Origin: Candidatus Omnitrophota bacterium
Lineage (GTDB): Bacteria > Omnitrophota > Gorgyraeia > B26-G9
Reading direction: 5' to 3'
Length of the DNA: 64,000 nucleotides
Assembly (NCBI GenBank): GCA_018817165.1
Contig: JAHITY010000088.1
Coordinates: 2,866 to 66,865, forward strand
Shown here: one piece after another, positions 1-64,000 of the stretch
How the letters are laid out: each line of letters begins with the position of its first letter
Numbering within the stretch: position 1 is the first letter of the stretch
Position numbers and translations under genes: made by a program
The notes under the pieces: generated by a model
Databases searched by the model: none
What the model was told of the DNA's origin: nothing
What the model saw: the letters and a program-made list of their open reading frames with translations, nothing else

Positions 1-2384
1 CCCTTTTTGCTTAACTTCTTCCAGAAGTGTTCAAGAATATTTTCCATTGCCTGGCGACAATTTTTTAAAGCGTCTCTTCTGTTATCCTTTTGATAATCGC
101 GATCGGCCAATTCCAAATAATGCTTAGGATCAGAATAGTAAATTTTTACTCCGCGTTGTTTTATGATATCAGGAGGAATAAATTGAATATTAGAAACTAA
201 GTCGTTTCGCTTATTCTTATCAGAGGCAAGTTCAAGATTTTTGACAAATTCCTCTCCATGGCAAGTAATAATTTGTTGTTTATCCTTTAAATCTTCATGA
301 GAAAGCAATAATTCGATAATACCGCTTCTATGGTCATCATCAATAGCATTGACGATATCATCGAACACTAAAATTTCAAGACCTTCATTAACGGCTTTTG
401 AAAGTAGTAATACTAATCCAAGACATCTGATATGCCCTTCACTAAGAATTTGCAAAGCATCCAGCCGATTTTCGCTACCTAAAAAAAGTATTTCAATTTT
501 TTGTCCGCTTTCAGAGGGTAAAAATAATTCATTTATTTTTTCAAACTCTGGGTCTTGATAGTTAATAATATTGTAGAATTCAGCAGCCTTTGAAGCGATA
601 TTTTTTGAAATCATATATGGTAAGGAATCACGATATTTTTTCAAATCTACAATTATTTTAGCATATGATGTGCGAAATTGATTGTTACGTTCAATTTCTT
701 TATCAAGAACTTCAATTCTTTTAATTTCTACTTCATTTTGCTTTTTAAATTTATCGATCAATGCTTGAGAAGCATTAAGTGCCCCAACAATATCTTTCTC
801 TCGCGCTTCTATTGTGATAATTTCATCACGCAAACCCTTGAGCTTCTCAATTTCTTCATGCAGCTTACTATACTGTTCGCGTTTCGAAACGAGACTTAAG
901 TTGTAATCTTTTATTACTTTTTTTGTCTCTTTTATAAACGTTGAATGCTTCCGGATCTTTTCTATCTCAGCATTTGTGGAAGCAAGGAACATGTCGACTC
1001 TTTTAATTTCAAAGTTAGAAAGAGTTATCGTCGGCAGCAGATCTGCTTTCGGCTTTATTATATTATAAACAGTATTATAGCTTTGGATATAATCGTTCAT
1101 TGTTCTAGAGTTATCTAAAATGCTTTGAGCTAAAGAATGTATTTTCTCTTCAAGCTCCGCTAAAGATTTTAGTAGATTGTGTTGCTCATTAGCATTTTCA
1201 TATGGATTTTTGGTCACATTATTCAATGGTGTCAAACATGCCGGACAAATGGACTTGTCATAATCATCGCGGCCAGCAAGATCTTTTATCGAATTAAATA
1301 ACGCTTTAAATACAACATCCTTTCCTGCACTAACATATTTTTCTTGTATTTTCTTAAGGTCTTTAATACTTTTTTTAATGTGGGAAATTGAATCTCTGAC
1401 ATTCTGCGGTATTTTTTCATCAATATTATTTGGTATCTCTCTTCCCTTTTCATCTTGAAGTAAAGATATTTTTCCTTTTGTATCACTTTCATCATCAAGT
1501 AACTTCTTGAACTCTCTGATGTTTTTTATATTTGGGGTTCCTAGTTTTTTGATTAATTCAATCTCTTCGCTTTTGAGATTTTGAAGTTTGGTTTTTTCTT
1601 CCGCCAAAGTAGCAATATTTTGTTTATATTTCACTTGTTGTTCTTCAAAAGAAACTTTTAACGAATTGGTGGCTAATAAATGCTTGTCATCAAGAGTATC
1701 CGTAAAGTCTTCAACAAATGAATGGAATGCATCAAGACCGAAAAGAATGGAAATCCGAGCCTGCTGGTCTTTTGGGGTTGTGGCTGCCAGGCGAGCAAAT
1801 GAGTCAATTCTGTTTTTTTCTATGAAACAAAATCGGTAATTTTGAGATGAGGGTTGAACCAGATCCTCTTCTCCGTTATCAATGCTCCCATAAGCATTAG
1901 GTTTTTCCCAATTACCGGTATCAACATTCTGTAAATATTCTTGTATAGGAATTCTCTTAGCATCACACTCTTCAATTTCACCAAGTAACGCGTATTCAAG
2001 GCCTTCACAGAAACTGGATTTTCCAGATCCATTTGGCCCGCACATGTATGTATACTGCGTTTCAAACCGGAATGTTTCCTTTTGCCTAAACCCCCTGAAA
2101 GGACCAATCTCTAATCTTGTTATTTTAGAAACTCTTTTGTGATTACCAGACTCTTTCGAATGTACGGGAGAAACAAAAGGTTTGATGTCCTCACTAAACT
2201 TCTTGATTAGCTCTCCAATTCTTTTTGCCCTTTTACTTTGGGAACGTCCTAAAGGATAAAGTTCGTCTAAATTAGTTGCAATAAGATTTAGAAGCTTTTT
2301 ATCCGTATCGTTAAGTGTTTTATCTTGCTTTATACGTTCTAGCCAGAGATAAAACTCATTCTTTACAATAGCTGGTATGTTCAT
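1..2384 (-). CDS. Rad50/RloC-like ABC ATPase with coiled-coil zinc hook; 3'-truncated by the window edge (C-terminus lies beyond position 1). A candidate anticodon-nuclease or abortive-infection ATPase linked to the type I RM module
   Basis: Hand translation of the minus strand from the ATG at 2384 is open all the way to position 1. A Shine-Dalgarno AAGGAA sits 8 nt upstream, and the start lies 3 nt after the hsdS stop. Motifs seen: Walker A (LEIGPFRGF...YMCGPNGSGKSSF), a long K/E-rich coiled coil with a central CPAC zinc-hook-like motif (DYDKSICPACLTP), an ABC signature (LSEGH), Walker B (LEILVFDD), a D-loop and an H-loop-like ITCHG, followed by more than 100 further residues of extra C-terminal domain. 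The ORF track does not list it because it has no in-window stop; track ORFs 1286..1498 and 1820..2107 are out-of-frame pieces of it. Confidence 0.55.
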   Translation of the reverse strand, partial: MNIPAIVKNEFYLWLERIKQDKTLNDTDKKLLNLIATNLDELYPLGRSQSKRAKRIGELIKKFSEDIKPFVSPVHSKESGNHKRVSKITRLEIGPFRGFRQKETFRFETQYTYMCGPNGSGKSSFCEGLEYALLGEIEECDAKRIPIQEYLQNVDTGNWEKPNAYGSIDNGEEDLVQPSSQNYRFCFIEKNRIDSFARLAATTPKDQQARISILFGLDAFHSFVEDFTDTLDDKHLLATNSLKVSFEEQQVKYKQNIATLAEEKTKLQNLKSEEIELIKKLGTPNIKNIREFKKLLDDESDTKGKISLLQDEKGREIPNNIDEKIPQNVRDSISHIKKSIKDLKKIQEKYVSAGKDVVFKALFNSIKDLAGRDDYDKSICPACLTPLNNVTKNPYENANEQHNLLKSLAELEEKIHSLAQSILDNSRTMNDYIQSYNTVYNIIKPKADLLPTITLSNFEIKRVDMFLASTNAEIEKIRKHSTFIKETKKVIKDYNLSLVSKREQYSKLHEEIEKLKGLRDEIITIEAREKDIVGALNASQALIDKFKKQNEVEIKRIEVLDKEIERNNQFRTSYAKIIVDLKKYRDSLPYMISKNIASKAAEFYNIINYQDPEFEKINELFLPSESGQKIEILFLGSENRLDALQILSEGHIRCLGLVLLLSKAVNEGLEILVFDDIVNAIDDDHRSGIIELLLSHEDLKDKQQIITCHGEEFVKNLELASDKNKRNDLVSNIQFIPPDIIKQRGVKIYYSDPKHYLELADRDYQKDNRRDALKNCRQAMENILEHFWKKLSKK

Positions 2385-2387
2385 TAT

Positions 2388-3560
2388 TTAATTTCCTTTT
2401 ACTTTCAACTCTCCGCTCATCAGCTTTGGCAAAAGCGTATCTCGAAGTTTTTCAAGCGTAGAAATTTGATTTGCATTGTTCTTTAACTTAGGAAATATCT
2501 CTACCAATTGATAGTTTAATTTCTCAATTATTTTCATTGGTGGCATTTTCATTTCATATTCTTTAATTACATTAGCTTGTGCTCTTTGCCTCCCACTCGA
2601 GCCAGACATACTACTAATAGCAAAATCTCTAAAATCTTTATCCTTGGCTAAAATATATGAAATATATGGGTGAAATTGCTCTTTCATCCTTATCACAATA
2701 TATTCTGTCGATCCCCAACCAATTTCCTTATTATCTAAAAACGTCACAAAACAAGTTTTTCCATTTTCTAAGCATGGAGTAATCCTTGCTAAAAGAGTAT
2801 CTCCATTTTGAAATTTCATCCCTGATGTAAATTCTCGTTTATACCAACCCTCTGGATTAAAGGTTGAACTACTTACATTGCCCATTTCAAGGTATGTTGA
2901 GATATTTCCCTTCTTAAGCTGATATGTAGGATTTATATCCGCAATATCTTCAAGGCAACCATCCTCCCACTCCTCCTTAGCCTCTTCCACAAACCACTGC
3001 CTAAAAAGCGTTTCAGCTATTGATTCAAGGGTTTTATTTTGGCGGTGAAGTAAATCAATCTTATCATCCAAACTCGACAATACCCCGGCAATTGCTTTTT
3101 GTTCAGGAAGTGAGGGCAATATAATATCCAAATTTTCAATATCTGAAGGCTTTAATGATGGATATGTTGAAGTTGAAGCCTCAGCGATTATATCCAACTC
3201 CTCAACAATATCATCCGCCGACAAATAAAAATAAATAAACTTCGGGTCGGCTAAGTTTTTATTTGTTTCCAATACAACAAAACCTGTTGAAACAACTAAA
3301 TTTTCTTCTGGCTGAGCTACAAAACCATAATGACGTTGTATCGGTCTTACTGTTGAATAAACAATATCATCATGTTTTACTAGTCGTTTAGCCCTACTCG
3401 GAGCATCAATCAATTCAAGTTCCTGATACCCATCAATCTTTCCACAAGTAATGGAACCTGTATCTAAATATTTAATTACATTAAACTTATAGTCGCGACC
3501 AACACTCCGATTATTCGATGATATAACATCCCCCAACTTACATTCTTTCCAATCAGTCAT
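2388..3560 (-). CDS. hsdS: Type I restriction-modification specificity subunit HsdS
   Basis: Two target-recognition domains separated by the conserved central repeat (LPSLPEQKAIAGVLSSLDDKIDLLHRQNKTLESIAETLFRQWF). The conserved C-terminal repeat TLEKLRDTLLPKLMSGEL is present. Confidence 0.85.
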   Translation of the reverse strand: MTDWKECKLGDVISSNNRSVGRDYKFNVIKYLDTGSITCGKIDGYQELELIDAPSRAKRLVKHDDIVYSTVRPIQRHYGFVAQPEENLVVSTGFVVLETNKNLADPKFIYFYLSADDIVEELDIIAEASTSTYPSLKPSDIENLDIILPSLPEQKAIAGVLSSLDDKIDLLHRQNKTLESIAETLFRQWFVEEAKEEWEDGCLEDIADINPTYQLKKGNISTYLEMGNVSSSTFNPEGWYKREFTSGMKFQNGDTLLARITPCLENGKTCFVTFLDNKEIGWGSTEYIVIRMKEQFHPYISYILAKDKDFRDFAISSMSGSSGRQRAQANVIKEYEMKMPPMKIIEKLNYQLVEIFPKLKNNANQISTLEKLRDTLLPKLMSGELKVKGN

Positions 3561-3647
3561 TATTTACCATCCCACTCTAGTCTTAACTGATTAATTTCTT
3601 TCTCAGAAATGTCCAATTCTATTAAAATCTTTTGCATAATTTCTCTA

Positions 3648-3683
3648 CTTGTTCGGTTACTTATTCGGTTGCTTGTTCGGCAC
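3648..3683. repeat. Three tandem 12-bp direct repeats (cttgttcggtta / cttattcggttg / cttgttcggcac)
   Basis: Read directly from the sequence. They lie in the gene-remnant region between the ORF6N gene and hsdS. Confidence 0.6.
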
Positions 3684-3734
3684 ATTGGGTTTTAAATCCA
3701 ATTTTAGTCTCAAGTTTTACCTTTTTCTCAAAAT

Positions 3735-3953
3735 CTACATCTCTTTAGAGGAGATTTCCACTTTATAGGAAAGCTGCTTCCTGGTAATTTCAGGATGATT
3801 CCTTACCAATCGCAAGATCATTTCTTGGGTAGTTTCTTGGATAGCTTCTTGGGTAGTCTTTTGAGGGACATTCTTAAACCTTATCACAAAACTACCGTCT
3901 ATTACCTGATATTCAGGTAAAGGCAAGCCATCTGCTTTTAACAATTGATTCAT
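3735..3953 (-). pseudogene. Remnant of an AlbA_2/HATPase_c_4-type DNA-binding protein gene of the kind often inserted in type I RM loci
   Basis: The 72-aa ORF carries the characteristic segment GLPLPEYQVIDGSFVIRFKNVPQKTTQEAIQETTQE...ITRKQLS seen in the C-terminal HTH region of those proteins, but the rest of the gene is missing. A further 29-codon ORF (3561..3647) ends in a TAATG overlap with hsdS. Confidence 0.35.
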
Positions 3954-3957
3954 TATT

Positions 3958-4845
3958 TTACAATCTCTCTAATATTTTTAATGCCTGTTTACCAAACTTA
4001 GAAAATGCGAACATTTTCTTCCCCAAATCTTTTAATGATGCCCCAAAATGATAAACATCTTTATTATCAATAATTAAAAATCTGTCATGAGCATCTTTAA
4101 ATTCTTGAATAATAATTTCCGGATATTGCTCATTATGCTTTTTTAAATCCAAAGCAAGCTGTTTTGTTATAACCTTTGTAAAAATCCGCGCAGAAACACC
4201 TTTTTTGCGCTTAGTAAATAATGTCAGAACCGAATCATCAACATAATTATCAATCAGAATAATTGACTTTTTTGCCTTTCGTATAAGATCAGATACAAAT
4301 TTGTAAGCATCAAAAACTTGACCCTCAAAAAATATACCCTGTTTAGGCAATGCGTCTCCGCTCTCTAATGCCTTAAAAACCTGTTCAAATTTTTGATCTG
4401 TTATAATCTGATGTTCAAGCTGTTTTTTCTCCACTTCGTGTAACCTTTGGAATAATTGCCCATTAGACAAAATAAATTTACGCATCGCCACAAACGCGTT
4501 AATAATTTTAATACTAATTTTTACTGCTATATCACTCTTAAGAACTCCCGCGAGCATTGCAATGCCTTGTTCGTTAAAAACATACGGTAAATAACGTCGG
4601 CCACCCTTATTTCCCTTTGAGGTCACAAAATGTGACCTCAAACAATCATTCTCTTCTGTTGTCAGCTGAAACATAAATTCATCGGGAAAGCGTTCTTTAT
4701 TGCGTTTTACCGCTTGATTCAAAATCTTTGTTTCAACACCATAAAGTTCTGCCAAATCACTATCCAGCATAACCTGAACATCCCGCACCGTAAAAATCTT
4801 TCTTTCAACAGCTTCTAATTTAACTATCTCATTTTTCTCCATCAC
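3958..4845 (-). CDS. ORF6N (KilA-N-like) domain protein embedded between hsdM and hsdS
   Basis: The N-terminus IFTVRDVQVMLDSDLAELYGVETKILNQAVKRNKERFPDEFMFQLT is typical of the ORF6N domain. Its position between hsdM and hsdS is also typical. Confidence 0.6.
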   Translation of the reverse strand: MMEKNEIVKLEAVERKIFTVRDVQVMLDSDLAELYGVETKILNQAVKRNKERFPDEFMFQLTTEENDCLRSHFVTSKGNKGGRRYLPYVFNEQGIAMLAGVLKSDIAVKISIKIINAFVAMRKFILSNGQLFQRLHEVEKKQLEHQIITDQKFEQVFKALESGDALPKQGIFFEGQVFDAYKFVSDLIRKAKKSIILIDNYVDDSVLTLFTKRKKGVSARIFTKVITKQLALDLKKHNEQYPEIIIQEFKDAHDRFLIIDNKDVYHFGASLKDLGKKMFAFSKFGKQALKILERL

Positions 4846-4991
4846 TCTTCACCTATTTTAATTTATTCCTCACTTCATACACTGCTTCCGTTATAAGGTC
4901 ACATTTTGTGACCTTATAATGTTTCCAAACCTGCATTGGATTATGTATTTCTTTTTTAGATATCACAATTTGTGACTTCCAATCGTCCATT

Positions 4992-6560
4992 TCATCCTGA
5001 GTTAACTGAAGCCGCATTGACTTTAACTTTTTTCAAATTTTCTTTGATCAATGCGTTTAATTTTTCTTCTTCTTTCAGCTGTTCTTCAAATTCTTTTTTC
5101 AAAGCTGTAAACCGCTCATTAAAATCAAAATCATCTTCTTCATCCGGCAAACCAACATATCTACCTGGAGTCAGAACATAATCAAGTTCTCTAACTTTTT
5201 CTATGGATGTGGAATTACAAAACCCCTTTACATCCTCATAGTTACTTTCAGATTTACGCCAATTATGATAAGTTTGAGCTATATGTTTGATATCATCTGG
5301 TGAAAACTCCTTGGTTCTGCGATTGATCAAATGTCCCATATTGCGGGCATCAATAAACAGAATCTCATCAGTACGATTTCTATATCCGCCATTGGCTTTA
5401 TTTCTGCTTAAAAACCAAAGGCTTGCGGGAATCTGAGTATTTAAAAATAACTTTGCCGGAAGATTAACAATGCAGTCAACCAATCTGGCTTCAATCAAGG
5501 ATTTGCGGATATCACCTTCTCCTGAGGTTTTGGAGGTCAAAGAGCCTTTGGCCAAAACAAAACCCGCCATGCCTTTTGGACTCAGATGATATAAAAAGTG
5601 TTGTATCCAAGCATAATTAGCATTGCCGGGAGGCGGTGTGCCGAATTTCCAGCGGCCGTCATTACGTAGCAATTCACCACTCCAATCACTGTCATTAAAC
5701 GGAGGATTGGCAATCAAATAATCTGCTTTTAGATCTTTATGGCCATCATTTAAAAATGACCCTTCATTATTCCATTTAACTTGAGAGCTATCAATATTGC
5801 GAATTGCCAGATTCATTTTGGCCAAACGCCAGGTAGTTTGATTGCTTTCCTGTCCATAAATAGATAGATCATTTACTCTGCCTTGATGGCTGGATACAAA
5901 CTTTTCTGATTGAACAAACATACCTCCGGAACCGCAGCAAGGATCAAATACCCGGCCTTTGTGCGGCTCAAGCATTTCAACAAGTAATTCGACAACACTT
6001 CTCGGAGTATAAAACTGTCCGCCCTTTTTCCCTTCAGCCAGAGCAAATTCTCCCAAAAAATATTCAAATACATGCCCAAGAATATCAGCACTGCGGGCTT
6101 TGGCATCACCCAACGCAATTTTGCTAATCTCATCAATCAATCCACCAAGATTTGTCGGATCAAGATTGCCACGAGCGTATACCTTAGGCAATACGCCATT
6201 AAGCGATGGATTTTCCTTTTCAATGATATCCATTGCCGAGTCAACTATCTTACCAATAGTCGGCATTTTGGCATTAGAGCGCAAATGATTCCAACGAGCA
6301 ATTCCCGGAACAAAGAAAACATTTTCCGCTTTGTATTCATCTTTATCCTCTGGATCCGCGCCAGAATAACTCCCTTTACCAGCTACAAGTTTATCGTGCA
6401 ATTCTTCAAAAGTATCAGAGATATATTTTAAAAACATTAAGCCTAAAACTATATGTTTGTATTCAGCCGCGTCAATATTCTTTCTAAGCTTATCCGCGAC
6501 TTTCCAAAGCTGTTTTTCAATCGGCTCATCTTGAGTCTTGTTGTTTTTAACTTTTGCCAT
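4992..6560 (-). CDS. hsdM: Type I restriction-modification DNA methyltransferase subunit HsdM (N6-adenine)
   Basis: An N-terminal HsdM_N domain plus the motifs [17 protein letters not shown] and NPPF. Confidence 0.9.
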
Positions 6561-6584
6561 GTTTTCTCCAAATTCTTATAATAA

Positions 6585-7277
6585 TTATAAAATTCCTTGA
6601 TCGCTAAAACTATAGAAACCCTCACTACCAATAATGATATGATCTATTAATTTAATTTGCATCAGTTTTGCAGCTTCACTTAATTCTTTGGTAAATTTTT
6701 CATCTTGAGGACTTGGCTTTATCCTAGCACTGGGATGATTATGCGCGCAAATTATTGATACCGCGAATTTCTGCAAAGCTCCATGGATAATTTCCCGCAC
6801 AATCGGCATGGCGTGATTTACTGTACCTATTGCCGCGTCTTCAATATCAATAATTCGATTATCACTATCAAGATAAACAACCTTGAAAATCTCAGTCTTT
6901 AAATCCCTCATTTGCGGCATAAGAACATCCACAAGCTCTTTTGCTGATTTTATTTTCTGTTTTCCGGCAACAAGTTCATCTTCACGGAACCGCCTACCAA
7001 TCTCAAGAGCCGCCTGAATATGGGCAAGCTTTGCGCTGCCCAAGCCTTTAAACTCTTTCCAATCCCGCGCGTCTGTTTGAGTCATATTGCGAAATGTGCT
7101 AAATTTTTTAAGAATATTACGAGCAAGGTCAATCGCACTGGTGCCTTTAGTTCCGGTGCGCAGAAGAATAGCCAAGAGCTCAGACTTACTCAAAGTTTTC
7201 GCCCCATTCTTAAGCAGCTTCTCTCTGGGCCGATCATCTACTGGCCAACTGATAATACCTTGCGATTTCTTTTTCAT
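6585..7277 (-). CDS. radC: RadC-family JAB/MPN domain protein (UPF0758)
   Basis: A helix-hairpin-helix N-terminus and a JAMM motif (CAHNHPSA...SPQD). Confidence 0.85.
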   Translation of the reverse strand: MKKKSQGIISWPVDDRPREKLLKNGAKTLSKSELLAILLRTGTKGTSAIDLARNILKKFSTFRNMTQTDARDWKEFKGLGSAKLAHIQAALEIGRRFREDELVAGKQKIKSAKELVDVLMPQMRDLKTEIFKVVYLDSDNRIIDIEDAAIGTVNHAMPIVREIIHGALQKFAVSIICAHNHPSARIKPSPQDEKFTKELSEAAKLMQIKLIDHIIIGSEGFYSFSDQGIL

Positions 7278-7583
7278 AACACACCCTTAAAAACAAAAAA
7301 CCGAAGGATGTTTATCCTTCAGCCCCTATTCCAGTTATAACAAATACAATTTGATTTTCATCACATTATTTGATCCCATATTTAGATAAATTCAAAAGCC
7401 AAAAATATTCTTCGCTCAATCCAATAGCCCATCTAGACAATTTCTAAATTATCTAATATTTTACTAGGAATTAAAAAAGATAATAATATGTAATAATTAT
7501 ACTACCCCCGTACTAGTTAAACAACCCCTAAAATTAATGGAGATATAAACTTGCTATATCTCTAAACCTATGGCTATATTGTA

Positions 7584-7913
7584 ATGACAGCAAAGGAGAT
7601 GATTATGGAACAGGCAAAACTCAGGGAAATTATGGGGCATAAAGATTATACATTATCAGAGCTAAAGGCCAAATATAAGGCCTTATATGGCCCAGAAAGC
7701 GCCACACCAAGCAATAAAGTCTACTTATGGCGCAAGATTGCCTATAAACTGCAGGAACTGGAACACGGCGGGCTTTCCAGCCAAGCCCAGGGCAAAATTG
7801 AGGAGTTTATCGAGAAATATGACCCAGTTAACAATAAATTTAAAGATTATAAGATATCCAAATATTCAGATATTTTATCTAAAATTTCCTTAAAAGGAAT
7901 CTGCCCCTTATAA
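7584..7913 (+). CDS. DUF2924-like small protein, typical of integrative-element cargo. The true start is probably the ATG at 7605, preceded by AAGGAG.
   Basis: The sequence LREIMGHKDYTLSELKAKYKALYG...LWRKIAYKLQELEHGGLS matches the DUF2924 pattern. The ORF converges with AbiEii and overlaps it by 67 nt. Confidence 0.45.
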   Translation: MTAKEMIMEQAKLREIMGHKDYTLSELKAKYKALYGPESATPSNKVYLWRKIAYKLQELEHGGLSSQAQGKIEEFIEKYDPVNNKFKDYKISKYSDILSKISLKGICPL

Positions 7914-8794
7914 TATAAAGCCGACGTATTATTATATTCTCTTTCAAAAAGCTTTCTTGTTTTAACATTTTCTAACAATAAAGCTTCCTGTTTTAGAACA
8001 GGAAGTTCCTTATCTTTATCAGGAAATCGACACTCTTTATGATCTAGATATTCTTGTGTTCCAATAAAGTCCTGAACTGTCTCAACATTTAAAAGGCAAG
8101 CAAGATCATAATAATGTCGAATGAAATTTGGAGACAGTTGCCCACTTTCTTGAAATTGACGAAATTTTGTTAAAACTGTTTGCATTTTTTCAACGAATGT
8201 ATACCCAGGATGATAGCATTTTACATCGCAAGCTTTATTATCTAAAACTTCCATATTATTTTTTTGAGCAAAATCAAGAGCCCAAGAACTAATTATCAAA
8301 GGAGTATTGGGAGCAACATTATCAAAACCAACTTCAAGCAAAATCCCCTCTTTTACCCCATCGGCAAATGTAAACGTATTTTTATAGTAAAGCCGAATTC
8401 CTCCACTTCTGTATTTTTTATCATCAAAATCAGTATCACGCTCTACTCTATCTATTCCCTCAATTTGGATATTATTCGCAAGCCAATCATAGTAATTTTT
8501 ACGGCTTTCACAATGCTTTGGTTTATCATGATTTCTTCCAGTCTTAACATTCATCTGCGCAGGTGGTTCGATACGAATATCTATATCTTCGGAAAAACGA
8601 TGAATTATTCCATAGCCCTTAGAAAGTGATGTGCCGCCTTTTAATTCAAATAAGAATTCATTTTTCTGCAATCCATATAACACATGCATTATCCAATAAT
8701 CCTTTTCCACAAGACTACTCTCTATATTATGCTGATGTTCTACGGCTCGCAAAAGTTCTTTAAATTCATGATGGTTATGCAAATAATCAGGCAT
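7847..8794 (-). CDS. abiEii: AbiEii/AbiGii-family nucleotidyltransferase toxin of a type IV toxin-antitoxin / abortive-infection system (DUF1814)
   Basis: Carries the nucleotidyltransferase motif LKGGTSLSKGYGIIHRFSEDIDI. Confidence 0.8.
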   Translation of the reverse strand: MPDYLHNHHEFKELLRAVEHQHNIESSLVEKDYWIMHVLYGLQKNEFLFELKGGTSLSKGYGIIHRFSEDIDIRIEPPAQMNVKTGRNHDKPKHCESRKNYYDWLANNIQIEGIDRVERDTDFDDKKYRSGGIRLYYKNTFTFADGVKEGILLEVGFDNVAPNTPLIISSWALDFAQKNNMEVLDNKACDVKCYHPGYTFVEKMQTVLTKFRQFQESGQLSPNFIRHYYDLACLLNVETVQDFIGTQEYLDHKECRFPDKDKELPVLKQEALLLENVKTRKLFEREYNNTSALYYKGQIPFKEILDKISEYLDIL

Positions 8795-9380
8795 ACATTA
8801 AAGACTCCTCTGTTATCCATTTATTAAATAGAGTTTTTGTTCTTTCTCCCGCATAAGAATTGAAAACTTTTTTCATCTTTGATTTCGATCCTCTCAAAAC
8901 ATTTTCTTTAACACTTTTAAGAACATCCTCTCTATTTTCTGCTAGCTCATTTAAATTATTCAACAAATCAACCAATAAAAACTCTTTAGAGAGATGTTTA
9001 GGAAATTTATACTTTAAATGAAAATAAAACAACTTTCCTCCAAGCATGAATTGTCCATGGCGTTTATAATTATAAACAACCCTCTTATTATACAGTTGTG
9101 TTGTTCCCACGCCCAATGAATTATATAAATTAGGAGTAGTTAAAAGGAAATCTTTACTTTTTAAAAAAACCTGCACAAGTTTTTCATCCTCTGGAGGAAC
9201 ATTCCCAAAGGATGCTTTCATGGGATAATAATACAATCCCTGCGATACTTTCTGCAAAACCTTTTCTTTTACTAATTGCTTTAAGTGTCTATCAACAGCA
9301 TTAGACCATTGCGCTAGATCACTCCTACGATAAACCCGTCCTGGTTTCAGATTCTTTTTTAACTCTTTAATTGCCTTCAT
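8787..9380 (-). CDS. abiEi: AbiEi-family antitoxin / transcriptional regulator
   Basis: A winged-HTH-like N-terminus (RVYRRSDLAQWSNAVDRHLKQLVKEKVLQKV). It overlaps the downstream AbiEii gene by 8 nt. Confidence 0.6.
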   Translation of the reverse strand: MKAIKELKKNLKPGRVYRRSDLAQWSNAVDRHLKQLVKEKVLQKVSQGLYYYPMKASFGNVPPEDEKLVQVFLKSKDFLLTTPNLYNSLGVGTTQLYNKRVVYNYKRHGQFMLGGKLFYFHLKYKFPKHLSKEFLLVDLLNNLNELAENREDVLKSVKENVLRGSKSKMKKVFNSYAGERTKTLFNKWITEESLMYA

Positions 9381-9837
9381 TTTCTCTCACCTCACACTAC
9401 AAGTATACAGTCTTATTTATTATATTGCAAGTTTTTTAATTTAAATTTCATGCACTTTATTGACTTAAAAACAGTTTAATTATAGAACACATCAACTATA
9501 TTTAACTCTCAATTAATCATCATTAACGCAACATTAAGATATAATTATAGTTACAGCAAACACAAAAATTAACCAGTTGCATATCCTTTTACTTGAGAGA
9601 TAAAAAACAGAGAATTTCTAGTTAATGCTTCAAATCTCACCCATTAATCTTAACAATATCCGCCATAAATTCATTTACTAAAACTGATTCGCGAATCGCG
9701 ATATTAGAGATAAAGAGATACTAAAAAAAGCAGAAATTAGAACATAGGGTTTAGGGATTAGGCCTCCCCAGATAAAAGCAGATTATTTAGATAGCAGACA
9801 ATAAATATAAGTCATAACTCTTTGATGTGTTTGCAGA

Positions 9838-9872
9838 TACAAAAGGCCTGATAAGTAATTCTTATCAGGCCT
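9838..9872 (-). terminator. Rho-independent terminator-like hairpin
   Basis: A perfect 12-bp stem (aggcctgataag/cttatcaggcct) with a taatt loop. On the minus strand it is followed by TTTTGT. Confidence 0.4.
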
Positions 9873-9908
9873 TCTATTATCTCTCAAACTGGTGTTCGAG
9901 AGATTTAT

Positions 9909-9935
9909 TTGGCTGCCCCGCAGAACATTGAACCG
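9909..9935 (-). repeat. Partial direct repeat of the tRNA-Gln 3' end (candidate att core)
   Basis: The 14 nt ttggctgccccgca are identical to the tRNA-Gln 3' end (10216..10229). A further partial match (ttgaacc) follows. Confidence 0.6.
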
Positions 9936-10180
9936 TCGTGTCGCTCCCCTTGAAAAGCAGGTCCACTCACTCCCTAAGGGAGCACTCTTTCAGTTCCCCC
10001 TTAGTATTCCTCCTCCCTACGCAAAGAAGTTCCAGTACGCCGATCCCGAATGAAGTTGCCTAAGAAAAATATCCATCGGGATCCCGAAGAATCACCACAG
10101 AAGTCGAGGCATTCGGGATAAGGGAAAAACAGTCTTTTTCCCTAAAACCCTTTTTTATGGTTCGAGTCCAGGGCATAAAT

Positions 10181-10205
10181 AAAAAACCCACACTAAAAGT
10201 GTGGG
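10181..10205 (-). terminator. tRNA-Gln terminator hairpin
   Basis: A stem cccacac/gtgtggg flanked by an A-run and a T-run, immediately 3' of the tRNA. Confidence 0.5.
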
Positions 10206-10216
10206 TCTTATTATTT

Positions 10217-10291
10217 TGGCTGCCCCGCATGGACTTGAACCATGAACAAATGATCCAGAATCATCCGTGTTGCCAATTACACCACGGGGCA
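10217..10291 (-). tRNA. tRNA-Gln (anticodon CUG)
   Basis: The hand-folded 75-nt sequence has a 7-bp acceptor stem, U8, a D-loop with GG, anticodon loop UUCUGGA, T-loop TTCAAGT and an encoded CCA. Confidence 0.85.
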
Positions 10292-10333
10292 GTAAATTTA
10301 TCTATCAAATAATAGCAGAGTTAATTGTATTTG

Positions 10334-11641
10334 TCAAATATCGAATTCTTTTGCTTTTAACTTGTTGATCACAGATGTAAGCCTGGCAACCGATTTTTCT
10401 TTGCCTAAGAATTCAATAATTTCAAATATTCCCGGACTAACCGTCCCTCCGGTTAAAGCCACCCGCACTGGATGAATCAGCTCTCCGGCATTAATTCCCA
10501 AAGCATCAACCAAAACTCGAACATTTGCTTCTATTTGTTGTTTATCAAACGGATTGCTTTTTTCTAAAGCCTGGACAAATTTCTCCAAATAATCACAGAC
10601 ATTATCAATCTTTAAAAATTTATCCACAGCATCTTGGTCATATTCTATTTCATCTTTAAAGAAAAAACCGGCTAATTTGGAAAAATGTTCTAAAGTCGGC
10701 AAGCGAGTTTTATACAAAGCAATCAAACCAGTCAGCCATTTCTGATCATAAGTATCCGAAATATAACCCTTTTCCTGTAAACTGGGAATAATCATCTGTG
10801 TCAGTTTATCAATATCCATTTCTTTAATATATTGACCATTAACCCAGCTTAAACGGGTCATATCAAATATTGCCGCGGTTTTATTTACCCGTTTTAAAGA
10901 AAATTCTTTGACAAGAGTTTTTAAAGTGAACATTTCTTTATCCGTTCCTGGATTCCAGCCCAGCAGTGCCAAGTAATTAACCACTGCTTCCGGCAAGTAA
11001 CCTTGATTGCGATATTCAGTAATTGCCGTTGCCCCATGACGCTTAGACATCCTCGAGCCGTCTTCGCCATGAATCATCGGAATATGCACAAATTTCGGCG
11101 GTTTAAGCCCTAGGGCTTCATAAAGCATGATCTGCTTCGGAGTATTGGCAATATGGTCATCTCCCCGGATAATATGGGTCATTTCCATCAAAGCATCATC
11201 AACCACACAACAAAAATTATACGCCGGACTGCCGTCGGATTTCAGCAATACTTGGTCTTTTAATTGCTCAGTTCCGATCGTAATTTCACCGCGTAAAACA
11301 TCAAAGAACTTTATCGCCGCGTTTTCCGGAATCCGATAAATAATCGCCTCACCGTCTTTATAGGCTTTTCCAGAATCAAGCAGCTTTTTCGCGTATTCAC
11401 GATAAATATCAAACCGCTCACTTTGATAATATAATTCATCCCAATCCATTCCCAGCCATTTTAAACTATCTAAAATTTCATCCAGATATTTTTTTTCTGA
11501 GCGGACCTGATCAGTATCTTCAATTCTCAGGATAAATTTTCCCTTAGTAGAACGGGCATACAACCAGTTAAACAAACAAGTCCGCGCACCGCCAATATGT
11601 AAAAATCCAGTCGGTGAAGGAGCAAAACGAACTATCGGCAT
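10334..11641 (-). CDS. gltX: Glutamate--tRNA ligase
   Basis: A HIGG motif (FLHIGGARTC), KMSKS (RMSKRHG) and the overall class I GluRS architecture. Confidence 0.9.
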   Translation of the reverse strand: MPIVRFAPSPTGFLHIGGARTCLFNWLYARSTKGKFILRIEDTDQVRSEKKYLDEILDSLKWLGMDWDELYYQSERFDIYREYAKKLLDSGKAYKDGEAIIYRIPENAAIKFFDVLRGEITIGTEQLKDQVLLKSDGSPAYNFCCVVDDALMEMTHIIRGDDHIANTPKQIMLYEALGLKPPKFVHIPMIHGEDGSRMSKRHGATAITEYRNQGYLPEAVVNYLALLGWNPGTDKEMFTLKTLVKEFSLKRVNKTAAIFDMTRLSWVNGQYIKEMDIDKLTQMIIPSLQEKGYISDTYDQKWLTGLIALYKTRLPTLEHFSKLAGFFFKDEIEYDQDAVDKFLKIDNVCDYLEKFVQALEKSNPFDKQQIEANVRVLVDALGINAGELIHPVRVALTGGTVSPGIFEIIEFLGKEKSVARLTSVINKLKAKEFDI

Positions 11642-11670
11642 AATAATATTTCCTTTGTTTTAGTCTAAAA

Positions 11671-11688
11671 GTCTAAGAGTTCTTAGAC
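11671..11688 (-). terminator. Hairpin downstream of dxs (stem gtctaag/cttagac)
   Basis: A perfect 7-bp stem with a 4-nt loop and a T-run on the minus strand. It belongs to the TCTTAGAC repeat family. Confidence 0.4.
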
Positions 11689-11745
11689 TAAGAGTTTTTA
11701 AATAAATATTTAACAAACCATTAGCTATTAGCCATTGACCATCAG

Positions 11746-13650
11746 CTATTTTATGATCAACGCTGTATAAAACTGTTTAACCGAATCAGCAATCCCCTGA
11801 GCACTCAAACCGCATTGGCTGAGCAGCTGTCCTCTTTTTCCATGCTTTAAAAATTTATCCGGTAATCCCAGCATTTTTATCGCGCAGTGATCCGTTAAAT
11901 TGTTTTGAATAAATTCCGAAACCGCACTGCCAAACCCGCCGCTGATAACTCCATCTTCTACAGTAATTATCGCTTTAAATTCACTGGCTTTTTGTCTGAT
12001 CAAATCCTCGTCCAAAGGTTTTACAAACCGCGCGTCCACAACCTCGGCATAAATATCCTGTGTCTCGAGAATCTTTGCCGCCTCAAAAGCTAAAGCTACC
12101 ATGCTGCCCAAAGCAAAAATTGAAACATCCTTGCCTTCGCGAATAATCCGCGATTTTCCCAAAGGAATAAAAGAACTGCTTTTCTTAAGGCCCATATCCG
12201 GTACACAATCCTTGGGATAACGAATCGCGCAAGGCGGCTTAAGCGACATCGCCAAAGTCAATAAACGTTCAAATTCATCTTTATCTGAAGGAGCCATAAC
12301 CACCATATTCGGGATCAACCGCAAATAAGCAATATCAAAAACCCCATTATGCGTCGGACCGTCATCCGGCACAATTCCCGCTCGATCAATCGCAAAGACA
12401 ACCGGCAATTTTTGCAGACAAACATCGTGAATTATCTGATCAAAACTTCGCTGTAAAAAAGTCGAATAAATTGCTACTACCGGTTTAAAACCACCCCGGG
12501 CAAGCCCGGCAGCAAATCCTACAGCATGCTCTTCGGCAATTCCGGTATCAAAAAATCGTTCCGGGTATTTCTCACCAAAAGCCTCAAATCCCGTACCCCC
12601 AGGCATAGCCGCTGTGATCGCCACTATTTTTTCGTTTTTCTCACCTAATTCCAACATTTTATCCTGAAAAACTTCTGTATATGACTGCCCTGTGGACTTT
12701 TTCATTATCCCGGAACAAATTTCAAATTTTCCCGCGCTATGAAATTTAGATGGAGCATTTTCCGCGTGCTCATAACCTTTGCCTTTTTTAGTCAATAAAT
12801 GAATAAGTACTGGTTCATCAAGATCCGAAACATTTTTAAACATTTCAATCATTGCCGGAATATCCTGGCCATTCATCGGACCAAAATATCTAAATCCTAG
12901 TTCTTCAAACCATAAACCCGGCACCAGCATTTTAATTAATCCCATTTCTAATTGTTTGGCAGCACGCAAAGTCCTAAAGCCAAACCAAGGAACTCTTTTT
13001 AATAACTTTTCCACATCCTGACGAATCCGATTATACAAAGGACTGCTGACGATCCGGTTCAAATAACTGCTCAAGGCTCCGATACTCGGAGAAATACTAT
13101 GTTCATTATCATTTAAAATAACCATTAGTTTTTTATTCAAATGGCCGGTATGGTTTAAAGCTTCAAAAGCCATACCATTAGCCAAAGAAGCATCGCCGAT
13201 AACTACAGCTATTTTTCTTTCTTCTAATTTTTTAATTTCCCGATTCTTGATATCCCGGGCGCAAGCCAGCCCTAATGCCCAGGAAATAGACGTTGAGCTA
13301 TGGCCTACCGTAAAATAATCATACGTCGGATTTTCATCAATATCCGGAAAACCGCTCAAGCCGCCTGGCTGGCGTAAAGTTGTAAAATCATTTTTCCGTC
13401 CGGTAATAATCTTGTGCGTATAGGCTTGATGCCCCACATCAAAAAGAATAACATCCTGCGGCATATCCAAGCAATAATGTAATGCCAGAGTCAACTCAAT
13501 TGTTCCCAGATTGCTGGCTAAATGACCTCCGGTTTTGGCAACAGTATCAATTATTAAATGCCTGATTTCAACAGCCAGAGCCTGCAGCTCTTTGATAGAA
13601 AGCTTTTTAAGATCATGCGGGCGATGCACCTTGTCTAATATTTTTGTCAT
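11746..13650 (-). CDS. dxs: 1-deoxy-D-xylulose-5-phosphate synthase
   Basis: Carries GGHLASNLG, GDG and a transketolase-like domain order. Confidence 0.9.
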   Translation of the reverse strand: MTKILDKVHRPHDLKKLSIKELQALAVEIRHLIIDTVAKTGGHLASNLGTIELTLALHYCLDMPQDVILFDVGHQAYTHKIITGRKNDFTTLRQPGGLSGFPDIDENPTYDYFTVGHSSTSISWALGLACARDIKNREIKKLEERKIAVVIGDASLANGMAFEALNHTGHLNKKLMVILNDNEHSISPSIGALSSYLNRIVSSPLYNRIRQDVEKLLKRVPWFGFRTLRAAKQLEMGLIKMLVPGLWFEELGFRYFGPMNGQDIPAMIEMFKNVSDLDEPVLIHLLTKKGKGYEHAENAPSKFHSAGKFEICSGIMKKSTGQSYTEVFQDKMLELGEKNEKIVAITAAMPGGTGFEAFGEKYPERFFDTGIAEEHAVGFAAGLARGGFKPVVAIYSTFLQRSFDQIIHDVCLQKLPVVFAIDRAGIVPDDGPTHNGVFDIAYLRLIPNMVVMAPSDKDEFERLLTLAMSLKPPCAIRYPKDCVPDMGLKKSSSFIPLGKSRIIREGKDVSIFALGSMVALAFEAAKILETQDIYAEVVDARFVKPLDEDLIRQKASEFKAIITVEDGVISGGFGSAVSEFIQNNLTDHCAIKMLGLPDKFLKHGKRGQLLSQCGLSAQGIADSVKQFYTALIIK

Positions 13651-13667
13651 AAATCTATCCCTTGGTT

Positions 13668-13916
13668 TTATTCAGCTTCTAATTTCTGCTCATCAAAACT
13701 TTCTAACTCAAGTTTTTTCCCGTCTTTTTTAACTAAAACATCAACTTTTTTCTTTGCTTCTTGGAGTTTCTTATTACAAACAGCAATTAATTTCATGCCC
13801 TCTTCATAGTTTTTAAGCGAAACATCCAAAGATATATCCTCAGATTCTAAATCCTCAGCAATTTTCTCTAGATTTTTTAAAGCTTGTTCAAACGACAGTT
13901 CTTTCATTTTCGACAT
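13668..13916 (-). CDS. xseB: Exodeoxyribonuclease VII small subunit
   Basis: An 82-aa helical protein with LSFEQALKNLEKIAEDLE. It lies in the xseA-xseB-dxs gene order. Confidence 0.8.
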   Translation of the reverse strand: MSKMKELSFEQALKNLEKIAEDLESEDISLDVSLKNYEEGMKLIAVCNKKLQEAKKKVDVLVKKDGKKLELESFDEQKLEAE

Positions 13917-15181
13917 TCCTCCACTTGACTTATAATAACACCTTTATCTAATTTTGTCTCTAATATATCTCCTTTTTTCAAACCCTGAATATCTTTGAGC
14001 AGTTTTTTTTCAGAGGATAAATAAGTAACACTATAGCCGCGGGATAATATCGCTAAAGGATTCAGATTCAGCAGTCTGGCGCTGATCTGGGCTAAGTGCG
14101 ATTGTTTGGTCTTTAATAACCGAGATATTCCTGCTTCGAGATTGATTAAAGGCTTAAACCGGGCATTTTTAGTGTCTAGAACATTTAAAATTCCGGTTTT
14201 TAATCTTTTGTCTAAATTATCCAGACTCTGCTGGTATTGCTCCACAATCACCTGGGGCCGACGCAAAGCATAACTTTTGATTAAATGCGAAAAGCGCATT
14301 TGAGCTAACTTAAGTCTCTGGACAACTGATTCTGTTAACCTTTTGGCCATTGACTCAACCGCTAAAACTAATTGCTCTTTTTCCTGCACCACTAATTCCG
14401 CGGCAGCCGAAGGCGTGGGGGCACGCAAATCAGCGACAAAATCACAAATTGTAAAATCAATTTCATGGCCCACCGCTGATATGATCGGAATTCGGGAATT
14501 ATAAACGGCTCTGGCTACAGGCTCCTCATTAAACGCCCATAAATCTTCCAAGCTGCCGCCGCCCCGGCCAACAATAATCACATCAATATCTTTAAATGAA
14601 TTTAATTCTTCAATTGCACAAGCAATATCCAATGCCGCGGTTTTACCCTGAACCAGACAAGGACGAATAATAATATGCACATTCGCATAACGCCGATTAA
14701 TTACCTGCAGAATATCTCTGATTGCCGCGCCCGTAGAAGATGTAACAATTCCGATTTTCTGGGGTAAAAACGGCATTACCCGCTTATGAGCAGGATCAAA
14801 TAACCCCTCGGCTGCTAGTTTTTTCTTTAGCTGTTCATAGGCAAGCTGTAATGAGCCTTTGCCCAATGGTTCCACACTATTGACATACAGCTGATATTGA
14901 CCGCTTTGATCATATAAACTGATCCGGCCGGCACACACACATTCCATACCATCTTCGGGTTTGAAATTAAGCCGCATGCTCGCATTTTTAAAAAAAACAC
15001 ATTTAAGCTGAGCTTTTTCATCTTTTAGGGTAAAGTACATATGCCCTGATTGAGGAGTCCTCAAAGTAGAGACTTCTCCTTTGATCCAAACTTGGGGAAA
15101 GCTGTCTTCTAAAATCTCACGGATATTCCGCGTAAGTTCCGCGACAGTATAAATTGTTTTTTCTTTAAATAAATCAGCCAT
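13904..15181 (-). CDS. xseA: Exodeoxyribonuclease VII large subunit
   Basis: An OB-fold N-terminus and catalytic core (GRGGGS) with a coiled-coil C-terminus. Confidence 0.9.
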   Translation of the reverse strand: MADLFKEKTIYTVAELTRNIREILEDSFPQVWIKGEVSTLRTPQSGHMYFTLKDEKAQLKCVFFKNASMRLNFKPEDGMECVCAGRISLYDQSGQYQLYVNSVEPLGKGSLQLAYEQLKKKLAAEGLFDPAHKRVMPFLPQKIGIVTSSTGAAIRDILQVINRRYANVHIIIRPCLVQGKTAALDIACAIEELNSFKDIDVIIVGRGGGSLEDLWAFNEEPVARAVYNSRIPIISAVGHEIDFTICDFVADLRAPTPSAAAELVVQEKEQLVLAVESMAKRLTESVVQRLKLAQMRFSHLIKSYALRRPQVIVEQYQQSLDNLDKRLKTGILNVLDTKNARFKPLINLEAGISRLLKTKQSHLAQISARLLNLNPLAILSRGYSVTYLSSEKKLLKDIQGLKKGDILETKLDKGVIISQVEECRK

Positions 15182-15272
15182 AATCTTTCAAGTCACCAGT
15201 CAATAGCTAATGGTCTATGGTCTATTGTCAATAATATTTAAGTTTTTAATTTTTTTCTGATTTTACTATTAG

Positions 15273-16374
15273 CTATGAGCTGGTAACACTCCACTTTAAA
15301 AAACCTTCGAGAAAATCATCGATCTTTCCATCCATGACAACCGGAACATTGCCGGTTTCCACTCCCGTGCGATGATCTTTGATCATTGAATAAGGATGCA
15401 TAACATACGAACGGATCTGAGAGCCCCATTCTATTTTTTTCTTCAGAGCATTATGTTTGTCCGCTTCGGCTTGTCTTTCTTTTAATTCCAGCTCATAAAG
15501 CTTTGATGTTAACATTTTCATCGCCATCGCTTTATTCTTTATCTGTGAGCGCTCATTCTGACACTGCACAACTATATTTGTCGGTAAATGAGTAATCCGG
15601 ACAGCGGAATCAGTAGTATTAACATGCTGTCCGCCGGCACCGCCGGCTCGGCAGACATCTATGCGTAAATCATCTTCATTGATTTCAATATTTATATCCT
15701 GATCTACCTCAGGAATGACTTCCACGGAAACAAAAGAAGTATGCCGGCGTTTATTCGAATCAAAAGGCGATATTCTCACCAAACGGTGCACACCGTTTTC
15801 GCCTTTTAATTTTCCATAAACAAATATTCCTTTGATCAATATAGTCACACTTTTCACCCCGGCTTCTTCGCCTTGTAAAAAGTCAATCGTATCCACACTA
15901 AACCGATTATTTTCCGCCCAGCGGGTATACATCCGCAAAAGCATACTCGCCCAATCACAAGACTCTGTGCCTCCGGCTCCGGCATGAATACTTAAAAAAG
16001 CATTTGCTTGATCATCGGGTCCTGAGAGCAGTAAGTTTATTTCCAGATTATCAACTAATTTTTCCAGTTCAGAAAGTTCTTTTTTGATTTGCTTTAGCGT
16101 ATCAGTATCATCAGCTTCTACAAGTTCTAATAATTCTCCGATGTTTTTTACATCTGCTTCAGCTTTTTGGATAGGTTCGGCTTGACGTTTGAGCAGTTTT
16201 AAATCTTTTATAATTATATTCGCTTTTTCCTGATCACTCCAAAAATCAGAAACAGCCATTTTTTCTTCTAGTACTTTAATTTTAGATGACTTTGTAGCCA
16301 GGTCAAAGATACCCCCTGAGCTGTTCAAATTGATCAGAAATAAGTTTAAATTTTTCTTTTAATTCTTCATGCAT
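15273..16374 (-). CDS. prfB: Peptide chain release factor 2 with a programmed +1 ribosomal frameshift
   Basis: Carries GGQHVNTTDSAVR. In frame 0, the ATG at 16374 gives 25 codons ending ...CAG CTC AGG GGG TAT CTT TGA C (LRGYL-stop, at about 16297..16299). The +1 frame continues DLATKSS... to 15273. The track ORF 15273..16328 starts from an internal TTG in the +1 frame. Confidence 0.85.
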
Positions 16375-16487
16375 ATTAATAAATCCTTTTTGAGTTATGG
16401 CCAGCTAAACAATTTTACTCTTCAAACTTTATTGATGACCTGCCAACCGAAGCTTACTTCTTTGAAGCTCCATTCGCTAGCGTAGGT

Positions 16488-16573
16488 TGGTGCCGAAGGT
16501 GGGATTTGAACCCACACGCCCTTGCGGACACATGGCCCTGAACCATGCGCGTCTGCCATTCCACCACTTCGGC
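16488..16573 (-). tRNA. tRNA-Leu (anticodon CAG)
   Basis: GCCGAAG...CTTCGGCACCA with a 7-bp acceptor stem, a long variable arm, anticodon loop TTCAGGG and a TTCAAAT T-loop. Confidence 0.85.
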
Positions 16574-16632
16574 TGATAGGTTTTATATTGTACTATTCAA
16601 TCAAAAAATTTGCAAATTAAAATTTAGCAGGA

Positions 16633-16959
16633 TTAATTAGGAACAAAAGATATCTCAGTACTGAGAAAAATCTCTTTTTGTACTACCCCTTTTATAACAA
16701 CAAGATCCTGAGCAGTGATTTCACTTATCTTGCAAACAATGTTCTTTTCTTTAAGCCGATTGGATATTATTGTATGGGGTGCGACTTTGACCAGAACTTG
16801 TTTATTAATATAAGGTAAATGCACTTCAATACTGTCTTCACTAACAGTCATAACGATTCCGCTTAATTCAAACGGAGGATTATAATCCGCAGCCAAAACA
16901 TTACTTGCGTAAAACCAACTAAGCACCACAAACAAACCGATAATTATTTTTTTAAACAT
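16633..16959 (-). CDS. Small secreted hypothetical protein (signal peptide)
   Basis: A hydrophobic N-terminal leader MFKKIIIGLFVVLSWFYASNVLA. Confidence 0.45.
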   Translation of the reverse strand: MFKKIIIGLFVVLSWFYASNVLAADYNPPFELSGIVMTVSEDSIEVHLPYINKQVLVKVAPHTIISNRLKEKNIVCKISEITAQDLVVIKGVVQKEIFLSTEISFVPN

Positions 16960-16960
16960 A

Positions 16961-17242
16961 TTAACCGAATTTATAGACCTTTCTGATGGGCTCTATCACT
17001 GTCCAGGTACAGGATAAGCCCTTAGGAAACACCACCAAATCTCCGGCGCCAAAACTAACTTCCTGTTCAGCAGTTTTAACCTTTACTTTTCCTTCAAACA
17101 CATAAGCTGTCTCGCGATCAGAATAAGTCCAATCAAATGTGCTTTTTTCACATTCCCAAGCACTCCAGTTTTTAATCCCTAATGCATCAAGTTCTTTCTG
17201 ACTAGGCTTTTTTACTTCAATCTTCATATCTCCTCCTCTCAA
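16961..17242 (-). CDS. Small cupin-fold protein (DUF861/cupin_3-like)
   Basis: A 93-aa protein resembling EutQ-like cupins. Confidence 0.5.
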   Translation of the reverse strand: MRGGDMKIEVKKPSQKELDALGIKNWSAWECEKSTFDWTYSDRETAYVFEGKVKVKTAEQEVSFGAGDLVVFPKGLSCTWTVIEPIRKVYKFG

Positions 17243-17370
17243 TATCTGTGTTTATTATACAGCTTAATCAGACAAAAAATCCAGCTGATTATTCTTTATA
17301 CCCAAAAAAAGCTAGCAACTCTTAGACTTTTAGACTCTTAGACTCTTAGTCTTTTAGTCTCTTAGTCTAT

Positions 17371-18555
17371 CTAGACAATTGAACAAATACTTGCCGGATA
17401 AACTGTCCAATCGCCGAATCTTTTATTGATCGCATCCTGCGCATTGCAAATCTGATAACGTTTTTGGGCATCAGCCAATAAAAAATTGTTTGTTGCCGGC
17501 ATAAAGTTCTTCACACTTATTCCCAAAGCTCTGACCTCAACATTTTTCGTATTTAATTTATCCAGTAAAAATAATGCCCGTTTAAAAATCTGTTTTGAAT
17601 CATTATTATATTCTTTGAAATTCTTTTCTCCGGAAATAGATTTCATGTCAGGTTTGCGCAAATAAATATGCACGGTGTTTGCTTCTAAATTGTGTCTGCG
17701 CAGCCTGAAACCAACCATCTCTGCTAATAATTGCATCCAGGCTTCTATTTCCCCTCGAGTATAAATATTCTGATTTAAAGTATATGAATGACCGATTGAT
17801 TTCGGATCTTTGGGTTTTTGATCTACCCAGTCAATTTCTTCATCAGCAACAACAATCTCAGGATGCGCCAGCGCATACATCCACAATCCGATTTTACCAA
17901 ATCTTTGCTGATAAAAATCCGCGGAAAATTTCCGCATATCTGAAAAAGAAAATATGGATAAATCCTGCAATTTAGCGCTTAAGCTTGCGCCAATCCCGGG
18001 AATTTTTTGAATCGGCAAATCCTTTAAAACAGAAATAATATCGGCTCTGGGCATGATCATCATCCCATCCGGCTTTTTAAGCTTTGAAGCGATCTTCGAC
18101 ATCAAGCGGTTTACCGATATGCCTACCGACCCGGTAATCGAAAATTTCTTCTTGATTTCCTGTTTGATCCGCATCCCCAAGTCAAAATAGGAGCCAAACA
18201 TTTTATCCAAACCAGTAATATCCAGATAAAATTCATCTATTGAGGCCTGTTCGATTTGCGGTGAATAATTTTTAAGCATCTCGGCGATTTGATCAGACAC
18301 ATACAGATATTTAGCGGAATCAGCACTGACAAATTCAGCATTTGGACATATCCGCAATGCCTGCTGAGTGCTCATCCCGGAATCGATACCCAAAGCTTTT
18401 GCTTCATAAGAAGCCGCGCAAACAACTGTGCGCTGTTTATCTGCCCGGCCGCCGACAATTAACGGTTTACCTTTAAGCCGCGGATTATACGCCTGCTCTA
18501 CTGAAGCGAAAAACGCGTCCATGTCTATGTGTAAAATTTTAGGTTCATTTTTCAT
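17371..18555 (-). CDS. dinB: DNA polymerase IV (Y-family)
   Basis: The N-terminus HIDMDAFFASVE and a palm/fingers/little-finger domain order. Confidence 0.9.
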   Translation of the reverse strand: MKNEPKILHIDMDAFFASVEQAYNPRLKGKPLIVGGRADKQRTVVCAASYEAKALGIDSGMSTQQALRICPNAEFVSADSAKYLYVSDQIAEMLKNYSPQIEQASIDEFYLDITGLDKMFGSYFDLGMRIKQEIKKKFSITGSVGISVNRLMSKIASKLKKPDGMMIMPRADIISVLKDLPIQKIPGIGASLSAKLQDLSIFSFSDMRKFSADFYQQRFGKIGLWMYALAHPEIVVADEEIDWVDQKPKDPKSIGHSYTLNQNIYTRGEIEAWMQLLAEMVGFRLRRHNLEANTVHIYLRKPDMKSISGEKNFKEYNNDSKQIFKRALFLLDKLNTKNVEVRALGISVKNFMPATNNFLLADAQKRYQICNAQDAINKRFGDWTVYPASICSIV

Positions 18556-18874
18556 GTTAAAAACACACGCCCTGTAACATACCGATAAAGAAGTTGGTTT
18601 ACAGGCAAAAACACATCTTTTCGCTAAGCCTGAGCCTGCATCGTGCAGACCCAGCCGCGCGTTCTCACTATTTTGACATCCCTGTCAAAATGACGTTCGA
18701 AAGCGCCGCTCAAAGAGAATTTTTGCCCAGCGAATTAGCCATTTCAACCAATCATATTTTTCTTTTCACTTTTAACTTTATAAACTTTACAAACTGTTTT
18801 AGTTTTTTACTATCGACCATTAGCTATCAGCCATCGACTCTTAGACTTTTAGACTCTTAGACTTTTTAGTCTAA

Positions 18875-19159
18875 TTATTCTTCCTCAATGATCTTCCACT
18901 TCATTCTCTGCTGGCTAAAACACAGGGTATAGCGGCTATTATTTGTATCACTGACACTGAACAATTGAAAAACTTCTTTACCCTTTTTATCCTGCCATTT
19001 CAAATTCACATCTTTTATAATATGCTTTTGGGAATTAATAAAAAACCAAAGCGGCAAAAACCCTCCCTGTTTAAATGAGACAACTATGTCCACATTCTCA
19101 CCGGGCAGACTATCATCTTGCGGAAGCGGCCTATCCCAGCGGGCATTCGGATTAAACAT
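18875..19159 (-). CDS. Hypothetical small protein inside the lexA-dinB SOS unit. The likely start is M17 of the track ORF.
   Basis: The track ORF 18875..19207 overlaps lexA. The internal Met MFNPNARW at 19159 abuts the lexA stop. No recognisable motifs. Confidence 0.35.
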   Translation of the reverse strand: MFNPNARWDRPLPQDDSLPGENVDIVVSFKQGGFLPLWFFINSQKHIIKDVNLKWQDKKGKEVFQLFSVSDTNNSRYTLCFSQQRMKWKIIEEE

Positions 19160-19739
19160 ATTGCCTGACCGCGGTAATAACTTTGCCAATGATTTGTGAG
19201 CGTTCATTCAAAGCAATTATCGGATAATTTTTATTTGCCGGCTCAAGAAAGAACTTATTCTCGCGGCTTCTTAATGTCTTGACTGTTACTTCGCCATCAA
19301 TCCGGCAAACCACAACATCTTTATTCTGCGCGCAGGGCTGCTTTTTTACCAACACCAGATCATCCGGCATGATCCCCGCGTCAATCATGCTATCGCCATG
19401 CACGCGTAAAAAAAACAATTCATCTTTTTGCGAAAACAATTTATCCACATTAAAATAATCTTCTACGTTTTCTATGGCTAATACCGGAACTCCCGCTGGC
19501 ACAATCCCTAATATCGGAACAGTCAGCATTGCTTTTTCCGTTAATTCAATAGCCCGGGATTTTTTTTCTTCTAAAATAAGATATCCTTTTGTGCATAATG
19601 CTTTTAAATAATCCCTGACTGTTCCGGTTGATGAAAACCCGAATTCCGAAGCAATTTCCCGAATAGTCGGCGGTAATCCATTGCGGATTGTTTTACGAAT
19701 AAACATCAGCACTTCCTGTTGCTTGGTAGTCAAATCCAT
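19152..19739 (-). CDS. lexA: LexA repressor (S24 peptidase)
   Basis: A winged-HTH N-terminus, the cleavage region, Ser in GDSM and Lys in VTVKTL. Confidence 0.9.
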   Translation of the reverse strand: MDLTTKQQEVLMFIRKTIRNGLPPTIREIASEFGFSSTGTVRDYLKALCTKGYLILEEKKSRAIELTEKAMLTVPILGIVPAGVPVLAIENVEDYFNVDKLFSQKDELFFLRVHGDSMIDAGIMPDDLVLVKKQPCAQNKDVVVCRIDGEVTVKTLRSRENKFFLEPANKNYPIIALNERSQIIGKVITAVRQYV

Positions 19740-19821
19740 CGTTTAAGCCTCCCCGATTAATGTTATGTTTTCTATTAAAAATAATAATACCACACATTTG
19801 TGTGGACGTCAAGAAAAAGAC

Positions 19822-19846
19822 ATAAAAAAAACCGTCTTATCGACGG
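19822..19846 (-). terminator. Rho-independent terminator downstream of the carbamate-kinase-like gene
   Basis: A stem ccgtc/gacgg followed on the minus strand by a 9-nt T-run. Confidence 0.5.
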
Positions 19847-19875
19847 AGAAATTAATTAAAGCAAGCAGTTAAAGA

Positions 19876-21219
19876 TTATATTGCTTGGGCAATTATAAGT
19901 TGAAATTCAAGCCCCCCCGCTTGTTGCGGATAAGCAGATATCGGCACTTGACTTAAAGCGATATTTTGCCGCGGCGTTTTCTTTTCATCCAATCCTTGAA
20001 TCGCAATATCGTCAAAAGAGTTCTTGGGACTGCGCTCAATGCGCGTATGCAATCCCCCCTTATCTATCTTTGCTAAATTCTCAGGATTTGTAATAATGAC
20101 CTCTTTTGCTGCGCCTGATTTAATAATACTTATTGCTGCTTGTAATTTAGGCAGCATCGATCCTTCGGTGCCGGCAAATTCGCCGCTATCAATGTATTGT
20201 TGAAGCCGGTCTGCGGTAATATTGGAAATAGGCCGCTGTGTTGAACGCCCATAATCAAGGTAAACACGCTTAACATCCGTTGAGATAATAACACGACTCA
20301 GCGGTTTTTGTTCGGCAGAATATCTGCTTTTAAACAGGCTCTCAGCCAGACAAGCTGTTGCTAAGTCTTTATCAATCACTGCCGGCAAACTGCGCGCTTG
20401 ATTATTCATATCCACCGCAATTCCGCCGCCGCCGACACAAATAACAATCTTTTTAGCTCTTATTGCTTTTTCTATTTTATCTATTTGAACAATCGATTTC
20501 GGCTTTGGGCTGGCAACCAGGACTCGCGGAATTGGCTCTTCTTTCCCGTTAACTGTTTTAAACCGCGCCAAGCCAATAGGCTTTTTCGGGTTAGTAAAAC
20601 CTTCATCCGCAGCATCTACTCTGACATCAGTCATAACAACTTCTATTTGGTTTTCAGAAATACCCAAGCTCATAAGCGCTTCCTTGATATCCGCTCCGAT
20701 CCACTCCTGGGTTTCCTTAACCCCTTGCGCTAGTTTTTGGTTAATGAATTCTTGATCTTTATTTCCATCAAGGAAGCGGCCAAGCCATCTGTCAAGTACT
20801 GCCCCGGCCTCAGGCCCATTGCCATGAGTAATAATTCCCCCCTTTTTTAACTCTGGGAGAATATGCCTTAGTGTTTCTTTTATTCGGTCTTTCTGGATAT
20901 CCGATATTTTCTGCCAATCATCTTTTTTCCAGGGCATTAAGCCCTTTACATCCTCACCTCTCAACAGAGAATTACCACCAATGGAATAAATTTCAGTTGA
21001 TTTGCTTTTCCTAAGGCGCTCTTTAAATGCAGGATATAAAATAGATTGTTTATAAATAGTCTGAAAAGCATTTAGCTGTATTTGGACTTGCGGGGAAAGC
21101 ATTGCAGGAACTCCTTGTTGCTCGTTAAGTAAAAATGTTCCTTGTCCCGCTAACGCGCAATCTGCCATCAGTATTGCCTGGATCAATATTAACGCTATGT
21201 TTTTTAGTATTTTATTCAT
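19876..21219 (-). CDS. Carbamate kinase-like amino-acid-kinase family protein with a predicted signal peptide and N- and C-terminal extensions
   Basis: Carries IGGNSLL and IITHGNGPEAG (carbamate kinase signature). The N-terminus MNKILKNIALILIQAILMADCALAGQ is signal-peptide-like. At 447 aa it is about 130 aa longer than ArcC. Confidence 0.55.
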   Translation of the reverse strand: MNKILKNIALILIQAILMADCALAGQGTFLLNEQQGVPAMLSPQVQIQLNAFQTIYKQSILYPAFKERLRKSKSTEIYSIGGNSLLRGEDVKGLMPWKKDDWQKISDIQKDRIKETLRHILPELKKGGIITHGNGPEAGAVLDRWLGRFLDGNKDQEFINQKLAQGVKETQEWIGADIKEALMSLGISENQIEVVMTDVRVDAADEGFTNPKKPIGLARFKTVNGKEEPIPRVLVASPKPKSIVQIDKIEKAIRAKKIVICVGGGGIAVDMNNQARSLPAVIDKDLATACLAESLFKSRYSAEQKPLSRVIISTDVKRVYLDYGRSTQRPISNITADRLQQYIDSGEFAGTEGSMLPKLQAAISIIKSGAAKEVIITNPENLAKIDKGGLHTRIERSPKNSFDDIAIQGLDEKKTPRQNIALSQVPISAYPQQAGGLEFQLIIAQAI

Positions 21220-21264
21220 AATTTTTCGAGTTTCAAGCCCTTCACACTAAGCATTTCATCTTAT

Positions 21265-22146
21265 TTAAATCGCCTGTTCAATTAATGAAAAAAGTTCATT
21301 AATATCAACACATTGTCCAAAATCACTATATTTCGGCATTGTATTTACCTGTTTATCCTCTTCTTCATAGACTTGAATCAACTGTCTAAAATAATTATCG
21401 GTAAAGTCACGTTCTATTGGAAAATTTTCACCTTGGCCTTCTTGTTCAAGAGATCTTATTGCTTTTTCAGCTATATCCCCTGGGATATCTTGAAAATTTT
21501 CCCAGATAAAAGTAAATACACCTGTCGCCCCTTTTTTACTGCCGACAGGATAGGGTTCTTCAACTAATTTATCAAAAAACATCTTAGTCGTAGGAAACTC
21601 TGCATCGGCTAATTGTCTTGACTGTTCAAAATAGAGATTATTTCTTCTCTGTTCTACATTATAAGCAACTTTTTGCTTTATATGGGCAAGAACCTGCTCT
21701 GCTGATCTTTGCTTTGCCAGCCCCCTACTAATATGTGCGGAAAGATATCTGTAAATCCCCTTTATGCCAAAAGCATCAATATTGTCCACATCATAAAGTA
21801 TTTTTGTTTCAAGGTTTAAATCATGCAAAACATTAGCAGTATCTTCAGGTATCTTTTTATCATGAAATGCTACAGCTTGTTTTATTTTCTCTATTTGCTC
21901 ATCGGTAAAAATATCATTTTCTCTAAAATTCTGTTCTATAAAATCGGCTGCCTGCTGTCCATGCGATTCAGAATCTTCAGCAAATATATCATGCAAATAA
22001 ATTGCTGCCGTTAAAACTTTCCAGTCTACGGCCTCATCTTTATTTAACTTAATTACAAGCATTTCAGCTTTTTCAAGCAAATCAACTGAGTGCTGCATAC
22101 CATGGTGTATATTTTCACTAAAACAGCGTCTAAAAAAATGTTCCAC
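21265..22146 (-). CDS. HD-domain phosphohydrolase family protein
   Basis: Carries H...HD motifs (IHHGMQHS, AIYLHDIF). Confidence 0.55.
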   Translation of the reverse strand: MEHFFRRCFSENIHHGMQHSVDLLEKAEMLVIKLNKDEAVDWKVLTAAIYLHDIFAEDSESHGQQAADFIEQNFRENDIFTDEQIEKIKQAVAFHDKKIPEDTANVLHDLNLETKILYDVDNIDAFGIKGIYRYLSAHISRGLAKQRSAEQVLAHIKQKVAYNVEQRRNNLYFEQSRQLADAEFPTTKMFFDKLVEEPYPVGSKKGATGVFTFIWENFQDIPGDIAEKAIRSLEQEGQGENFPIERDFTDNYFRQLIQVYEEEDKQVNTMPKYSDFGQCVDINELFSLIEQAI

Positions 22147-22188
22147 TCTTACACTCTCCTTGAAAAATATGCTATGTATTTTTTATTA

Positions 22189-23901
22189 CTATATCGATCG
22201 CTCGGCAAAATGTACTTTTGAAGCCCTATTTTTATTTAAAGGTTTAAACAATAACAGCGGATTATCCTCAGGAGTTTGCTTATACTCTAAATTATCAACT
22301 GCATGTAAAAAGTCCTTATTTTCTTTAGCAATTTTTAGAATATATTCCAAATCAATTTTATCTTTTGATAGCAAGCCTTGCATATTCAGCGAATCAACTT
22401 GCTCAGTTTCAAGCAACCGAACATTAATTGCAAGTCTGGCAATAGGATCCCTGAGCATCCTAACCAATGCCTCTTCCAAATAATTACATTTGCTAATACT
22501 TTTCGATAAATTAGGGACAAATTCTTTTGCTTTTTCATACAATAGTATTTGCCCATTTTCTTTGAAAAATGTTTTAATCACCATGTTTTTACGAATATAC
22601 CGCATTGAATCTTTTATTGATTTACTATTAACATTCCCCATGCTAAAAACACTGTCAGGAATATAAATAGACCCTAAAAAATATTCTCCACGCGCACTTA
22701 TAGTTAAAGAGTTGTCCAATCTCACTGAAGAAACACTAGGGGTAAATTTTAGCTTTCTGTAATGTTCATCCTCCCGATAATCTCCAGAGTTTTTCAATAC
22801 AAATTTATCATATAAATCTTGCGGCAGATTTTCCGCATCTCCCATCTGCAATAAGTTTGCATATAAAACTTTCAAAGCTCCTTTTTTTAATTTTATTGTT
22901 CTTAATTTGATTCCACCAGGCAACAAATTTTCTTCATCCTGAACAATATTACCCCCTAAAAACTTTACAAAATCATCAAGTTCGTCATCTTGGCTCGTGA
23001 CATATGTATGTAGATATAAGGTCCCACCAGGAAATAGAGTAAAATACTTATCTATAAATCTTCCGATTTTTTCTAAGGGTATATGCTGTTGATGAACAGT
23101 GTCAACAGAAAGCATAAAAGTCGGAGATTTCTTTTGTTCAGCCGCTGCAAATTCAATCATAAAATCCTCGGCCCAACGTTCATCTATCCACCAACCGTTG
23201 GTAAACATCAAGCCCGTTCTCATTCCCAAACTTTTTGCCATTCTTATAGTTTCCAAAAGCTCATTACGTACCAAAGAAAGTTCACCGCCCATGAAACGAA
23301 TCTCTTCGACTCCCGATGCCTTAGCATCTAAAAGAATTTTTTTTATTTGCGAAATAGAGAGTTTTTCTTTATGCTCCGGATTCACTTTAGCAAGACAAAA
23401 CCTGCACTTTGCATTACATCTTTCAGTAAGACAAAGTGTCAGGTATCGCGGCATTGATATCTTATCATTATTTACTATATTATCTGCAATATAGTCCTCC
23501 ATTAATTTTGCCCAGACCATAAGATACATTTTTCTTCTAAACAAATCCTCCGTATTTGCTGATAAATACCGCAGATAGTTTAAAACAGTATTATCTGCTA
23601 TCCCGAAATCATATATTACTGCCCTCATCTGCATATAAGTTTTATAATAATATTCTTGTTTTCGTCCAAAATCCTTGAACCCAGAGTCCAGAATATCATC
23701 TATCTTATTTTTAAAAGGTGGCGAAAAATATCCCATATAATCAAAAACTGATGGGTCACTAACCTTTTCAGCATTGAATATATACTGTATTTGATTCACA
23801 TCTAATGAAGCTCTAGGTGAAAGCATTGTATCTTGCTGTGCCCAGGCAATATTGCTAAGCAGTAGCATTTGAATGATTAATAATATAATTTTTTTATTCA
23901 T
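22189..23901 (-). CDS. Radical SAM protein with a signal-peptide-like N-terminus and a roughly 150-aa N-terminal domain of unknown function
   Basis: Carries CLTERCNAKCRFC (CxxxCxxC). The N-terminus is MNKKIILLIIQMLLLSNIAWAQQ. No SPASM-type cysteine cluster. Confidence 0.7.
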   Translation of the reverse strand: MNKKIILLIIQMLLLSNIAWAQQDTMLSPRASLDVNQIQYIFNAEKVSDPSVFDYMGYFSPPFKNKIDDILDSGFKDFGRKQEYYYKTYMQMRAVIYDFGIADNTVLNYLRYLSANTEDLFRRKMYLMVWAKLMEDYIADNIVNNDKISMPRYLTLCLTERCNAKCRFCLAKVNPEHKEKLSISQIKKILLDAKASGVEEIRFMGGELSLVRNELLETIRMAKSLGMRTGLMFTNGWWIDERWAEDFMIEFAAAEQKKSPTFMLSVDTVHQQHIPLEKIGRFIDKYFTLFPGGTLYLHTYVTSQDDELDDFVKFLGGNIVQDEENLLPGGIKLRTIKLKKGALKVLYANLLQMGDAENLPQDLYDKFVLKNSGDYREDEHYRKLKFTPSVSSVRLDNSLTISARGEYFLGSIYIPDSVFSMGNVNSKSIKDSMRYIRKNMVIKTFFKENGQILLYEKAKEFVPNLSKSISKCNYLEEALVRMLRDPIARLAINVRLLETEQVDSLNMQGLLSKDKIDLEYILKIAKENKDFLHAVDNLEYKQTPEDNPLLLFKPLNKNRASKVHFAERSI

Positions 23902-24192
23902 TTAATTCCTTATCAAAAAGACATAATACAGAAAAGAGAAAATACTCGCAGATAATTTTTACACTTAATCATTTTGTCTCTTACCTCTTGTTAATCAAAA
24001 TGTTAGGACTAATATATTCCTAATAAAAAAGATTTTAAAGTATACCATATACCCCAGAGATTCGCAAACAAAACCCTATTTTTATTATTAATATAAGTCA
24101 TTTAATTACAATATATTATGCGCTTAATTTTTGAGAATTGATAACTGTTTTTAATCTGAGGTTTGGATTTAGACAAGCTTCAGGGGGAGATA

Positions 24193-25143
24193 TTACTTTA
24201 GGATTCTTAATTCTACAGAAATAAGCTGCTCAAACGCTTCTTTATCTGATGAAAAAGTATTTTTATTATTAGATAAATTAATATCAGCAGAATCTTTCTG
24301 TAATGTTCCACTGCCGGCTAAAAACAATTGTAGCTTTAGGAAATTCTCATAAGTAATATTAAAGGAAAATATTTCCTGGCTTTCTTCAACGCTGTTAAAA
24401 ACTTGGGTGGCATTATATGTGCTGAGAATTTTGCTTATTTGCTGTTTACTAAACAGCTCATCGAAATCTATGATCAGAACTTGTTTTTGTTCATTTCCTT
24501 CAGAAGAAGGTTTTGCTGCTTCAGCTAAGCTTAAAAAGGCTTTATCCTGAACTTTTAATTCCAGCCCAGCCGGAGAATAGGCATCTAAAGCTGCCTCAGA
24601 ATCACCTATTTGCAGAGCTGCCGGCTTACTGCTATCAGCTATTTCCTGTTTAGCCAAGCGGCCAGAAGTTTGGCTAATAATTGATTTTTTTTTGGCAGAT
24701 TGAATCTCCTCGTGGCTTGTTAATTGAGATTCCTGAACATCTCTCTCAGTTAAAATAAAAGCATCTTGTTCATTGATCAGTCCTCTATGCTTGGCTGGCA
24801 GCATATTAAGTTGATTGTTAACCGCGATTACTAAGACTATTGTTGCCACTAAAGCAAAAGCTCTTGCCGAAGAAGTCCTTGGGAAAAAATTCCTTAATCC
24901 CAGAAAAACCTTTTCCCAGAAAGGCAATTCATCAAGCCGCTTATTAACATTATCAATAAAATCCGCTGGAGGATTAATTGCCTTAATCTTATGCATAATG
25001 CTTACCATCTCAGTTATCGACTCAAGTGATTGTGCGCAAGCCGGACAATCTTCAATATGCTTGGTCATAACCATCTGCTGTTTTTTATCTAATTCATTAT
25101 CCAGGAATTTTGAAAGTAGTTTTTTGCAATCCTGACAATTCAT
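24193..25143 (-). CDS. Zinc-finger (ZAS-type) anti-sigma factor, membrane-spanning
   Basis: Carries CQDC...HIEDCPAC at the N-terminus and a central transmembrane segment (AFALVATIVLVIAV). Confidence 0.6.
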   Translation of the reverse strand: MNCQDCKKLLSKFLDNELDKKQQMVMTKHIEDCPACAQSLESITEMVSIMHKIKAINPPADFIDNVNKRLDELPFWEKVFLGLRNFFPRTSSARAFALVATIVLVIAVNNQLNMLPAKHRGLINEQDAFILTERDVQESQLTSHEEIQSAKKKSIISQTSGRLAKQEIADSSKPAALQIGDSEAALDAYSPAGLELKVQDKAFLSLAEAAKPSSEGNEQKQVLIIDFDELFSKQQISKILSTYNATQVFNSVEESQEIFSFNITYENFLKLQLFLAGSGTLQKDSADINLSNNKNTFSSDKEAFEQLISVELRILK

Positions 25144-25144
25144 A

Positions 25145-25780
25145 TCACATCACTTCCTCTAGAATATCAGCTAACAGGCTTCTCGCTCTATGCAAACGAG
25201 ACTTTACTGTTCCAAGGTTAATCAACAAAACCTGAGCTATTTGTTCATAACTTAATTGCTGGATATCGCGTAAAATAATCACTTCGCGAAAATCATATTC
25301 TAATGAATTTAAAGCGCACTGGATCAGCTCATTCAGCTCTTTATCTAAAATGCCTCGATCCGGTGCCGGGCTTAAATCAGGAATCTCTCTTGAGAATGAA
25401 ACATCATCAGAATTTAAATAAGGCTGATCCAATGATAAATTACGCTGATTAGCTTTGGTATTTTTTTTAAGCTTATTGCGACTCAGATTAATCGTTATCC
25501 GGTAAAGCCAGGTAAAAAATCTTGAGTTAAATTTAAATTGCTTGATCGCCTTAAAGCCCCGGACAAATACATCCTGAGCTATTTCTTCAGCCTGATGATA
25601 ATCACCGAATATCCGAAAAGCAATATTAAACACCTGACGATGGTATTTTAAGATCAATTGATTAAATGCCTGCCGATCCCCTTGTTGAACTTTAAGAATT
25701 ATCTCTTTTTCTTGAGCTATTTCTGCAGAGGCATTAAGATCATTGGTATTATTATTTTCTTCAATCACTTTATTAGACAA
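25145..25780 (-). CDS. ECF-subfamily RNA polymerase sigma factor
   Basis: Sigma-70 regions 2 and 4 (FTWLYRITINL...LGTVKSRLHRAR). It is coupled to the anti-sigma gene with a 1-nt spacing. Confidence 0.8.
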   Translation of the reverse strand: MSNKVIEENNNTNDLNASAEIAQEKEIILKVQQGDRQAFNQLILKYHRQVFNIAFRIFGDYHQAEEIAQDVFVRGFKAIKQFKFNSRFFTWLYRITINLSRNKLKKNTKANQRNLSLDQPYLNSDDVSFSREIPDLSPAPDRGILDKELNELIQCALNSLEYDFREVIILRDIQQLSYEQIAQVLLINLGTVKSRLHRARSLLADILEEVM

Positions 25781-25815
25781 TCTTCCCGATCAAAAGTTCA
25801 TTATTTTACAAAAAA

Positions 25816-27135
25816 TCATTTACTTCCAGGCTTTCCCAATAGCTTAAACATTTTTTTCTTATAAGCTTCAACTCCCGGCTGATCAAAAGGATTAACTCCG
25901 GAAAGCAGCCCTGAGATAGCCGTTGCTTTCTCAAAGAAATAAAACAGCTGTCCTAAATTAAAGGCGCTGCGTTTAGGAATACTGATCATCATATTCGGGA
26001 CTTTACCCTCATAATGCGCACTAGCCGTAGCCTCATAGGCCTTAAAATTAACATAGTCCAGATCTTTGCCTGCTAAATAATTCAAACCATCAATATCCGC
26101 TTTAAGCTTAGGCACATTGATTTTAGCCATTGATTTTTCCACAACAAGAAATGTCTCAAATATATTCCTCTCACCATCTTGAATTATTTGCCCTAAAGAA
26201 TGCAAATCAGTTGTAAACTCACAAGCCGCCGGAAAAATTCCTTTGCCGTCTTTGCCTTCGCTTTCACCAAAAAGCTGTTTCCACCATTCTCCAATAAAAC
26301 GCAGATTAGGATGAAACCCGGAAAGCATTTCTATTTTTTTCCCTTTTTTATAAAGAATATGTCTTATTCCCGCGTATTTGTAAGCCGGGTTTTTCTTTAT
26401 ATCTAAAATATTACATTTAGTCTCAAAATCCTTAGCGCCGTTTATCAGTTCACGAATATTAATCCCGGCAACCGCGATCGGCAATAAACCCACAGGAGTT
26501 AATACAGAAAATCTTCCGCCCACATCATCGGGAATCACAAAAGTCTTATAACCTTCACTTTCCGCCAATTCGCGTAATGATCCTTTGGCCGCGTCAGTAG
26601 TCGCGATAATTTTGTCTTTTATATTATTTTTTCCGTAAAGGTTTTCCAAATATTGCTTTAAGATCCGAAAAACAACTGCTGTTTCTGTTGTCGTGCCGGA
26701 TTTTGAAATAACATTAATAATAACTCTCTTATCTTTGACTACCCGCAACATATCCTGCAAATAATCAGCACTCAAATTTTGCCCGGCAAAATATATTTTA
26801 GGTTTTTCCGAGTTTAACTCATTAGAAAAATTAGGCTTAAGAAATTCAATCGCTGCCTTAGCCCCTAAATAAGATCCGCCAATCCCCAAAACAATAAATA
26901 CATCGCAATTATCTCTGATTTTTTTTGCTGTTGCCTGAATATCACTGATCAGCGTATTGGGTATTTGTGAAGGCAAATCCAGCCAACCGATAAAATCACT
27001 TCCCGGGCATTTTTTCCTGATTAATTCCTGATGCACCAGTTTGATTGGTTTAGCAACAGCCTTGAGTTCCTGCTCCGAAACATATCCTTTACAATTAGTA
27101 GTTATTAATTTTATATCAGTCATGAGCTCCTCCAT
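25816..27135 (-). CDS. pgi: Glucose-6-phosphate isomerase
   Basis: Carries GIGGSYLG, ISKSGTTTET and GQLFYFFE. Confidence 0.9.
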   Translation of the reverse strand: MEELMTDIKLITTNCKGYVSEQELKAVAKPIKLVHQELIRKKCPGSDFIGWLDLPSQIPNTLISDIQATAKKIRDNCDVFIVLGIGGSYLGAKAAIEFLKPNFSNELNSEKPKIYFAGQNLSADYLQDMLRVVKDKRVIINVISKSGTTTETAVVFRILKQYLENLYGKNNIKDKIIATTDAAKGSLRELAESEGYKTFVIPDDVGGRFSVLTPVGLLPIAVAGINIRELINGAKDFETKCNILDIKKNPAYKYAGIRHILYKKGKKIEMLSGFHPNLRFIGEWWKQLFGESEGKDGKGIFPAACEFTTDLHSLGQIIQDGERNIFETFLVVEKSMAKINVPKLKADIDGLNYLAGKDLDYVNFKAYEATASAHYEGKVPNMMISIPKRSAFNLGQLFYFFEKATAISGLLSGVNPFDQPGVEAYKKKMFKLLGKPGSK

Positions 27136-27257
27136 TTTTAAATTAATTAGCTAAAGTCGTGATTTATTATTTATTTGAATTATATTTTATCATTGTCTTA
27201 AGTCATTAACAAGATTATTGTTGATTAGGATACTAAGGCAGGAAAGCAGCAAACGTA

Positions 27258-28364
27258 TTAAAAATCTCTATATTCGCGGCGGATAAACAGACCACTTGCT
27301 ACAGGGTCCAAAAACAACTTCAAGAAATAGTTTACATCTTTTACGAATCTTCGCGGAACATAAACAATGTCTTCTGACTCAAGAACCAGATTATCGCTTA
27401 AATCAGCTAATTTTAAAGCCTTATTCAGATCCAATCTTTTAGGATCTGGATTCTGCAGCCCGCCTTTTACTAATATGATACTCGGAGTAACCGCGTCTTC
27501 CGTAAAGCCGCCGGCTAAACCAACTGCTTCTAAAATTGTCTTGCCTTTAGCTAAAGTATATACCCCCGGACTTCTGACCTGGCCAAGCACAATAACTCTA
27601 TTGCCGCCAAAAGTATTTACAGAAACAGACACCTGCGGGTATTTTATGAACTCACGTAAACCCTGAGTTAAAGTATTGCTAAATTCAGTGATTGTTTTAC
27701 CAGAAGCCTCAACTTCACCAACTAAGGCAAATGAAATCAAGCCATCAGGCCGAACTATCACTTGATCATCAAGATCGGGATTTTGCCAAACCTTGACAGA
27801 TAAAACATCACCATTTCCGATTCTATACTTAACTGCACTTTTTTGCTTTATTTCAGGAAGACTTACCGGAATATCAGGCTGATCATTTACCGCAGGCAAA
27901 ACACTATTTTCTTTATCCTTCTTAATATCAGAAATAGCCATTTCGAATTCTTTTTGAGCTTCATTAAACCTGCCCTGATTATACAAAATTAAGCCTCGTT
28001 TATAATGCTGATCATTTTCTTTTTCTGTAGCATTTAAGGCTTTTTTAAATTCCTGCTCTGCAAGCTTAAATTTTCCTTGATTGTAATAGATCAACCCTTT
28101 TTTATAATAATCCTGTTTTTCTGTTTTAGTTTTTTCAATTGATTTTTGAAACTCTTGCTCTGCTTCTTTATATTTTCCCGCTTTATAAAAATCTAAACCT
28201 TTCGCGTAATGATCATCATTGCTCGAAATATTTGAATCGGCATAGCTCAAATCGGATACTTTTAAAAAAAATAAACCGCAAATAGCTAAAAATATCGCTG
28301 AAATAAAAATATTTTTAAATATACTCTTTGCTGTTTTCTGAAATTTATTTTCTTTAATTCGCAT
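27258..28364 (-). CDS. Polysaccharide export protein (Wza/KpsD family, Poly_export+SLBB) with N-terminal TPR-like repeats
   Basis: An N-terminal transmembrane or signal segment, three KGL.YYxQGKFxEAEQEF repeats, then YRIGNGDVLSVKVWQNPDL...VRPDGLISFALVGEVEASGKT. Confidence 0.7.
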   Translation of the reverse strand: MRIKENKFQKTAKSIFKNIFISAIFLAICGLFFLKVSDLSYADSNISSNDDHYAKGLDFYKAGKYKEAEQEFQKSIEKTKTEKQDYYKKGLIYYNQGKFKLAEQEFKKALNATEKENDQHYKRGLILYNQGRFNEAQKEFEMAISDIKKDKENSVLPAVNDQPDIPVSLPEIKQKSAVKYRIGNGDVLSVKVWQNPDLDDQVIVRPDGLISFALVGEVEASGKTITEFSNTLTQGLREFIKYPQVSVSVNTFGGNRVIVLGQVRSPGVYTLAKGKTILEAVGLAGGFTEDAVTPSIILVKGGLQNPDPKRLDLNKALKLADLSDNLVLESEDIVYVPRRFVKDVNYFLKLFLDPVASGLFIRREYRDF

Positions 28365-28384
28365 ATTTTACTGCTCTTATCCCC

Positions 28385-31300
28385 TTAAAATCCCTGAATT
28401 TTCCCTCTTAAACTAATTATTTCTTCAGCCATAACAACTTTTTCATCTTCACTTTTTGCTAGGCTATTCTGCACATCTTTAAGTTTTTGTTCAAACTCCT
28501 TTATTGCAACATTCTGCTCTTTCATCTGATCAAAGAGTTTTTGATATTTTTCCATGACTTGCTGTTTTTGAGTAGCTAACTCTTCCATTTGGGCAAGAAC
28601 TTCCTGGGTGGAAGTCGATTTACCTTTAGTTTGATTCTCTAATTCAGTGATTTTTGCTTGAGCCGCAGATAACTGCGCCATTATCTCTTGTCTCTGTAAA
28701 TTTGAAGCTGAAATTTCCGACTGCAATTCAGTCTGAACTCCCTCTTTTTCTTTTAACAAAACTTCCAGGGACTTTAATTTCTCATTCAAAGACTGTAAAT
28801 CAGGGCTATTTTGCTTTAATCTATTCATCTCAGATAACAGAACATTGTTCTTATTCTCAAATTCTTTTTCTGCCTTAGACAGCTCAACAGTTTTAGCATC
28901 AGCAGCAACAAGCTTATTTTTAATATTGTTTAAGTTATCTCGCAAACCCGCTAAATCCTGGTTTTTCTGGTTTAATTCATCCTCTGTTATTTTTAGCTTA
29001 GTTTTCAGGCTATCAAACTCTAAACGTAATGCATTATTTTCATTCAACTGATTCGGCTGTAAATTTTGATTTTTCTTAATATTGAAAATTTCTTGATTTA
29101 AAGCCGCAAGCTCTTTTTCTTGTTTTGCCAACAGTTTTTCTTGCTCCTTACTTTTGGCTTCTAGACTACTTTTCTCTTTACCCAAAAGTTGTTTGTCTGT
29201 CTCCAAAACATCCACTTTAGCAGTTATTGACTTTTCCTTTTGTCCTAGTTCGCTCAGTTGTTTCTGCAGCGCGGTTACTTGATTATTAAGCTCCGCGTTA
29301 GACTGGGTCAGTTCCTTAGTTTTTTCCTGCTTAGTACTAGATTCATTTTGCAGAGTAAGAATTGCACTGTTTTTATTTTTCAATTCAGATTCTATAGCTT
29401 GAATGTCCTGGATTAGCTTCTCATTACTTTTCCGCAAAGAATCATTTTCCGCCACAGATTCTTTATTAGAATTTTTTCTTTTTTCCAAGTCACCATTTTT
29501 TTTAAGCAGTAGCGTCAATTCCCTATCTTTCGCTAAAAGCTGTTCCTGCTGATCTTTATTTGCTGATTCTAATTCATTTCTTTCTTTAGCTATCCGTTTT
29601 ATATCTGTTTCCAAAACATCAAAATTCTTTAAACTTGCCTTCTTATCCAGCTCTAGGACAGTTAGCTGATTATTTAACTCATCTAACTTGTTCTTAAGTT
29701 CGTCATTTAACTTTGCCAGCTGATTACTTTGATCAATCGAGCCCTTAGCTTCTTTTTCCTTTAAAACAATGTCTTTCTCCAATAAACCTACTTTGTTTTC
29801 AATTTTAGCTAATTTTTCATTTTGACCTTTTAATTCTTTATTTTCTGTCTCTAGCTTTTTATTATTATCATTCAAAGCCGTATTAGCTTTTGTTATATCC
29901 TTATAATCAGCACTCAAACTTAAAACTTTCGCTTCAAGATCCGCGCGCTGTTCCTTTATTTTTGCTAACTCATTATTAAGCTTATCATAAGCCGTCTGGC
30001 TATTATTTAAATCTGTTTTCTCCCTTAAGCTAATCGTCTCATTTTCTTTTAAAAGATTTTTGTTTTCATTTTCGAGTAATGAAAAATTCTCATTCAAAGC
30101 AATTATTTGAGCTTCAAGCTCTTTTTTATCTTTTTGAACTTGTTCGAATTGACTGGTAATATCCTGATTCTTTTTATTCAAATTTTCAAGCAAACCATTT
30201 AATTCATTGATCTTTTTTTCTGCTTGCACAGCTGAAAGTGTCTTTTTAGCTAAAACCCCATTTTCTTCTTCCAGCTTTTTTTTATCTATTTCAAGCTGCT
30301 TATTCTTTTCTTTTGCGGCATCTTCTTCTTTTAAAAGCAAAGCAATATCTTTTTCAATGACCTCAAGTTGCTGCTCTTTTTTTCGAATATCTTCATCTTT
30401 CAGCTTCAAAGTCTCCTGCGCCTGTTTCGATTCAGCTTGCACTTTGCTATTTTTTTCAATTTCCAGGTTATAATCAGCTAAGATCTTGTCTTTTTCTTTG
30501 GCAGCGAAATTTTTTTCTTCCTCGAGCTTTTTCGCGTCATTTTTTAAAACCTGATTTTCTTCAATTAAATCCTTATTTTTTTTATTCAAGCCAGACAACT
30601 CAGATTCAATTAATTGAGTTTTCTGAACTTTTTCATCTAAAGCGGCTTGGATGCCTTTATTTTGTTCCTCAAGCTTAACCATCAGCTTCCCGTTTTTTTC
30701 CAACAATTCTTTTTCCGCTAAAATCGCTTCTTTTTCTTTTAATATTTTAGCGTTTTGGCTGTTTAATTCATTAATTTCTTTATCTTTTTTATCGATCATT
30801 TGCTGCTGTTTTACCTGCTCAGAATTTTCCGCGATATTAATCGGCTTAGCAACTGATTCCTCTTGCTGTTTTTCTAGAGCCATAATGATTTGCTCAAGCA
30901 GTTTGTTTTCAAAAACGATTTTTTCTTGCTCATTTGCCTTAGCAGCAACAGCTTCTTCCGCTTTTTTAGCCTCAGCAATTAGTAACTCATATTGCTTATT
31001 TTGCGCTAATGTTTTTTCATTAACTAATTTAAGCTCTTCCTGTAATTTGTTTTTTTCCTGTTTAAGGAGTTCATACTGAGCAAGCTGCTCACGAATCGAC
31101 AATGCCGGTTTAGCTGCCCCTGCTTCCTCATCCTTTTTGGCTCCAAATAGTCCCCCTAAAAAAGTAGTCTCAGTAGCGGCAGGCTTTATAATCACATCTT
31201 TCTTTTGATAAAGGTCAATCAACTCTTCTTTTACAGCAGCCAATTCTTCGGACAATGATTTTTTTTCAACCTTAATATCTTCGATCAATACCTGATTTTG

Positions 31301-31741
31301 CTTTAAGTCTTCATCTTTATTCATTAATAAAAGTTCTAATTGCTTTATCTTTTTGTTAAGCCCATCTGTCGGCTGAGGTTTCTTTTTTAATCTCGCATTA
31401 ACCTTTTCAAACTTATCTTCAACTTCTTTTTTTTCTTTTTTAATTCTTTTAATTTCTTGTTTCAATAATTCATTTTCTTCCGAAAGTTCAGTTGGATTAC
31501 TTAATGATTTATCTATTCCCGGACTTTTCTCAACAATATTATCTGCCGAACGCAAAGCCTGTCTTGCTTTTTCAAACTCAGCCTGAGCCTCCTTATATTT
31601 ACCCTGTTTAAACAATTCCTGAGCACGGATATAATGCTTATCATATTCCTGCGAATACGCTTCACTCAAGCTACAAAACAAAAGCCCAAAAATTAAAATT
31701 GAAACATTAAATATAACGTTTATTTTTTTAAAGGCATACAT
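28385..31741 (-). CDS. Giant (1118 aa) low-complexity coiled-coil protein with an N-terminal signal or transmembrane segment and one TPR-like unit
   Basis: K/E/L/N/Q-rich heptad-like sequence throughout. The N-terminus is MYAFKKINVIFNVSILIFGLLFCSLSEA. Confidence 0.55.
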   Translation of the reverse strand: MYAFKKINVIFNVSILIFGLLFCSLSEAYSQEYDKHYIRAQELFKQGKYKEAQAEFEKARQALRSADNIVEKSPGIDKSLSNPTELSEENELLKQEIKRIKKEKKEVEDKFEKVNARLKKKPQPTDGLNKKIKQLELLLMNKDEDLKQNQVLIEDIKVEKKSLSEELAAVKEELIDLYQKKDVIIKPAATETTFLGGLFGAKKDEEAGAAKPALSIREQLAQYELLKQEKNKLQEELKLVNEKTLAQNKQYELLIAEAKKAEEAVAAKANEQEKIVFENKLLEQIIMALEKQQEESVAKPINIAENSEQVKQQQMIDKKDKEINELNSQNAKILKEKEAILAEKELLEKNGKLMVKLEEQNKGIQAALDEKVQKTQLIESELSGLNKKNKDLIEENQVLKNDAKKLEEEKNFAAKEKDKILADYNLEIEKNSKVQAESKQAQETLKLKDEDIRKKEQQLEVIEKDIALLLKEEDAAKEKNKQLEIDKKKLEEENGVLAKKTLSAVQAEKKINELNGLLENLNKKNQDITSQFEQVQKDKKELEAQIIALNENFSLLENENKNLLKENETISLREKTDLNNSQTAYDKLNNELAKIKEQRADLEAKVLSLSADYKDITKANTALNDNNKKLETENKELKGQNEKLAKIENKVGLLEKDIVLKEKEAKGSIDQSNQLAKLNDELKNKLDELNNQLTVLELDKKASLKNFDVLETDIKRIAKERNELESANKDQQEQLLAKDRELTLLLKKNGDLEKRKNSNKESVAENDSLRKSNEKLIQDIQAIESELKNKNSAILTLQNESSTKQEKTKELTQSNAELNNQVTALQKQLSELGQKEKSITAKVDVLETDKQLLGKEKSSLEAKSKEQEKLLAKQEKELAALNQEIFNIKKNQNLQPNQLNENNALRLEFDSLKTKLKITEDELNQKNQDLAGLRDNLNNIKNKLVAADAKTVELSKAEKEFENKNNVLLSEMNRLKQNSPDLQSLNEKLKSLEVLLKEKEGVQTELQSEISASNLQRQEIMAQLSAAQAKITELENQTKGKSTSTQEVLAQMEELATQKQQVMEKYQKLFDQMKEQNVAIKEFEQKLKDVQNSLAKSEDEKVVMAEEIISLRGKIQGF

Positions 31742-31758
31742 GTTAACCCCCTACAAAA

Positions 31759-33447
31759 TCAATTCCCCATTAATAGTTCTATTTCTTTCTTCAACCTATC
31801 AGCCTTGAGCTTATCTTCCGAATTGTTTGGCTGATTTTTGAATTGGTCAACCATGTTTTCTTGCAAAGTAATATTTAGCTGAGTTGAGCGGGTAAGGTCA
31901 TCCATTGTTATTCTTTGGCGCTCCTGCATATCAACCAGCTCCTGCTGTTTCCTCTTAAATTCTGCCTGCAAAATCGCCAGCTCATTTTTCAAACTTAGGA
32001 TATCTTGATTCTTATTAAAAATTTCTTCTTCCCTTCGAGCTAAAAGTTCGCTAGTTTGCAGCATTTGATTCTTTAAATTGGCATAAAGCATATTGGCGTC
32101 TTTAAATTCCTTATCTTGATAAAGACCACGTTCTTCCAGCGTTTTTTTCGCCATTGCTAATGCTGCCAATTCTTCATCTTTACGCCTTAAAGCTTCTTCC
32201 TTATACGAAAGCGAATCATTTAGCATTTTAATTCTATCTTTAAGCAAAACATATTGCCTGGCTTCAGTAGCCCCTTCCGGCAAAGACAAACTGGTGCCTT
32301 TTTGAATCGTTTTTTCTAATTCATTGATTCTTTGCTTTGAAGTTTCCAATTCAACTTCTTTACTCATCAATAACTCAGAGAACTTAACAACTTGCGCTTT
32401 AGCTGTATCATAAAGCACGTAAGCTCTATTTAAATCAGCATCCGTTTTCCCGGATTTTAATGGAATTTCACTTAGAACTGTTAATTCAGGAGATGGGCTC
32501 TGATCTTTTTTTAAGGCACTGATCATTTTTTCTTGTTCCGTTAGCTTTTGCTCAGCTTTTGCTAATTCCGCTTCCACTTGATCTCTTTCAGCTTCAATTT
32601 TCTTAATATTTCGCGCTTTTCTCTGTATATCTAATAATTCCTGCTCAAGACTCGCGATACGTTCACTTTGCTGATTAAGCTTTTCATTTATTTTAGTCCG
32701 CGCATTGGCATAACGCACAACTTCTTTGTTTAGCAAGCTTCGCTGCTCTTCTTTATCTTTCAGCTGATTGTGTAATTCAGCAATTTGTGATTTCAGCTTA
32801 TCACTAGGAGATTGATCTGAGAGTTTTACAGCCTGCTCTAATTTATTTTCCAGCTTTTTCTGATCGCTTTCCATCTTTCCAATCTTTTTTTCTAAAACTT
32901 TTTTTTCTTTATTGGAATCTGAATTTTTCTGAACAAGCTTTTTAATCTCCCCATCTTTTTCTTTAAGCAATTCGCTGTTTTTTTCTATTTTCGCTAAATA
33001 AGCTAAAATAGTCTTATCACTTTTAGCCGCGCTTAACTCTTGTTTGACCATTTTAAGATTTTCCAGGGTTTGAGTAAACTCTCGAGTAAGAGATGTTACC
33101 CTGCTATTTAAAGAGAGATTGGATTGTTGCAGAGTATTTCTTTCTTGCTCGATTTTTAAATAAGATTCATCCAGTGTTTTTAATCTTTTTTCAGTTACAT
33201 CATACTTTTCTTTTATATTTTTTATCTCTGCCAATCCCGCCAACTCTTTTTTAAGTAAAACAATAAGTTTCTCTTCTTCAAGTTTCTGCTGTAAAAGATC
33301 TTCCTTTTCCCGAGCTAATACATCGGATCTTGCCGCGAGTATTTCCGCTCTATTCTTTGTTTCTACAAATCTTAACGCGAAAAAAATAGTTCCACATGCG
33401 ATAATGATTAATAAAAAAATCGAAAATATTTTCAGAAACTTATCCAT
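31759..33447 (-). CDS. Membrane-anchored coiled-coil protein (562 aa)
   Basis: An N-terminal transmembrane segment followed by a long coiled coil. Confidence 0.5.
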   Translation of the reverse strand: MDKFLKIFSIFLLIIIACGTIFFALRFVETKNRAEILAARSDVLAREKEDLLQQKLEEEKLIVLLKKELAGLAEIKNIKEKYDVTEKRLKTLDESYLKIEQERNTLQQSNLSLNSRVTSLTREFTQTLENLKMVKQELSAAKSDKTILAYLAKIEKNSELLKEKDGEIKKLVQKNSDSNKEKKVLEKKIGKMESDQKKLENKLEQAVKLSDQSPSDKLKSQIAELHNQLKDKEEQRSLLNKEVVRYANARTKINEKLNQQSERIASLEQELLDIQRKARNIKKIEAERDQVEAELAKAEQKLTEQEKMISALKKDQSPSPELTVLSEIPLKSGKTDADLNRAYVLYDTAKAQVVKFSELLMSKEVELETSKQRINELEKTIQKGTSLSLPEGATEARQYVLLKDRIKMLNDSLSYKEEALRRKDEELAALAMAKKTLEERGLYQDKEFKDANMLYANLKNQMLQTSELLARREEEIFNKNQDILSLKNELAILQAEFKRKQQELVDMQERQRITMDDLTRSTQLNITLQENMVDQFKNQPNNSEDKLKADRLKKEIELLMGN

Positions 33448-33457
33448 TGACTTTCTC

Positions 33458-34609
33458 TTATTTTAGGTTGCCGTCATTATAAACATCAAGAATATATACA
33501 GAAAAATTTTTACTCAAATCAATTTGCTTTGCCTGAAGCAATTTTTGCCCATGCGCGTCATACGTAACTTTAATAATCGGCCTGAGCGGCATTTTTTGAT
33601 TTTGACCAATAATTTCAGCAATTTCTTTAGTATTTAATTTAACCACACTCATTAAAGGATATATCCCGATCTCATCAATCAAAGTCTTGAGGAACTTGCT
33701 TTCAAATTTAGCTTTATCGCGCAAAAGCTCTTTTATTACCTTAAGATATCCTAGCTTTTTTCTATAAGGCCTTGAATGCATCATTGCTTCATAAACATCA
33801 GCCATTCCTATTAGTCTGGCATACTCACATATTTCTTTATCTTTAAGACCATAGGGATAGCCTGATCCGTCAATCCGTTCATGTCCCTGGTGAATAACAT
33901 CGAAAATTTCAAAATTCAAATCCTGCGCTATTTTTTTTAAAATATCCTTACCGATAATCGGATGCTTTTTCACTTCCAAATAATCATTATCGCTAAACCG
34001 CGCGGGACGACTAATCAGATTATCAAAATTCATAATACCAATATCATGAACCAAGGCTGCTAATCCAATTTGCTTAAGCCGCGTATTGTCATAATTTAAG
34101 GCCATTGCTAACCGTAAGCAAAGTATGCAGACATTTACTGAATTCTGATAAATATATCCTTTTTCGAAAGAATATTCCGCGAAAAACAATCTCATCAGCT
34201 GATTAGCATCTGCTGAAAGCAAAGCGATAAATTGATCCACAACATAATCGGCAACAATAAATGACCCGTTTTGAGCGTTATCCAGCGGATTCATTATTCC
34301 TTGAACAAAAGCAATTGCCTTGGCATAAGCAGCAATTGCCTGTTCGCTTTCAACACTGACTACATTAACATCACTCTTATAAATTGTATGATATTTTTCT
34401 TTCTCCGCGGCAAGCTGCGGCTGCTGTTCTATTTCCGTTTCTAAAAGATCATTCGCCGTTTCTTCAGGTAATATTTCAGGCTTTTTTTCTGGCATTTGCG
34501 AAGGGGATAAAGGCTGCTTAAAAGCAGACGGCTCATTTACTTGAGCCTTGGATTCTTTAATCTGCTTATTTTTTTTTGCCTTTTTTAAAATATCGGATAT
34601 TTTTAGCAT
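33458..34609 (-). CDS. HD-GYP domain c-di-GMP phosphodiesterase (stand-alone, no receiver)
   Basis: Carries HDIG and HERIDGSGYP. Confidence 0.75.
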   Translation of the reverse strand: MLKISDILKKAKKNKQIKESKAQVNEPSAFKQPLSPSQMPEKKPEILPEETANDLLETEIEQQPQLAAEKEKYHTIYKSDVNVVSVESEQAIAAYAKAIAFVQGIMNPLDNAQNGSFIVADYVVDQFIALLSADANQLMRLFFAEYSFEKGYIYQNSVNVCILCLRLAMALNYDNTRLKQIGLAALVHDIGIMNFDNLISRPARFSDNDYLEVKKHPIIGKDILKKIAQDLNFEIFDVIHQGHERIDGSGYPYGLKDKEICEYARLIGMADVYEAMMHSRPYRKKLGYLKVIKELLRDKAKFESKFLKTLIDEIGIYPLMSVVKLNTKEIAEIIGQNQKMPLRPIIKVTYDAHGQKLLQAKQIDLSKNFSVYILDVYNDGNLK

Positions 34610-34646
34610 TATTTATTTTCAGTCTGTTTTTTTAAAAACATCTTAA

Positions 34647-35267
34647 TTATTTAGTTACAGGCATCTTTTCTTTACTGATAAATGTAAATGACTCTGACTC
34701 ACCAGGAGATTTCTGCTTACTTAAAACTCCCCGCATTTCAGTCATATCCTCATTCATTTCACCTCGCCAAAAGATCACTTGACCATCATCAGCACTTTGC
34801 ATGGTTTCCCAAATAATCATCCCATCGTCTTTGAGCGTTAAGGTATAATTAGTCGACATAAAACCATTTTGCTTAAATTGTTCAGCATAAAATTTATTAT
34901 CGCTAAATACAAGTGCTTCTTTCTGAATTTTTCCACCACCAGCAATAGGAAAAATTTCCGTATCCCAACTTGTATTATCTAATTTTAAGCGAACTTTTTC
35001 ACGCGACAGCTTAACATCTGATTTAATAGTAGCATCTTTCTCTTTATTTGCTTTAATAACTTGTTTTTCTTGAATCGGCAGTTTTACTTCTTTTTGCTCA
35101 ATAACTTTTTTTTCAGTAATTACTTCTACTTTTTCCTGTTTGACTTCTTTTTGCGTTTCTTTAACTTCAGGTGCTGCGGTCTTTTTCTTTCCCCATGCTT
35201 GCGCATTTTGCACGCTAAACATTACAAATACTGCAATCAATACCAAAAGCCCTACATTTTTTCTCAT
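34647..35267 (-). CDS. Secreted hypothetical protein
   Basis: A signal peptide MRKNVGLLVLIAVFVMFSVQNAQA and a K/E-rich linker. Confidence 0.45.
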   Translation of the reverse strand: MRKNVGLLVLIAVFVMFSVQNAQAWGKKKTAAPEVKETQKEVKQEKVEVITEKKVIEQKEVKLPIQEKQVIKANKEKDATIKSDVKLSREKVRLKLDNTSWDTEIFPIAGGGKIQKEALVFSDNKFYAEQFKQNGFMSTNYTLTLKDDGMIIWETMQSADDGQVIFWRGEMNEDMTEMRGVLSKQKSPGESESFTFISKEKMPVTK

Positions 35268-35290
35268 ACTTCCTCCTTTTTAAATAAAGT

Positions 35291-36265
35291 TTATTTAGAA
35301 CTAGATTTTCCTTCCCAAGTCTGCCATGTAAGAATATACTTTTTAACCCAATCCACGTCCTGATCTTCCTTCTTGGTTAACATTAAAAACTTCTGAAATC
35401 TATCTATCGCTTTTGCTCTATCCTCAAACTGCTCAGCATAAATAAGCCCTAAATTAAAATAAGCCTGCGGATCTTCCGGATTCAGTTCAATCGCCTTTTC
35501 AAACTCAGGAATTGCTCGGGTATATTCCTTTTTTTCGGAATAAAAAACCCCCAAGTTATAATGCATCAATGCTGTACGTTTTAACAAAATTTTATTTTCG
35601 CGAGCGATCTCCGCGTATTCTTTAGGCAAACGATTAATTTTATTTTCTAGCTTCTTATTTGTCGTAACCGATTTCTTATATTTACTCTTAACTTCTTTTA
35701 CTTGATTCCTTAAAACATCTGCCGTGGCTTCGGCTTTAGCGATTTGATCAGATGCCGAGTCGACTTCTTTTTGCATTTTCTTAAGATTATTTTCTGAGCG
35801 GGATATCTCTTTTTCCTGCTCTTTTATTTTTTTATTCAAATCATCAACAATGATATACCCGGCTTTTGATTTAGAAAGAGTCTTTCTCATTTCATCTCTT
35901 TCTGACTGAACTTGAAACAAATCCGCCTGTAAATTGTCTAATTTACTAACCAAATGATCATTAACTGATTGGAGTCTTTTGTTTGCGCTTATATTTGTTT
36001 CTTTTTCCAGTTCCCACTGCGCCCGTTCTTGTTCGACTAAACTTAATTGCTGTTTTGCCTGAGTTATTTCATTTTTATACTGCAATAAAATTTTCATCTG
36101 CGCAAGCAGATTTTCCCGGTCCTTAATAACAGCATCATACTCTTTTTTTAATTTACTAAAATCTTTATTGTCCAAAGATTCAACCTGAGCCTGCCCCAAA
36201 GCCATTGAAGGTAAAAACAACATCACGCAAAAAAACACAAGCTTAATTGATTTCATTTTATTCAT
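35291..36265 (-). CDS. Secreted coiled-coil protein with C-terminal TPR repeats (PilF/MshN-like candidate secretin partner), paralog 2
   Basis: A signal peptide, a coiled coil, then a C-terminal TPR block (HYNLGVFYSEKKEYTRAIPEFEKAIELNPEDPQAYFNLGLIY). Confidence 0.55.
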   Translation of the reverse strand: MNKMKSIKLVFFCVMLFLPSMALGQAQVESLDNKDFSKLKKEYDAVIKDRENLLAQMKILLQYKNEITQAKQQLSLVEQERAQWELEKETNISANKRLQSVNDHLVSKLDNLQADLFQVQSERDEMRKTLSKSKAGYIIVDDLNKKIKEQEKEISRSENNLKKMQKEVDSASDQIAKAEATADVLRNQVKEVKSKYKKSVTTNKKLENKINRLPKEYAEIARENKILLKRTALMHYNLGVFYSEKKEYTRAIPEFEKAIELNPEDPQAYFNLGLIYAEQFEDRAKAIDRFQKFLMLTKKEDQDVDWVKKYILTWQTWEGKSSSK

Positions 36266-38075
36266 CCTTTAAAGGTTTTATGGTTGGATAATATTCCTCA
36301 ATATTCTTATATTCAGGATATTCCTGATAAAGCTTTGGTTTTATTTCATAATTTTTTTCAAACTCAGTTAAATCAGATTCCGTAGTCATTGAATTATAGT
36401 CCTTATATCCTTTGCCTTGCTCAACTCCAAAATCTCTATTATTACCTGTATCGATTTTATCGCCGTCAATAATATGGGCAGTAACCATGATCAGCAGTTC
36501 ACTGCGGGTAGTCCCTTTGCTCCCGGATTTAAACAACATACCCAGAATTGGAATTTTGCCTAAAAACGGAACTTCTTGTGATGTATCTGTTTTTTCTTCC
36601 TTACGCAAACCACCAACAGCGACAGTTGCTCCATCTTTTATCATTACAGTTGTTTCAGCGGTTGAAGTATCGACAATCGGAATCCGATTGTTCTGCGCTG
36701 TCAATAATGTACCGATTACACTGCTTAAATCCGGCTTTATTTTTAAGGTAACATAACCTTCATCATTTATTGTCGGGGTAATATGCAACTGCAACCCCAC
36801 ATCTAAAAAAGTCACTTCTTCAGAAACAGTTGTGGTTGTCTGACCAGCAGTTGTGGTTGTCGTAATATAAGCCTGTCTTTCGCCGACATGAATACGCGCT
36901 TCCTGATTATTTGTCACTGCCAGCTTAGGATTTGACAAAATCTTAACTTCTCCCAATGTCTGTAAATATTTCAGCATTACATCATAATCATGATTGCCAA
37001 CTACTCCAATATGCATTTCGCTTGTCCCCACACTGGGAACACTTGACGCGTAATCAGAAGTCGTTCCGCTAAAAGGATATGATCCTATATTACCAGTATC
37101 AGTTAAAACCTCCTGCCGAGAACGCCAGGCCGCTGTGGTACTGTTTACAGAGGCCAAAGGGGTTGAGCCCAGATAAGTAGTATTACCATCTTTTTGCGAT
37201 AATTCAAACAGACCTTCCCACGCGACTCCTTGACTTAAAGCATCAGTCAGCTTTATTTGAATTATTGTAGACTCAATCAAAACTTCTCTTGTTTTCTGAT
37301 CAAGCTTAGCAATAATCGCCTGAATATCTTTCATTCTTTCCGGAAGGGTTTGTACAACCAGCTGATTTGTCCGTTCATCGGCTTTTATCGAGCCGACTTT
37401 TTTCATATCCAGCTGTGTTTTTAACTGCTTGGCAATATCCCCGGCATTCGCGTATTGCAAATTAAAAACCTGTACCGTACTCTTATGCTCAAGCAATCCT
37501 ATTGTTTCTTCCACTTCCGCTATTTTCTCTGGGGTATCCAGGATTAAAATAGTCCCGGAATCAGCCTCCACCAATACTTTGCCAATTGAACTCTTTATTG
37601 AATCAATTATTGTATATGCTTGCTCAGGAATAACATATTTTAAATGAAAAACTTTTACCTGGCGAATATCATCAAAACCTTTTCCATAACGCTGCGTATA
37701 TTCTTTTTCAGTCATTACATTGTATATTGAACCTATTTTTTCATAAGCTAAACTATTTGATCTTATAACAATCTCAAAAATATCTTCTACTGCCGCATTG
37801 TTTATCATCAAAGTAATCCGACCTGAGACATCTTTTGTCGGCACAATATTTAAATTCGCTTTTTGAGCAATATATTTAAGCGCGTCTTTAACTTCAATAT
37901 CACGCAAATCCAAAGAAATCAACTCTTTAGCTACCATGAGATTAGAAACAGAAGAACCATTCACTGTTGATAATGAAACATATTCACCATCAGCGAAGAC
38001 TGTTTCTACAGCACATAATATTGTAACTGCGAAACACCAAATAGTCAAAAATATAATAAAAATAAATTGCTTCAT
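36258..38075 (-). CDS. Secretin (GspD/PilQ/MshL family), paralog 2. The likely start is M14 of the track ORF.
   Basis: Secretin_N repeats and a secretin C-domain (LSNPKLAVTNNQEARIHVG, IPIVDTSTAETTVMIKDGATVAVGGL, VPFLGKIPILGMLF). Confidence 0.85.
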   Translation of the reverse strand: MKQFIFIIFLTIWCFAVTILCAVETVFADGEYVSLSTVNGSSVSNLMVAKELISLDLRDIEVKDALKYIAQKANLNIVPTKDVSGRITLMINNAAVEDIFEIVIRSNSLAYEKIGSIYNVMTEKEYTQRYGKGFDDIRQVKVFHLKYVIPEQAYTIIDSIKSSIGKVLVEADSGTILILDTPEKIAEVEETIGLLEHKSTVQVFNLQYANAGDIAKQLKTQLDMKKVGSIKADERTNQLVVQTLPERMKDIQAIIAKLDQKTREVLIESTIIQIKLTDALSQGVAWEGLFELSQKDGNTTYLGSTPLASVNSTTAAWRSRQEVLTDTGNIGSYPFSGTTSDYASSVPSVGTSEMHIGVVGNHDYDVMLKYLQTLGEVKILSNPKLAVTNNQEARIHVGERQAYITTTTTAGQTTTTVSEEVTFLDVGLQLHITPTINDEGYVTLKIKPDLSSVIGTLLTAQNNRIPIVDTSTAETTVMIKDGATVAVGGLRKEEKTDTSQEVPFLGKIPILGMLFKSGSKGTTRSELLIMVTAHIIDGDKIDTGNNRDFGVEQGKGYKDYNSMTTESDLTEFEKNYEIKPKLYQEYPEYKNIEEYYPTIKPLKDE

Positions 38076-38086
38076 TTGTATAATAA

Positions 38087-40300
38087 TTATCGCACATTTT
38101 CCTGCGTGCCCCAAATCAGCAAATATTCTTTTGCTTTCTGAGCATCCTTATCATTAGGTGCCAGAGCAAGATAGTGCTTAAAATGGGAAATCGCTTTTAA
38201 TTCATCGACTAAATAACGAGAATATATAATCCCCAGATTATAATGTGTGCTCGCATCCCGATCATTGAATTTTAAAGCTTTTCTAAACTCAGATACAGCT
38301 TGGGTGTATTCCTGACGTTGAGAATGAAAAACTCCTAAATTATAATGCAATGAAGAATTCTCTAAACGTAAATCACTTGTTTCTTTTTCTAACTTTGATA
38401 ATCTTTCCGGCATGGCTTTAAGCTGTAGCTCAAAATTTTTATTCTGATTATTCAAATCACTTATATTCTTTTTTAGCTCATCAACCGTGTCAGAATATTT
38501 AGCCAATAATCCGATCTGCTGCTCATCCTTCTTCTGCCATTCCCGTTCCTTTTTATAAAAATTCTGAACTTTTTTAGCTAAACTGTCTTTATCTTTTTCC
38601 AGCTTTACGTGTACTTCCTGGAGCGCCGCAAACTTGATTTTATTATCTTCCAGCTGATTTAAATAATTCTCCCTATCTTTATTCGAAAGATCGTTTTTCT
38701 TTTCCAGTTCACCGGCAAGACCGCGAAATTCTTTTAATTCCTCGCTAAGTTTATTTTTATTTTCCTCTAATTTCAGAAGGTAGCTTTGCTCTTTTTCTTG
38801 GATCATCTGCTCAGTAAGAGTTAGCTTTTTATCTTTATCTTCAACTTGTTTTTTATAATCCGCTACCAATGAAAGCAATTCAAGATTTTCATTAGCCATC
38901 TTATTATTCTTTGATTTTAAGCTGGTCAGTTCTTCGTAGGACTTATTTAAAATCTTATTAAGATTTGTAAACTCTGTTTTTAAAAAGTCAATCTCATCAT
39001 TAGCCACCTGAATGCTTCCAGAATCACTTGGAGTAAGTCCTTGCCCGGTACCGGTTTGTTTACCATCTAAACTAATAAGTTTAAGCAAAAGCTGTTTTTT
39101 CTCATTTACTAATTTATCATTTTGATTAATAAGATCTTCATTCCTTTTTTTAATATCCAAAACATTTTCTTCCAAACTCTTTTTATTTTCAGATATCAAC
39201 ATTTTATATTCTGCTCTTTGATGCAAAAGCTCCTCATCCTTTTGTTTGATCAAAGCTTTTTGACTGATTAGCTGCGCGTCTTTTTCCTTGGTCTGCTGAA
39301 TAAAAGATTCCATATCAGTTTCATACTGTTCTTTCTGCTGATTAAAATCTTTGCTGCCATCCTGAAGCTTGGCCAGCTCTTCTTTTAAAGCTTTTTCCCT
39401 TTGTATATATTTTTCAGTATAATAGCGTTCCATACCCTTTAATTCTTCTTGGGTAACTCCCAGCTGCTTTTCTTTTTCTGCCAGCTGTTTTCTGGTTTCA
39501 TCAAGCTTTTGCTGATAATCCTTACTATCTGCCTCTATTTGCTGATTGCGATTAACAATTGTCTCGCTTTCCTTTTTTGCCAACACTAATTCATCTTTTA
39601 AAGTTTTTTCTTTTTGCTGCATTGCCTCAACCTGTTTAATAGTTTCTTTGGTTAAGTTAGTCACTTGTTCATTAAAAGCTTTTTCTTTTTTATCCAGCTT
39701 GTCTTTAAGCGCTAAAATTTGCTCTTGCTGAGCTTGATGTTCTTTAGCATATTTTTGCTCTGATTCTTGGATTTTCCGATTCTCTTCTTTAAGTGATTCA
39801 ACCAGCTTACTTAATTGCGTAACTTGCTCTGTTTCCTTTTGAGATTTTTGCGAATAATATAACTCTTTCTTTTCAGAATCTTCCTTTAACCTATTATAAT
39901 TATCTTTAAGTTCCGCCTTATTTTCTTCCAAAGTGCTGATTGCCGCTTGGGCCTTAGTAAACAGCTGATCGACATTATTAAGCTGCTGCCTTAAAGAAGT
40001 GATTTCGCCTTCTTTAGCGGCTACAGCTTGTTCTTTTAGCGCCAGCTGTTCACTAAGAAAATCATGTTTTGACTTAACTTGCTCATACTGATTGCTCAGA
40101 TCTTCATAAGCCTGTTGTTTAGCTTTTAGATCTTTTGCTAAAACCCCCATGTCTTTAGCAATTTTCTCAACCACATTCGATACTTCCATTGAAGCATCCT
40201 GCGCTTGAGACACTGAGCCGATATTAAGACTCAAAGCAAAAATCAGTGCAAAGATAAGCCCCCTACTTCCCACGATTCCTCGCCAATGAAAATTTTTCAT
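38087..40300 (-). CDS. Secreted coiled-coil protein with C-terminal TPR repeats, paralog 1 (737 aa)
   Basis: A signal peptide, a long coiled coil, and a C-terminal TPR block homologous to that of 35291..36265. Confidence 0.55.
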   Translation of the reverse strand: MKNFHWRGIVGSRGLIFALIFALSLNIGSVSQAQDASMEVSNVVEKIAKDMGVLAKDLKAKQQAYEDLSNQYEQVKSKHDFLSEQLALKEQAVAAKEGEITSLRQQLNNVDQLFTKAQAAISTLEENKAELKDNYNRLKEDSEKKELYYSQKSQKETEQVTQLSKLVESLKEENRKIQESEQKYAKEHQAQQEQILALKDKLDKKEKAFNEQVTNLTKETIKQVEAMQQKEKTLKDELVLAKKESETIVNRNQQIEADSKDYQQKLDETRKQLAEKEKQLGVTQEELKGMERYYTEKYIQREKALKEELAKLQDGSKDFNQQKEQYETDMESFIQQTKEKDAQLISQKALIKQKDEELLHQRAEYKMLISENKKSLEENVLDIKKRNEDLINQNDKLVNEKKQLLLKLISLDGKQTGTGQGLTPSDSGSIQVANDEIDFLKTEFTNLNKILNKSYEELTSLKSKNNKMANENLELLSLVADYKKQVEDKDKKLTLTEQMIQEKEQSYLLKLEENKNKLSEELKEFRGLAGELEKKNDLSNKDRENYLNQLEDNKIKFAALQEVHVKLEKDKDSLAKKVQNFYKKEREWQKKDEQQIGLLAKYSDTVDELKKNISDLNNQNKNFELQLKAMPERLSKLEKETSDLRLENSSLHYNLGVFHSQRQEYTQAVSEFRKALKFNDRDASTHYNLGIIYSRYLVDELKAISHFKHYLALAPNDKDAQKAKEYLLIWGTQENVR

Positions 40301-40302
40301 TT

Positions 40303-42114
40303 TTAATCCTCTTTTTGGTCTTTAATCAAAGTTCTTTGGTATGGTTTAAAACTTTTAATTTCCATTCCGCCAAAATCACTTGCCGGTGGCGGCGGTAAAT
40401 AGCTTTCCTGCTCTTCCTTAATTCTATCCACCTGTTCATAATCCTGAAACGATTTTATCCCGGGAGCCCCGATAACATCACCTTGCGCGGCAACCAATGC
40501 CTCACCGCTGATAATCGTGGGCGTAATCATAATTAATAATTCTGTAACATTTTTAACATCGCTTGATTTCTGAAATAAAAGGCCGATAATCGGGATGCTG
40601 CTGATAAACGGAACTCTTTGCTTTATCTGTACTTTCTCTTCCCGGCGCAAACCGCCGATAACAAGCGTTGCCCCATCTTTAACCAATGCCGTTGTTTCCG
40701 CTAATGAAGTGTCTACTATTGGGATTTGATTGCCTGTAGGGGTAACTAATGTTTCTAATACGCTGCTGACTTCCGTCTTTAATTTTAAGTCAATAAAGCC
40801 ATCTTCATTAATCCGCGGAACAACATCCATTTGAATACCAATATCAATAAATTGCACATCTTCCGATATTGTACTAGTTGATTGTCCGGAAGTAGTAGTT
40901 GTGGTTACATATGCCTCACGCGCTCCAACGTGAATTCTTGCTTCTTGATTATTGGTTACCGCGATCTTAGGATTAGAAAGCAGCTTAGACGACGTAACTG
41001 TCTGGATATAAGTTAATACCATGTCCAGATCATTGCCGCCGATAATTCCGAGATGCAGACCGTCCAATCCAACCATTGCGCTGCTGCTGTTATACACTGA
41101 TGTTGTCCCGCTAAACGGATATGAACCTACATTTCCCACATCTTCATAAACTTGTCTGCGCGAACGCCAATCAGCAGTTGCTGAGCCAACCGAAGTAAAC
41201 GGAGCTGATCCAAGATAAGTCAAGCTATTCGAATCAGAAGCCGCGTCAAATAAGCCTTCCCATTCAACCCCTTTATCTGTCCCATCTGAAATTTTAGATT
41301 TTACAATCTTAATATCAATTAAAACTTCTTTTGTTTTTTGATCCAAAGCCTTGATTAATTCTTCTATTTCTTCCATTCTTTTGGGAAAAGTCTGGACAAT
41401 AACCTGATTAAGCCGTTCATCAGCTTTAATTGATCCGACTTTTTTACCGGAAAGCCTGTGACTTAAAGTTTCTTCTACACTCTTCGCTTTAGCATAATTC
41501 AAGGTAAATATCTTTACAATATTCTTTTTTTCAAATTGGCTGAGCAGTTCCTCCATCCGCGCAAGATTCGATGGAGAATCCATGCATAGAATATTCCCTG
41601 ATTCCTGATCAACCAATATTCTGCCTACATCACTTTTAACTGCTTCCAATAAATTAAAAGCCTGTTCCGGAATCGCGTAATCAAGATGAAAAACTTTTAC
41701 CTTGCGGATATCGAAAAAATTCTTACCATAAAGCACTGCGTATTCCTGCTGCGTCATAACATTATAAATATCGCCGACCTTATCATAGGCCAAACCATTT
41801 GAACGAAGCATAATATCAAAGACATCCTGCACGGGAACTGACTCAACGACCAGCGTTATCCGCCCGGCAACAGATTTTGTGGTTACGATATTAAGCCCGC
41901 TTTTCAATGAAAAATATTTCAAAGCATCATTGATATCGATTTTTCTCAAATCCAAGGAAATAACACCATCAACACCTTTACTCAAAACCGCGATCTTAGG
42001 CTGCGGCGGGGCAATCAAAGGCGTTGAAGCCCCGGCATCTTGCGCCCAGCCGGATTTAAAATTAATCAGGATAAAAACTGCAATTAAACTAACCGCAATC
42101 TGTTTTTTACTCAT
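40303..42114 (-). CDS. Secretin (GspD/PilQ/MshL family), paralog 1
   Basis: The same domain set as 36258..38075, at about 55-60% identity by eye. Confidence 0.85.
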   Translation of the reverse strand: MSKKQIAVSLIAVFILINFKSGWAQDAGASTPLIAPPQPKIAVLSKGVDGVISLDLRKIDINDALKYFSLKSGLNIVTTKSVAGRITLVVESVPVQDVFDIMLRSNGLAYDKVGDIYNVMTQQEYAVLYGKNFFDIRKVKVFHLDYAIPEQAFNLLEAVKSDVGRILVDQESGNILCMDSPSNLARMEELLSQFEKKNIVKIFTLNYAKAKSVEETLSHRLSGKKVGSIKADERLNQVIVQTFPKRMEEIEELIKALDQKTKEVLIDIKIVKSKISDGTDKGVEWEGLFDAASDSNSLTYLGSAPFTSVGSATADWRSRRQVYEDVGNVGSYPFSGTTSVYNSSSAMVGLDGLHLGIIGGNDLDMVLTYIQTVTSSKLLSNPKIAVTNNQEARIHVGAREAYVTTTTTSGQSTSTISEDVQFIDIGIQMDVVPRINEDGFIDLKLKTEVSSVLETLVTPTGNQIPIVDTSLAETTALVKDGATLVIGGLRREEKVQIKQRVPFISSIPIIGLLFQKSSDVKNVTELLIMITPTIISGEALVAAQGDVIGAPGIKSFQDYEQVDRIKEEQESYLPPPPASDFGGMEIKSFKPYQRTLIKDQKED

Positions 42115-42779
42115 CTAATTTCAACCTCTTCACCTTTATACCGCAAAACAACTCGATCTTTTTGAATATCATAAACTTTAATCTCATCGATCATATACCC
42201 CTTCCGGACAAAGTAGGTTTTATCAATTTCCGGATTTTCAATAATCGCGTCCGGATCATCGCCCCAAGAAATACCGACTAATTTCAGATTCTTTGTCAAT
42301 TCAGAAAGTTTCGAAACTTTATTAATGTCTTCTTCTTTGAAATCAACTTCTTTTCTTTTTGCGTATCCCATTTGAAAAAAATCTCTGACTTCCGCTTTAT
42401 CCAAATAAAACTGCTTTTCTTTTAACAGCGAGCTGATTTCAATTGATTCGCTGACTACATTTGCTTGGGCATCCCGTCCAATAAGCAATGCCGCCTTATC
42501 TGTGCCTTTAATCTCAATCCGGATAAATATTCCTAAAGCAATTATCGCCACCCCAATTACGCATTGCAAAAAAACATTAATCAGTTTTAAATCCTGAAAA
42601 ACACTTTTACCGGCAACCGGCTTAAAACTAAAACTTTCTTTAAAAAAAGCAAATCTCGCCCGCAATGATCCCAGAGAAAGATACTTATTCCCCATTCTAA
42701 TCGGAGAAGGTCTAGAGACATTATCACTTTTCCCCTCAATGATTTCTAATAAACGTTTTTCCGGAGTTTTTTCTGCCAT
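42111..42779 (-). CDS. Membrane protein, possibly secretin-associated (GspB/PilP-like role)
   Basis: A single transmembrane segment (VIGVAIIALGIFI). It sits between the ExeA-like ATPase and the secretin, with a 4-nt overlap. Confidence 0.35.
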   Translation of the reverse strand: MAEKTPEKRLLEIIEGKSDNVSRPSPIRMGNKYLSLGSLRARFAFFKESFSFKPVAGKSVFQDLKLINVFLQCVIGVAIIALGIFIRIEIKGTDKAALLIGRDAQANVVSESIEISSLLKEKQFYLDKAEVRDFFQMGYAKRKEVDFKEEDINKVSKLSELTKNLKLVGISWGDDPDAIIENPEIDKTYFVRKGYMIDEIKVYDIQKDRVVLRYKGEEVEIR

Positions 42780-42793
42780 ATTTTAATCCAAAC

Positions 42794-43654
42794 TCAGGCA
42801 ATTACACTAGGTTGTCTGACCCAATGCAATCCTTGCTGAATTTCTTCTTCTACGATTTCCTTGATTAAATCCTCATCGATCACAAATTTATTTCTCATTA
42901 CCAAGCGCTTTAATGCTTTATGACAAAGCATATTCATTCTCCGCGGATACCCCTTAGTGTTTTGATAAATCGCTCTGATCGCTGTATCTAAAAACAAATG
43001 CATATTCGATTTATACCCAGCCTGGCGAATCCGATATTCGATCATTTTCCGCGCTTCATATTCATCCAAAGGATTTAAAGTGTACTTTAAACTTATCCGG
43101 TCAATAAAATTAGGGATATTTATCAGTTTAGAGTGTAGCTCCATTTGGCCAAGTAAGACTAACTGCAATAATTTATATTCATTTGTTTCATAATTAAGCA
43201 AAACCCGTAAACACTCAAGGGTTAATTCATTCAACTTTTGCGCCTCATCAATGATCAGCACAATAGTCTTACCTTCTTCAACTCCTTTTTGAAATAAAAA
43301 CTTCTCGAGAGCTTCTTTTAAATTTAGAATCCTTGGACCGTCTTTAGCCACTTCAATATCAAAATTTCGAGCAAGTGATGTAAGGAATATCTCTTCATCA
43401 TTATAAACCGGATCAAGCATCATATGACAGATAAATCCTTCTTGTGATTTTATCAACTGATACAGTTTACGACTAAGCGTTGTCTTGCCAGTACCCACAT
43501 CCCCTAAAATAACTCCCAATCCCCGTTTCAACCGCAGCTCAATCATTAAATTAGTTAAAGCCATATCATGCTCGCGGGATTCATAAAAAAACATCGGATC
43601 AGGGCTTGTAGAAAAAGGCTCTTTTTCAAATCCTAAAATCTTATAATAGCTCAT
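42794..43654 (-). CDS. ExeA/GspA/MshM-like AAA ATPase (AAA_22)
   Basis: Walker A GDVGTGKTT, Walker B LIIDEAQ and typical ExeA length and order. Confidence 0.8.
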   Translation of the reverse strand: MSYYKILGFEKEPFSTSPDPMFFYESREHDMALTNLMIELRLKRGLGVILGDVGTGKTTLSRKLYQLIKSQEGFICHMMLDPVYNDEEIFLTSLARNFDIEVAKDGPRILNLKEALEKFLFQKGVEEGKTIVLIIDEAQKLNELTLECLRVLLNYETNEYKLLQLVLLGQMELHSKLINIPNFIDRISLKYTLNPLDEYEARKMIEYRIRQAGYKSNMHLFLDTAIRAIYQNTKGYPRRMNMLCHKALKRLVMRNKFVIDEDLIKEIVEEEIQQGLHWVRQPSVIA

Positions 43655-43802
43655 AGAATCTCCTTAAAAAATAAAAAGCCATGCCTTATGCGCAAACACA
43701 TAAAACACAGCTTTAAATTTTTTATTAAAAGATTAAACAATCTCTTAAAATCCATTTTAAAAATCCTCTTCCATGATAATTCAGTACTAAAAAATTACAA
43801 AC

Positions 43803-44033
43803 CTAAGCATTATCCAACATTTTAGCGATAATCTTCAAAGGATATCCTTTACCCTTTAATTCATCGATTTTATTCAAGTTATTTTCTACTTCAACAGCTC
43901 GATAAAAACGCTTATTGCCAAAACCTCTGATTCTAATAGCATTAAGCAATCCAAAATTTGTATAGTGATTCAATGTCTGGTAAGATATATTATACTTTCT
44001 TACCACATCCATAGCAGTTATATTTTCTTCCAT
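43803..44033 (-). CDS. Small MerR-family HTH protein. The start is probably M44 of the track ORF.
   Basis: An HTH MDVVRKYNISYQTLNHYTNFGLL. Confidence 0.45.
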   Translation of the reverse strand: MEENITAMDVVRKYNISYQTLNHYTNFGLLNAIRIRGFGNKRFYRAVEVENNLNKIDELKGKGYPLKIIAKMLDNA

Positions 44034-44250
44034 TTTGACCTCGTAATTTGTAAAAACAGCAAATCCATTTTCATACAAACACACCCATCCTGGGAAAGGC
44101 TGGAATATTTTTTGCAAAAATATGAATAAAAAACACGCATTTAAACATTTTGATAATAGCATATATGGTAACTATTGTCAAGTGATATAGCCCACAATAA
44201 ACCTACTGATTTTAAATACAAAAATATCGATTTTTAAAAGCTCCAAAACT

Positions 44251-44751
44251 TTAAATCCAGCCAATTATCGACAAAGCGCAAATTGTCTTTGCATCCACTA
44301 TCTTGCCTTGTTTAAATAATTTTTTGATTTGTTCTTTTGTGTATATACTGCTCTTAATTATTTCATCTTTTTCCAGCTGTTTCTCAGAAAAGCTCAAATC
44401 CTCAGCAGTAAAAAATATGATCTTTTCCGTGGAATAGCCCGGACAAGGATAAATTTGGCCTATTTTCTTGATTTTTTTGGCAGTATACCCTGTCTCTTCG
44501 ATAAGTTCGCGCTTAGCACAACAAACAGCTGCTTCATTTACTTCCAAAGTTCCTGCTGGTAATTCGTATAAATATTGTTCGATCACCGGGCGATACTGCC
44601 GCAGCATAATTATTTTATTTTTATTTACTAACGGAACTATCAGCACTGCCCCGGGATGCTTGACTATTTCAAGATTTATAATTTCTAAATTAGGTAATCG
44701 CGTTTTTTTCGTAAAAACCTTGATCAACCTTCCCTCAAATTTGTTTTTCAT
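44251..44751 (-). CDS. NUDIX hydrolase (ADP-ribose pyrophosphatase-like)
   Basis: Nudix box GTLEVNEAAVCCAKRELIEETG. Confidence 0.8.
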   Translation of the reverse strand: MKNKFEGRLIKVFTKKTRLPNLEIINLEIVKHPGAVLIVPLVNKNKIIMLRQYRPVIEQYLYELPAGTLEVNEAAVCCAKRELIEETGYTAKKIKKIGQIYPCPGYSTEKIIFFTAEDLSFSEKQLEKDEIIKSSIYTKEQIKKLFKQGKIVDAKTICALSIIGWI

Positions 44752-44830
44752 ATTTTCTCCATAAAAAAAGGGGTAGAAAATATTTTCTACCCCTGATGTT
44801 ATTCTTAAACACTAAAAACTACTATTGAGT

Positions 44831-45838
44831 TTAAAGTCCTTTTGACGCGATAAGCTTAACCAAATCAACTACTCTGTTTGAATAACCCCACTCATTATCA
44901 TACCAAGAAAGCACTTTAACCATGCCCACACCGATTTTCATTGTGCTCAAAGCATCAAAAACTGAAGAATGCGAATCTTTGATAACATCAGCAGAAACAA
45001 TCGGATCTTCACAATAAGACAAAATGCCTTTCATTGTTGTCTCAGCAGCGGCTTTAATCGCATTATTAATTTCCTCTACTGAAGCATCTTTCTTTAATTT
45101 CACAACCAAATCAACCAAAGAACCGGTTGGAGTTGGCACGCGGATCGCCAAACCATTTAATTTCCCATTAAGCTCTGGAATAACTAATCCTACTGCCGCA
45201 GCAGCACCAGTTGTTGTTGGAATCATCGAAAGAGCCGCGGCACGCGCTCTTCTTAAATCACTGTGCGGAAAATCAAGAATTACCTGATCATTAGTATAAG
45301 AATGAATTGTAGTCATTAATCCTTCTTCAATACCAAAATGATCATTTAAAACTTTTGCTATCGGCGCCAGACAATTAGTTGTGCATGAAGCGTTAGAAAC
45401 AACAATATCACTTGCTTTAAGGCTGGAATCATTTACCCCTAAAACAATTGTATTATCAATTTTATCTTTTGACGGTACAGTCAAAATTACTTTTTTTGCT
45501 CCGGCTTCAACATGCCACATTGTCTGTTCTTTTGATCTAAACACACCAGTTGACTCAATAACAATATCAACTTTCAACGCTTTCCACGGCAGCTGTTTAG
45601 GATCCTTGATTGCTGAGATTTCAATCTTCTTCCCATCAACAACTATCGCATTTCCGTCTACAGACACCTTCTTATCATATCTTCCGTACACAGAATCATA
45701 CTTCAGCAAATGCGCCAGCGTTTTTGCGTTAGTAAGATCATTGATCGCGACAACCTCGATATCCTTACTTGCCATGGCAATCTTAAAAACATGTCTGCCA
45801 ATTCTTCCAAACCCATTAATTGCTATACGTACTCCCAT
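44831..45838 (-). CDS. gap: Glyceraldehyde-3-phosphate dehydrogenase
   Basis: Carries INGFGRIGR and ASCTTNCLAP. Confidence 0.9.
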   Translation of the reverse strand: MGVRIAINGFGRIGRHVFKIAMASKDIEVVAINDLTNAKTLAHLLKYDSVYGRYDKKVSVDGNAIVVDGKKIEISAIKDPKQLPWKALKVDIVIESTGVFRSKEQTMWHVEAGAKKVILTVPSKDKIDNTIVLGVNDSSLKASDIVVSNASCTTNCLAPIAKVLNDHFGIEEGLMTTIHSYTNDQVILDFPHSDLRRARAAALSMIPTTTGAAAAVGLVIPELNGKLNGLAIRVPTPTGSLVDLVVKLKKDASVEEINNAIKAAAETTMKGILSYCEDPIVSADVIKDSHSSVFDALSTMKIGVGMVKVLSWYDNEWGYSNRVVDLVKLIASKGL

Positions 45839-45885
45839 TATACTGCCTCCTTTCAAATTAACCGATTATTGGCCTGCAGATTTTT

Positions 45886-46887
45886 TTAAACAACCTCTCG
45901 CAACAGCTTTGCAGTTTGTTCTGGTGGGCTGGGATTGATATAAAAACCTGTCCCCCATTCAAAACCAGCAACCCTGGTAAGCTTTGGCAAAATCTGCATA
46001 TGCCAGTGATAAAAACCAAGCTCCTGTTCATGCTGAATAGGAGCAGTGTTAATAATAAAATTAAATGGCGGATCTGTCAAGATTTTTTTCAAACGCCATA
46101 AAACATCTTTCAGCATAGCTGAAAAATCGCATATAAAATCTTCTGAAATACGATAAAAATGGGAAACATGTTTTTTCGGTAAAATCCAGATTTCAAACGG
46201 CGTACAGGAAGCAAAAGGACAAAACGCGACAAAATTTTTATTTTCACAAATCAGCCGATCCCCAGACTCAAGCTCCTGATCAATAATATCACAATAAACA
46301 CAACGTTCTTTAAATCCATAATATTTCTCCGCGCCTCTTAAAGCTTCTTTCATTTTTTTTGGCACGATCGGCAGCGCGATCAATTGAGAATGCGAATGTT
46401 CCAGAGAAGCGCCGGCGCTTTGACCATGGTTTTTAAATATAAGAATATATTGAAAACGGCTATCTTGTTTCAAATCAAGAAAACGTTGTTTATACGCAAA
46501 AATTATTTTAGAAACTTCTTCATTACTAAGATCAGCAATGTCTTTTTGATGATCCGAAGTTTCGATTATTACTTCGTGCGCTCCAATCCCATTCATCTGG
46601 TCATATATCCCAATACCCTGACGATCTAAATCCCCTTCTACCCGCAAAGCCGGAAATTTATTAGCAATAACCCGTAAATTCCACAGAGAATTATTATCTT
46701 GATCCGGGGTTTTATCCACAAATATATCCGGTGGACTTTTATCTTCATTACCCACACAAAAAGGACAAAATTTTCCAAGCTGTTTTGCGCCTACAGACTG
46801 TTCAATATAATCATCAGGAGAAATTTGTTTTTCCTCTTGGACAATTATCCACCGGCCTAATATCGGATCGCGCCTTAACTGCTGCAT
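45886..46887 (-). CDS. galT: Galactose-1-phosphate uridylyltransferase (GalT family, HIT branch III)
   Basis: A CPFC zinc site and an intact H-S-H-S-Q motif. Confidence 0.85.
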   Translation of the reverse strand: MQQLRRDPILGRWIIVQEEKQISPDDYIEQSVGAKQLGKFCPFCVGNEDKSPPDIFVDKTPDQDNNSLWNLRVIANKFPALRVEGDLDRQGIGIYDQMNGIGAHEVIIETSDHQKDIADLSNEEVSKIIFAYKQRFLDLKQDSRFQYILIFKNHGQSAGASLEHSHSQLIALPIVPKKMKEALRGAEKYYGFKERCVYCDIIDQELESGDRLICENKNFVAFCPFASCTPFEIWILPKKHVSHFYRISEDFICDFSAMLKDVLWRLKKILTDPPFNFIINTAPIQHEQELGFYHWHMQILPKLTRVAGFEWGTGFYINPSPPEQTAKLLREVV

Positions 46888-47921
46888 TATTGTTTTTCTC
46901 CCTGCGGATGATTTAAAAACTCAGCCGCTATTTCCGGAGGAGTGGGATTAATATAAAAGCCACTGCCCAATTCAAAACCCGCGACTTTTGTCAGCCGCGG
47001 CATAATCTCGATATGCCAATGATAATCATAATCAATGGTTTTCCAATAACCCGGAGAGGTCATCCGGCGAAAAGGCGCGGTATGAATAATATAATTATAC
47101 GGCGGATCCTGCAATGATACAGACAGCTTGCGCATAACTGATTTCATTATTTTAGCTAACCCTTCAGTATTCTTAAGATTAAAAAAATCCGCGGAATGCT
47201 CTTCCGGTAAAACCCATACTTCAAACGGAAAACGCGAAGCATAAGGCGCGAAAGCGATAAATCCATCTATCCGGTCAACAATCCGCGCTTGTTTTTCAAT
47301 CTCATGCCCAATCATATCGCAGAAAATGCAGCGCTCACGAAATTCATAATAGCGTCTGGCTCCAGCCAGCTCTTCTTTGACTCTTTTCGGATTTACCGGT
47401 AAAGCGATTAACTGCGTACGCGAATGTTTTATGGGACTAGCCCCGGCAACAATCCCGTAGTTTTTAGAAATCAAAACATATTTAATCCGCTCATCTTTTT
47501 CCAATTCCTGCATTCTTTGCACATAAACTTTAAACACTTGATTTATTTGAGCAATATCCAGATCAGCAATATTAGCAATATGCTTGGGCGTTTCCACAAT
47601 CAATTCATGCGCGCCAATGGCATTCATTAAATCATAAATCCCCATTCCTCTGCGTCCCAGATCTCCGCTGTTTTGCATCAAAGGATTTATATTAGGAAGC
47701 ACCCGCACATCCCAATCCGAAGTATTTGCGGATGTCTTTGATTTGCGCACAGCATAAATTTCATCCGGAGTCTCAGCCTCATGTCCTTGGCAAAACAAAC
47801 ATTCTTTTTCAGCACACTGCTCAGAAATTTTTTTAATCACAAGATCATGCGGCCGCTTAGCCCTTTCTGTGGAAATAATAACCCATCTGCCGATAATCGG
47901 ATCTTTTCTTAATTGAGGCAT
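46887..47921 (-). CDS. GalT-family paralog lacking the nucleophilic histidine
   Basis: Colinear with the adjacent galT (MPQLRKDPIIGRW, CLFC zinc site), but the H-x-H-x-Q motif reads H-S-R-T-Q. Confidence 0.7.
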   Translation of the reverse strand: MPQLRKDPIIGRWVIISTERAKRPHDLVIKKISEQCAEKECLFCQGHEAETPDEIYAVRKSKTSANTSDWDVRVLPNINPLMQNSGDLGRRGMGIYDLMNAIGAHELIVETPKHIANIADLDIAQINQVFKVYVQRMQELEKDERIKYVLISKNYGIVAGASPIKHSRTQLIALPVNPKRVKEELAGARRYYEFRERCIFCDMIGHEIEKQARIVDRIDGFIAFAPYASRFPFEVWVLPEEHSADFFNLKNTEGLAKIMKSVMRKLSVSLQDPPYNYIIHTAPFRRMTSPGYWKTIDYDYHWHIEIMPRLTKVAGFELGSGFYINPTPPEIAAEFLNHPQGEKQ

Positions 47922-48022
47922 ATAAAACTCCGTCGTGCGTATCGCGTATAGAGTATTGAGTTTTAAAAAATTGTATTATTTTGCTTTAACGCAATACGCA
48001 TTACTCAATACGCAATACTATT

Positions 48023-48964
48023 TTAATTTCCAAAAATATCTCCGCCCTTAAGATTATGCCCATTTACAAAATCATAGGCATTCATTGCTTTTTTACCTTC
48101 TAACTGTAAACTCTCGATCAACAAAGCTTGACTGCCGGTCATAACCACAATCCCCGCATGCTTTTCAATTTGCACAATTTCTCCAGGAATTTGAGCAGTA
48201 TTTTCCAAGCGATCAAAAGCCAGCACCTTAGTTTTAAGGATTTTTAATAATTTACCTTTATAATGAGTAAAGGCACAGGGCCAAGGCAATAAGCCTCTTA
48301 CTTTATTATGAATACAATCAGCCGAATCACGCCAATCGATCAACCCATTTTCTTTTTTTAATTTTTTCGCCACACTAACTTTACTCTGGTCTTGGGGGAC
48401 GAATTTTTCCTGATTTTTTTCAATCAAGTCAATTGACTCAAGCAATGCCTCAGCTCCGAGTACAGCCAGCTTATCCAATAAAACCACCGCGTCATCATCA
48501 TTGATTTCTAGGCTTTTTGATAAAACAATATCTCCTCCGTCCATTGTTTCATTCATCTTCATAATCGTAACACCACTGAGCTTATCGCCATTAATAATCG
48601 CGTAATTTATCGGTGCAGCTCCTCGCCATTTTGGCAAAAGCGAAGAATGCACATTCAGACAAAATTCCCGGGGAATCTCAAGCAATTGATTGCTTAGTTT
48701 CTGTCCAAAACTAACCACCACAAACAAATCCGCGTTAAAACTTTTCAATTGTTCGACGATCTCCGGAGCGCTGACTATTTCCGGCTGGAAAATCGGCAAA
48801 TTATATTCTTCAGCATAAATTTTAACAGGCGTCTTACTGAGTAATAGATTTCTCCCCTTTTTTCGATCCGGCTGTGTATAAACCGCAAGCAGCTGATGCT
48901 TTTGCCGCAAAGCTTTTAAACTTGCCAGAGAAAAATCCGATGAACCAAAAAAAACTATTTTCAT
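48023..48964 (-). CDS. fmt: Methionyl-tRNA formyltransferase
   Basis: Carries HSSLLPKWRGAAPI and a C-terminal Fmt_C domain. Confidence 0.9.
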   Translation of the reverse strand: MKIVFFGSSDFSLASLKALRQKHQLLAVYTQPDRKKGRNLLLSKTPVKIYAEEYNLPIFQPEIVSAPEIVEQLKSFNADLFVVVSFGQKLSNQLLEIPREFCLNVHSSLLPKWRGAAPINYAIINGDKLSGVTIMKMNETMDGGDIVLSKSLEINDDDAVVLLDKLAVLGAEALLESIDLIEKNQEKFVPQDQSKVSVAKKLKKENGLIDWRDSADCIHNKVRGLLPWPCAFTHYKGKLLKILKTKVLAFDRLENTAQIPGEIVQIEKHAGIVVMTGSQALLIESLQLEGKKAMNAYDFVNGHNLKGGDIFGN

Positions 48965-49195
48965 AAAATATCTCTATTGCCTTCTGTTCCTAGCGTATAG
49001 CGATTTTTAAAAGTCACAAGGACACAAAGTCGCCAGGTTTATATTTCATTTAATTGCTCTAATTAACCTAATTATTCTAATTTCTAAACAATTACCAATG
49101 ATATTAATTCTCAAAAATTATTTTAGTTTGTTAACTTTTTTAAGTTAGGTCAATTAGAAATTAGTAATTATTTTTCTGTCTTCTGTTCTCTTTGT

Positions 49196-49224
49196 TTGAC
49201 AATCCCGCTTATTTTACTTACAAT
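49196..49224 (+). promoter_or_regulatory. Consensus sigma-70 promoter (TTGACA, a 17-nt spacer, TACAAT) that likely drives leaderless expression of the TPR gene
   Basis: The -35 TTGACA lies at 49196..49201 and the -10 TACAAT at 49219..49224. The ATG at 49232 is about 7-8 nt downstream of the -10. Confidence 0.5.
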
Positions 49225-49231
49225 ACACATT

Positions 49232-49840
49232 ATGGAAAATGATAAAAATACTCTAGATAACGAATTCTATGAAAAAGCCGTCTCTTTATACAGAAAAAAA
49301 AACTACGCCTATGCCATTGAGTTATTAACTCAAGTCCTTCAAGAAAATCCTGAACATCAAGATTGCCAGCGTTATCTATGGGACTGTATCCGTCAAAAAA
49401 ATGCTCTGATCAAACAATCACTTTCATCAATAATAATTAAAAAACTAAAAATATTCATCTTAACTATAAAATTTTTAATTATCAGTATAAACCAAACAAA
49501 TGATCAAACCCTAGAGCTTATCAAAAAAATAATTCTCCTTGATCCTAATAATATCTCTGCATTATTTAAACTATCCGCTGAGTACTCCAAGTTAAATAAA
49601 AATATTCTAAAAATAACCGCATTAGAAGAAATTATACACATTGATAAAAATAACCTTTTGGCTTTAAAAATATTAGCTGATATCTATTATACGCAAAAAA
49701 CTTATGAAAAAGCAAAAGTTATAGCAATGAAAGTTTTAAAACTCTCTCCCCGCTATCTGCCGGCAGAAACTATTTTAAATGACATTTCCGCCTTAGGAAC
49801 AATTGAAAAAGGGTTTGATGAAATTAAACCCGCCACATAA
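49232..49840 (+). CDS. TPR-repeat protein, the only plus-strand gene in the window
   Basis: TPR-like helices (YEKAVSLYRKKNYAYAIELLTQVLQENPEH; LALKILADIYYTQKTYEKAKVIAMKVLKLSP). The track ORF start at 49196 overlaps the promoter, so the ATG at 49232 is preferred. Confidence 0.5.
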   Translation: MENDKNTLDNEFYEKAVSLYRKKNYAYAIELLTQVLQENPEHQDCQRYLWDCIRQKNALIKQSLSSIIIKKLKIFILTIKFLIISINQTNDQTLELIKKIILLDPNNISALFKLSAEYSKLNKNILKITALEEIIHIDKNNLLALKILADIYYTQKTYEKAKVIAMKVLKLSPRYLPAETILNDISALGTIEKGFDEIKPAT

Positions 49841-49959
49841 ACCAGCGTATAGAAATTAGCGTTTAGCGAATAGAAAAACAAAAAGATTTGTTTACTCTAA
49901 ACTCTATACGCCATTTTTAGCTTTTGCTCTTCCTAAACGCTAAACGCTAATCCCTGCTT

Positions 49960-51981
49960 TTAAATCACCATTCTCGGATCAACATCAATTGCCAACTTTA
50001 TTTTTGACGGCAACTTATTATCTTTTAATAATTCTTTAATTAATTTATTCGTGTTTAAAATATCCGCCGTATTCAGAATCAGCCCACAGCGAAAATAACC
50101 TTTTAATTTATAAATCGGCATGGGCATCGGTCCAATCATGCTTATTTCTAAACCCTTAATTTTCAGCATTAATTTTTGGCCAAGATTTTCCGCAGCGGAA
50201 ATAACAGCCTTTTCCTCTTTTGAACGAAGAACAATACTGATTAGATGCGAAAATGGTGGAAGGTTCAGCTGTTTTCTGAACAATAGTTCCTTTTCATAAA
50301 AAACCTTATAATCATGATTAATCGCGCATTCTATTGCATAATGATCCGGAGTATAAGTTTGGATAATCACCTTACCGGCTATTTTACCTCTTCCGGCCCG
50401 TCCAGCAACTTGGGTTAAAAGCGAAAAAGTTCTTTCCGAGGCCCGAAAATCCGGAAGATTCAAACTTATATCAGCGGAAATAACCCCCACCAAAGTAACA
50501 TTTGGGAAATCTAAACCTTTAGCCAACATTTGAGTCCCAACTAGAATATCGATTTTTTTATTTTTAAAATCATCTAATGCTTCAAAATGTGCTGTTTTTT
50601 TACGCATAGAATCAGAATCCATCCGCGCTATCCTTGCTAATGGAAAAATTCTGCTCAGTTCACTTTCCACTTTTTGCGTTCCAGTACCTAAATAATTAAT
50701 ACTACTACCACTGCATTTAGGGCATATCTGCACCGCTTGCTGCATATAGCTGCAATGATGGCAAACAAGACACTTTTTATCTGAATGATACACCAAGGAT
50801 AGATTACATTTAGGGCATTGGAGAACATATCCGCATTTATTGCAATTAACAAATGTAGAAAAACCCCGGCGATTAAGGAAAATAATTATTTGCTCTTTAT
50901 TTTTCAAACAACGACTTATGTTATCTTCCAGGACTTTGGAAAGAATCGGCAAACGCTTGAAGCGAGTTGACTGATTACTCATATCCACAATTTGGACCTG
51001 AGGTAATTCGCTGCCCTTTATTCTTTCCGGTAGTTCAATCAACTCAAAATCACCCTTTTTTGCCGCATAGTTTGATTCTAGACTAGGAGTTGCACTGCCT
51101 AAGATCACTGTTGCTTGAGCGATTTGCGCCCGCTTTATCGCCGTATTGATCAAATGATACCGCGGGGTATCTTCTTGTTTATATGTATTTTCATGTTCTT
51201 CATCAACCACAATCAATCCCAGGTTTTTCAAAGGACTGAATATCGCCGAACGCGGGCCGATCACAATTTTTGCCTGTCCACTTTTAATTCTCTGCCACTG
51301 AATGAATTTCTCGCCAGCACTTAAACGGCTATGTACCAGCGCGATTTTTTCTTTACCAAACTTTTCCGTAAACCACTGTACAGTCTGAGGCGTAAGCGCA
51401 ATTTCCGGAATAAAAACCAACACATCGCGCCCTTGCTTTAAAGTTTGCTCAATTGCTCCAAAATAAACCTCAGTTTTACCACTAGCAGTAATTCCATGCA
51501 ATAAAAAAACATTAAATTCCCGCTTAACAATACTTTGGTTTAATTGCAGCAAAGCTTTGGTTTGATAACTAGTAAGAATATTTTTCACTACTTTTTTTTC
51601 ATAATCAATCCCAGGCATCAACTGGCTGGCCAGCCGGGGTTTAATTGAAGTCTTTCCTTTTTTAAACGGCATGGCAATAGCAGCATCAATTGCCTCGCCC
51701 CAGGAGCATAAATAATAATCGGCAATCCAACGAGTCAGCTCAAGTATTTCCGAAGATAGTATGGGCTCTTTATCAATAACTGATTTGATCTCTTTAATCC
51801 GGGTAATCGCGGTAGAAGCACTGATCCCCACAATAAAACCAACAATTGTTCTATTACCAAAGGAAATCCAGACTCTTTTGCCGATCTTAACTAAAGGCTG
51901 TAAAGCTTGCGGAACTGAATAATCAAAAACATCATTCAAAGGTAAATTAATCGCGACTTGCACAAATTTATTTTCAGACAT
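49960..51981 (-). CDS. priA: Primosomal protein N' (PriA helicase)
   Basis: Walker A GITASGKT, DEEHE and Cys-rich zinc fingers (CNKCGY...CPKC...CHHC...CPKC). Confidence 0.9.
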   Translation of the reverse strand: MSENKFVQVAINLPLNDVFDYSVPQALQPLVKIGKRVWISFGNRTIVGFIVGISASTAITRIKEIKSVIDKEPILSSEILELTRWIADYYLCSWGEAIDAAIAMPFKKGKTSIKPRLASQLMPGIDYEKKVVKNILTSYQTKALLQLNQSIVKREFNVFLLHGITASGKTEVYFGAIEQTLKQGRDVLVFIPEIALTPQTVQWFTEKFGKEKIALVHSRLSAGEKFIQWQRIKSGQAKIVIGPRSAIFSPLKNLGLIVVDEEHENTYKQEDTPRYHLINTAIKRAQIAQATVILGSATPSLESNYAAKKGDFELIELPERIKGSELPQVQIVDMSNQSTRFKRLPILSKVLEDNISRCLKNKEQIIIFLNRRGFSTFVNCNKCGYVLQCPKCNLSLVYHSDKKCLVCHHCSYMQQAVQICPKCSGSSINYLGTGTQKVESELSRIFPLARIARMDSDSMRKKTAHFEALDDFKNKKIDILVGTQMLAKGLDFPNVTLVGVISADISLNLPDFRASERTFSLLTQVAGRAGRGKIAGKVIIQTYTPDHYAIECAINHDYKVFYEKELLFRKQLNLPPFSHLISIVLRSKEEKAVISAAENLGQKLMLKIKGLEISMIGPMPMPIYKLKGYFRCGLILNTADILNTNKLIKELLKDNKLPSKIKLAIDVDPRMVI

Positions 51982-52021
51982 ATTTTCACATTTCTATTCT
52001 AAAAACGATTAAAACAATTAC

Positions 52022-52519
52022 TTATCCGGCAAATAATCCCTGAACCCCAACTGTAAGTAAAGTTACAATACAAGCGGCAATAAAAACTCCCAAACTAATC
52101 GCGAAAAATGAATCTCTTTTATTTAAGCCAAATAAAAAAGCGGCAATTGCTCCTGTCCAAGCTCCGGTCATCGGCAAAGGAATTGCCACTAAAATCACTA
52201 ATCCTAAAAGTTCGTATTGTTCAACAACTTTTGATCTTTTTCTCGTGCGGTCAAATAGCCAATCAAAAAATCTGTCCAGGACTTTGACTTTTCTTAATAA
52301 TTTCGCGATGGGCTCAAGCAAATATAAAAGCGGCAATACCGGAAGCATATTCCCCAGCAATGAATAGAAAAAAACCGTTTTAATCCCCATGCCCATTTTA
52401 ACAATGCCATAAGGAATTGCCAAGCGCAATTCAACAACCGGCATAGCGGCGATAATCGTAATTATCCATTCCGGAGAAAGTCCGTTTAAAAAAATCACCA
52501 ATTTATCAGTAATCATCAC
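52022..52519 (-). CDS. Small integral membrane protein (COG2426-like)
   Basis: Four to five predicted transmembrane helices. No motifs. Confidence 0.45.
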   Translation of the reverse strand: MMITDKLVIFLNGLSPEWIITIIAAMPVVELRLAIPYGIVKMGMGIKTVFFYSLLGNMLPVLPLLYLLEPIAKLLRKVKVLDRFFDWLFDRTRKRSKVVEQYELLGLVILVAIPLPMTGAWTGAIAAFLFGLNKRDSFFAISLGVFIAACIVTLLTVGVQGLFAG

Positions 52520-53156
52520 TCTGCCATCCTTTTTCCCCGATCAGCGGCACAAAAACACAACCGCATTTTCCTGTTTTAAAAATCTGATTATTTTTTTTCT
52601 CAAACAATGTGAGTGTTTGCAAAGACTTGTCGCCGATTGGTATGATTAATTTACCATTATCCTTTAATTGTTCAAGTAAAGGCATTGGCACTTGCGGCGC
52701 GGCGGCTGTGGCAATAATCGCGTCATACGGTTGAAATTGAGCTAAACCTAATGTGCCGTCACCGATATACGCCCGGATATTATTAATTCCCATAAGTTTA
52801 AATCTTGCTTGAGCCTGCACAGACAAATGCTCAATTCGCTCAATAGTATACACTTGTTTAACCAAAGCAGCTAAAATTGCCGTCTGATATCCTGAACCAG
52901 TACCTAATTCTAACACTGTTTCATTACCCTTAAATTCCAACAGCTCGGTCATCAAAGCAACCATATACGGCTGGGATATGGTCTGTCCAGCGCCGATGGG
53001 CAAAGGACAATCATCATAAGCGGAATTAATCAATTCCACAGCAACAAATTCATGCCGCGGCAACTCAGAAAATACAGCAAGAACACGTTCATTTTTTATC
53101 CCGCGCCCGATCAGCTGAATTTGAACCATCTGTTTTCTTTTATCAATAAAATTCAT
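52506..53156 (-). CDS. pcm: Protein-L-isoaspartate O-methyltransferase
   Basis: Carries GQTISQP and VLELGTGSGYQ. Confidence 0.85.
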   Translation of the reverse strand: MNFIDKRKQMVQIQLIGRGIKNERVLAVFSELPRHEFVAVELINSAYDDCPLPIGAGQTISQPYMVALMTELLEFKGNETVLELGTGSGYQTAILAALVKQVYTIERIEHLSVQAQARFKLMGINNIRAYIGDGTLGLAQFQPYDAIIATAAAPQVPMPLLEQLKDNGKLIIPIGDKSLQTLTLFEKKNNQIFKTGKCGCVFVPLIGEKGWQSDDY

Positions 53157-53158
53157 TT

Positions 53159-53830
53159 TTATTTACTGAACATACTTTTTATAATTAAATTGCAAAATCT
53201 AATTGTATCAGAAATCGGATCTATCAAGCTACGATTGTTAGTATATATACTTTTAATCGGAATTGATTCGATTTTATATTCATGCTTTGCCGCTTGGATC
53301 AGAATCTCGGATTCTGTATCGTATTTAGCAGTCAAGAGATTAAGTTTTTCCAGCACTGAACCGCGAATCAATCTAAACCCACATTGACTATCTGGAATTT
53401 TTGTTCGGGTAATCATTGAAATCAACAAAGAAGTAAAGTTATTTGTTAACCTGCGCAGTAAAGGCATGCCTTGCGGATCCCCCATCCGATTACCAATTAT
53501 TATATCCGCGTCAGAACTCAAAGCATAATTAATAAACTTATTTATCTCCTGCGGCAAATGCTGTCCATCAGTATCCATAATTATCACAGCATCATAATCT
53601 TTGCTCTGGATAAACTTAAAGCCAGTGCGCAGGGCCTGGCCTTTACCTTTATTCTCCTCATGGCTAATCACAATAGCTTGTGCTTGTCTGGCAATATCCG
53701 CGCTATTATCATTCGATCCATCATCAACAACAATAACATCCAAGCCATAGGCCCGAATCTGATTTATTATCTTGCCTATTTCTTTTTCTTCATTATAAGC
53801 CGGAAGTAAAACACAAACTTTCATGATCAT
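53159..53830 (-). CDS. Family-2 glycosyltransferase (polyprenyl-phosphate sugar synthase-like)
   Basis: Carries LPAYNEE...VVDDGS...DTDGQH. Confidence 0.8.
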   Translation of the reverse strand: MIMKVCVLLPAYNEEKEIGKIINQIRAYGLDVIVVDDGSNDNSADIARQAQAIVISHEENKGKGQALRTGFKFIQSKDYDAVIIMDTDGQHLPQEINKFINYALSSDADIIIGNRMGDPQGMPLLRRLTNNFTSLLISMITRTKIPDSQCGFRLIRGSVLEKLNLLTAKYDTESEILIQAAKHEYKIESIPIKSIYTNNRSLIDPISDTIRFCNLIIKSMFSK

Positions 53831-54050
53831 TCACTTAACGGTTCAGGTTGCAACTAAGTCAATTTTACAGTTATAGCTTTAAAAGGTTACGGTCAGGGTT
53901 ACGATGCCCGTTTCGGCTTACGGTAACGGCTGTCGTCTTAAAATTTATTGTTTTTAGCCTAAACCGTTTAACGTTACCGATACGGGTTTCGTTACCATTA
54001 AACCTTGCCGAGTGTCGACACATATCTGTTATTGCACAGCTCTGCGATTT

Positions 54051-54932
54051 CTAAACTACTTCTGATTTGCCTGCTTTCCAAAATTCATGAAACATAAACC
54101 ATTGTTTTGGATATTTTTTAATTGTTCGTTCAATCACCTTCACATACTGCTCAGTAATTTTTCTAATATCAGCCTGTTCATCGCCGGTATATTCCGGATA
54201 AATCGGCTGTTCAAAAATATACTTAAAATATTGATCATCTTTTTCATCCCGGATCACAAAAGCCGGAATAATTGCCGCTTTTGTCCGCAGACTTAAAACC
54301 GCCGGACCTTTGGGAGCGAGCATTGTTTTTGAGAAAAAATCAACCGGGATTCCGTTTTCTCCGGAAAAATCCCGATCACCTAATATTCCCACAATTTCAT
54401 TGCGTTTTAATGCCGCAAAACATTTGCGCACGCTGACTCCCACGGGAATAACATTAACTCCCTTGCTTTGCCTTTGCTCCGAGAAAAAATCATCTATCTT
54501 GCTGTTCGTATGAGTTAAAGCCACGGCATTCATCTTATAACCCATAATTCCCATAACCTGCGCGCAAAGTTCCCAATTACCCAGATGTGCTGTCAAACCA
54601 ATAACGCCATTACCTTTTTTCAGCGCTTCGTCCATATAATGCAGGTTCTCAATTTTTATAAATTCTTCAACAAACTGCTTATCGACTTTTGCCGCCCGGA
54701 AAAAATCTACCAGGTATCTGCCAAAATTAGCATAGATAAACCGCGGATATTTAACCAGATTAGGAGCATCTTCACCAACAATGCACTTAAGATTTCCCAT
54801 CATTGCTCTGCGCTCAGCCCGGCTAAAAAAGAATTTAAAGCCCGTAATAAAAACACTGATGCGATAACCTAATTTGCGGGGGATAAATAGAGCAATAGAT
54901 TGACCGATTCTATATAAAAAGTACAATATCAT
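54051..54932 (-). CDS. Lipid A biosynthesis (Kdo2-lipid IVA) acyltransferase, LpxL/HtrB family
   Basis: Carries the HLGNWE motif and has the family's typical length. Confidence 0.7.
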   Translation of the reverse strand: MILYFLYRIGQSIALFIPRKLGYRISVFITGFKFFFSRAERRAMMGNLKCIVGEDAPNLVKYPRFIYANFGRYLVDFFRAAKVDKQFVEEFIKIENLHYMDEALKKGNGVIGLTAHLGNWELCAQVMGIMGYKMNAVALTHTNSKIDDFFSEQRQSKGVNVIPVGVSVRKCFAALKRNEIVGILGDRDFSGENGIPVDFFSKTMLAPKGPAVLSLRTKAAIIPAFVIRDEKDDQYFKYIFEQPIYPEYTGDEQADIRKITEQYVKVIERTIKKYPKQWFMFHEFWKAGKSEVV

Positions 54933-54941
54933 TGATCTGTA

Positions 54942-56129
54942 TTATTTCTTTGTTTTTTTTTCTATTAGGTCTAGAATAAGATCAGCAGCCTTAATCGCCG
55001 ATTGCGGCTGTGCGTGTTTTTGTGTATTCAGCTTCATTTGCTCTAACTTTTCTGGATTGTTTAACAGATCTTCAATTAATACCGCGGCATCCAGAGGATT
55101 TTTTGCTTTAACTGCCACGCCTTCGCTGAGTAAAAATTCTGTGTTTTTCGCTTCTTGTCCCGGAATCGGATTAACAATTACCAATGGAAGATTTTTAGTA
55201 AGCGCTTCCGCGGTTGTTAATCCCCCAGGCTTGGTAACCACTAAGTCGGAGATATCCATCAGCATTTCAACTTCTTTGGTATAACCCAGTACTGCCATTT
55301 TCTTTCTGAATAAAAGTTTTCTTTTTTCCAGCCAGCCGCGCAGCTTTTTATTTGTTCCACAAATCACAATAATCTGAAAAGGTTTTTCAATTGTATTTAC
55401 CGCGTAGATCAAGTCTTCGATCGGACCTAAACCCTGGCCGCCGCCCATAATCAGAATAGTGGTTAAATCATCATTTAATCTCAGACTTCTTCGCGTAGCC
55501 TCTTTATTCGTTGATTTAAAAAATTTAGGACTTATGGGTATTCCATAAGAAAAAACCCGGTCTTTTTCAATCCCGCTGCTGACAAAACGTTTTTTACATT
55601 GTTTACTGGGCACAATATAGGCAGTTACATTATCATACATCCAATAAGAATGCGGCGCGTAATCAGTTAATACTCCGATCAAAGCAAAATCCCGTTTACT
55701 TTTCTTTTTATAATCAGCAACCATGCCGCAGGGAAATGCCTGAGAACAAGCAACAACGTCTGGATTGAATTTAGATATCAATTTTTCCAATTTCTTTGAA
55801 TTTAATTTATGAATAAGTTTACGAAATCTGCGAGTCCGGCGGACAACTTTGGGATTATCATAAAGATATTCCCAAACCTCAGGCTTTATTTTAATAACTT
55901 TATTGTAAATGCTATTAATTACCTTTTCCAGTACGGGATTTGTGTAGTTAAAACAGTTCATATTCATAACTTTCACATCCGTACGCGCCAGATATAAAGC
56001 TTCTTCTATCGCCTTGGTAGCACGATGATGCCCTGAATTATTGGATATATATAGTAATAATACTCTTTTCATAGCTCTCTTGGTTGATAATAGATAATAC
56101 ATATTATCATAAAAAAACTCAGATATCAA
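54942..56129 (-). CDS. MGDG-synthase/UgtP-like diacylglycerol glycosyltransferase (GT28). The start is probably M20 (about 56072).
   Basis: An N-terminal MGDG_synth-like region and a C-terminal GT28 (VVTKPGGLTTAEALTKNLPLVIVNPIPGQEAKN). Confidence 0.7.
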   Translation of the reverse strand: MISEFFYDNMYYLLSTKRAMKRVLLLYISNNSGHHRATKAIEEALYLARTDVKVMNMNCFNYTNPVLEKVINSIYNKVIKIKPEVWEYLYDNPKVVRRTRRFRKLIHKLNSKKLEKLISKFNPDVVACSQAFPCGMVADYKKKSKRDFALIGVLTDYAPHSYWMYDNVTAYIVPSKQCKKRFVSSGIEKDRVFSYGIPISPKFFKSTNKEATRRSLRLNDDLTTILIMGGGQGLGPIEDLIYAVNTIEKPFQIIVICGTNKKLRGWLEKRKLLFRKKMAVLGYTKEVEMLMDISDLVVTKPGGLTTAEALTKNLPLVIVNPIPGQEAKNTEFLLSEGVAVKAKNPLDAAVLIEDLLNNPEKLEQMKLNTQKHAQPQSAIKAADLILDLIEKKTKK

Positions 56130-56149
56130 GAAATCACATGCTTTACGAA

Positions 56150-56188
56150 AAAATCCTCAGCCAAATCCGGTTTGCTGAGGATTTTTTT
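56150..56188 (-). terminator. Bidirectional rho-independent terminator downstream of mtnP
   Basis: A stem aatcctcag/ctgaggatt flanked by an A-run and a T-run. Confidence 0.55.
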
Positions 56189-56209
56189 AAAAATAAAGCT
56201 CTATATTTT

Positions 56210-57070
56210 CTACTTGATATACTTTGATATCAATAACTTAACTTTTTCCAACGCTTGCACAGGCATAGCATCGGGAGAAGTAATAATCGCGCAGGCCAAA
56301 GCATCCTGACAGGAACAAGTTATCGCTCGATCCATCATGGGAATTATTTTTCGAATAAATTCCTTAGCATTTTCTGAATTAGCGGTTAAATTAGCAATAA
56401 CTTTTTCCACACTAACTTCTTCATCTGCTTTCCAAACATCATAATCAGTGACCAAAGCCACAGTGGTATAACACATCTCAGCTTCCCGAGCCAGCTTAGC
56501 TTCTGGCAAAGCTGTCATCCCAATTATCGAAAAGCCCAACTGGCGATAAACATTTGACTCCGCGCGAGTAGAAAACTGCGGGCCTTCCATGCAAACATAG
56601 GTTCCGCCTTTGTGCACGGTTATTCCCACAGCTTTAGCCGCATCCAGCGCTAATTTACTCAAATCCGGACAATACGGATCAGCAAAACCAACATGCGCCA
56701 CAATGCCCTCATTAAAAAAAGTCGATACCCTTTGCTTTGTTCGGTCAAACAACTGATCCGGAATAACAAAATCCCGGGGTTTGAGTTCTTCTTTCAAACT
56801 ACCCACAGCGGAAATTGATAAAACCTGTTCAACTCCGATTTTTTTCAAAGCATATATATTCGCGCGAAAATTCAACTCAGATGGCGCGATTTTATGTCCC
56901 CGGCCATGACGCGGTAAAAAAGCAAACCGCACACCTTCTAAAGTACCGATAATAAGCTTATCTGATGTTTTACCATAAGGCGTCTCTACCTCAATAGTTT
57001 CCACATCCTTAATTGCTTCAATATCATAAATACCGCTTCCCCCAATAATCGCGATTTTCACCTTTTCCAT
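56210..57070 (-). CDS. mtnP: S-methyl-5'-thioadenosine phosphorylase
   Basis: PNP_UDP_1 family. Carries IIGGSGIY and GMTALPEAKLAREAE. Confidence 0.85.
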   Translation of the reverse strand: MEKVKIAIIGGSGIYDIEAIKDVETIEVETPYGKTSDKLIIGTLEGVRFAFLPRHGRGHKIAPSELNFRANIYALKKIGVEQVLSISAVGSLKEELKPRDFVIPDQLFDRTKQRVSTFFNEGIVAHVGFADPYCPDLSKLALDAAKAVGITVHKGGTYVCMEGPQFSTRAESNVYRQLGFSIIGMTALPEAKLAREAEMCYTTVALVTDYDVWKADEEVSVEKVIANLTANSENAKEFIRKIIPMMDRAITCSCQDALACAIITSPDAMPVQALEKVKLLISKYIK

Positions 57071-57150
57071 CTCATTTTCCTTTTTTATTTTTTAAGCTTT
57101 TTCATCAGCCATGAGCTATGAGCCATGAGCAACTAATGCAGCGCGCTGCA

Positions 57151-58203
57151 TTAGTTCGGCATTTTCCCTTTTTTAAAAGCATTAAGAAAAGCATCTACCA
57201 CTTCTCCATCAAACTGCGTGCCTTTATTTTTTGTCAGCTCTTCCATAGCAATATCAATTGATAAAGCTTGGCGATAAGGCCGATCAGAAGTCATCGCGTC
57301 ATAAGAATCAGCTACTGCGATAATTCGAGATCTAGCCGGAATCTGCTCTTTAGTTAAACCACTGGGATAACCTTTGCCATCAACTCTTTCATGATGATAG
57401 CGAATAACATCACTGCTTTCCTGCATCCCTTCCAAAGGCGCTAAAATTTTAGAACTTTGCACCGGATGCGCTTTAATCTGCTCATACTCTTCTGCTGTCA
57501 ACCGTCCGGGCTTATTTAATACTCCATCGCGAATCGCGATTTTTCCCACATCATGCAAACGAGACTCAATATGCAGTGATTCCATAAACTGATCATCGAT
57601 CGACCAGTTATGATTATCTTTTAATTCTTCAGCAATAATCTTACTATACAAATCTACCCTCTCGGAATGACCATGCGTATAGCGATCCCGCGCTTCCAAA
57701 GCCATGGCCAAGGATAAAATAGTTTGATAAAAATTACGTTTTAATTTTTTATTCAGCTCTCCGACATTATCCACTTCTCGGGCGAGCTGATCAATTAATT
57801 TACTTTTTTCATCAAGTTCTTCGCGTAAATCATCAAACAGCTGGGCATTAACTTTTACCAAAACTTCCCGCTCCAGATAATCCAGTTTAAATGGCTTACT
57901 CACATAATCAACCGCGCCCAAAGCCTTTGCTGCCTGCATGGTTTTATCATCTTCTAAAGCTGTCACCATAATAACTTTTATACTTTTATCTACCAGCCGG
58001 ATATTACGCAGCACGGTTAATCCATCCATAATCGGCATGCGCACATCCAAAAATACCAAATGCGGTCTTTCATTTTTAATAACTTCTAATGCCTGCGCAC
58101 CGTTATTAGCGACAAAAACAGTATAATTTTTGCGCAAGAAAAAATTCTCCAAAATCTGGGTTATTTCCTGTTCATCATCAACAACCAAAATTTTAAGCAT
58201 CAA
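57151..58203 (-). CDS. Response regulator with receiver plus HD-GYP domain (RpfG-like)
   Basis: Carries ILVVDDE...DVRMP and HDVGKI...HHERVDGKGYP. Confidence 0.8.
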   Translation of the reverse strand: MMLKILVVDDEQEITQILENFFLRKNYTVFVANNGAQALEVIKNERPHLVFLDVRMPIMDGLTVLRNIRLVDKSIKVIMVTALEDDKTMQAAKALGAVDYVSKPFKLDYLEREVLVKVNAQLFDDLREELDEKSKLIDQLAREVDNVGELNKKLKRNFYQTILSLAMALEARDRYTHGHSERVDLYSKIIAEELKDNHNWSIDDQFMESLHIESRLHDVGKIAIRDGVLNKPGRLTAEEYEQIKAHPVQSSKILAPLEGMQESSDVIRYHHERVDGKGYPSGLTKEQIPARSRIIAVADSYDAMTSDRPYRQALSIDIAMEELTKNKGTQFDGEVVDAFLNAFKKGKMPN

Positions 58204-58238
58204 CTTCCCCCATTTAATCCAAAACTAAAAATTTTAAA

Positions 58239-59309
58239 TTAAATTTTCAATAACACTTCTTCGCGACAATTTTCCTGCTTAGTGATTTTTTTCTTGTTTT
58301 TTTTATACGCAGAACTAAAAGCATCAACTACCATAGCATCAAACTGAATATCCTTAAATCTTTCCAATTCTTCAAAAGCTACATCATCCGATAAAGCAGC
58401 CCGATATGGACGATCTGAGGTCATTGCGTCAAAAGCATCAGCCACAGCAATAATCCTGGCTCTTAAAGGAATCTTATTTCCCGCTTTGCGCTTAGGATAA
58501 CCCGTCCCATCATAGCGCTCATGATGACTATAAATAACCTCAATATTATCTTTAATATTTTCTAAAGGCGCTAAGATCCTAACACTTTCTCCTGGATGAC
58601 GCTTGATCTCATCATGCTCAGCATCAGTTAATTTTCCTCTTTTATTTAATACATTATCGGGAATGGCAATCTTGCCAATATCATGAAGTCGGGATTCAAT
58701 ATGCAGATCTTCTAAAAACTTATCATTAATATCAAACATTTTTGATGACTGTAATTTTTTAGCAATAAGCTTGCTGTAAACTTCCACTCTTTCTGAATGA
58801 CCATGTGTATATTTATCGCGGGATTCAAGGGCTGTGGCTAAAGATAAAATTGTTTGGTAAAAATTGCGGGATGCGCGTTCATTCAAATTGCCCAATTGAT
58901 CAATCAAATCTTGCTTCTGATTAATCTCACTTCTCAGGTCCTCAAAAAGCTGCACACTTACTTTGGCAATAACATCATGTTCCAGATAAGCTTTGGTAAA
59001 CGGTTTGCGCACAAAATCAACCGCGCCCAGACGCATGGCTTCACTGACAATTTCTTTAGTGCCAAAAGCCGTAACCATAATAACTTTTATTGTTTGATCA
59101 AAATCACGGATTTCTCGCAGCACAGTTAAGCCATCTTTTTTCGGCATACGAATATCAAGGAATACAAGATGGGGGCGATGTTCTTTGACAAGTTCAATGG
59201 CGGCTTCTCCGTCATTAGCAATGCGCACTTCATAGCCTTTTTTTGAAAAAAAACTGGCAAGGGCTTTGGCGATCTCTTGTTCATCATCAACAACTAAGAT
59301 ATCAAGCAT
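58239..59309 (-). CDS. Response regulator with receiver plus HD-GYP domain (RpfG-like), tandem paralog
   Basis: Carries ILVVDDE...DIRMP and HDIGKI...HHERYDGTGYP. Confidence 0.8.
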   Translation of the reverse strand: MLDILVVDDEQEIAKALASFFSKKGYEVRIANDGEAAIELVKEHRPHLVFLDIRMPKKDGLTVLREIRDFDQTIKVIMVTAFGTKEIVSEAMRLGAVDFVRKPFTKAYLEHDVIAKVSVQLFEDLRSEINQKQDLIDQLGNLNERASRNFYQTILSLATALESRDKYTHGHSERVEVYSKLIAKKLQSSKMFDINDKFLEDLHIESRLHDIGKIAIPDNVLNKRGKLTDAEHDEIKRHPGESVRILAPLENIKDNIEVIYSHHERYDGTGYPKRKAGNKIPLRARIIAVADAFDAMTSDRPYRAALSDDVAFEELERFKDIQFDAMVVDAFSSAYKKNKKKITKQENCREEVLLKI

Positions 59310-59354
59310 GGCAAACCTCCGTGTAATTACTTATTGCTAAAAAAACTAAATCCT

Positions 59355-61532
59355 TTAATTTTTTTCTAATCCAAATTGTAGCACAAAAGTCGTACCTTGA
59401 CCAACTTTACTTTTAACATTTATTGTCCCTTTATGCAAGCCCATTACCTGAGAAGCGACAAAAAGACCTAAACCTGTACCGTTCTCCTTACCCTTAGTAT
59501 AGAACGGATCAAAGATATTTTGAATATCTTTTTCGTCAATCCCTTTGCCTGTATCCGTGATCAAAACCTCTACTTTATGCTTTACTTCAGCAGTGGTGAT
59601 TTTCAGCGTACCGCCTTCACCCATTGACTGAATACCATTAACAAACAGATTAAGCAGTACTTCCTGGATCTGAGTCGGATTTCCATTGATCTCCGGAACT
59701 TCATTATATTCTTTTATCAGTTCAATATTCCCATGTTTGATTTTATGGCCGATCAACTCTAAAGTCTCATCGATCATCTCATGGACTTTTATTACTTTTA
59801 TTTCCTCCTTAGGCAAGCGCGAGAAATTAAGCAAACGATGAATTATTTTATAACCCCGCTCAGTCTGATCACTGATCTTTTGGAGAAATTTCTTTTTACT
59901 CTCATCCGTTTCATCCATCAGCAAAAGCTGTACATTTCCAGAAATAATCGCCAGAGGATTATTTATCTCATGCGCCATAGATGAGGCCAATTGACCTAAA
60001 AGATTTAATTTCTCAGATTGGATCAAGCTGGCCTGAGCGACTTTCAAATCCTCAAACAACTGCGCGGCTTTAAACGCCATGGCACTATCATTTGCCAAAA
60101 TCGAAAATGTGGAAATATCACTGATCGAATATGGGTCCGGAATTTTTTCTCCTAGAACTAAAAACCCTAATAGTTCTTTTTGATAAACCGAAGGAAGAAT
60201 AAGACTGGCTTTATACAACTCCATTATTCTTTTTAATTCCCTTAACACTTTATCTAACCCTTTGAACGGTTTTCTAAGCACATTGGGATTATTCAGCCAA
60301 TAATCAATATCTTCGTAAACCAAGACTTCCACATCATTAGCCCGCATTACCCCTTCGTCAACCAGCCTGTCCCGAATAACCGTAAACCATTTCACCAACA
60401 TACTGCCTTCTCGAATCAAAGTATCCACTGGAATCTTATGCTCACCTACTGAAGACTGCATATGATAAACCTTATTATCCTTATCATGCAAAAACATACT
60501 GATATGCATGATTTTATTATCCAACTTCTTATACAATTTAAGCAAATATCTAGGGATTATTTTTGATAATTTATCAATACTCTGGACTTCAATCGTTGTC
60601 TTTGACGCGGCTTTTAAAGACTGGTGTAGCCGAACTTGTTGCCGCATTCTTTTTTCTTCCGCTTTATTTTGAAATCTAAGATAAATATACGGACCGAGCA
60701 AAGCCAAAATTGTATACAATCCTAATGGCGGCACAAACCATTGAGTTTGAAAATACTTTACTAAATATGGTTTGCCCAAAATTAACAATGCCAGAGGAAT
60801 ACCCACAATAAAAGCATAAACTAAAAGTAATATAGCTCCACGGGTAAAAGCTACTTTTATATCCATTAATCTATATCTTAAAATAGCATATGCAAAAATA
60901 AGAGGATAAATACCAAGTAAAATATTTGATAAAGGATAAATTGGCAAACCCATTACAAGCAAAAACATAATCTCGGGCCCCGCCCAAGCAACTACACATC
61001 CTATAATAAAATATTTTATTTGATTGCGATGTATGCCTGTTATCTTACTAAAATATTTCAAAAGTAAAAAAAAGGCATATAAAAGGATAAGCCAATAAAA
61101 TATTAAATAAAATATTAAATATAACGGGTTCTCTTCCCAAGAGCAATGCATAAAATAAAATTGATCGAAAACAAAACGGATTTTAACGAAACTATCAGAT
61201 GTAAAGTTACAAATCAAAAAAAACCCATCCAACAAATAAACCCAGGAAATTAATTTTTTGTTCCCCAAGCTCGTACTTTCACAAACAAAATGAAAGAAAA
61301 AAGCGGGGGCCAAAATAGTACCACTATTTGCTATCTGCACCCAAAATAAAGCATCTGCATACGATATAGCAGTTGATGCTTTGAACATGCCAAATGCCCA
61401 TAAGGATGAAGCCAGACACGTCAAAGCTAAACTTACAGAACCTATTTGCCTTTTACCTTTCCACAAAAATATAATACCTATACAGAAAGAGGAAACAAAA
61501 GCAAATAGGCCAGTGATACTAAACATATTCAT
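59355..61532 (-). CDS. Membrane sensor histidine kinase with a multi-TM (7TMR-DISM-like) N-terminal domain. The start is probably M31 of the track ORF.
   Basis: About 8 hydrophobic helices, then H-box SMAHEINNPL and HATPase G-boxes (GTGLGLFVA). The M31 start abuts the upstream gene's stop. Confidence 0.75.
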   Translation of the reverse strand: MNMFSITGLFAFVSSFCIGIIFLWKGKRQIGSVSLALTCLASSLWAFGMFKASTAISYADALFWVQIANSGTILAPAFFFHFVCESTSLGNKKLISWVYLLDGFFLICNFTSDSFVKIRFVFDQFYFMHCSWEENPLYLIFYLIFYWLILLYAFFLLLKYFSKITGIHRNQIKYFIIGCVVAWAGPEIMFLLVMGLPIYPLSNILLGIYPLIFAYAILRYRLMDIKVAFTRGAILLLVYAFIVGIPLALLILGKPYLVKYFQTQWFVPPLGLYTILALLGPYIYLRFQNKAEEKRMRQQVRLHQSLKAASKTTIEVQSIDKLSKIIPRYLLKLYKKLDNKIMHISMFLHDKDNKVYHMQSSVGEHKIPVDTLIREGSMLVKWFTVIRDRLVDEGVMRANDVEVLVYEDIDYWLNNPNVLRKPFKGLDKVLRELKRIMELYKASLILPSVYQKELLGFLVLGEKIPDPYSISDISTFSILANDSAMAFKAAQLFEDLKVAQASLIQSEKLNLLGQLASSMAHEINNPLAIISGNVQLLLMDETDESKKKFLQKISDQTERGYKIIHRLLNFSRLPKEEIKVIKVHEMIDETLELIGHKIKHGNIELIKEYNEVPEINGNPTQIQEVLLNLFVNGIQSMGEGGTLKITTAEVKHKVEVLITDTGKGIDEKDIQNIFDPFYTKGKENGTGLGLFVASQVMGLHKGTINVKSKVGQGTTFVLQFGLEKN

Positions 61533-62968
61533 GTCAATACCTTTACAATTCTTTTCGCTACTTTTCGACCAGAAAGCGCCACTGTTGAAATACCACCTTG
61601 CCCAGCGCCAGTGATTACCCAATGGCCTATTAAAAATAAATTTTTTATTGATGTTTGATTATCTAATTTTCGGTTAGCAATTTGGTCAACGCTTGATTCC
61701 CAACCAAAAGCCGAACCATTCTTATTTATAGTATATTTATTAAATGTAACAGGTGTCGCTATCTCCATAATATCTATATTTTTTTTTAGATTAGGAAAAA
61801 GTTTATACGCTCTTTTTAAAATTTTATTTGCATAAATCATTTTGTTCTTTTTCCAAAATTCTTCACTTTCATAAGATGCCATAGAAAAAATTTGTGCCGT
61901 ATTATTTATTTTATTTGAAAAAGAATTCATTTTGCCAGGAGAAAACGAAAAAACAAGGCAAGGAATTGTCATTTTTCTTGTGTTGACTATTAAATCATTA
62001 TAAATTTTATCCAAATCATTGTGAGGAAAATCCCATATATTGCATGATTCACCAAAAATATTCTCTATTTTTTCTCTAATGCCTAAATAAATCGCAAAAT
62101 AAGATACTGATTCCTTTAATTTTTTTACAATATCAGCTTCTTTTGTTTTAACATCTAAAATTTTCCGAAAAAGATGCGTTGCATCAATACCTGAAACAAT
62201 TATCTTAGCTGAAAAACTTTCTCCTGAATCTAATACAATTCCCTGAGCCATAGTTGATTTTGTTATAATTCTTTTTACTTGCGAGGATAATATCATTTTT
62301 CCGTTCAAAGATTTAAATTTTTCTACTAACAAGTTAGTAAACTTTTGAATTCCTCCTTGGGGATAATAACCAGGATCAAGAAGAAATTCTCTTAAAAATA
62401 TTATCGCGGCAAAAGCAGAAATCTTACTTGGCGGCAATCCCATATTGCCTAGCATAAAAACACCTAGTGAAACTTTCAATTGACTGTCTTTAAAAAAAGA
62501 ATTTAAGACTGATTGAAAATTAGCTTTATGTGTTTTTCGATAAATTGCCACTGTATTAGGCTGCAAAACAAATTCGAAAAACTTTTCAATATTCCTTGAT
62601 TGTTCAGGAAATACTCTTTTAAGTTCATCCTGTGTTTTTATTGAATCTGATCTAATGTAAACAATATTTTTCTTAAGCAACAATTTATCTGAAGGATCAA
62701 ATTGCACAAATAAATCTTTAATATTAATACCAAGTTCTTTTAATATTACTGCTAATATACCTTTTTTAACTCCACCCAAAAAATGTGCTGCAGAATCAAA
62801 TACATATCCTGATCGGACAAAAGAACTACAATACCCTCCAGGGGAATGATGTTGTTCCGCTATTAAAACGTTTTTTCCCTCTTTCGCCAAATAACACCCA
62901 CAAACAAGGCCGCTTATTCCAGCGCCGATAATTATCACATCAAAATCATTTTTCTTATCATTTACCAT
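61529..62968 (-). CDS. FAD-dependent oxidoreductase of the phytoene desaturase (CrtI) / amine oxidase family
   Basis: Carries DVIIIGAGISGLVCGCYLAKEGKNVLIAEQ (Rossmann GxGxxG) and a CrtI-like C-terminus. Confidence 0.75.
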   Translation of the reverse strand: MVNDKKNDFDVIIIGAGISGLVCGCYLAKEGKNVLIAEQHHSPGGYCSSFVRSGYVFDSAAHFLGGVKKGILAVILKELGINIKDLFVQFDPSDKLLLKKNIVYIRSDSIKTQDELKRVFPEQSRNIEKFFEFVLQPNTVAIYRKTHKANFQSVLNSFFKDSQLKVSLGVFMLGNMGLPPSKISAFAAIIFLREFLLDPGYYPQGGIQKFTNLLVEKFKSLNGKMILSSQVKRIITKSTMAQGIVLDSGESFSAKIIVSGIDATHLFRKILDVKTKEADIVKKLKESVSYFAIYLGIREKIENIFGESCNIWDFPHNDLDKIYNDLIVNTRKMTIPCLVFSFSPGKMNSFSNKINNTAQIFSMASYESEEFWKKNKMIYANKILKRAYKLFPNLKKNIDIMEIATPVTFNKYTINKNGSAFGWESSVDQIANRKLDNQTSIKNLFLIGHWVITGAGQGGISTVALSGRKVAKRIVKVLT

Positions 62969-64000
62969 TAGTTTATCACAAACTTTCCATTTGTTAATTT
63001 TTTATCAAGAATTTTGTCAGATAAAGACACCGCAGAACAAAACGCACCAGCAATTCCCATTCCTGGAAAAGTTTTTGCTCCCACAAGAAATAAATTCTTT
63101 ACCGGAGTTTTTATTTTCATTCTATCTAGAAGCATTTGCTTCGAATAAGCCGCAAGATCATAAATACACCCATCTGTAGAATTTAACCAGCTTTTAAAAG
63201 AAATTGGAGTTAAAATATCCTCAAACAGGACTTCTTCTATTTTAAAACAACTTTTCATTTCTTTAGTTACTAATTTAATCCAATCTTGCTTTACTTTACA
63301 ATACTGTTCAACTTTATGCTGTTTATCAAAGCTATTCCAAAAATTAACATCTGTAGGTAATAATACGACATTAAGCATAAAAATATCTTCATTTTTAAAA
63401 TCTGTAAAATCTTTTAAAGAGTGAATACTTAAAGTATATATAAGTTCCCCGCTACTAAGATCAATCCCCTTTATATCTTGCGATGGGAAATTTTTAGATT
63501 TTAATTTCTGTTCAATAATAATGCTTCCAACTGATAGAAACGTTGGATCAATCTGTGCTTTTACTGCTAAAAATACTTGCAATGCGGAAGTCGATTGACG
63601 TAAATTTTTAATTTTTCGCCTAAATCCATTCGATAAATTAAAATTTTTACTAAGGTCATTAAAAGTTTTGACAGTGTCCACATTTGATATTATTATTTTC
63701 CCATAAAAAGATCTTCCGTCCTTACATTTTACCCCTACAGCCACTTTACCCTTTTTTATAATTTCCTCAACTTCCGAATCAATAATGATCTTACCATCAT
63801 TTTTTTTAATAAAAGTAACCAATGATTCAATCAACTTACCAAATCCACCTTTTATAAAATAAGTTCCTTCTTTATAATATCCCATTATTAAGCAAATCAT
63901 ATACAAGGCCGAAACAGAGAACCGATCCAGCCCAAGATATGGCCAACCGATAGAAAGCATTTCTTTAAGTTCAGTTGATTTTGTAAATCTATTTAAAAAT
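62968..64000 (-). CDS. Second CrtI-family FAD-dependent oxidoreductase, 5'-truncated by the window edge
   Basis: The frame is open to position 64000. The C-terminal motif NLFLVGAKTFPGMGIAGA is present. It overlaps the downstream paralog by 1 nt (the T at 62968 is both the last base of its TAA stop and the first base of the paralog's TTG start). Confidence 0.6.
   Translation of the reverse strand, partial: FLNRFTKSTELKEMLSIGWPYLGLDRFSVSALYMICLIMGYYKEGTYFIKGGFGKLIESLVTFIKKNDGKIIIDSEVEEIIKKGKVAVGVKCKDGRSFYGKIIISNVDTVKTFNDLSKNFNLSNGFRRKIKNLRQSTSALQVFLAVKAQIDPTFLSVGSIIIEQKLKSKNFPSQDIKGIDLSSGELIYTLSIHSLKDFTDFKNEDIFMLNVVLLPTDVNFWNSFDKQHKVEQYCKVKQDWIKLVTKEMKSCFKIEEVLFEDILTPISFKSWLNSTDGCIYDLAAYSKQMLLDRMKIKTPVKNLFLVGAKTFPGMGIAGAFCSAVSLSDKILDKKLTNGKFVIN

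What the first reader, a model, noticed from the sequence alone, without database searches (positions are those of the whole stretch)
1..2384. Large Rad50/RloC-like ATPase with a zinc hook, translationally coupled to hsdS
Hand translation shows an ABC-ATPase head (Walker A GPNGSGKS, signature LSEGH, Walker B LVFDD, H-loop) split by a roughly 500-aa coiled coil that has a central CPAC motif, the hallmark of a Rad50-type zinc hook. More than 100 residues follow the ATPase before the window ends, including an R-Q-A-M-E (R-x3-E) element like that of PrrC/RloC anticodon nucleases. The gene starts 3 nt after the hsdS stop, in the same orientation as hsdM-hsdS, inside a defence island. That matches the RloC/PrrC paradigm of a latent tRNA-cleaving suicide module guarded by a type I RM complex. 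It is not an SbcC, because there is no SbcD partner and there is an extra C-terminal domain. The ORF track omits it because it runs off the window edge.
Basis: partly seen in the sequence, partly recalled or inferred. Interest (0 to 1): 0.75.

Follow-up and report, generated by a model that had tools for sequence, protein, structure and literature searches.

The report
Rad50-like hook ATPase fused to HEPN RNase
The gene wedged between hsdS and hsdR of this type I restriction operon encodes a 913-residue Rad50-like ATPase with a zinc hook and a C-terminal HEPN-fold domain predicted to cut RNA: it is built like the anticodon nuclease RloC but belongs to a separate, so far unnamed family that is also found inside BREX and type ISP operons.

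Summary
Bases 2384→1 (minus strand) are an open 794-codon ORF that starts 3 nt after the hsdS stop. It carries Walker A GPNGSGKS, a CPAC hook, LSEGH, ILVFDD, an H-loop and RQAME.

The full protein (P0001, 913 aa, an Omnitrophica MAG) was recovered, and hsdR starts 15 nt after its stop. The operon is therefore hsdM–(PDC-S05)–orf72–hsdS–ATPase–hsdR, the position prrC holds in EcoprrI.

In 176 relatives K122, C380/P381/C383, D675/D676, H709, R777, E781 and H855 are invariant.

It is not a member of the PrrC/RloC family:
- Pfam AAA_13 is missed or below threshold.
- hhalign against real PrrC nuclease domains is null.
- The Glu-to-His spacing is 64–83, against 36–52 in RloC.
- A profile of the domain finds only 264 clusters, apparently all of this architecture.

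There is no fixed partner gene. About 20% of loci lie in type I, BREX or type ISP operons.

Verdict: an RloC-like abortive RNase module, a new variant of a known kind. The RNA target and the trigger are inferred.

The parts
1..2384 (-). Partial CDS (codons 1-794 of 913) of the Rad50-like hook ATPase-HEPN protein. The last 119 codons lie beyond the window edge.
   Evidence: Open frame. 100% identical to the 913-aa P0001. The gene is complete on contig L001, bases 611-3352.
2196..2372 (-). N-terminal helical domain (aa 5-63) of unknown function, specific to this family
   Evidence: Helices 5-19, 26-37, 39-42 and 48-63 in the full-length model. R52 is invariant in 176/176, and E10, F/Y11 and W/F14 are near-invariant. 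No Pfam, NCBIfam or PADLOC hit.
2016..2039 (-). Walker A / P-loop, GPNGSGKS (aa 116-123)
   Evidence: G116 and K122 are 176/176. SMC_N and AAA_23 hits.
1275..1664 (-). Ascending coiled-coil arm (aa 241-370), interrupted helices
   Evidence: DSSP of AF2 model mdbac19f97ea6.
1236..1247 (-). Zinc-hook motif C380-P-A-C383, in the loop (aa 371-393) between the two arms
   Evidence: C380, P381 and C383 are 176/176. The loop lies between helices 360-370 and 394-443.
606..1205 (-). Descending coiled-coil arm (aa 394-593)
   Evidence: Helices 394-443, 460-478 and 481-593.
432..446 (-). ABC signature motif LSEGH (aa 647-651)
   Evidence: S648, G650 and H651 are 176/176.
357..374 (-). Walker B, ILVFDD (aa 671-676), followed by the D-loop region
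   Evidence: D675 and D676 are 176/176.
258..260 (-). H-loop histidine H709
   Evidence: 176/176.
3..119 (-). First part of the C-terminal HEPN-fold domain (aa 756-794 of 756-884). The rest, including N851-K-G-x-H855, lies off the window.
42..56 (-). R777-Q-A-M-E781, predicted active-site Arg and Glu on the first long HEPN helix
   Evidence: R777 and E781 are 176/176. Same R-[N/Q]-x-x-E pattern as the essential R320-N321-x2-E324 of PrrC (PMC3025547).
2388..3560 (-). hsdS (390 aa, two target-recognition domains). Its stop is 3 nt before the ATPase start.
   Evidence: Methylase_S 5e-25. PADLOC Specificity_I 6e-94.
4992..6560 (-). hsdM, first gene of the operon
   Evidence: N6_Mtase 1e-108. HsdM_N 8e-26. 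PADLOC MTase_I 2.5e-198.

Best explanation
The gene encodes a self-contained sensor-effector protein of the RloC type. It has a Rad50/SMC-class ABC ATPase head and a folded-back coiled coil. The C-P-x-C hook in the loop between the arms would pair two protomers through zinc. The C-terminal HEPN domain would act as a metal-independent endoribonuclease.

Proposed mechanism:
1. (Inferred) The protein is latent as long as the methylation-based system it is co-transcribed with works. Here that system is type I HsdMSR; in relatives it is BREX or a type ISP enzyme.
2. (Inferred) A DNA-linked signal drives ATP-dependent engagement of the two heads. Candidate signals are DNA ends, or a stalled or inhibited restriction complex.
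3. (Inferred) Head engagement brings two HEPN domains together into an active site formed by R777, E781, N851 and H855.
4. (Inferred) The active nuclease cuts cellular RNA, by analogy tRNA anticodon loops. Translation stops and the infection aborts.

Shown here: the architecture, the HEPN fold, the invariance of the ATPase, hook and putative catalytic residues, the operon position, and recurrent insertion into three kinds of methyltransferase-based defence operon.
For: - **Full protein and operon.**. The gaps are 3 nt (hsdS to the gene) and 15 nt (the gene to hsdR).
- **Head class.**
- **Coiled coil and hook loop.**
- **HEPN fold.**
- **Invariant residues.** Walker A, signature, Walker B, H-loop, C-P-x-C, R777, E781 and H855 are 176/176. 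N851 is 173/176 and G853 is 175/176.
- **Motif register matches the essential PrrC residues.** R320-N321-x2-E324 aligns with R777-Q/R-x2-E781. R349-x2-N352-x3-H356 aligns with [S/R/N]848-x2-N851-x3-H855, with Arg at 848 in 26/176 (PMC3025547).
- **Gene order as prrC.** hsdM-hsdS-X-hsdR (PMC3014915).
- **Recurrent same-strand insertion.** After hsdS in L029, L036, L041, L042 and L045. Between pglX and pglZ in L031 and L034. After a type ISP enzyme in L003.
- **HEPN backup effectors are documented.** They have been described in RM and BREX loci (PMC3710099, PMC12839542).
Against: - There is no biochemical evidence for any member of the family.
- The canonical HEPN Rx4-6H arginine is absent in most members (position 848 is Ser in 81/176), so catalysis rests on a variant site.
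- No sequence method links the domain to any characterised HEPN RNase. Pfam gives nothing at E<=10. hhalign against PrrC gives P=0.45. The PDB profile search is null.
- Only about 17 of about 81 loci are RM- or BREX-linked, so coupling to the Hsd complex may be incidental co-location in a defence hotspot.
- Residue proximity in the model could not be inspected, because no coordinates were available.
- The RNA target is unknown.
Confidence: 0.6

Rival explanations
1. It is simply an orthologue of canonical RloC (COG4694 / Pfam AAA_13), that is, already known.
For: - The domain order is the same: ABC head, coiled coil with a CxxC hook, then R-x3-E...H.
- RloC was named after restriction-linked ORFs in type I loci (PMC2610378).
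- Six relatives give sub-threshold AAA_13 hits. In P0115 the hit runs co-linearly from Walker B into the first HEPN helix.
- Subtracting the 85-residue N-terminal extension puts R777/E781 at 692/696, the GkaRloC numbering. This may be coincidence.
Against: - P0001 has no AAA_13 hit even at E<=1. The relatives score 24-30 bits against a gathering cut-off of 36.
- Real PrrC proteins carry PF13166 and the JGI name 'wobble nucleotide-excising tRNase'. This family is named SbcC, RecF or EcfA2 instead.
- The Glu-to-His spacing is 64-83, against 36-52 in RloC. The residue before His is Thr, Val or Ile rather than Ser (PMC2610378).
- A profile of the HEPN domain finds only 264 clusters in 1.84 billion. 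In every full-length hit the domain ends a protein of about 850-920 aa; the shorter hits look like fragments.
- hhalign against the PrrC nuclease domain gives P=0.45.
- No authentic RloC sequence could be obtained for a direct comparison.
Confidence: 0.1
2. It is a PrrC-style obligate partner of the Hsd complex. HsdMSR physically masks the nuclease, and a phage anti-restriction protein unmasks it.
For: - The operon position is identical to prrC (hsdM-hsdS-X-hsdR; PMC3014915).
- The gaps of 3 nt and 15 nt imply co-translation with HsdS and HsdR.
- The same tight hsdS-to-gene junction occurs in five other genomes.
- A conserved N-terminal domain of unknown function could be a docking module.
Against: - Most family members have no Hsd genes within 10 kb, and some sit in BREX or type ISP operons instead. 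A specific Hsd interface therefore cannot be a family property.
- The N-terminal domain is equally conserved in stand-alone copies.
- Unlike this family, prrC is invariably hsd-linked (PMC3874168).
Confidence: 0.15
3. It is a DNA-directed SMC/Rad50-type factor whose C-terminal HEPN-fold domain is non-catalytic. It could be a Lamassu-LmuB-like sensor or a repair or restriction accessory, with the effector being HsdR, PglZ or another protein in trans.
For: - The best PADLOC hits are LmuB and mad3.
- Foldseek hits include Lamassu LmuACB and JetABC.
- PGAP attaches the GO term 'double-strand break repair'.
- One homologue lies next to sbcD and sbcC.
- Many HEPN domains are non-catalytic binders (PMC3710099).
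Against: - The LmuB and mad3 matches cover only the ATPase and coiled coil, at 50-90 bits against models of 370-1200 positions.
- No LmuA, LmuC, kleisin, SbcD or Mre11 partner is conserved next to the gene.
- Absolute invariance of a polar R/E/N/H constellation across 176 sequences that are otherwise 30-40% identical is what a catalytic site looks like. A mere interaction surface would not be expected to hold it.
Confidence: 0.12

Closest known systems
RloC (wobble-nucleotide-excising anticodon nuclease; Geobacillus kaustophilus, Acinetobacter baylyi)
   Same: - A single polypeptide with an ABC ATPase head split by a coiled coil that carries a CxxC zinc hook.
- A C-terminal HEPN-class RNase domain with R-x3-E and a downstream catalytic His.
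- Only a minority of genes are linked to RM loci, and the rest stand alone.
- Similar size (804 aa against about 885).
   Different: - Not matched by Pfam AAA_13 or COG4694.
- The head scores as SMC_N/Rad50.
- An extra N-terminal domain of about 65-85 aa.
- Glu-to-His spacing of 64-83 instead of 36-52, because of two extra helices.
- The motif is N-K-G-x-H rather than R-x2-N-x2-S-H.
- Also inserted in BREX and type ISP operons.
- No biochemistry.
PrrC (tRNA-Lys anticodon nuclease of the EcoprrI type Ic locus)
   Same: - The operon position hsdM-hsdS-X-hsdR.
- An ABC NTPase followed by a C-terminal HEPN RNase.
- Motif register R-[N/Q]-x2-E ... N-x3-H.
   Different: - PrrC is 396 aa, with no coiled coil and no hook.
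- It belongs to PF13166.
- It is always hsd-linked and is silenced by Hsd.
- hhalign of the nuclease domains shows no similarity (P=0.45).
Rad50 / SbcC
   Same: - The ABC head fold.
- A long antiparallel coiled coil with a C-P-x-C hook in the loop between its arms.
   Different: - No Mre11 or SbcD partner.
- A much shorter coiled coil.
- A C-terminal HEPN domain and an N-terminal helical domain are added.
- A defence-operon context.
Lamassu LmuB (and MADS mad3) SMC-like defence ATPases
   Same: - The best-scoring defence-database models.
- An SMC-like head plus coiled coil used as a sensor of foreign DNA.
   Different: - Lamassu needs a separate LmuA effector and LmuC. Here the effector is fused and no such partners are encoded.
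- The matches are limited to the ATPase and coiled coil.
Other ABC-HEPN fusions catalogued by Anantharaman et al. 2013 (APECO1_4465; ERFG_01251, which has a 'classical' HEPN)
   Same: - An ABC ATPase with a C-terminal HEPN domain in mobile or defence contexts.
- The HEPN domain here also resembles classical, MNT-associated HEPN structures (2hsb, 4nqf, 1ufb).
   Different: Identity with either family could not be tested, because no sequences were available. No HEPN_Toprim_N or any HEPN Pfam model is hit.

Membership tests
RloC | ABC ATPase head with Walker A, signature, Walker B/D-loop and H-loop | tested here: met
   All motifs are present and invariant in 176/176.
RloC | Coiled-coil insert with a central CxxC zinc hook | tested here: met
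   C380-P-A-C383 lies in a loop between helical arms 241-370 and 394-593. Invariant.
RloC | C-terminal triad Arg-x3-Glu-x36-52-His, with Ser often before His (PMC2610378) | tested here: not met
   R-x3-E and His are invariant. The spacing is 64-83 (mode 71), and the residue before His is Thr, Val or Ile.
RloC | Sequence membership of the PrrC/RloC family (Pfam PF13166 AAA_13 / COG4694) | tested here: not met
   P0001 has no AAA_13 hit at E<=1. Six relatives score 24-30 bits, below the cut-off of 36. JGI names are never 'wobble nucleotide-excising tRNase', unlike the PrrC hits.
RloC | Nuclease domain homologous to that of PrrC or RloC | tested here: not met
   hhalign of A2 against 120 real PrrC nuclease domains gives P=0.45. 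An exhaustive profile search finds 264 clusters, apparently all of this architecture. No authentic RloC sequence was available for a direct test.
RloC | DNA-dependent ATPase that switches on excision of the tRNA wobble nucleotide | not testable with these tools
   Needs biochemistry.
PrrC | ABC NTPase of about 400 aa without a coiled coil, plus the LARP tRNA-Lys recognition motif | tested here: not met
   913 aa with a 350-aa coiled coil. No PrrC-like sequence.
PrrC | Gene located between hsdS and hsdR of a type I locus | tested here: met
   Order as in PMC3014915. This holds for only about 10% of the family.
HEPN superfamily | All-alpha four-helix-core fold | tested here: met
HEPN superfamily | Rx4-6H catalytic motif | tested here: inconclusive
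   His is invariant. Arg at His-7 occurs in only 26/176. Asn at His-4 (173/176) and Lys at His-3 (165/176) are conserved. Families lacking the Arg but keeping other basic residues are known (PMC3710099). R777 may substitute for it.
HEPN superfamily | Upstream conserved acidic residue | tested here: met
   E781 is 176/176.
Rad50/SbcC | Adjacent Mre11/SbcD nuclease partner and no further domains | tested here: not met
   The neighbours are hsdS and hsdR. No conserved partner across 83 loci. A C-terminal HEPN domain is present.
Lamassu (LmuB) | Co-encoded LmuA effector (and LmuC) | tested here: not met
   No such neighbours in the window or in the related loci. The LmuB HMM matches are partial.

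The most novel reading that the evidence does not exclude
This is an independently assembled and so far unnamed family: a Rad50-hook ATPase, a family-specific HEPN RNase and a conserved N-terminal adaptor domain. It would act as a portable 'fail-safe' cassette that inserts into operons of unrelated methylation-based defences (type I RM, type ISP, BREX). It would trigger RNA cleavage when those systems are blocked or overwhelmed. On this reading it is a convergent re-invention of RloC, with its own sensing logic carried by the N-terminal domain.
Probability: 0.35. Interest if true: 0.65.

Novelty: new variant of a known kind. Interest (0 to 1): 0.5.

Why it matters
Public annotation calls this protein 'AAA family ATPase', 'SbcC', 'RecF' or a 'double-strand break repair' factor, and none of the annotations seen here records its RNase-type domain.

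Recognising it as an RloC-like hook-ATPase–HEPN fusion does three things:
- It adds a defence candidate found in at least 409 species-representative genomes, 33 plasmids and 7 predicted viral contigs.
- It shows that the 'DNA-sensing ATPase gates a suicidal RNase' design recurs outside the PrrC/RloC lineage.
- It offers a compact single-gene system for asking how Rad50-like hooks and heads pass a DNA signal to an RNase.

It also gives comparable cases for asking whether passengers of RM and BREX operons monitor their hosts, because the same protein sits in three different kinds of methyltransferase-based operon.

Tried and rejected
- **SbcC/Rad50 repair protein: rejected.** There is no SbcD, the flanks are hsd genes, and there is an extra HEPN domain.
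- **Lamassu, MADS, Septu, PARIS or AbiL membership: rejected.** PADLOC hits are partial, cover only the ATPase, and the partner genes are missing.
- **PADLOC candidate PDC-S06: no equivalence.** These models are about 850 positions long. Matches cover only the ATPase C-lobe in some relatives, and P0001 does not match.
- **Sequence searches of the C-terminal domain: no informative hit.** This covers Pfam at E<=10 and a PDB profile search.
- **Direct test of PrrC homology: negative.**
  - I recalled the EcoPrrC C-terminal sequence from memory. The database returned real 'anticodon nuclease' proteins up to 92% identical.
  - hhalign against their alignment gave nothing.
- **An authentic RloC sequence: not obtained.**
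  - The supplement of PMC3710099 that is held contains no alignments.
  - Krishnan et al. 2020 (PMC7544218), the ABC ATPase classification, is not held.
- **Foldseek against afdb50: unavailable.** The model could therefore not be compared with predicted PrrC or RloC structures.
- **Search for a conserved partner gene: none found.** The largest neighbour clusters are HsdS (6 loci), BrxL (5) and HsdM (5).
- **Active-site geometry: not checked.** Model coordinates are not exposed.
Full report
**1. Observation**

The minus strand from 2384 to the window edge is one open frame of 794 codons. Its ATG lies 3 nt after the hsdS stop codon. An AAAGGA element sits inside the 3' end of hsdS.
- GPNGSGKS at 2016-2039
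- CPAC at 1236-1247
- LSEGH at 432-446
- ILVFDD at 357-374
- the H-loop His at 258-260
- RQAME at 42-56

A word-indexed search found an identical 913-aa protein, P0001. It is annotated 'hypothetical protein' in a Candidatus Omnitrophica MAG. A second contig, L001, carries the complete gene. A gene whose product matches HSDR_N (4e-52) and SWI2_SNF2 starts 15 nt after its stop.

The operon is therefore hsdM (4992-6560), an ORF6N/PLD-like passenger (3958-4845, PADLOC PDC-S05), a 72-aa ORF, hsdS (2388-3560), this gene, and hsdR. hsdM-hsdS-X-hsdR is exactly the order of prrABCD in EcoprrI (PMC3014915).

**2. Anatomy**

Pfam sees only generic P-loop and SMC families (SMC_N 1e-12, AAA_23, AAA_21). 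NCBIfam gives weak SMC, RecF and Rad50 hits. A profile of 40 homologues hits SMC3, Rad50 and SMC heads in the PDB.

The full-length AlphaFold2 model has mean pLDDT 82.5 and shows:
- an N-terminal helical domain (5-63)
- the N-lobe of the head (87-225)
- an interrupted ascending arm (241-370)
- a loop (371-393) that carries C380-P-A-C383
- a descending arm (394-593)
- the C-lobe of the head (597-750)
- a terminal helical domain (756-884)

Foldseek's best PDB matches are Mre11-Rad50, cohesin and condensin heads, Lamassu LmuACB and JetABC.

**3. Conservation**

In 176 distinct full-length relatives (29-41% identical to P0001), the following are invariant:
- R52
- G116 and K122
- C380, P381 and C383
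- S648, G650 and H651
- D675 and D676
- H709
- R777, E781 and H855

N851 is 173/176, G853 is 175/176, W847 is 174/176 and E863 is 171/176. A working ATPase, a working hook and a polar catalytic-type constellation in the HEPN domain are therefore all under selection.

The register matches the residues shown to be essential in EcoPrrC. R320-N321-x2-E324 corresponds to R777-Q/R-x2-E781. R349-x2-N352-x3-H356 corresponds to [S/R/N]848-x2-N851-x3-H855, with Arg at 848 in 26 of 176 (PMC3025547). HEPN families that keep the His but replace the motif Arg with another conserved basic residue are documented (PMC3710099).

**4. Family membership**

RloC is defined by ABC motifs, a coiled-coil/CxxC insert and Arg-x3-Glu-x36-52-His. 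GkaRloC is 804 aa with R692, E696 and H737 (PMC2610378). The first two features are met here.

The remaining tests fail:
- The Glu-to-His spacing is 64-83, because two extra helices are inserted.
- P0001 does not hit Pfam AAA_13 at all. Six relatives score 24-30 bits against a cut-off of 36.
- I retrieved genuine PrrC proteins using the EcoPrrC C-terminus recalled from memory. The hits confirm the recall: up to 92% identity, named 'anticodon nuclease' or 'wobble nucleotide-excising tRNase', and carrying PF13166.
- hhalign between their nuclease-domain alignment and ours gives no similarity (P=0.45).
- An exhaustive profile search of 1.84 billion representatives with the HEPN domain finds only 264 proteins at E<=1e-3. 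In every full-length hit the domain ends a protein of about 850-920 aa, and the shorter hits look like fragments.

The domain is thus specific to this architecture. PADLOC's best matches (LmuB, mad3, AriA, PtuA, AbiLi, PDC-S06) cover only the ATPase and coiled coil.

I therefore do not file this protein as RloC or PrrC. It works like them in design only. One caveat remains: I could not obtain an authentic RloC sequence, so a very distant relationship is not excluded. One relative's sub-threshold AAA_13 match does run co-linearly into the first HEPN helix.

**5. Context across genomes**

The family is patchy but spans many phyla. At least 409 of 185,579 species-representative genomes encode a relative. 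So do 33 PLSDB plasmids, 21 of them conjugative and all annotated 'AAA family ATPase'. Seven IMG/VR contigs also carry it.

There is no conserved neighbour. About 17 of about 81 loci sit, always on the same strand, inside or beside methylation-based defence operons:
- **Type I.** The gene lies directly after hsdS in L029, L036, L041, L042 and L045. L036 repeats hsdM-hsdS-gene-hsdR.
- **BREX.** The gene lies between pglX and pglZ in L031 and L034. L014, L021 and L063 are also BREX-linked.
- **Type ISP.** In L003 (Treponema primitia) the gene starts 44 nt downstream of the enzyme. L071 is also type ISP-linked.

Others stand alone. One lies beside a NACHT/TPR gene (L002), and one lies after sbcD-IS-sbcC (L004). 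This mirrors what was reported for rloC, where 8 of 72 genes were in RM loci (PMC2610378). It is unlike prrC, which is always hsd-linked (PMC3874168).

**6. Mechanism**

I commit to an RloC-type, self-contained sensor-effector (confidence 0.6):
1. Hook- and ATP-mediated dimerisation of a Rad50-like head responds to a DNA-linked cue.
2. The response licenses dimerisation and activation of the HEPN RNase.
3. Translation shuts down and the infection aborts.

Co-transcription with HsdMSR would make the protein a back-up when restriction fails. The same would apply to BREX or a type ISP enzyme in the relatives. Whether the Hsd complex actually masks it, PrrC-style, is a sub-hypothesis for this locus. 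Family-wide contexts argue against that as a general rule.

The architecture, fold, conservation and context are shown. The trigger, the dimerisation-dependent activation and the RNA target are inferred.

**7. Novelty and score**

The concept is well known (PrrC, RloC, ABC-HEPN fusions, HEPN back-ups in RM and BREX). This family is unnamed in Pfam, NCBIfam and PADLOC and in the literature I could search. It appears to be a separate lineage with its own HEPN family and N-terminal domain.

I rate it a new variant of a known kind, with interest 0.5.

Noticed in passing
window 3958-4845 (-) and 3735-3953 (-): A second passenger sits in the same type I operon, between hsdM and hsdS. It is a 295-aa ORF6N-domain protein with a weak PLD-like C-terminus and matches PADLOC candidate PDC-S05 over its full length (1.5e-127). 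A 72-aa ORF with no family hit follows it.
   Followed up: partly
window 10217-10291 (-), with 1-10200: A tRNA-Gln(CTG) gene lies directly after gltX. AbiEi/AbiEii (8787-9380 / 7847-8794), RadC (6585-7277) and the hsd operon all lie on the far side of that tRNA. This looks like a tRNA-flanked defence island. No integrase is in the window.
   Followed up: partly
window 2196-2372 (-) (aa 5-63 of the ATPase): A conserved N-terminal helical domain (R52 invariant in 176/176) has no match in any library. It may be a partner-docking or DNA-binding module that RloC and PrrC are not described as having.
   Followed up: partly
L031 6120-12337+, L034 3368-8586, L014, L021, L063: Relatives of the ATPase are inserted inside BREX operons, between pglX and pglZ, with brxL downstream.
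   Followed up: partly
L003 3978-11664 (Treponema primitia ZAS-2): A relative lies 44 nt downstream of a 1659-aa type ISP restriction-modification enzyme.
   Followed up: no
L085 7001-10913 (Klebsiella variicola plasmid pNDM-IMP-2): A relative on a conjugative NDM/IMP plasmid is annotated 'AAA family ATPase' with the GO term 'double-strand break repair'. An annotated restriction endonuclease gene follows it. The public annotation does not record the HEPN domain.
   Followed up: no
P0012, P0077, P0081 (1032 aa) and C-terminal tails: A few family members carry an extra tail of about 140 aa after the HEPN domain, ending in a conserved ...GGALWVVGG...KGYRF...KGGKATKHR..W(Y/F)CK module of unknown function.
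   Followed up: no

Follow-up and report, generated by a model that had tools for sequence, protein, structure and literature searches.

Behind the tRNA-Gln gene of the window, by which we mean the whole 64,000-nt stretch of Omnitrophota DNA that was analysed, lies a GC-rich block that is a 307-bp non-coding insertion and one copy of an apparently undescribed family, hereafter called X. With moderate confidence, we interpret positions 9923..10214 and the 15-nt repeats flanking them as a small non-coding, probably non-autonomous mobile element integrated at the 3' end of tRNA-Gln. Members of X are about 190-270 nt long with a core of about 150-230 nt, and are found in related Omnitrophota contigs behind tRNA-Gln, tRNA-Leu(CAG), tRNA-Ser(UGA), tRNA-Ser(GCU) and one further tRNA. 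They share an order of parts: most copies have a palindromic terminator first, then comes an inverted arm that copies the T-loop-to-acceptor strand of the cognate tRNA, next a conserved core with the paired elements P2 and P4 and the motif GGAGUGAG, and last a repeat of the tRNA 3' end in direct orientation. Both arms match the 3' end of whichever tRNA precedes them (Gln, Leu or Ser), and the core is common to the variants.

The tRNA-Gln(CUG) gene, which has an encoded CCA (10217..10291, minus strand; ARAGORN, and Rfam tRNA with 59.4 bits), is intact despite the insertion, and the insert lies between direct repeats of the tRNA 3' end. The promoter immediately upstream of the gene is of the sigma-70 type (10309..10337, minus strand; TTGACA-17-TATTAT, 11/12 consensus matches and a TG extension). 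The repeat that an earlier note on this DNA had pointed out behind tRNA-Gln is real and in the same orientation, but its exact length is 15 nt rather than 14 (TTTGGCTGCCCCGCA, at 9908..9922 and 10215..10229) and its spacing 307 bp rather than about 295 bp. The proximal, attL-like core (10215..10229) corresponds to the last 13 nt of tRNA-Gln plus two A, and beyond the exact repeat an imperfect similarity reaches into the T-arm (TTGAACC at 9928 and 10235). Within the 64 kb, TTGGCTGCCCCGCA has two exact occurrences, at 9909 and 10216, and a 15-mer repeated within about 300 bp is far beyond chance. The intervening segment is richer in GC, as had been noticed before (0.457 in 9923..10214, versus 0.363 in the whole window and 0.23-0.35 in the flanks). 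No ORF of at least 60 aa is found in 9381..10333, nor is any reading frame conserved across the X copies. A reading of X as a small protein was rejected, because frames, starts and stops are not conserved and the indels, among them a 74-nt insertion, have lengths not divisible by three, the open stretches being due to GC content. No other island-bounding repeat was found to the left above chance level (in the window, with up to 3 mismatches), and a repeat match at 40484 was discarded as an island boundary, its region being unrelated and without tRNA-like context. The window's island at this locus carries type I restriction-modification, ORF6N, RadC and AbiEi/AbiEii genes.

Comparison of orthologous loci, which the earlier note had proposed, shows the segment to be absent from three relatives, L083, L089 and L008. 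There, the sequence displaced in the window lies directly 3' of tRNA-Gln (91% over 165 nt, 83.5% over 309 nt and 79% over 84 nt, respectively). In L083, whose GluRS is 92% identical, tRNA-Gln is directly joined to the homologue of window positions 9934..9771, with the tRNA match and the flank match overlapping by 27 nt. An empty site in the window's population would show the tRNA joined to TAAATCTCTC. At the filled site, CATGCGGGGCAGCCAAA is followed by ATAATAAG at attL and TTCTGCGGGGCAGCCAAA by TAAATCTCTCG at attR, and CATGCGGGGCAGCCAAA is followed by TAAATCTCTCA at the attB of L083. Judged from these junction sequences, the block is a true insertion whose ends correspond to attL, attR and attB in a Campbell geometry, and the idea that the repeat signals integration at a tRNA 3' end is borne out. 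Gain is the direction that we infer; alternatively, the filled state could be ancestral, with the repeats having driven deletions. The tRNA-Leu site is filled in L087, with a duplicated CACCTTCGGCACCA, and empty in the window itself, where the flank seen in L087 follows the tRNA directly. The contigs of relatives often break at the tRNA-Gln locus, those of L081 and L082 ending at the tRNA 3' end and those of L085 and L086 183 nt past gltX.

Read from the tRNA, the window copy begins with terminator A (10183..10209), a bidirectional intrinsic hairpin with an A-tract and a U-tract that was called on both strands. It is not present at the same three empty sites, where a hairpin (H1) and terminator B follow the tRNA, and comparable palindromic terminators stand ahead of X in L090, L092, L093 and L096. 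Terminator A is supplied by the element and ends transcription of the reconstituted tRNA. Since this strong terminator intervenes, co-transcription of the segment after tRNA-Gln, which had been suggested, is doubtful. The inverted tRNA arm follows (10159..10175, minus strand; sense TGCCCTGGACTCGAACC) and is the reverse complement of the T-loop, T-stem and acceptor 3' strand of tRNA-Gln, without the GCCA complement. Its plus-strand sequence GGTTCGAGTCC, at 10159, had been described as T-arm-like; it is no tRNA remnant on that strand, but the tRNA-Gln T-arm in inverted copy, with which every family member starts. The 5' core module (10117..10158, minus strand), which includes hairpin P2 (10121..10143, loop GACUG) and the motif CCCUUAUC, is kept in 11 copies and has a 23-nt exact match to L087.

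Next to this module lies a nested palindromic mini-insertion of 74 nt (10043..10116) with ATC on either side, which contains ATCCCGAATG at 10043, the palindrome TCGGGATCCCGA at 10076 and CATTCGGGAT at 10110. The earlier note had listed the palindrome, the inverted repeats ATCCCGAATG/CATTCGGGAT and GGTTCGAGTCC, and all of them are present in that region, but the palindrome and the long inverted repeats are not features of the block as such: they are part of the nested insertion and are not found in other copies. In L090 X-Leu and L092 X-Ser, CCCTTATC and GGCGTA are contiguous, and it is there that the window copy is split by 74 nt. No second copy of the mini-insertion was found in the window, and it entered this copy, to which it is unique, at a later time. 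The 3' core (9935..10042, minus strand) consists of CGGCGUACUG, P3 (10009..10031), P4 (9974..10004), GGAGUGAG (9966..9973), P5 (9946..9962) and GCGACACGACGG (9933..9944). It is followed by the direct, attR-like tRNA arm (9908..9934, minus strand), in which a degenerate T-arm precedes 15 nt (9908..9922) that copy the 3' end of tRNA-Gln exactly; L090 X-Gln has a homologous 3' end (88% over 42 nt). Behind it lies the displaced native trailer of tRNA-Gln (9843..9903, minus strand), with hairpin H1 (9880..9903) and terminator B (9843..9873), the latter conserved immediately 3' of tRNA-Gln in relatives. The strong hairpin reported earlier at 9844..9872 is real and terminator-like, but it is the native tRNA-Gln terminator pushed away by the insertion. 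A scan for intrinsic terminators returned four sites versus 0.9 expected, with 10183..10209 and 9843..9873 both recovered.

In nhmmer comparisons, the window copy minus its nested insert showed significant homology to L092 X-Ser (E=8e-14), L090 X-Leu (7e-11) and L090 X-Gln (1e-4). L096 also carries X behind tRNA-Gln, with a core homologous to the window copy, and the 5' module is present in L093 (tRNA-Ser GCU) and L091. The copies come from NCBI (L087, L090, L096), Logan (L088) and metagenome contigs (L091 to L093); the P2 pattern, scanned against metagenomes, hit four loci, of which L091 to L093 are real and L094 is a chance match inside a gene. Copies thus occupy five or more tRNA loci across contigs, and three places within L090. 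The sites among relatives are filled, empty, truncated or tandem: tandem or remnant copies occur in L001, L095 and L090, the last with a second partial X, and truncated ones in L083, L089, L091, L092, L096, L087 and L084, the 3' arm being lost in L092 and L096. The length of the flanking repeat ranges from 14 to 27 nt among copies, with imperfect similarity running on into the T-arm. X-Leu stands alone between tRNA-Leu and prfB (core genes), with no island nearby. The X-Leu of L090 lies 34 nt past the tRNA end and not at it, an offset that is unpredicted by simple Campbell integration. The presence of the same contiguous core at different tRNAs suggests that X spreads as a mini-element, and not by repeated deletion.

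When 77 tRNAs were scanned, only X sites gave inverted copies with a score of at least 11, with the exception of L033, presumably explained by the adjacent tRNA-Glu. The duplex energy of the inverted arm is -27.4 kcal/mol with the cognate tRNA-Gln end versus -12.6 to -16.3 kcal/mol with the Leu and Ser ends. The inverted arm (10159..10175) and the direct arm (9908..9934), which are both derived from the target tRNA and differ between members, are mutually complementary (-19.7 kcal/mol); the idea that the two arms pair together is not specifically supported, since the direct arm of X is in every case a weaker partner of the inverted arm than the real tRNA is. Covariation was assessed on few independent lineages, with two or three core subtypes, among which 95% of the cells are paired in P2, with both-side changes in 8 of 10 pairs, and 90% in P4, with both-side changes in 7 of 13 pairs; none of 500 shuffles reached this for either element. 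The pairing cells comprise 10 G-U and no A-C, the G-U being confined to the tRNA-sense strand, and part of this excess could reflect strand-biased mutation. The folding z-score of 9838..10216 is -8.5, mostly from three terminator-type hairpins, and that of the core alone (9908..10178) is only -1.6, so that folding energy was dropped as evidence for the core of the window copy and the case for structure is built on covariation among homologues. This qualifies the earlier description of the segment as "structured".

Under the mobile-element reading that we favour, X would recombine within the 15-nt segment shared with the tRNA-Gln 3' end, following a Campbell geometry. Terminator A now stands right behind the reconstituted tRNA, and the old tRNA 3' end, with H1 and terminator B, has been displaced 307 bp downstream. 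The choice of target seems to be set largely by the tRNA-like arms of X, and the joining step might be carried out by a recombinase acting in trans or by homology-driven strand exchange. The sense-strand fold probably serves the life cycle of the element, either as RNA or as single-stranded DNA whose paired arms would mimic the duplex end of a tRNA gene (cf. CTX-phi attP and integron attC). A circular X would join GCGACACGACGG and the tRNA arm to ATAATAAGACCC. We tentatively propose, while giving it a low probability, that X represents a minimal mobile element, or the RNA of one, whose inverted and direct tRNA-matched arms program its own insertion site by base pairing or homology, the core thus being retargeted to Gln, Leu and Ser without a dedicated sequence-specific integrase. 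The arms could do so as a single strand folded into a likeness of the duplex target, or as a tRNA-like RNA on which tRNA-processing enzymes act. Serial integrations at one tRNA, which push older copies distally and leave partial tRNAs behind, are established for tRNA-targeting elements (10.1101/2020.12.28.424599).

None of the X copies has a recombinase, transposase or reverse transcriptase linked to it, and no called gene adjoining X in L087, L090, L095 or L096 matches a recombinase family. Within the about 20 kb examined per genome, the search turned up no autonomous parent of X and no pair of near-identical copies in the same genome, and neither a free nor a circular form of X was encountered. 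A GIY-YIG gene was rejected as a mobiliser because its presence is uncorrelated with that of X-Gln: L083 and L089 have the gene without X-Gln, and the window and L090 the reverse. BLAST against phage and plasmid records gave no meaningful match, searches of viral contigs with five core patterns gave nothing or chance k-mer matches, and the nhmmer family profile detected no true homologue in about 300 viral loci. The Rfam search recommended in the earlier note matched no family: the window core had no match in Rfam 15 even at E up to 10, the X copies of L090, L092 and L096 had none at E up to 1, and gathering and permissive thresholds yielded only tRNAs and spurious sub-threshold matches. Membership in a known RNA family, the outcome by which the earlier note would have been refuted, thus did not arise. 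ARAGORN, run on the window and its relatives, called true tRNAs only, with no tmRNA or extra tRNA.

Alternatively, although we hold this to be unlikely, X copies might be host-beneficial genes for structured small RNAs, whose paired ends would form a tRNA-like acceptor helix ending in GCCA/ACCA; the repeat would then represent functional mimicry and the patchy distribution gene loss, and RNase P, 3' trimming and CCA addition enzymes could process or recognise X. Pairing specific to the sense strand (10 G-U versus 0 A-C), compensatory changes in P2 and P4, and the conservation of loop and junction motifs (GAYUG, GGAGUGAG and GCGACACGACGG) beyond pairing needs are consistent with this, as is a terminal helix that begins exactly at the acceptor-stem start and leaves NCCA single-stranded. 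The truncated X-Leu of L083 reaches up to the start codon of prfB, and no terminator separates it from tRNA-Leu, so that it is probably transcribed with its neighbours there. Yet in most copies a strong terminator parts the tRNA promoter from X, and no convincing promoter of its own was found. An RNA gene also fits poorly with the frequent truncations, including loss of the 3' arm (L092, L096), with several and tandem copies per genome, and with empty sites that have textbook att-like junctions in close relatives. The inverted arm fits the adjoining tRNA better than the 3' arm of X, a T-arm is lacking, neither ARAGORN nor Rfam recognises X, and the window core is not unusually stable (z = -1.6) and is broken by the 74-nt insertion.

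Quite improbable, in our view, is that the block is an inert scar, made of att-proximal arms left by internal deletion of a larger integrase-encoding island at tRNA-Gln, or of a tandem-island junction. Direct repeats of the tRNA 3' end and a displaced native flank would be expected from such a history, partial-tRNA remnants are known from serial integration (10.1101/2020.12.28.424599), and the locus is an island hotspot, with defence genes in the window, a large serine recombinase island in L089 and, in L008, a 2.8-kb islet of toxin-antitoxin genes between copies of a 21-nt repeat. However, the core keeps the contiguous order P2, P3, P4, GGAGUGAG, P5 behind Gln, Leu and Ser tRNAs, where independent deletions would differ, X-Leu lies between tRNA-Leu and prfB without an island, and strand-specific covariation is unexpected in dead sequence. 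Moreover, the adjacent island is not bounded by the 15-nt repeat, since it starts past the native terminator and roughly 230 nt common to L089. The earlier suggestion of a scar of a deleted or tandem element hence survives in part: tandem accretion at the same tRNA is seen in relatives (L090, L001, L095), but the compact core at several tRNAs makes it improbable that a deleted large element or the neighbouring island left the block as its scar. That the repeat is a coincidence, or that the repeat-rich tRNA locus was misassembled, as the frequent contig breaks at tRNA-Gln (L081, L082, L085, L086) might suggest, is extremely improbable given an exact 15-mer found only twice in 64 kb and the same architecture in assemblies of different samples and sources (NCBI, Logan, metagenome contigs).

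tRNA gene ends are classic landing pads of genomic islands, and to our knowledge the elements that use them encode their own integrases. X has no gene in its about 200-300 nt, and nevertheless restores the tRNA, carries a terminator, and sits behind several tRNAs with matching arms, which hints at targeting set by nucleic acid rather than by protein. If X is mobile as such, it would define minimal requirements of tRNA-targeted insertion; if it is an RNA gene, it would represent a new class of tRNA-mimicking RNA in a poorly known, uncultivated phylum. X accounts for unannotated GC-rich intergenic blocks in Omnitrophota MAGs, may contribute to the contig breaks of relatives at tRNA-Gln, and is a marker of strain-level variation.

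Several known systems resemble X in part. Group IIC introns insert just after intrinsic terminators, and X likewise lies immediately 3' of a terminator hairpin and has an RNA-like structured core, but it is far too small, has no domain V/VI or reverse transcriptase and no Rfam intron match, and is flanked by direct repeats. With tmRNA and tRNA-like RNAs (viral TLS, mascRNA, YrlA) it has in common an acceptor-like helix, a single-stranded NCCA tail, a structured domain and a tmRNA-like size (about 200-270 nt); it differs in lacking a T-arm, G3:U70, a tag ORF and any ARAGORN or Rfam call, and in that its arms copy the neighbouring tRNA (Gln, Leu or Ser) and its occurrence is patchy and often truncated. 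Type V-K CAST homing crRNAs, IS110 bridge RNAs, TnpB/IscB omega RNAs and retron ncRNAs were set aside, there being no adjacent cas, recombinase or RT gene and no sequence resemblance. CIMEs are att-flanked, integrase-less derivatives of integrative elements and, like them and like MITEs, X is short, non-coding, dispersed, often truncated and presumably mobilised in trans, with something like a terminal inverted symmetry. Unlike those of MITEs, its terminal "inverted repeats" change with the target tRNA instead of forming a fixed transposase site, and the flanking repeat, of 14-27 nt with an imperfect continuation, is not a target-site duplication of fixed length. A likeness to CTX-phi attP(+) and integron attC is that inverted and direct target-like copies on one strand could fold to mimic the target duplex; as in attP/attC-type systems, the integrated form has direct repeats and one internal inverted copy, and the pairing asymmetry favours one strand. 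The target is however the end of a tRNA gene, not dif or attI, no Xer or IntI-type recombinase is linked to X, and X lacks a cassette ORF and falls far short of phage size. From the tRNA-targeting integrative elements (P4-type islands, prophages, Prochlorococcus tycheposons) X is set apart by the lack of an integrase or other gene, its size of about 0.2-0.3 kb, the extra inverted copy of the tRNA end, strand-specific covariation, and a single core with arms for at least four tRNAs. Like these elements, it enters the 3' end of a tRNA gene and restores the tRNA from an element-borne copy, and it shares with them the far-side direct repeat, serial insertion, and filled and empty sites among relatives.

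The 3' terminus of the gene for tRNA-Gln(CUG) (10217..10291, minus strand, detected by ARAGORN and with 59.4 bits in Rfam; near-consensus promoter at 10337..10309) is repeated downstream, as the earlier note had recognized, and across the 64 kb the 14-mer has 9909 and 10216 as its sole sites. Identity extends over 15 nt (TTTGGCTGCCCCGCA, 9908..9922 and 10215..10229), with weaker similarity extending into the T-arm (TTGAACC), and the spacing is 307 bp rather than about 295 bp. Also as described there, the DNA between the repeats has a higher GC content than the window (0.457 versus 0.363); a strong hairpin at 9843..9873 and the plus-strand GGTTCGAGTCC at 10159 are present as well. The folding z-score of 9838..10216 as a whole (z = -8.5) is due to three terminator-type hairpins, and the core alone reaches only z = -1.6.

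Comparison with orthologous loci showed that the 307-bp block is missing at tRNA-Gln in L083, L089, and L008 (loci of relatives whose GluRS is 92, 77, and 53% identical). In L083, a homologue of window positions 9934..9771 (91% over 165 nt) directly follows tRNA-Gln, and the matches to tRNA and flank overlap by 27 nt, hence the block is absent; in L089, the flank matches at 83.5% over 309 nt, up to window position 9614. The junctions are att-like, with CATGCGGGGCAGCCAAA joined to ATAATAAG (attL), TTCTGCGGGGCAGCCAAA to TAAATCTCTCG (attR), and, in the empty site of L083, CATGCGGGGCAGCCAAA to TAAATCTCTCA (attB). Since the empty-site relatives carry hairpin H1 and terminator B (the strong hairpin mentioned) directly after tRNA-Gln, both are the native tRNA-Gln trailer, shifted by the insertion, while terminator A, now beside the tRNA, arrived with the insert. 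Approximately 230 nt more beyond terminator B are common to the window and L089, and the defense island starts only after this stretch; it is therefore not bounded by the 15-nt repeat. The integration first proposed is partly right; what was inserted is less ordinary than a scar, and more specific.

The block is one member of a family of miniature elements, associated with tRNA ends in Omnitrophota and not annotated before, which we call X (∼190–270 nt, non-coding). At locus L090 (GluRS 76% identical), one homologue lies behind tRNA-Gln (11527..11713, ending TGCGGGGCAGCCA), with a second, partial copy after it, and another behind tRNA-Leu(CAG) (∼4890..5109), whose 3' end copies that of tRNA-Leu (CCACCTTCAGTACCA). 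In L087/L088, X directly follows tRNA-Leu, CACCTTCGGCACCA is duplicated, and the native flank (…GGATGGCAGGCCATCAATAAAGTTTGA…) comes after its second copy; the same flank directly follows tRNA-Leu in the window, where this site is therefore empty. Decay is visible in truncated X-Leu copies (L081 to L083, L089) and in remnants behind tRNA-Gln (L095, L087, L084), and in the X-Gln of L096 the inverted copy of the tRNA end is perfect over 20 nt. A metagenome scan with the pattern of hairpin P2 added copies behind tRNA-Ser(UGA) in L092, tRNA-Ser(GCU) in L093, and a tRNA of unassigned type in L091. Queried after removal of a nested insert, the window copy matches those of L092 (E = 8e-14), L090-Leu (E = 7e-11), and L090-Gln (E = 1e-4), homologies that involve the core and are not confined to the tRNA-derived arms. 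No second copy was found within the window, no conserved ORF across X copies, no match in Rfam (permissive thresholds included), neither a tmRNA nor an extra tRNA by ARAGORN, no homologue in phage, plasmid, and viral-contig collections, and no description of such elements in a full-text literature search including a 2026 Omnitrophota genome survey.

Read along the tRNA strand, defined as the sense strand of X, the window copy consists (in window coordinates) of terminator A (10183..10209), which is a long A-tract/GC-stem/U-tract palindrome; an inverted arm (10159..10175), which reverse-complements the T-loop-to-acceptor strand of the tRNA but omits the complement of GCCA; hairpin P2 with loop GAYUG (10121..10143); a CCCUUAUC/CGGCGUA junction (about 10117..10124 and 10033..10042); P3 (10009..10031); hairpin P4 (9974..10004); GGAGUGAG (9966..9973); P5 (9946..9962); GCGACACGACGG (9933..9944); and the direct arm (9908..9934). 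A palindromic nested insertion of 74 nt (10043..10116), with ATC at both flanks, splits the junction between CCCUUAUC and GGCGUA. The palindrome (10076) and long inverted repeats (10043 and 10110) of the earlier note are present and belong to this insertion, which no other X copy has and which occurs once in the window; it might be a tiny hairpin element in its own right.

Although their variation stems from two or three core subtypes only, P2 (11 sequences, 95% of cells paired) shows double-sided changes in 8 of 10 pairs and P4 (8 sequences, 90% paired) in 7 of 13, values reached by none of 500 shuffles in either case; P2 pairing falls sharply once the partner strand is slid, and RNAalifold independently predicts both helices. 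In these helices, G-U occupies 10 cells and A-C none, so that the tRNA-sense strand is the folding strand, as RNA or single-stranded DNA; strand-biased mutation could contribute to this excess. Among 77 tRNAs in all fetched loci, downstream inverted tRNA copies scoring at least 11 occur only at X sites, the sole exception being L033, where the copy presumably belongs to the adjacent tRNA-Glu. Each inverted arm pairs most strongly with the end of its cognate tRNA (Gln -27 to -45, Leu -25, Ser -35 kcal/mol); the direct arm of X itself is a weaker partner for it than the real tRNA.

Upstream of tRNA-Gln lie the core genes gltX, dxs, xseB, xseA, prfB, and tRNA-Leu(CAG). The adjoining GluRS gene (10334..11641, minus strand) encodes a protein 100% identical to one publicly annotated as glutamate--tRNA ligase from a Candidatus Omnitrophica MAG, and 65–92% identical to the nearest other Omnitrophota GluRS proteins found. 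The listed prfB ORF starts at a TTG (16328) because of a classic RF2 +1 frameshift site (…AGGGGGTATCTTTGAC…; 16300-16375, minus strand), which is ordinary. On the downstream side (lower coordinates), the cargo after the common trailer varies between genomes: the AbiEi/AbiEii, RadC, ORF6N, and type I restriction-modification (hsdM/hsdS) defense island in the window (1-9613), a large serine recombinase, DUF2924, and a SNF2/methylase island in L089 (12860-15100), and, in L008 (3441-6270), a 2.8-kb islet with HEPN/MNT and DUF1016 that a 21-nt tRNA repeat delimits. AbiEii-type toxins are nucleotidyltransferases, reported in the MenT literature to modify the acceptor ends of tRNAs; that such a gene lies near a tRNA-end mimic is probably a coincidence. 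In several independent assemblies of close relatives, the contig stops precisely where tRNA-Gln ends at its 3' side (L081/L082) or shortly past gltX (L085/L086), which would fit population heterogeneity or hotspot repeats.

A small GIY-YIG ORF (84–124 aa) lies directly upstream of tRNA-Gln in several relatives (L083 10913-11268, L087 11376-11636, L089 11970-12460; remnants at L095 11395-11520 and L096 11335-11425) and of tRNA-Ser in L092 (1250-1624, minus strand), preceded in L083 and L089 by a duplicated tRNA-Gln 5' fragment split by inserted hairpins. It looks like a homing-endonuclease-type element targeting the 5' side of these genes, and is absent from the window, where the gltX-tRNA-Gln gap is only 42 nt. 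In the Omnitrophota genome L001 (GluRS 76% identical; best genome-contig scan match), two 187-bp units of a sequence family other than X lie in tandem after tRNA-Gln (4511-4884). Each is a pseudo-copy of the tRNA that spans anticodon arm through CCA, and hairpins have been inserted into it precisely at the anticodon loop and the T-loop; one of them, cccagaattgaactttgttctggttctggg, resembles hairpins in the 5' pseudo-tRNA fragments at L083 and L095. A GC-rich stretch downstream (4930-5080) carries GGTGAAAATCC and GCCAC-like motifs reminiscent of a cobalamin riboswitch. In L011, a distant Omnitrophota locus (4616-4756), tRNA-Gln, a long palindromic terminator, ∼85 nt, and a 16-nt tRNA 3'-end repeat form a layout analogous to that of X, but smaller; the encoded CCA is missing in both gene and repeat, and the repeat's origin by DNA-level duplication is suggested.

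We consider it about evenly balanced that X is a non-autonomous mini-element whose entry into the tRNA 3' end takes place by recombination inside the segment they share; the same contiguous core behind Gln, Leu, and Ser tRNAs, sometimes between core genes, argues for propagation as such. X would swap the tRNA terminal nucleotides and terminator for its own, thereby keeping the tRNA functional, and shove the original end downstream; its arms, rather than a dedicated protein, would carry much of the target information. This gives no account of the X-Leu of L090, 34 nt past the tRNA end, nor of L096, where the direct arm of the copy with the perfect inverted arm has decayed. A host tRNA-mimicking sRNA is unlikely, as a terminator lies upstream, copies are multiple and often truncated, and empty sites show att-like junctions. 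That the block is the dead scar of a larger island is rather improbable, as copies at different tRNAs share the core junction and X-Leu sites occur without an island; an artifact is hardly conceivable.

Repeated entry of such a mini-element would yield tandem copies and remnants, resembling tycheposons, whose repeated integration at a tRNA leaves both (10.1101/2020.12.28.424599). While tRNA-targeted insertion is already known, this miniature family is newly recognized, and a folded single-strand substrate, as in CTX-phi or attC, would leave its layout of direct copy, short spacer, inverted copy, body, and direct copy.

Follow-up and report, generated by a model that had tools for sequence, protein, structure and literature searches.

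Intergenic heptamer repeats have been known from cyanobacteria for more than 30 years, with Beggiatoaceae and Bacteroidetes added later, and to our knowledge there is still no agreement on their mechanism or function. In the strict sense the name STRR (short tandemly repeated repetitive) belongs to the STRR1-3 units of (heterocystous) cyanobacteria, whose heptamers were reportedly described by Mazel et al. in 1990. Heptamer repeats in Nostoc have been discussed (bioRxiv 10.1101/2022.06.06.494920), and published records of heptamer repeats between genes cover Cyanobacteria, Beggiatoaceae and Bacteroidetes (PMC4679880). In 'Maribeggiatoa' one dominant unit, forward-oriented, lies just a few bases ahead of start codons, for which translational control has been suggested (PMC4679880). 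For long simple sequence repeats, according to the summary given in PMC4679880, units of 5-11 nt with heptamers as the commonest were reported and polymerase slippage was proposed as their origin (Mrazek et al., 2007).

Here, a stretch of 64 kb from a Candidatus Omnitrophota bacterium (the window) was analysed together with about 20 kb from each relative; its Dxs is 100% identical to Dxs of a Candidatus Omnitrophica MAG. Its octamers (TCTTAGAC) and heptamers (CCATTAGCTAT) are probably two families of lineage-wide STRR/LSSR-type intergenic arrays, which slippage would have generated and copying would have carried from spacer to spacer, and which would have at most a generic structural effect.

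Octamer and heptamer arrays in gene spacers

Octamer units TCTTAGAC/TCTTAGTC are concentrated in three gene spacers of the window. Ten copies of TCTTAGWC were counted, compared with 2.6 +/- 1.7 after shuffling (0 of 100 shuffles reached ten), and nine of them lie inside these three spacers, while CCATTAGCTAT with at most one mismatch is present in six copies in the window, compared with 1.4 +/- 1.1. Both octamer and heptamer counts are above those of every shuffle. Identical units recur across several spacers of this one genome: the 18-mer GTCTAAAAGTCTAAGAGT has an identical copy at all three octamer loci, one of them inverted, CCATTAGCTAT-type heptamer arrays occupy at least four spacers, and an ATRGCTA unit is common to four loci. 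Two 22-mers (11718-11739 and 18817-18838) agree at 20 of 22 positions, and the order of 22-mer and octamers at one of these two loci is reversed relative to the other. Slippage alone leaves the reuse of units at several unlinked spacers of one genome unexplained, a point against the explanation favoured here.

An earlier note on this DNA had described a recurrent intergenic repeat family, and this family is real, lineage-specific and dispersed. The octamer arrays were recovered in the three spacers that the note named, at 11662-11695, 17318-17367 and 18836-18872; the near identity of the 22-mers, the related array near 57106 and the location of every site between minus-strand genes were likewise borne out. 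The core motif reported at 15210 and 15283 does recur, but at 15203-15213 (exact, opposite strand) and at 15266-15276 (one mismatch, overlapping the prfB stop codon). The two motifs of the note are real as well, but they are two unit families of a general intergenic period-7 phenomenon that had been missed.

Table 1. Repeat arrays of the window and their surroundings.
Position	Feature	Location and comparison
11662..11695	Octamer array and hairpin (TTAGTCTAAAAGTCTAAGAGTTCTTAGACTAAGAG)	dxs-gltX spacer; ends 20 nt before gltX start codon; absent from L130
11708..11749	Heptamer array CCATTAG CTATTAG CCATTGA CCATCAG CTAT	Contains 22-mer; overlaps dxs stop codon (11746-11748); 29/32 conserved in L130
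15192..15229	Heptamer array ATAGCTA ATGGTCT ATGGTCT ATTGTCA, opposite orientation	Right arm of imperfect hairpin across prfB-xseA spacer
15265..15287	Left arm of prfB-xseA imperfect hairpin; minus strand CTCATAGCTAATAG	Overlaps prfB stop codon (15273-15275)
17318..17370	Octamer array of six copies, G[AT]CTAA[GA]A on coding strand	Abuts dinB stop codon (17371-17373); within 84-nt segment missing from L130
18812..18838	Heptamer array with second 22-mer copy (CCATTAGCTATCAGCCATCGAC)	Identical in L130
18836..18874	Octamer array and small hairpin (TTAGACTTTTTAGTCTAA)	Abuts stop codon of ORF 18875-19207; L130 two units (16 nt) shorter
47939..48018	GCGTATT / AATACGC inverted arrays	3' of fmt stop codon; L120 and L121 carry same units at prfB-xseA junction
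49070..49172	AATTAG-type heptamer arrays, inverted	Divergent fmt / TPR-gene spacer
49855..49951	TAGCGTT / ACGCTAA inverted arrays	Strongest hairpin (z -6.6, 49841-49962); where priA and TPR genes converge
53897..53996	CGGTAAC / CCGTAAC-type inverted repeats	Spacer 53831-54050
57103..57130	Related heptamer array, CATGAGC x4	Response-regulator gene/mtnP spacer; adjoins GC-rich palindrome

Further unit families, besides the octamers and the CCATTAGCTAT heptamers, are present elsewhere in the window (Table 1). Autocorrelation at period 7 was found only in intergenic DNA (z 7.5 in the window), coding DNA showing period 3 only; with automatic gene calls the intergenic z was 4.7 for the window and 8.7 for L120 and L121 together. 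TRF detected arrays of period 7 and 8 in the window, i.e. short units arranged head to tail, and once a few arrays hidden by spurious ORFs had been reassigned by hand, their per-base density was about 30 times higher in spacers (window, L120, L121 and L130). The arrays occur in non-coding DNA only. When permuted octamer units were compared with viral contigs, 58, 12 and 20 matches were obtained, compared with 53 for the real unit; permuted units are as frequent as the real one, and therefore arrays of arbitrary units are common. The 22-mer, too, has matches in unrelated genomes, again within intergenic arrays, over a range of GC content from 37% to 67%.

With respect to genes, two octamer arrays abut stop codons and two heptamer arrays overlap them, and the TRF-detected arrays in four array-rich loci start 0-113 nt past the end of the upstream gene. 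Arrays often sit nearer to the upstream stop codon than to the downstream promoter, and their orientation varies between loci. The flanking genes (gltX, dxs, xseA, prfB, dinB, fmt, priA and mtnP) are housekeeping genes without a common function.

Comparison with relatives

The gene order lexA-dinB-prfB-xseAB-dxs-gltX is kept in relatives, and the same junctions in syntenic relatives carry arrays made of different units. Arrays at orthologous junctions were conserved neither in relatives whose Dxs is 78-91% identical nor in L130 (~88% nucleotide identity), as L120, L121, L124 and L130 have other units or no array at these sites. Two octamer arrays are absent from L130, that at dinB-cupin by an 84-nt indel, with no structure in its place, and the other by replacement. 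L130 retains the heptamer arrays beside the dxs stop codon and the 22-mer. At 18836-18872, the only locus informative for a whole-unit change, the window is exactly 16 nt (two octamers) longer than L130. Turnover between close relatives is fast: whole units are gained or lost, or an array is replaced outright.

The lexA promoter palindrome, serving as a positive control, was conserved in the same comparisons, and real operators are therefore retained at this distance. The earlier note had also proposed operator sites of a global regulator. Since the octamer arrays are changed or absent in the 88%-identical relative, conserved operators are ruled out. As to binding sites in a wider sense, read in heptad or octad units by a global regulator or a nucleoid protein, the same motif does occur upstream of several genes, and unidentified factors have been proposed to bind the heptamer repeats of Nostoc and Beggiatoaceae; however, the turnover at orthologous junctions, the unrelated neighbouring genes, the proximity to the upstream stop codon and the variable orientation make this largely refuted proposal highly improbable. 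The 16-nt difference would also fit contingency (phase-variation) loci, in which a change in unit number switches neighbouring genes, as intergenic SSRs do in Haemophilus and Moraxella. Such repeats are placed in promoter spacers, 5' UTRs or reading frames, whereas the arrays here lie between a stop codon and a conserved downstream promoter and are flanked by essential housekeeping genes, so that we regard phase variation as extremely improbable.

The TAGCGTT / ACGCTAA family is also present in L121, L124 and L127 at other loci, and genomes with Dxs only 56% identical again have TAGCGTT hairpins, at sites that are not orthologous. This recurrence is left unexplained by slippage and is a second point against the favoured explanation. 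Sister lineages with Dxs 71% identical are array-poor.

Families shared by distant Omnitrophota at non-orthologous sites would be expected if the arrays, or array-armed hairpins of ~60-120 nt, were miniature mobile elements copied by a trans-acting enzyme, comparable to REPIN/RAYT, MITEs or the small dispersed repeats of Nostocales. The 18-mer in three spacers, two of these insertions being missing from L130, and the 22-mer of unrelated genomes point in the same direction. On the other hand, fixed ends and array-independent terminal inverted repeats are lacking, no target-site duplication was found at the 84-nt indel, and copies are alike in their repeat units only, with differing internal sequence, flanks and arrangement, including the reversed order of 22-mer and octamers. 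In addition, permuted units were as frequent as the real one, and a scan of 20 window proteins (64 kb) against NCBIfam gave no transposase and no RAYT (Y1 transposase). Mobility of this kind is thus very unlikely.

Hairpins and folding

Where two arrays of one family form a pair, the pair is almost always inverted and rarely direct, and folding of inverted pairs can give imperfect, AT-rich hairpins; this inverted arrangement prevails in Omnitrophota, 'Nitrospinota' MAGs and high-GC contigs. The mean fold z of array-bearing spacers was -2.0, compared with -0.44 for coding DNA (p 0.03) and -2.2 for spacers with canonical terminators. Several spacers gave z of -6.6, -3.0, -2.9 and -2.8, the loci of the earlier note ranging from -1.0 to -3.0. 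The excess of inverted pairs and the better folding of array spacers suggest a mechanism or a selection that favours hairpins. Near-universal inverted pairing and better folding also count against the explanation that we favour. As to the perfect small hairpins claimed before, gtctaag-agtt-cttagac is present at 11671-11688, but 17318-17367 is a direct array in which pairing is limited to 5-base AGACT/AGTCT cores and whose folding does not exceed that of shuffled sequence (z -1.0 and -1.6). Taken as a pair, the two longest octamer arrays likewise fold no better than shuffled sequence (z -1.0 and -2.1).

Inverted arrays might have been selected, in a REP-like manner, as mRNA 3' stem-loops or DNA cruciforms that give weak termination or protection from 3'-exonucleases where a canonical terminator is missing. 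Such a function would be consistent with the many arrays beside stop codons, with the prevalence of inverted pairs, with the significant folding of several spacers and a mean z equal to that of terminator spacers, and with the strongest hairpin lying between convergent genes. Furthermore, no canonical terminator was found at the array-bearing junctions scanned (9000-28500 and 43000-62000) except for the GC-rich palindrome at 57071-57150; canonical terminators with G+C-rich stem and T-run are present elsewhere in the window, e.g. at 44769-44794 and in the 56130-56209 spacer. However, most array stems are not followed by a U-tract, and a consensus scan for a G+C-rich stem with U-tract on the coding (minus) strand found none at the arrays, the sole match (11670-11689) being on the non-coding strand. 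The stems are only ~82% complementary with 41 transversion mismatches, and no RNA-strand bias was detected among the mismatches (coding-strand G.T vs A.C 15 vs 8, p 0.21), hence no sign of selection for pairing at the RNA level. Together with the poor folding of the longest octamer arrays and the loss of the dinB-cupin array with nothing replacing its structure, this makes selected hairpins unlikely, though still worth considering. From the terminator/REP-like proposal of the earlier note it holds that hairpins at the 3' ends of genes are within reach of some copies, but with the G+C-rich stem and U-tract missing, the octamer fold z weak and the mismatches unbiased, a terminator or REP-like role receives no support.

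A bolder variant would regard inverted heptad/octad array pairs after stop codons, which were observed in Omnitrophota and Bacteroidota as well as in 'Nitrospinota' MAGs and high-GC contigs, as a cross-phylum element class made or recognised by a putative conserved factor, with unit families actively propagated between spacers and even lineages, and serving as a non-canonical terminator/insulator in genomes poor in classical terminators. We consider this quite unlikely.

Origin of the arrays and comparison with known systems

For the slippage-made intergenic arrays that we favour, replication slippage would provide origin and resizing, template switching, or copying in either orientation, may lead to inverted pairs, and short-patch recombination or copying could spread units among spacers, with selection possibly acting only to exclude arrays from genes and promoters. 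Any effect of an array is probably generic, e.g. a modest stem-loop at an mRNA 3' end or between transcription units, and not sequence-specific regulation. The arrays should not be annotated as regulatory sites, and they will mislead motif discovery, terminator prediction and assembly in such genomes. Array-poor sisters and close relatives differing by whole units offer a natural comparison for the origin and spread of arrays.

Among known systems, intrinsic terminators resemble the arrays in having stem-loops after stop codons, but array stems are AT-rich and imperfect, with long loops and usually no U-tract. REP/BIME and REPIN of Proteobacteria are likewise short, dispersed, extragenic, hairpin-forming, strain-variable and often located just past stop codons (PMC3116915). 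Yet a REP is an imperfect palindrome of fixed sequence, 20-40 nt long, which the RAYT transposase spreads (PMC3116915), whereas the arrays vary in unit composition and lack a fixed consensus, and the 84-nt indel against L130 has neither the duplication nor the distinct termini of a MITE. Closer are the TAACTGA repeats of Beggiatoaceae, Cyanobacteria and Bacteroidetes, with two to six copies of the heptamer between genes that are unrelated and in part essential, a patchy phylogenetic distribution, 7-nt indels between related strains and no evident transfer mechanism (MacGregor 2015, PMC4679880); the arrays here differ from them in comprising many unit families in both orientations, often nearer to the upstream stop codon. 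Long simple sequence repeats share the location in non-coding DNA and the predominance of heptamers; the survey of Mrazek et al. (2007) predates Omnitrophota genomes and, as far as it is summarised in PMC4679880, mentions neither inverted pairs of arrays nor units common to several loci. The cyanobacterial STRRs also consist of tandem 7-base units with variant copies, are intergenic, and form several families per genome at many dispersed loci. In the strict sense the present arrays are not STRRs, given a Candidatus Omnitrophica host (Omnitrophota, PVC group) and different units, to which are added an 8-base family, the frequent position beside stop codons and the common inverted pairs. In the broader sense of STRR/long-SSR repeats, the window has tandem 7/8-nt units in non-coding DNA, a unit at multiple loci within 64 kb and a whole-unit length change at one locus. 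The mostly 7-base and sometimes 8-base arrays in the intergenic spacers of this Omnitrophota clade therefore appear analogous to cyanobacterial STRRs and 'long simple sequence repeats', and they widen the taxonomic range of intergenic heptamer repeats.

Intergenic arrays in the window

At 36% G+C, the window carries nearly all of its genes on the minus strand, and a 'Candidatus Omnitrophica bacterium' MAG encodes a protein identical (100%) to its Dxs. As described in an earlier note, at least three spacers are built from short direct and inverted copies of either of two sequences; on the + strand of three spacers, we found these to form T[CT]TTAG[AT]C octamer arrays (table). Within the 64 kb of genome analysed (with about 20 kb per relative, and ORF-based gene calls), TCTTAGWC occurs ten times, compared with 2.6 +/- 1.7 in dinucleotide shuffles, and nine of these copies fall in the three octamer spacers. 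The 18-mer GTCTAAAAGTCTAAGAGT is identical at all three loci, at one of them in opposite orientation, and CCATTAGCTAT, with up to one mismatch, is present in six copies (1.4 +/- 1.1 expected). The near-identical 22-mers (20/22 identity) and a related array near 57106 were also confirmed, and the recurrences near 15.2 kb exist, at positions slightly off those first quoted. Both the '11-mer' and the '22-mer' turned out to be stretches of tandem heptamers (CCATTAG CTATTAG CCATTGA CCATCAG), and arrays of other units occupy further spacers. A period-7 autocorrelation was clear in the pooled intergenic DNA of the window (z 7.5, harmonics at 14 and 21), and its coding DNA showed period 3 only.

The arrays neighbour gltX, dxs, xseB/A, prfB, a cupin gene, dinB, a small ORF and lexA in a first stretch, and galT, fmt, priA, an lpxL-like gene and mtnP further along. 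Several are in contact with the upstream stop codon: the TAG stop codons of dxs and prfB sit within ATAGCTA-type units, dinB and ORF 18875-19207 each have an octamer array starting directly behind their stop codon, and other TRF-detected arrays start 0-113 nt past the upstream gene end. TAA or TAG is present in most, not all, units of this small and biased sample, which bears on the idea that units are selected to supply stops in all three frames. The listed prfB ORF starts at a TTG codon (16328) because of the usual programmed +1 frameshift. At the left end of the window, broken reading frames are possibly those of a pseudogenised ATPase-like gene.

Features of the window and, where listed, their counterparts on contigs of relatives (L120, L121, L125, L126 and L130)
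Feature	Window position	Strand	Counterpart
T[CT]TTAG[AT]C octamer array	11662-11695	+	
T[CT]TTAG[AT]C octamer array, six copies	17318-17367	+	
T[CT]TTAG[AT]C octamer array	18836-18872	+	
22-mer copies	11718; 18817		
Recurrences near 15.2 kb	15203-15213; 15266-15276		
Array near 57106	57103-57130		
GCGTATT units	47939-48018		
AATTAG units	49070-49172		
TAGCGTT units	49855-49951		
CGGTAAC units	53897-53996		
lexA promoter TTGACG-17-TATTAT enclosing perfect palindrome CCACACAAATGTGTGG	19784-19812	-	Palindrome: L120 ~3570-3600; L121 ~3290-3320; L130 ~2480-2510
Structured segment, ~265 nt	~9910-10174	-	L120 13388-14114; L125 13389-13957; after tRNA-Leu in L120, L121, L126
G+C-rich segment, ~125 nt	~18602-18724	-	L125 11903-12095
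prfB +1 frameshift site GGGGGTATCTTTGAC	~16310-16335	-	
Broken reading frames	1-2400	-	
12-base tandem repeat TACTTGTTCGGT	3646-3680		
12-base tandem repeat TTTCTTGGGTAG	3821-3857		
Strain-specific indel (5 kb, about three genes)	19818-24905		L130 1710-2466 (88%-identical relative; ~750 nt in place of the 5 kb)

Turnover between relatives

The gene order lexA-dinB-cupin-tRNA-Leu-prfB-xseAB-dxs-gltX is kept in L120, L121-123 (Dxs 78% identical) and L126 (Dxs 71%); in L125 (Dxs 71%) it is limited to the stretch between the cupin gene and gltX, and of these genes L124 (Dxs 91%) has dxs alone. Period 7 is also strong in the intergenic DNA of the closer relatives (z 8.7), whose orthologous spacers bear different units: GCGTATT/AATACTC arrays occupy the prfB-xseA spacer in L120 and L121, and the spacer after dxs holds TCGTAAT units in L121 and TTNNCGAG octamers with YAACACG heptamers in L124. 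Some unit families of the window recur in relatives, but at non-orthologous places; TAGCGTT hairpins were also detected in L121, L124 and L127 (Dxs only 56% identical), and ATAGCTAATGG upstream of lexA in L121. Only three intergenic period-7/8 arrays are present in L126, and none in L125.

A metagenome scan with the 22-mer matched L130, a contig of the closest relative with 87-90% identity to window 26614-10215. Here the 22-mer is unchanged, 29 of 32 positions agree in the heptamers at the dxs stop codon, and behind ORF 18875-19207 the octamer array is shorter by exactly 16 nt (two units). The dinB-cupin octamer array (84-nt indel) and the dxs-gltX octamer array are missing, the latter with other heptamers in its place, and the prfB-xseA spacer carries CAAATGN units instead of those of the window. 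L130 keeps the cupin gene's extended -10 promoter, and also the lexA promoter together with the CCACAC-N4-GTGTGG palindrome inside it. The earlier note had proposed operator sites of a global regulator as one reading, which failed its tests: as the promoters are kept while the arrays are remodelled, true regulatory sequence is retained at this distance, and by this sequence comparison conserved operators are excluded.

Three relatives have the palindrome conserved ahead of lexA, which makes it a candidate for the LexA box of this Omnitrophota clade. Downstream of tRNA-Gln (10217-10291), the ~265-nt structured segment starts with the tRNA T-arm/acceptor sequence in inverted orientation (GCCCTGGACTCGAACC) and finishes with the 3' end of the tRNA, CCA included, copied in direct orientation. 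In relatives it recurs after tRNA-Gln and tRNA-Leu, sometimes twice; Rfam did not match it, and it could represent an integrated element or an RNA linked to the tRNA. The structured-looking ~125-nt G+C-rich segment upstream of dinB (AAAAATTCTCTTTGAGCGGCGC...GATGTGTTTTTGCC), again with no Rfam match, is missing at this position in L130. Between dxs and gltX of the distant L125 lies a visibly similar copy; the segment's behaviour is that of a mobile or ncRNA element.

Hairpin potential of the arrays

Where a spacer holds a pair of arrays of the same family, the two nearly always stand in inverted orientation, which allows a long, imperfect hairpin to form. RNA-fold z-scores of -6.6 (49841-49962), -3.0 (47922-48026), -2.9 (15182-15285) and -2.8 (11642-11752) were obtained, and only -1.0 and -2.1 for the two main octamer arrays; the mean for array-bearing spacers (-2.0 vs -0.44 for coding controls, p 0.03) was similar to that of canonical-terminator spacers (-2.2). 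The stems are rich in A+T, show about 82% complementarity and in most cases are followed by no U-tract. Transversions dominate among their mismatches, and strand-specific RNA pairing was not supported on the coding strand of 18 array hairpins (15 G.T vs 8 A.C mismatches, p 0.21). The hairpin potential is real, and selection for RNA structure was not demonstrated. Scans for consensus terminators and promoters gave no enrichment and no match to the arrays on the coding strand, and Rfam at gathering thresholds returned two tRNAs only in the window, with no T-box, riboswitch or known sRNA at the arrays. From the suggestion of terminator/REP-like elements, the classical-terminator part fails its tests, with stems mostly lacking a U-tract; a REP-like structural role is possible, if unproven.

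The same patterns beyond this lineage

The octamer pattern was found in >119 genome contigs, mostly from Bacteroidales and four 'Nitrospinota' groundwater MAGs, and outside the repeat none of these loci is homologous to the window. The 'Nitrospinota' MAGs contain neat (GTCTAAGA)3-loop-(TCTTAGAC)3 hairpins, always intergenic and sometimes between convergent genes. On their contigs L006, L012, L017, L018, L041, L047, L058, L063 and L118, a hairpin of regular form, (AGTCTAAG/A)3 - 7-15 nt A-rich loop - (CTTAGACT)3, is dispersed, always in intergenic DNA; it is found on five contigs of one MAG, with one copy directly upstream of a tRNA gene, and has the look of a genuine REP-like family of these bacteria. 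Prevotellamassilia timonensis, a cultured gut Bacteroidales strain, has long intergenic arrays of GASNAAGA-type octamers that reach about 28 copies (L003 4741-4968; further contigs L010, L028, L054 and L056), in which the variants GACTAAGA, GTCAAAGA and GACGAAGA are mixed. Contigs whose G+C content ranges from 37 to 67%, among them a Pedobacter-like one, carry the 22-mer within heptamer arrays of their spacers. The real TTAGAC unit matched 53 viral contigs and three permuted control units 58, 12 and 20, and a biosphere-wide special status of this unit was rejected: as permuted units are about as frequent, tandem octamers of arbitrary sequence are common and cross-phylum matches need no special explanation.

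Interpretation

GANTC (HinfI/CcrM-type) sites lie within the octamers and HinfI-like genes occur in relatives; a reading as methylation sites was dropped because the number of GANTC sites (197) matches expectation (195 +/- 12). A contingency-locus reading failed its tests as well. Slippage would account for the unit-multiple indel and for the restriction to non-coding DNA, and some copying between spacers would be needed in addition, given that several spacers share identical units and that there are recent gains relative to L130. A literature search on the unit strings yielded nothing relevant, and no report of comparable arrays in Omnitrophota was found. The arrays of the window are a sample of simple-sequence arrays of the STRR (short tandemly repeated repetitive heptamers) and LSSR (long simple sequence repeats) type, as documented in Cyanobacteria, Beggiatoaceae and Bacteroidetes (PMC4679880; bioRxiv 10.1101/2022.06.06.494920).
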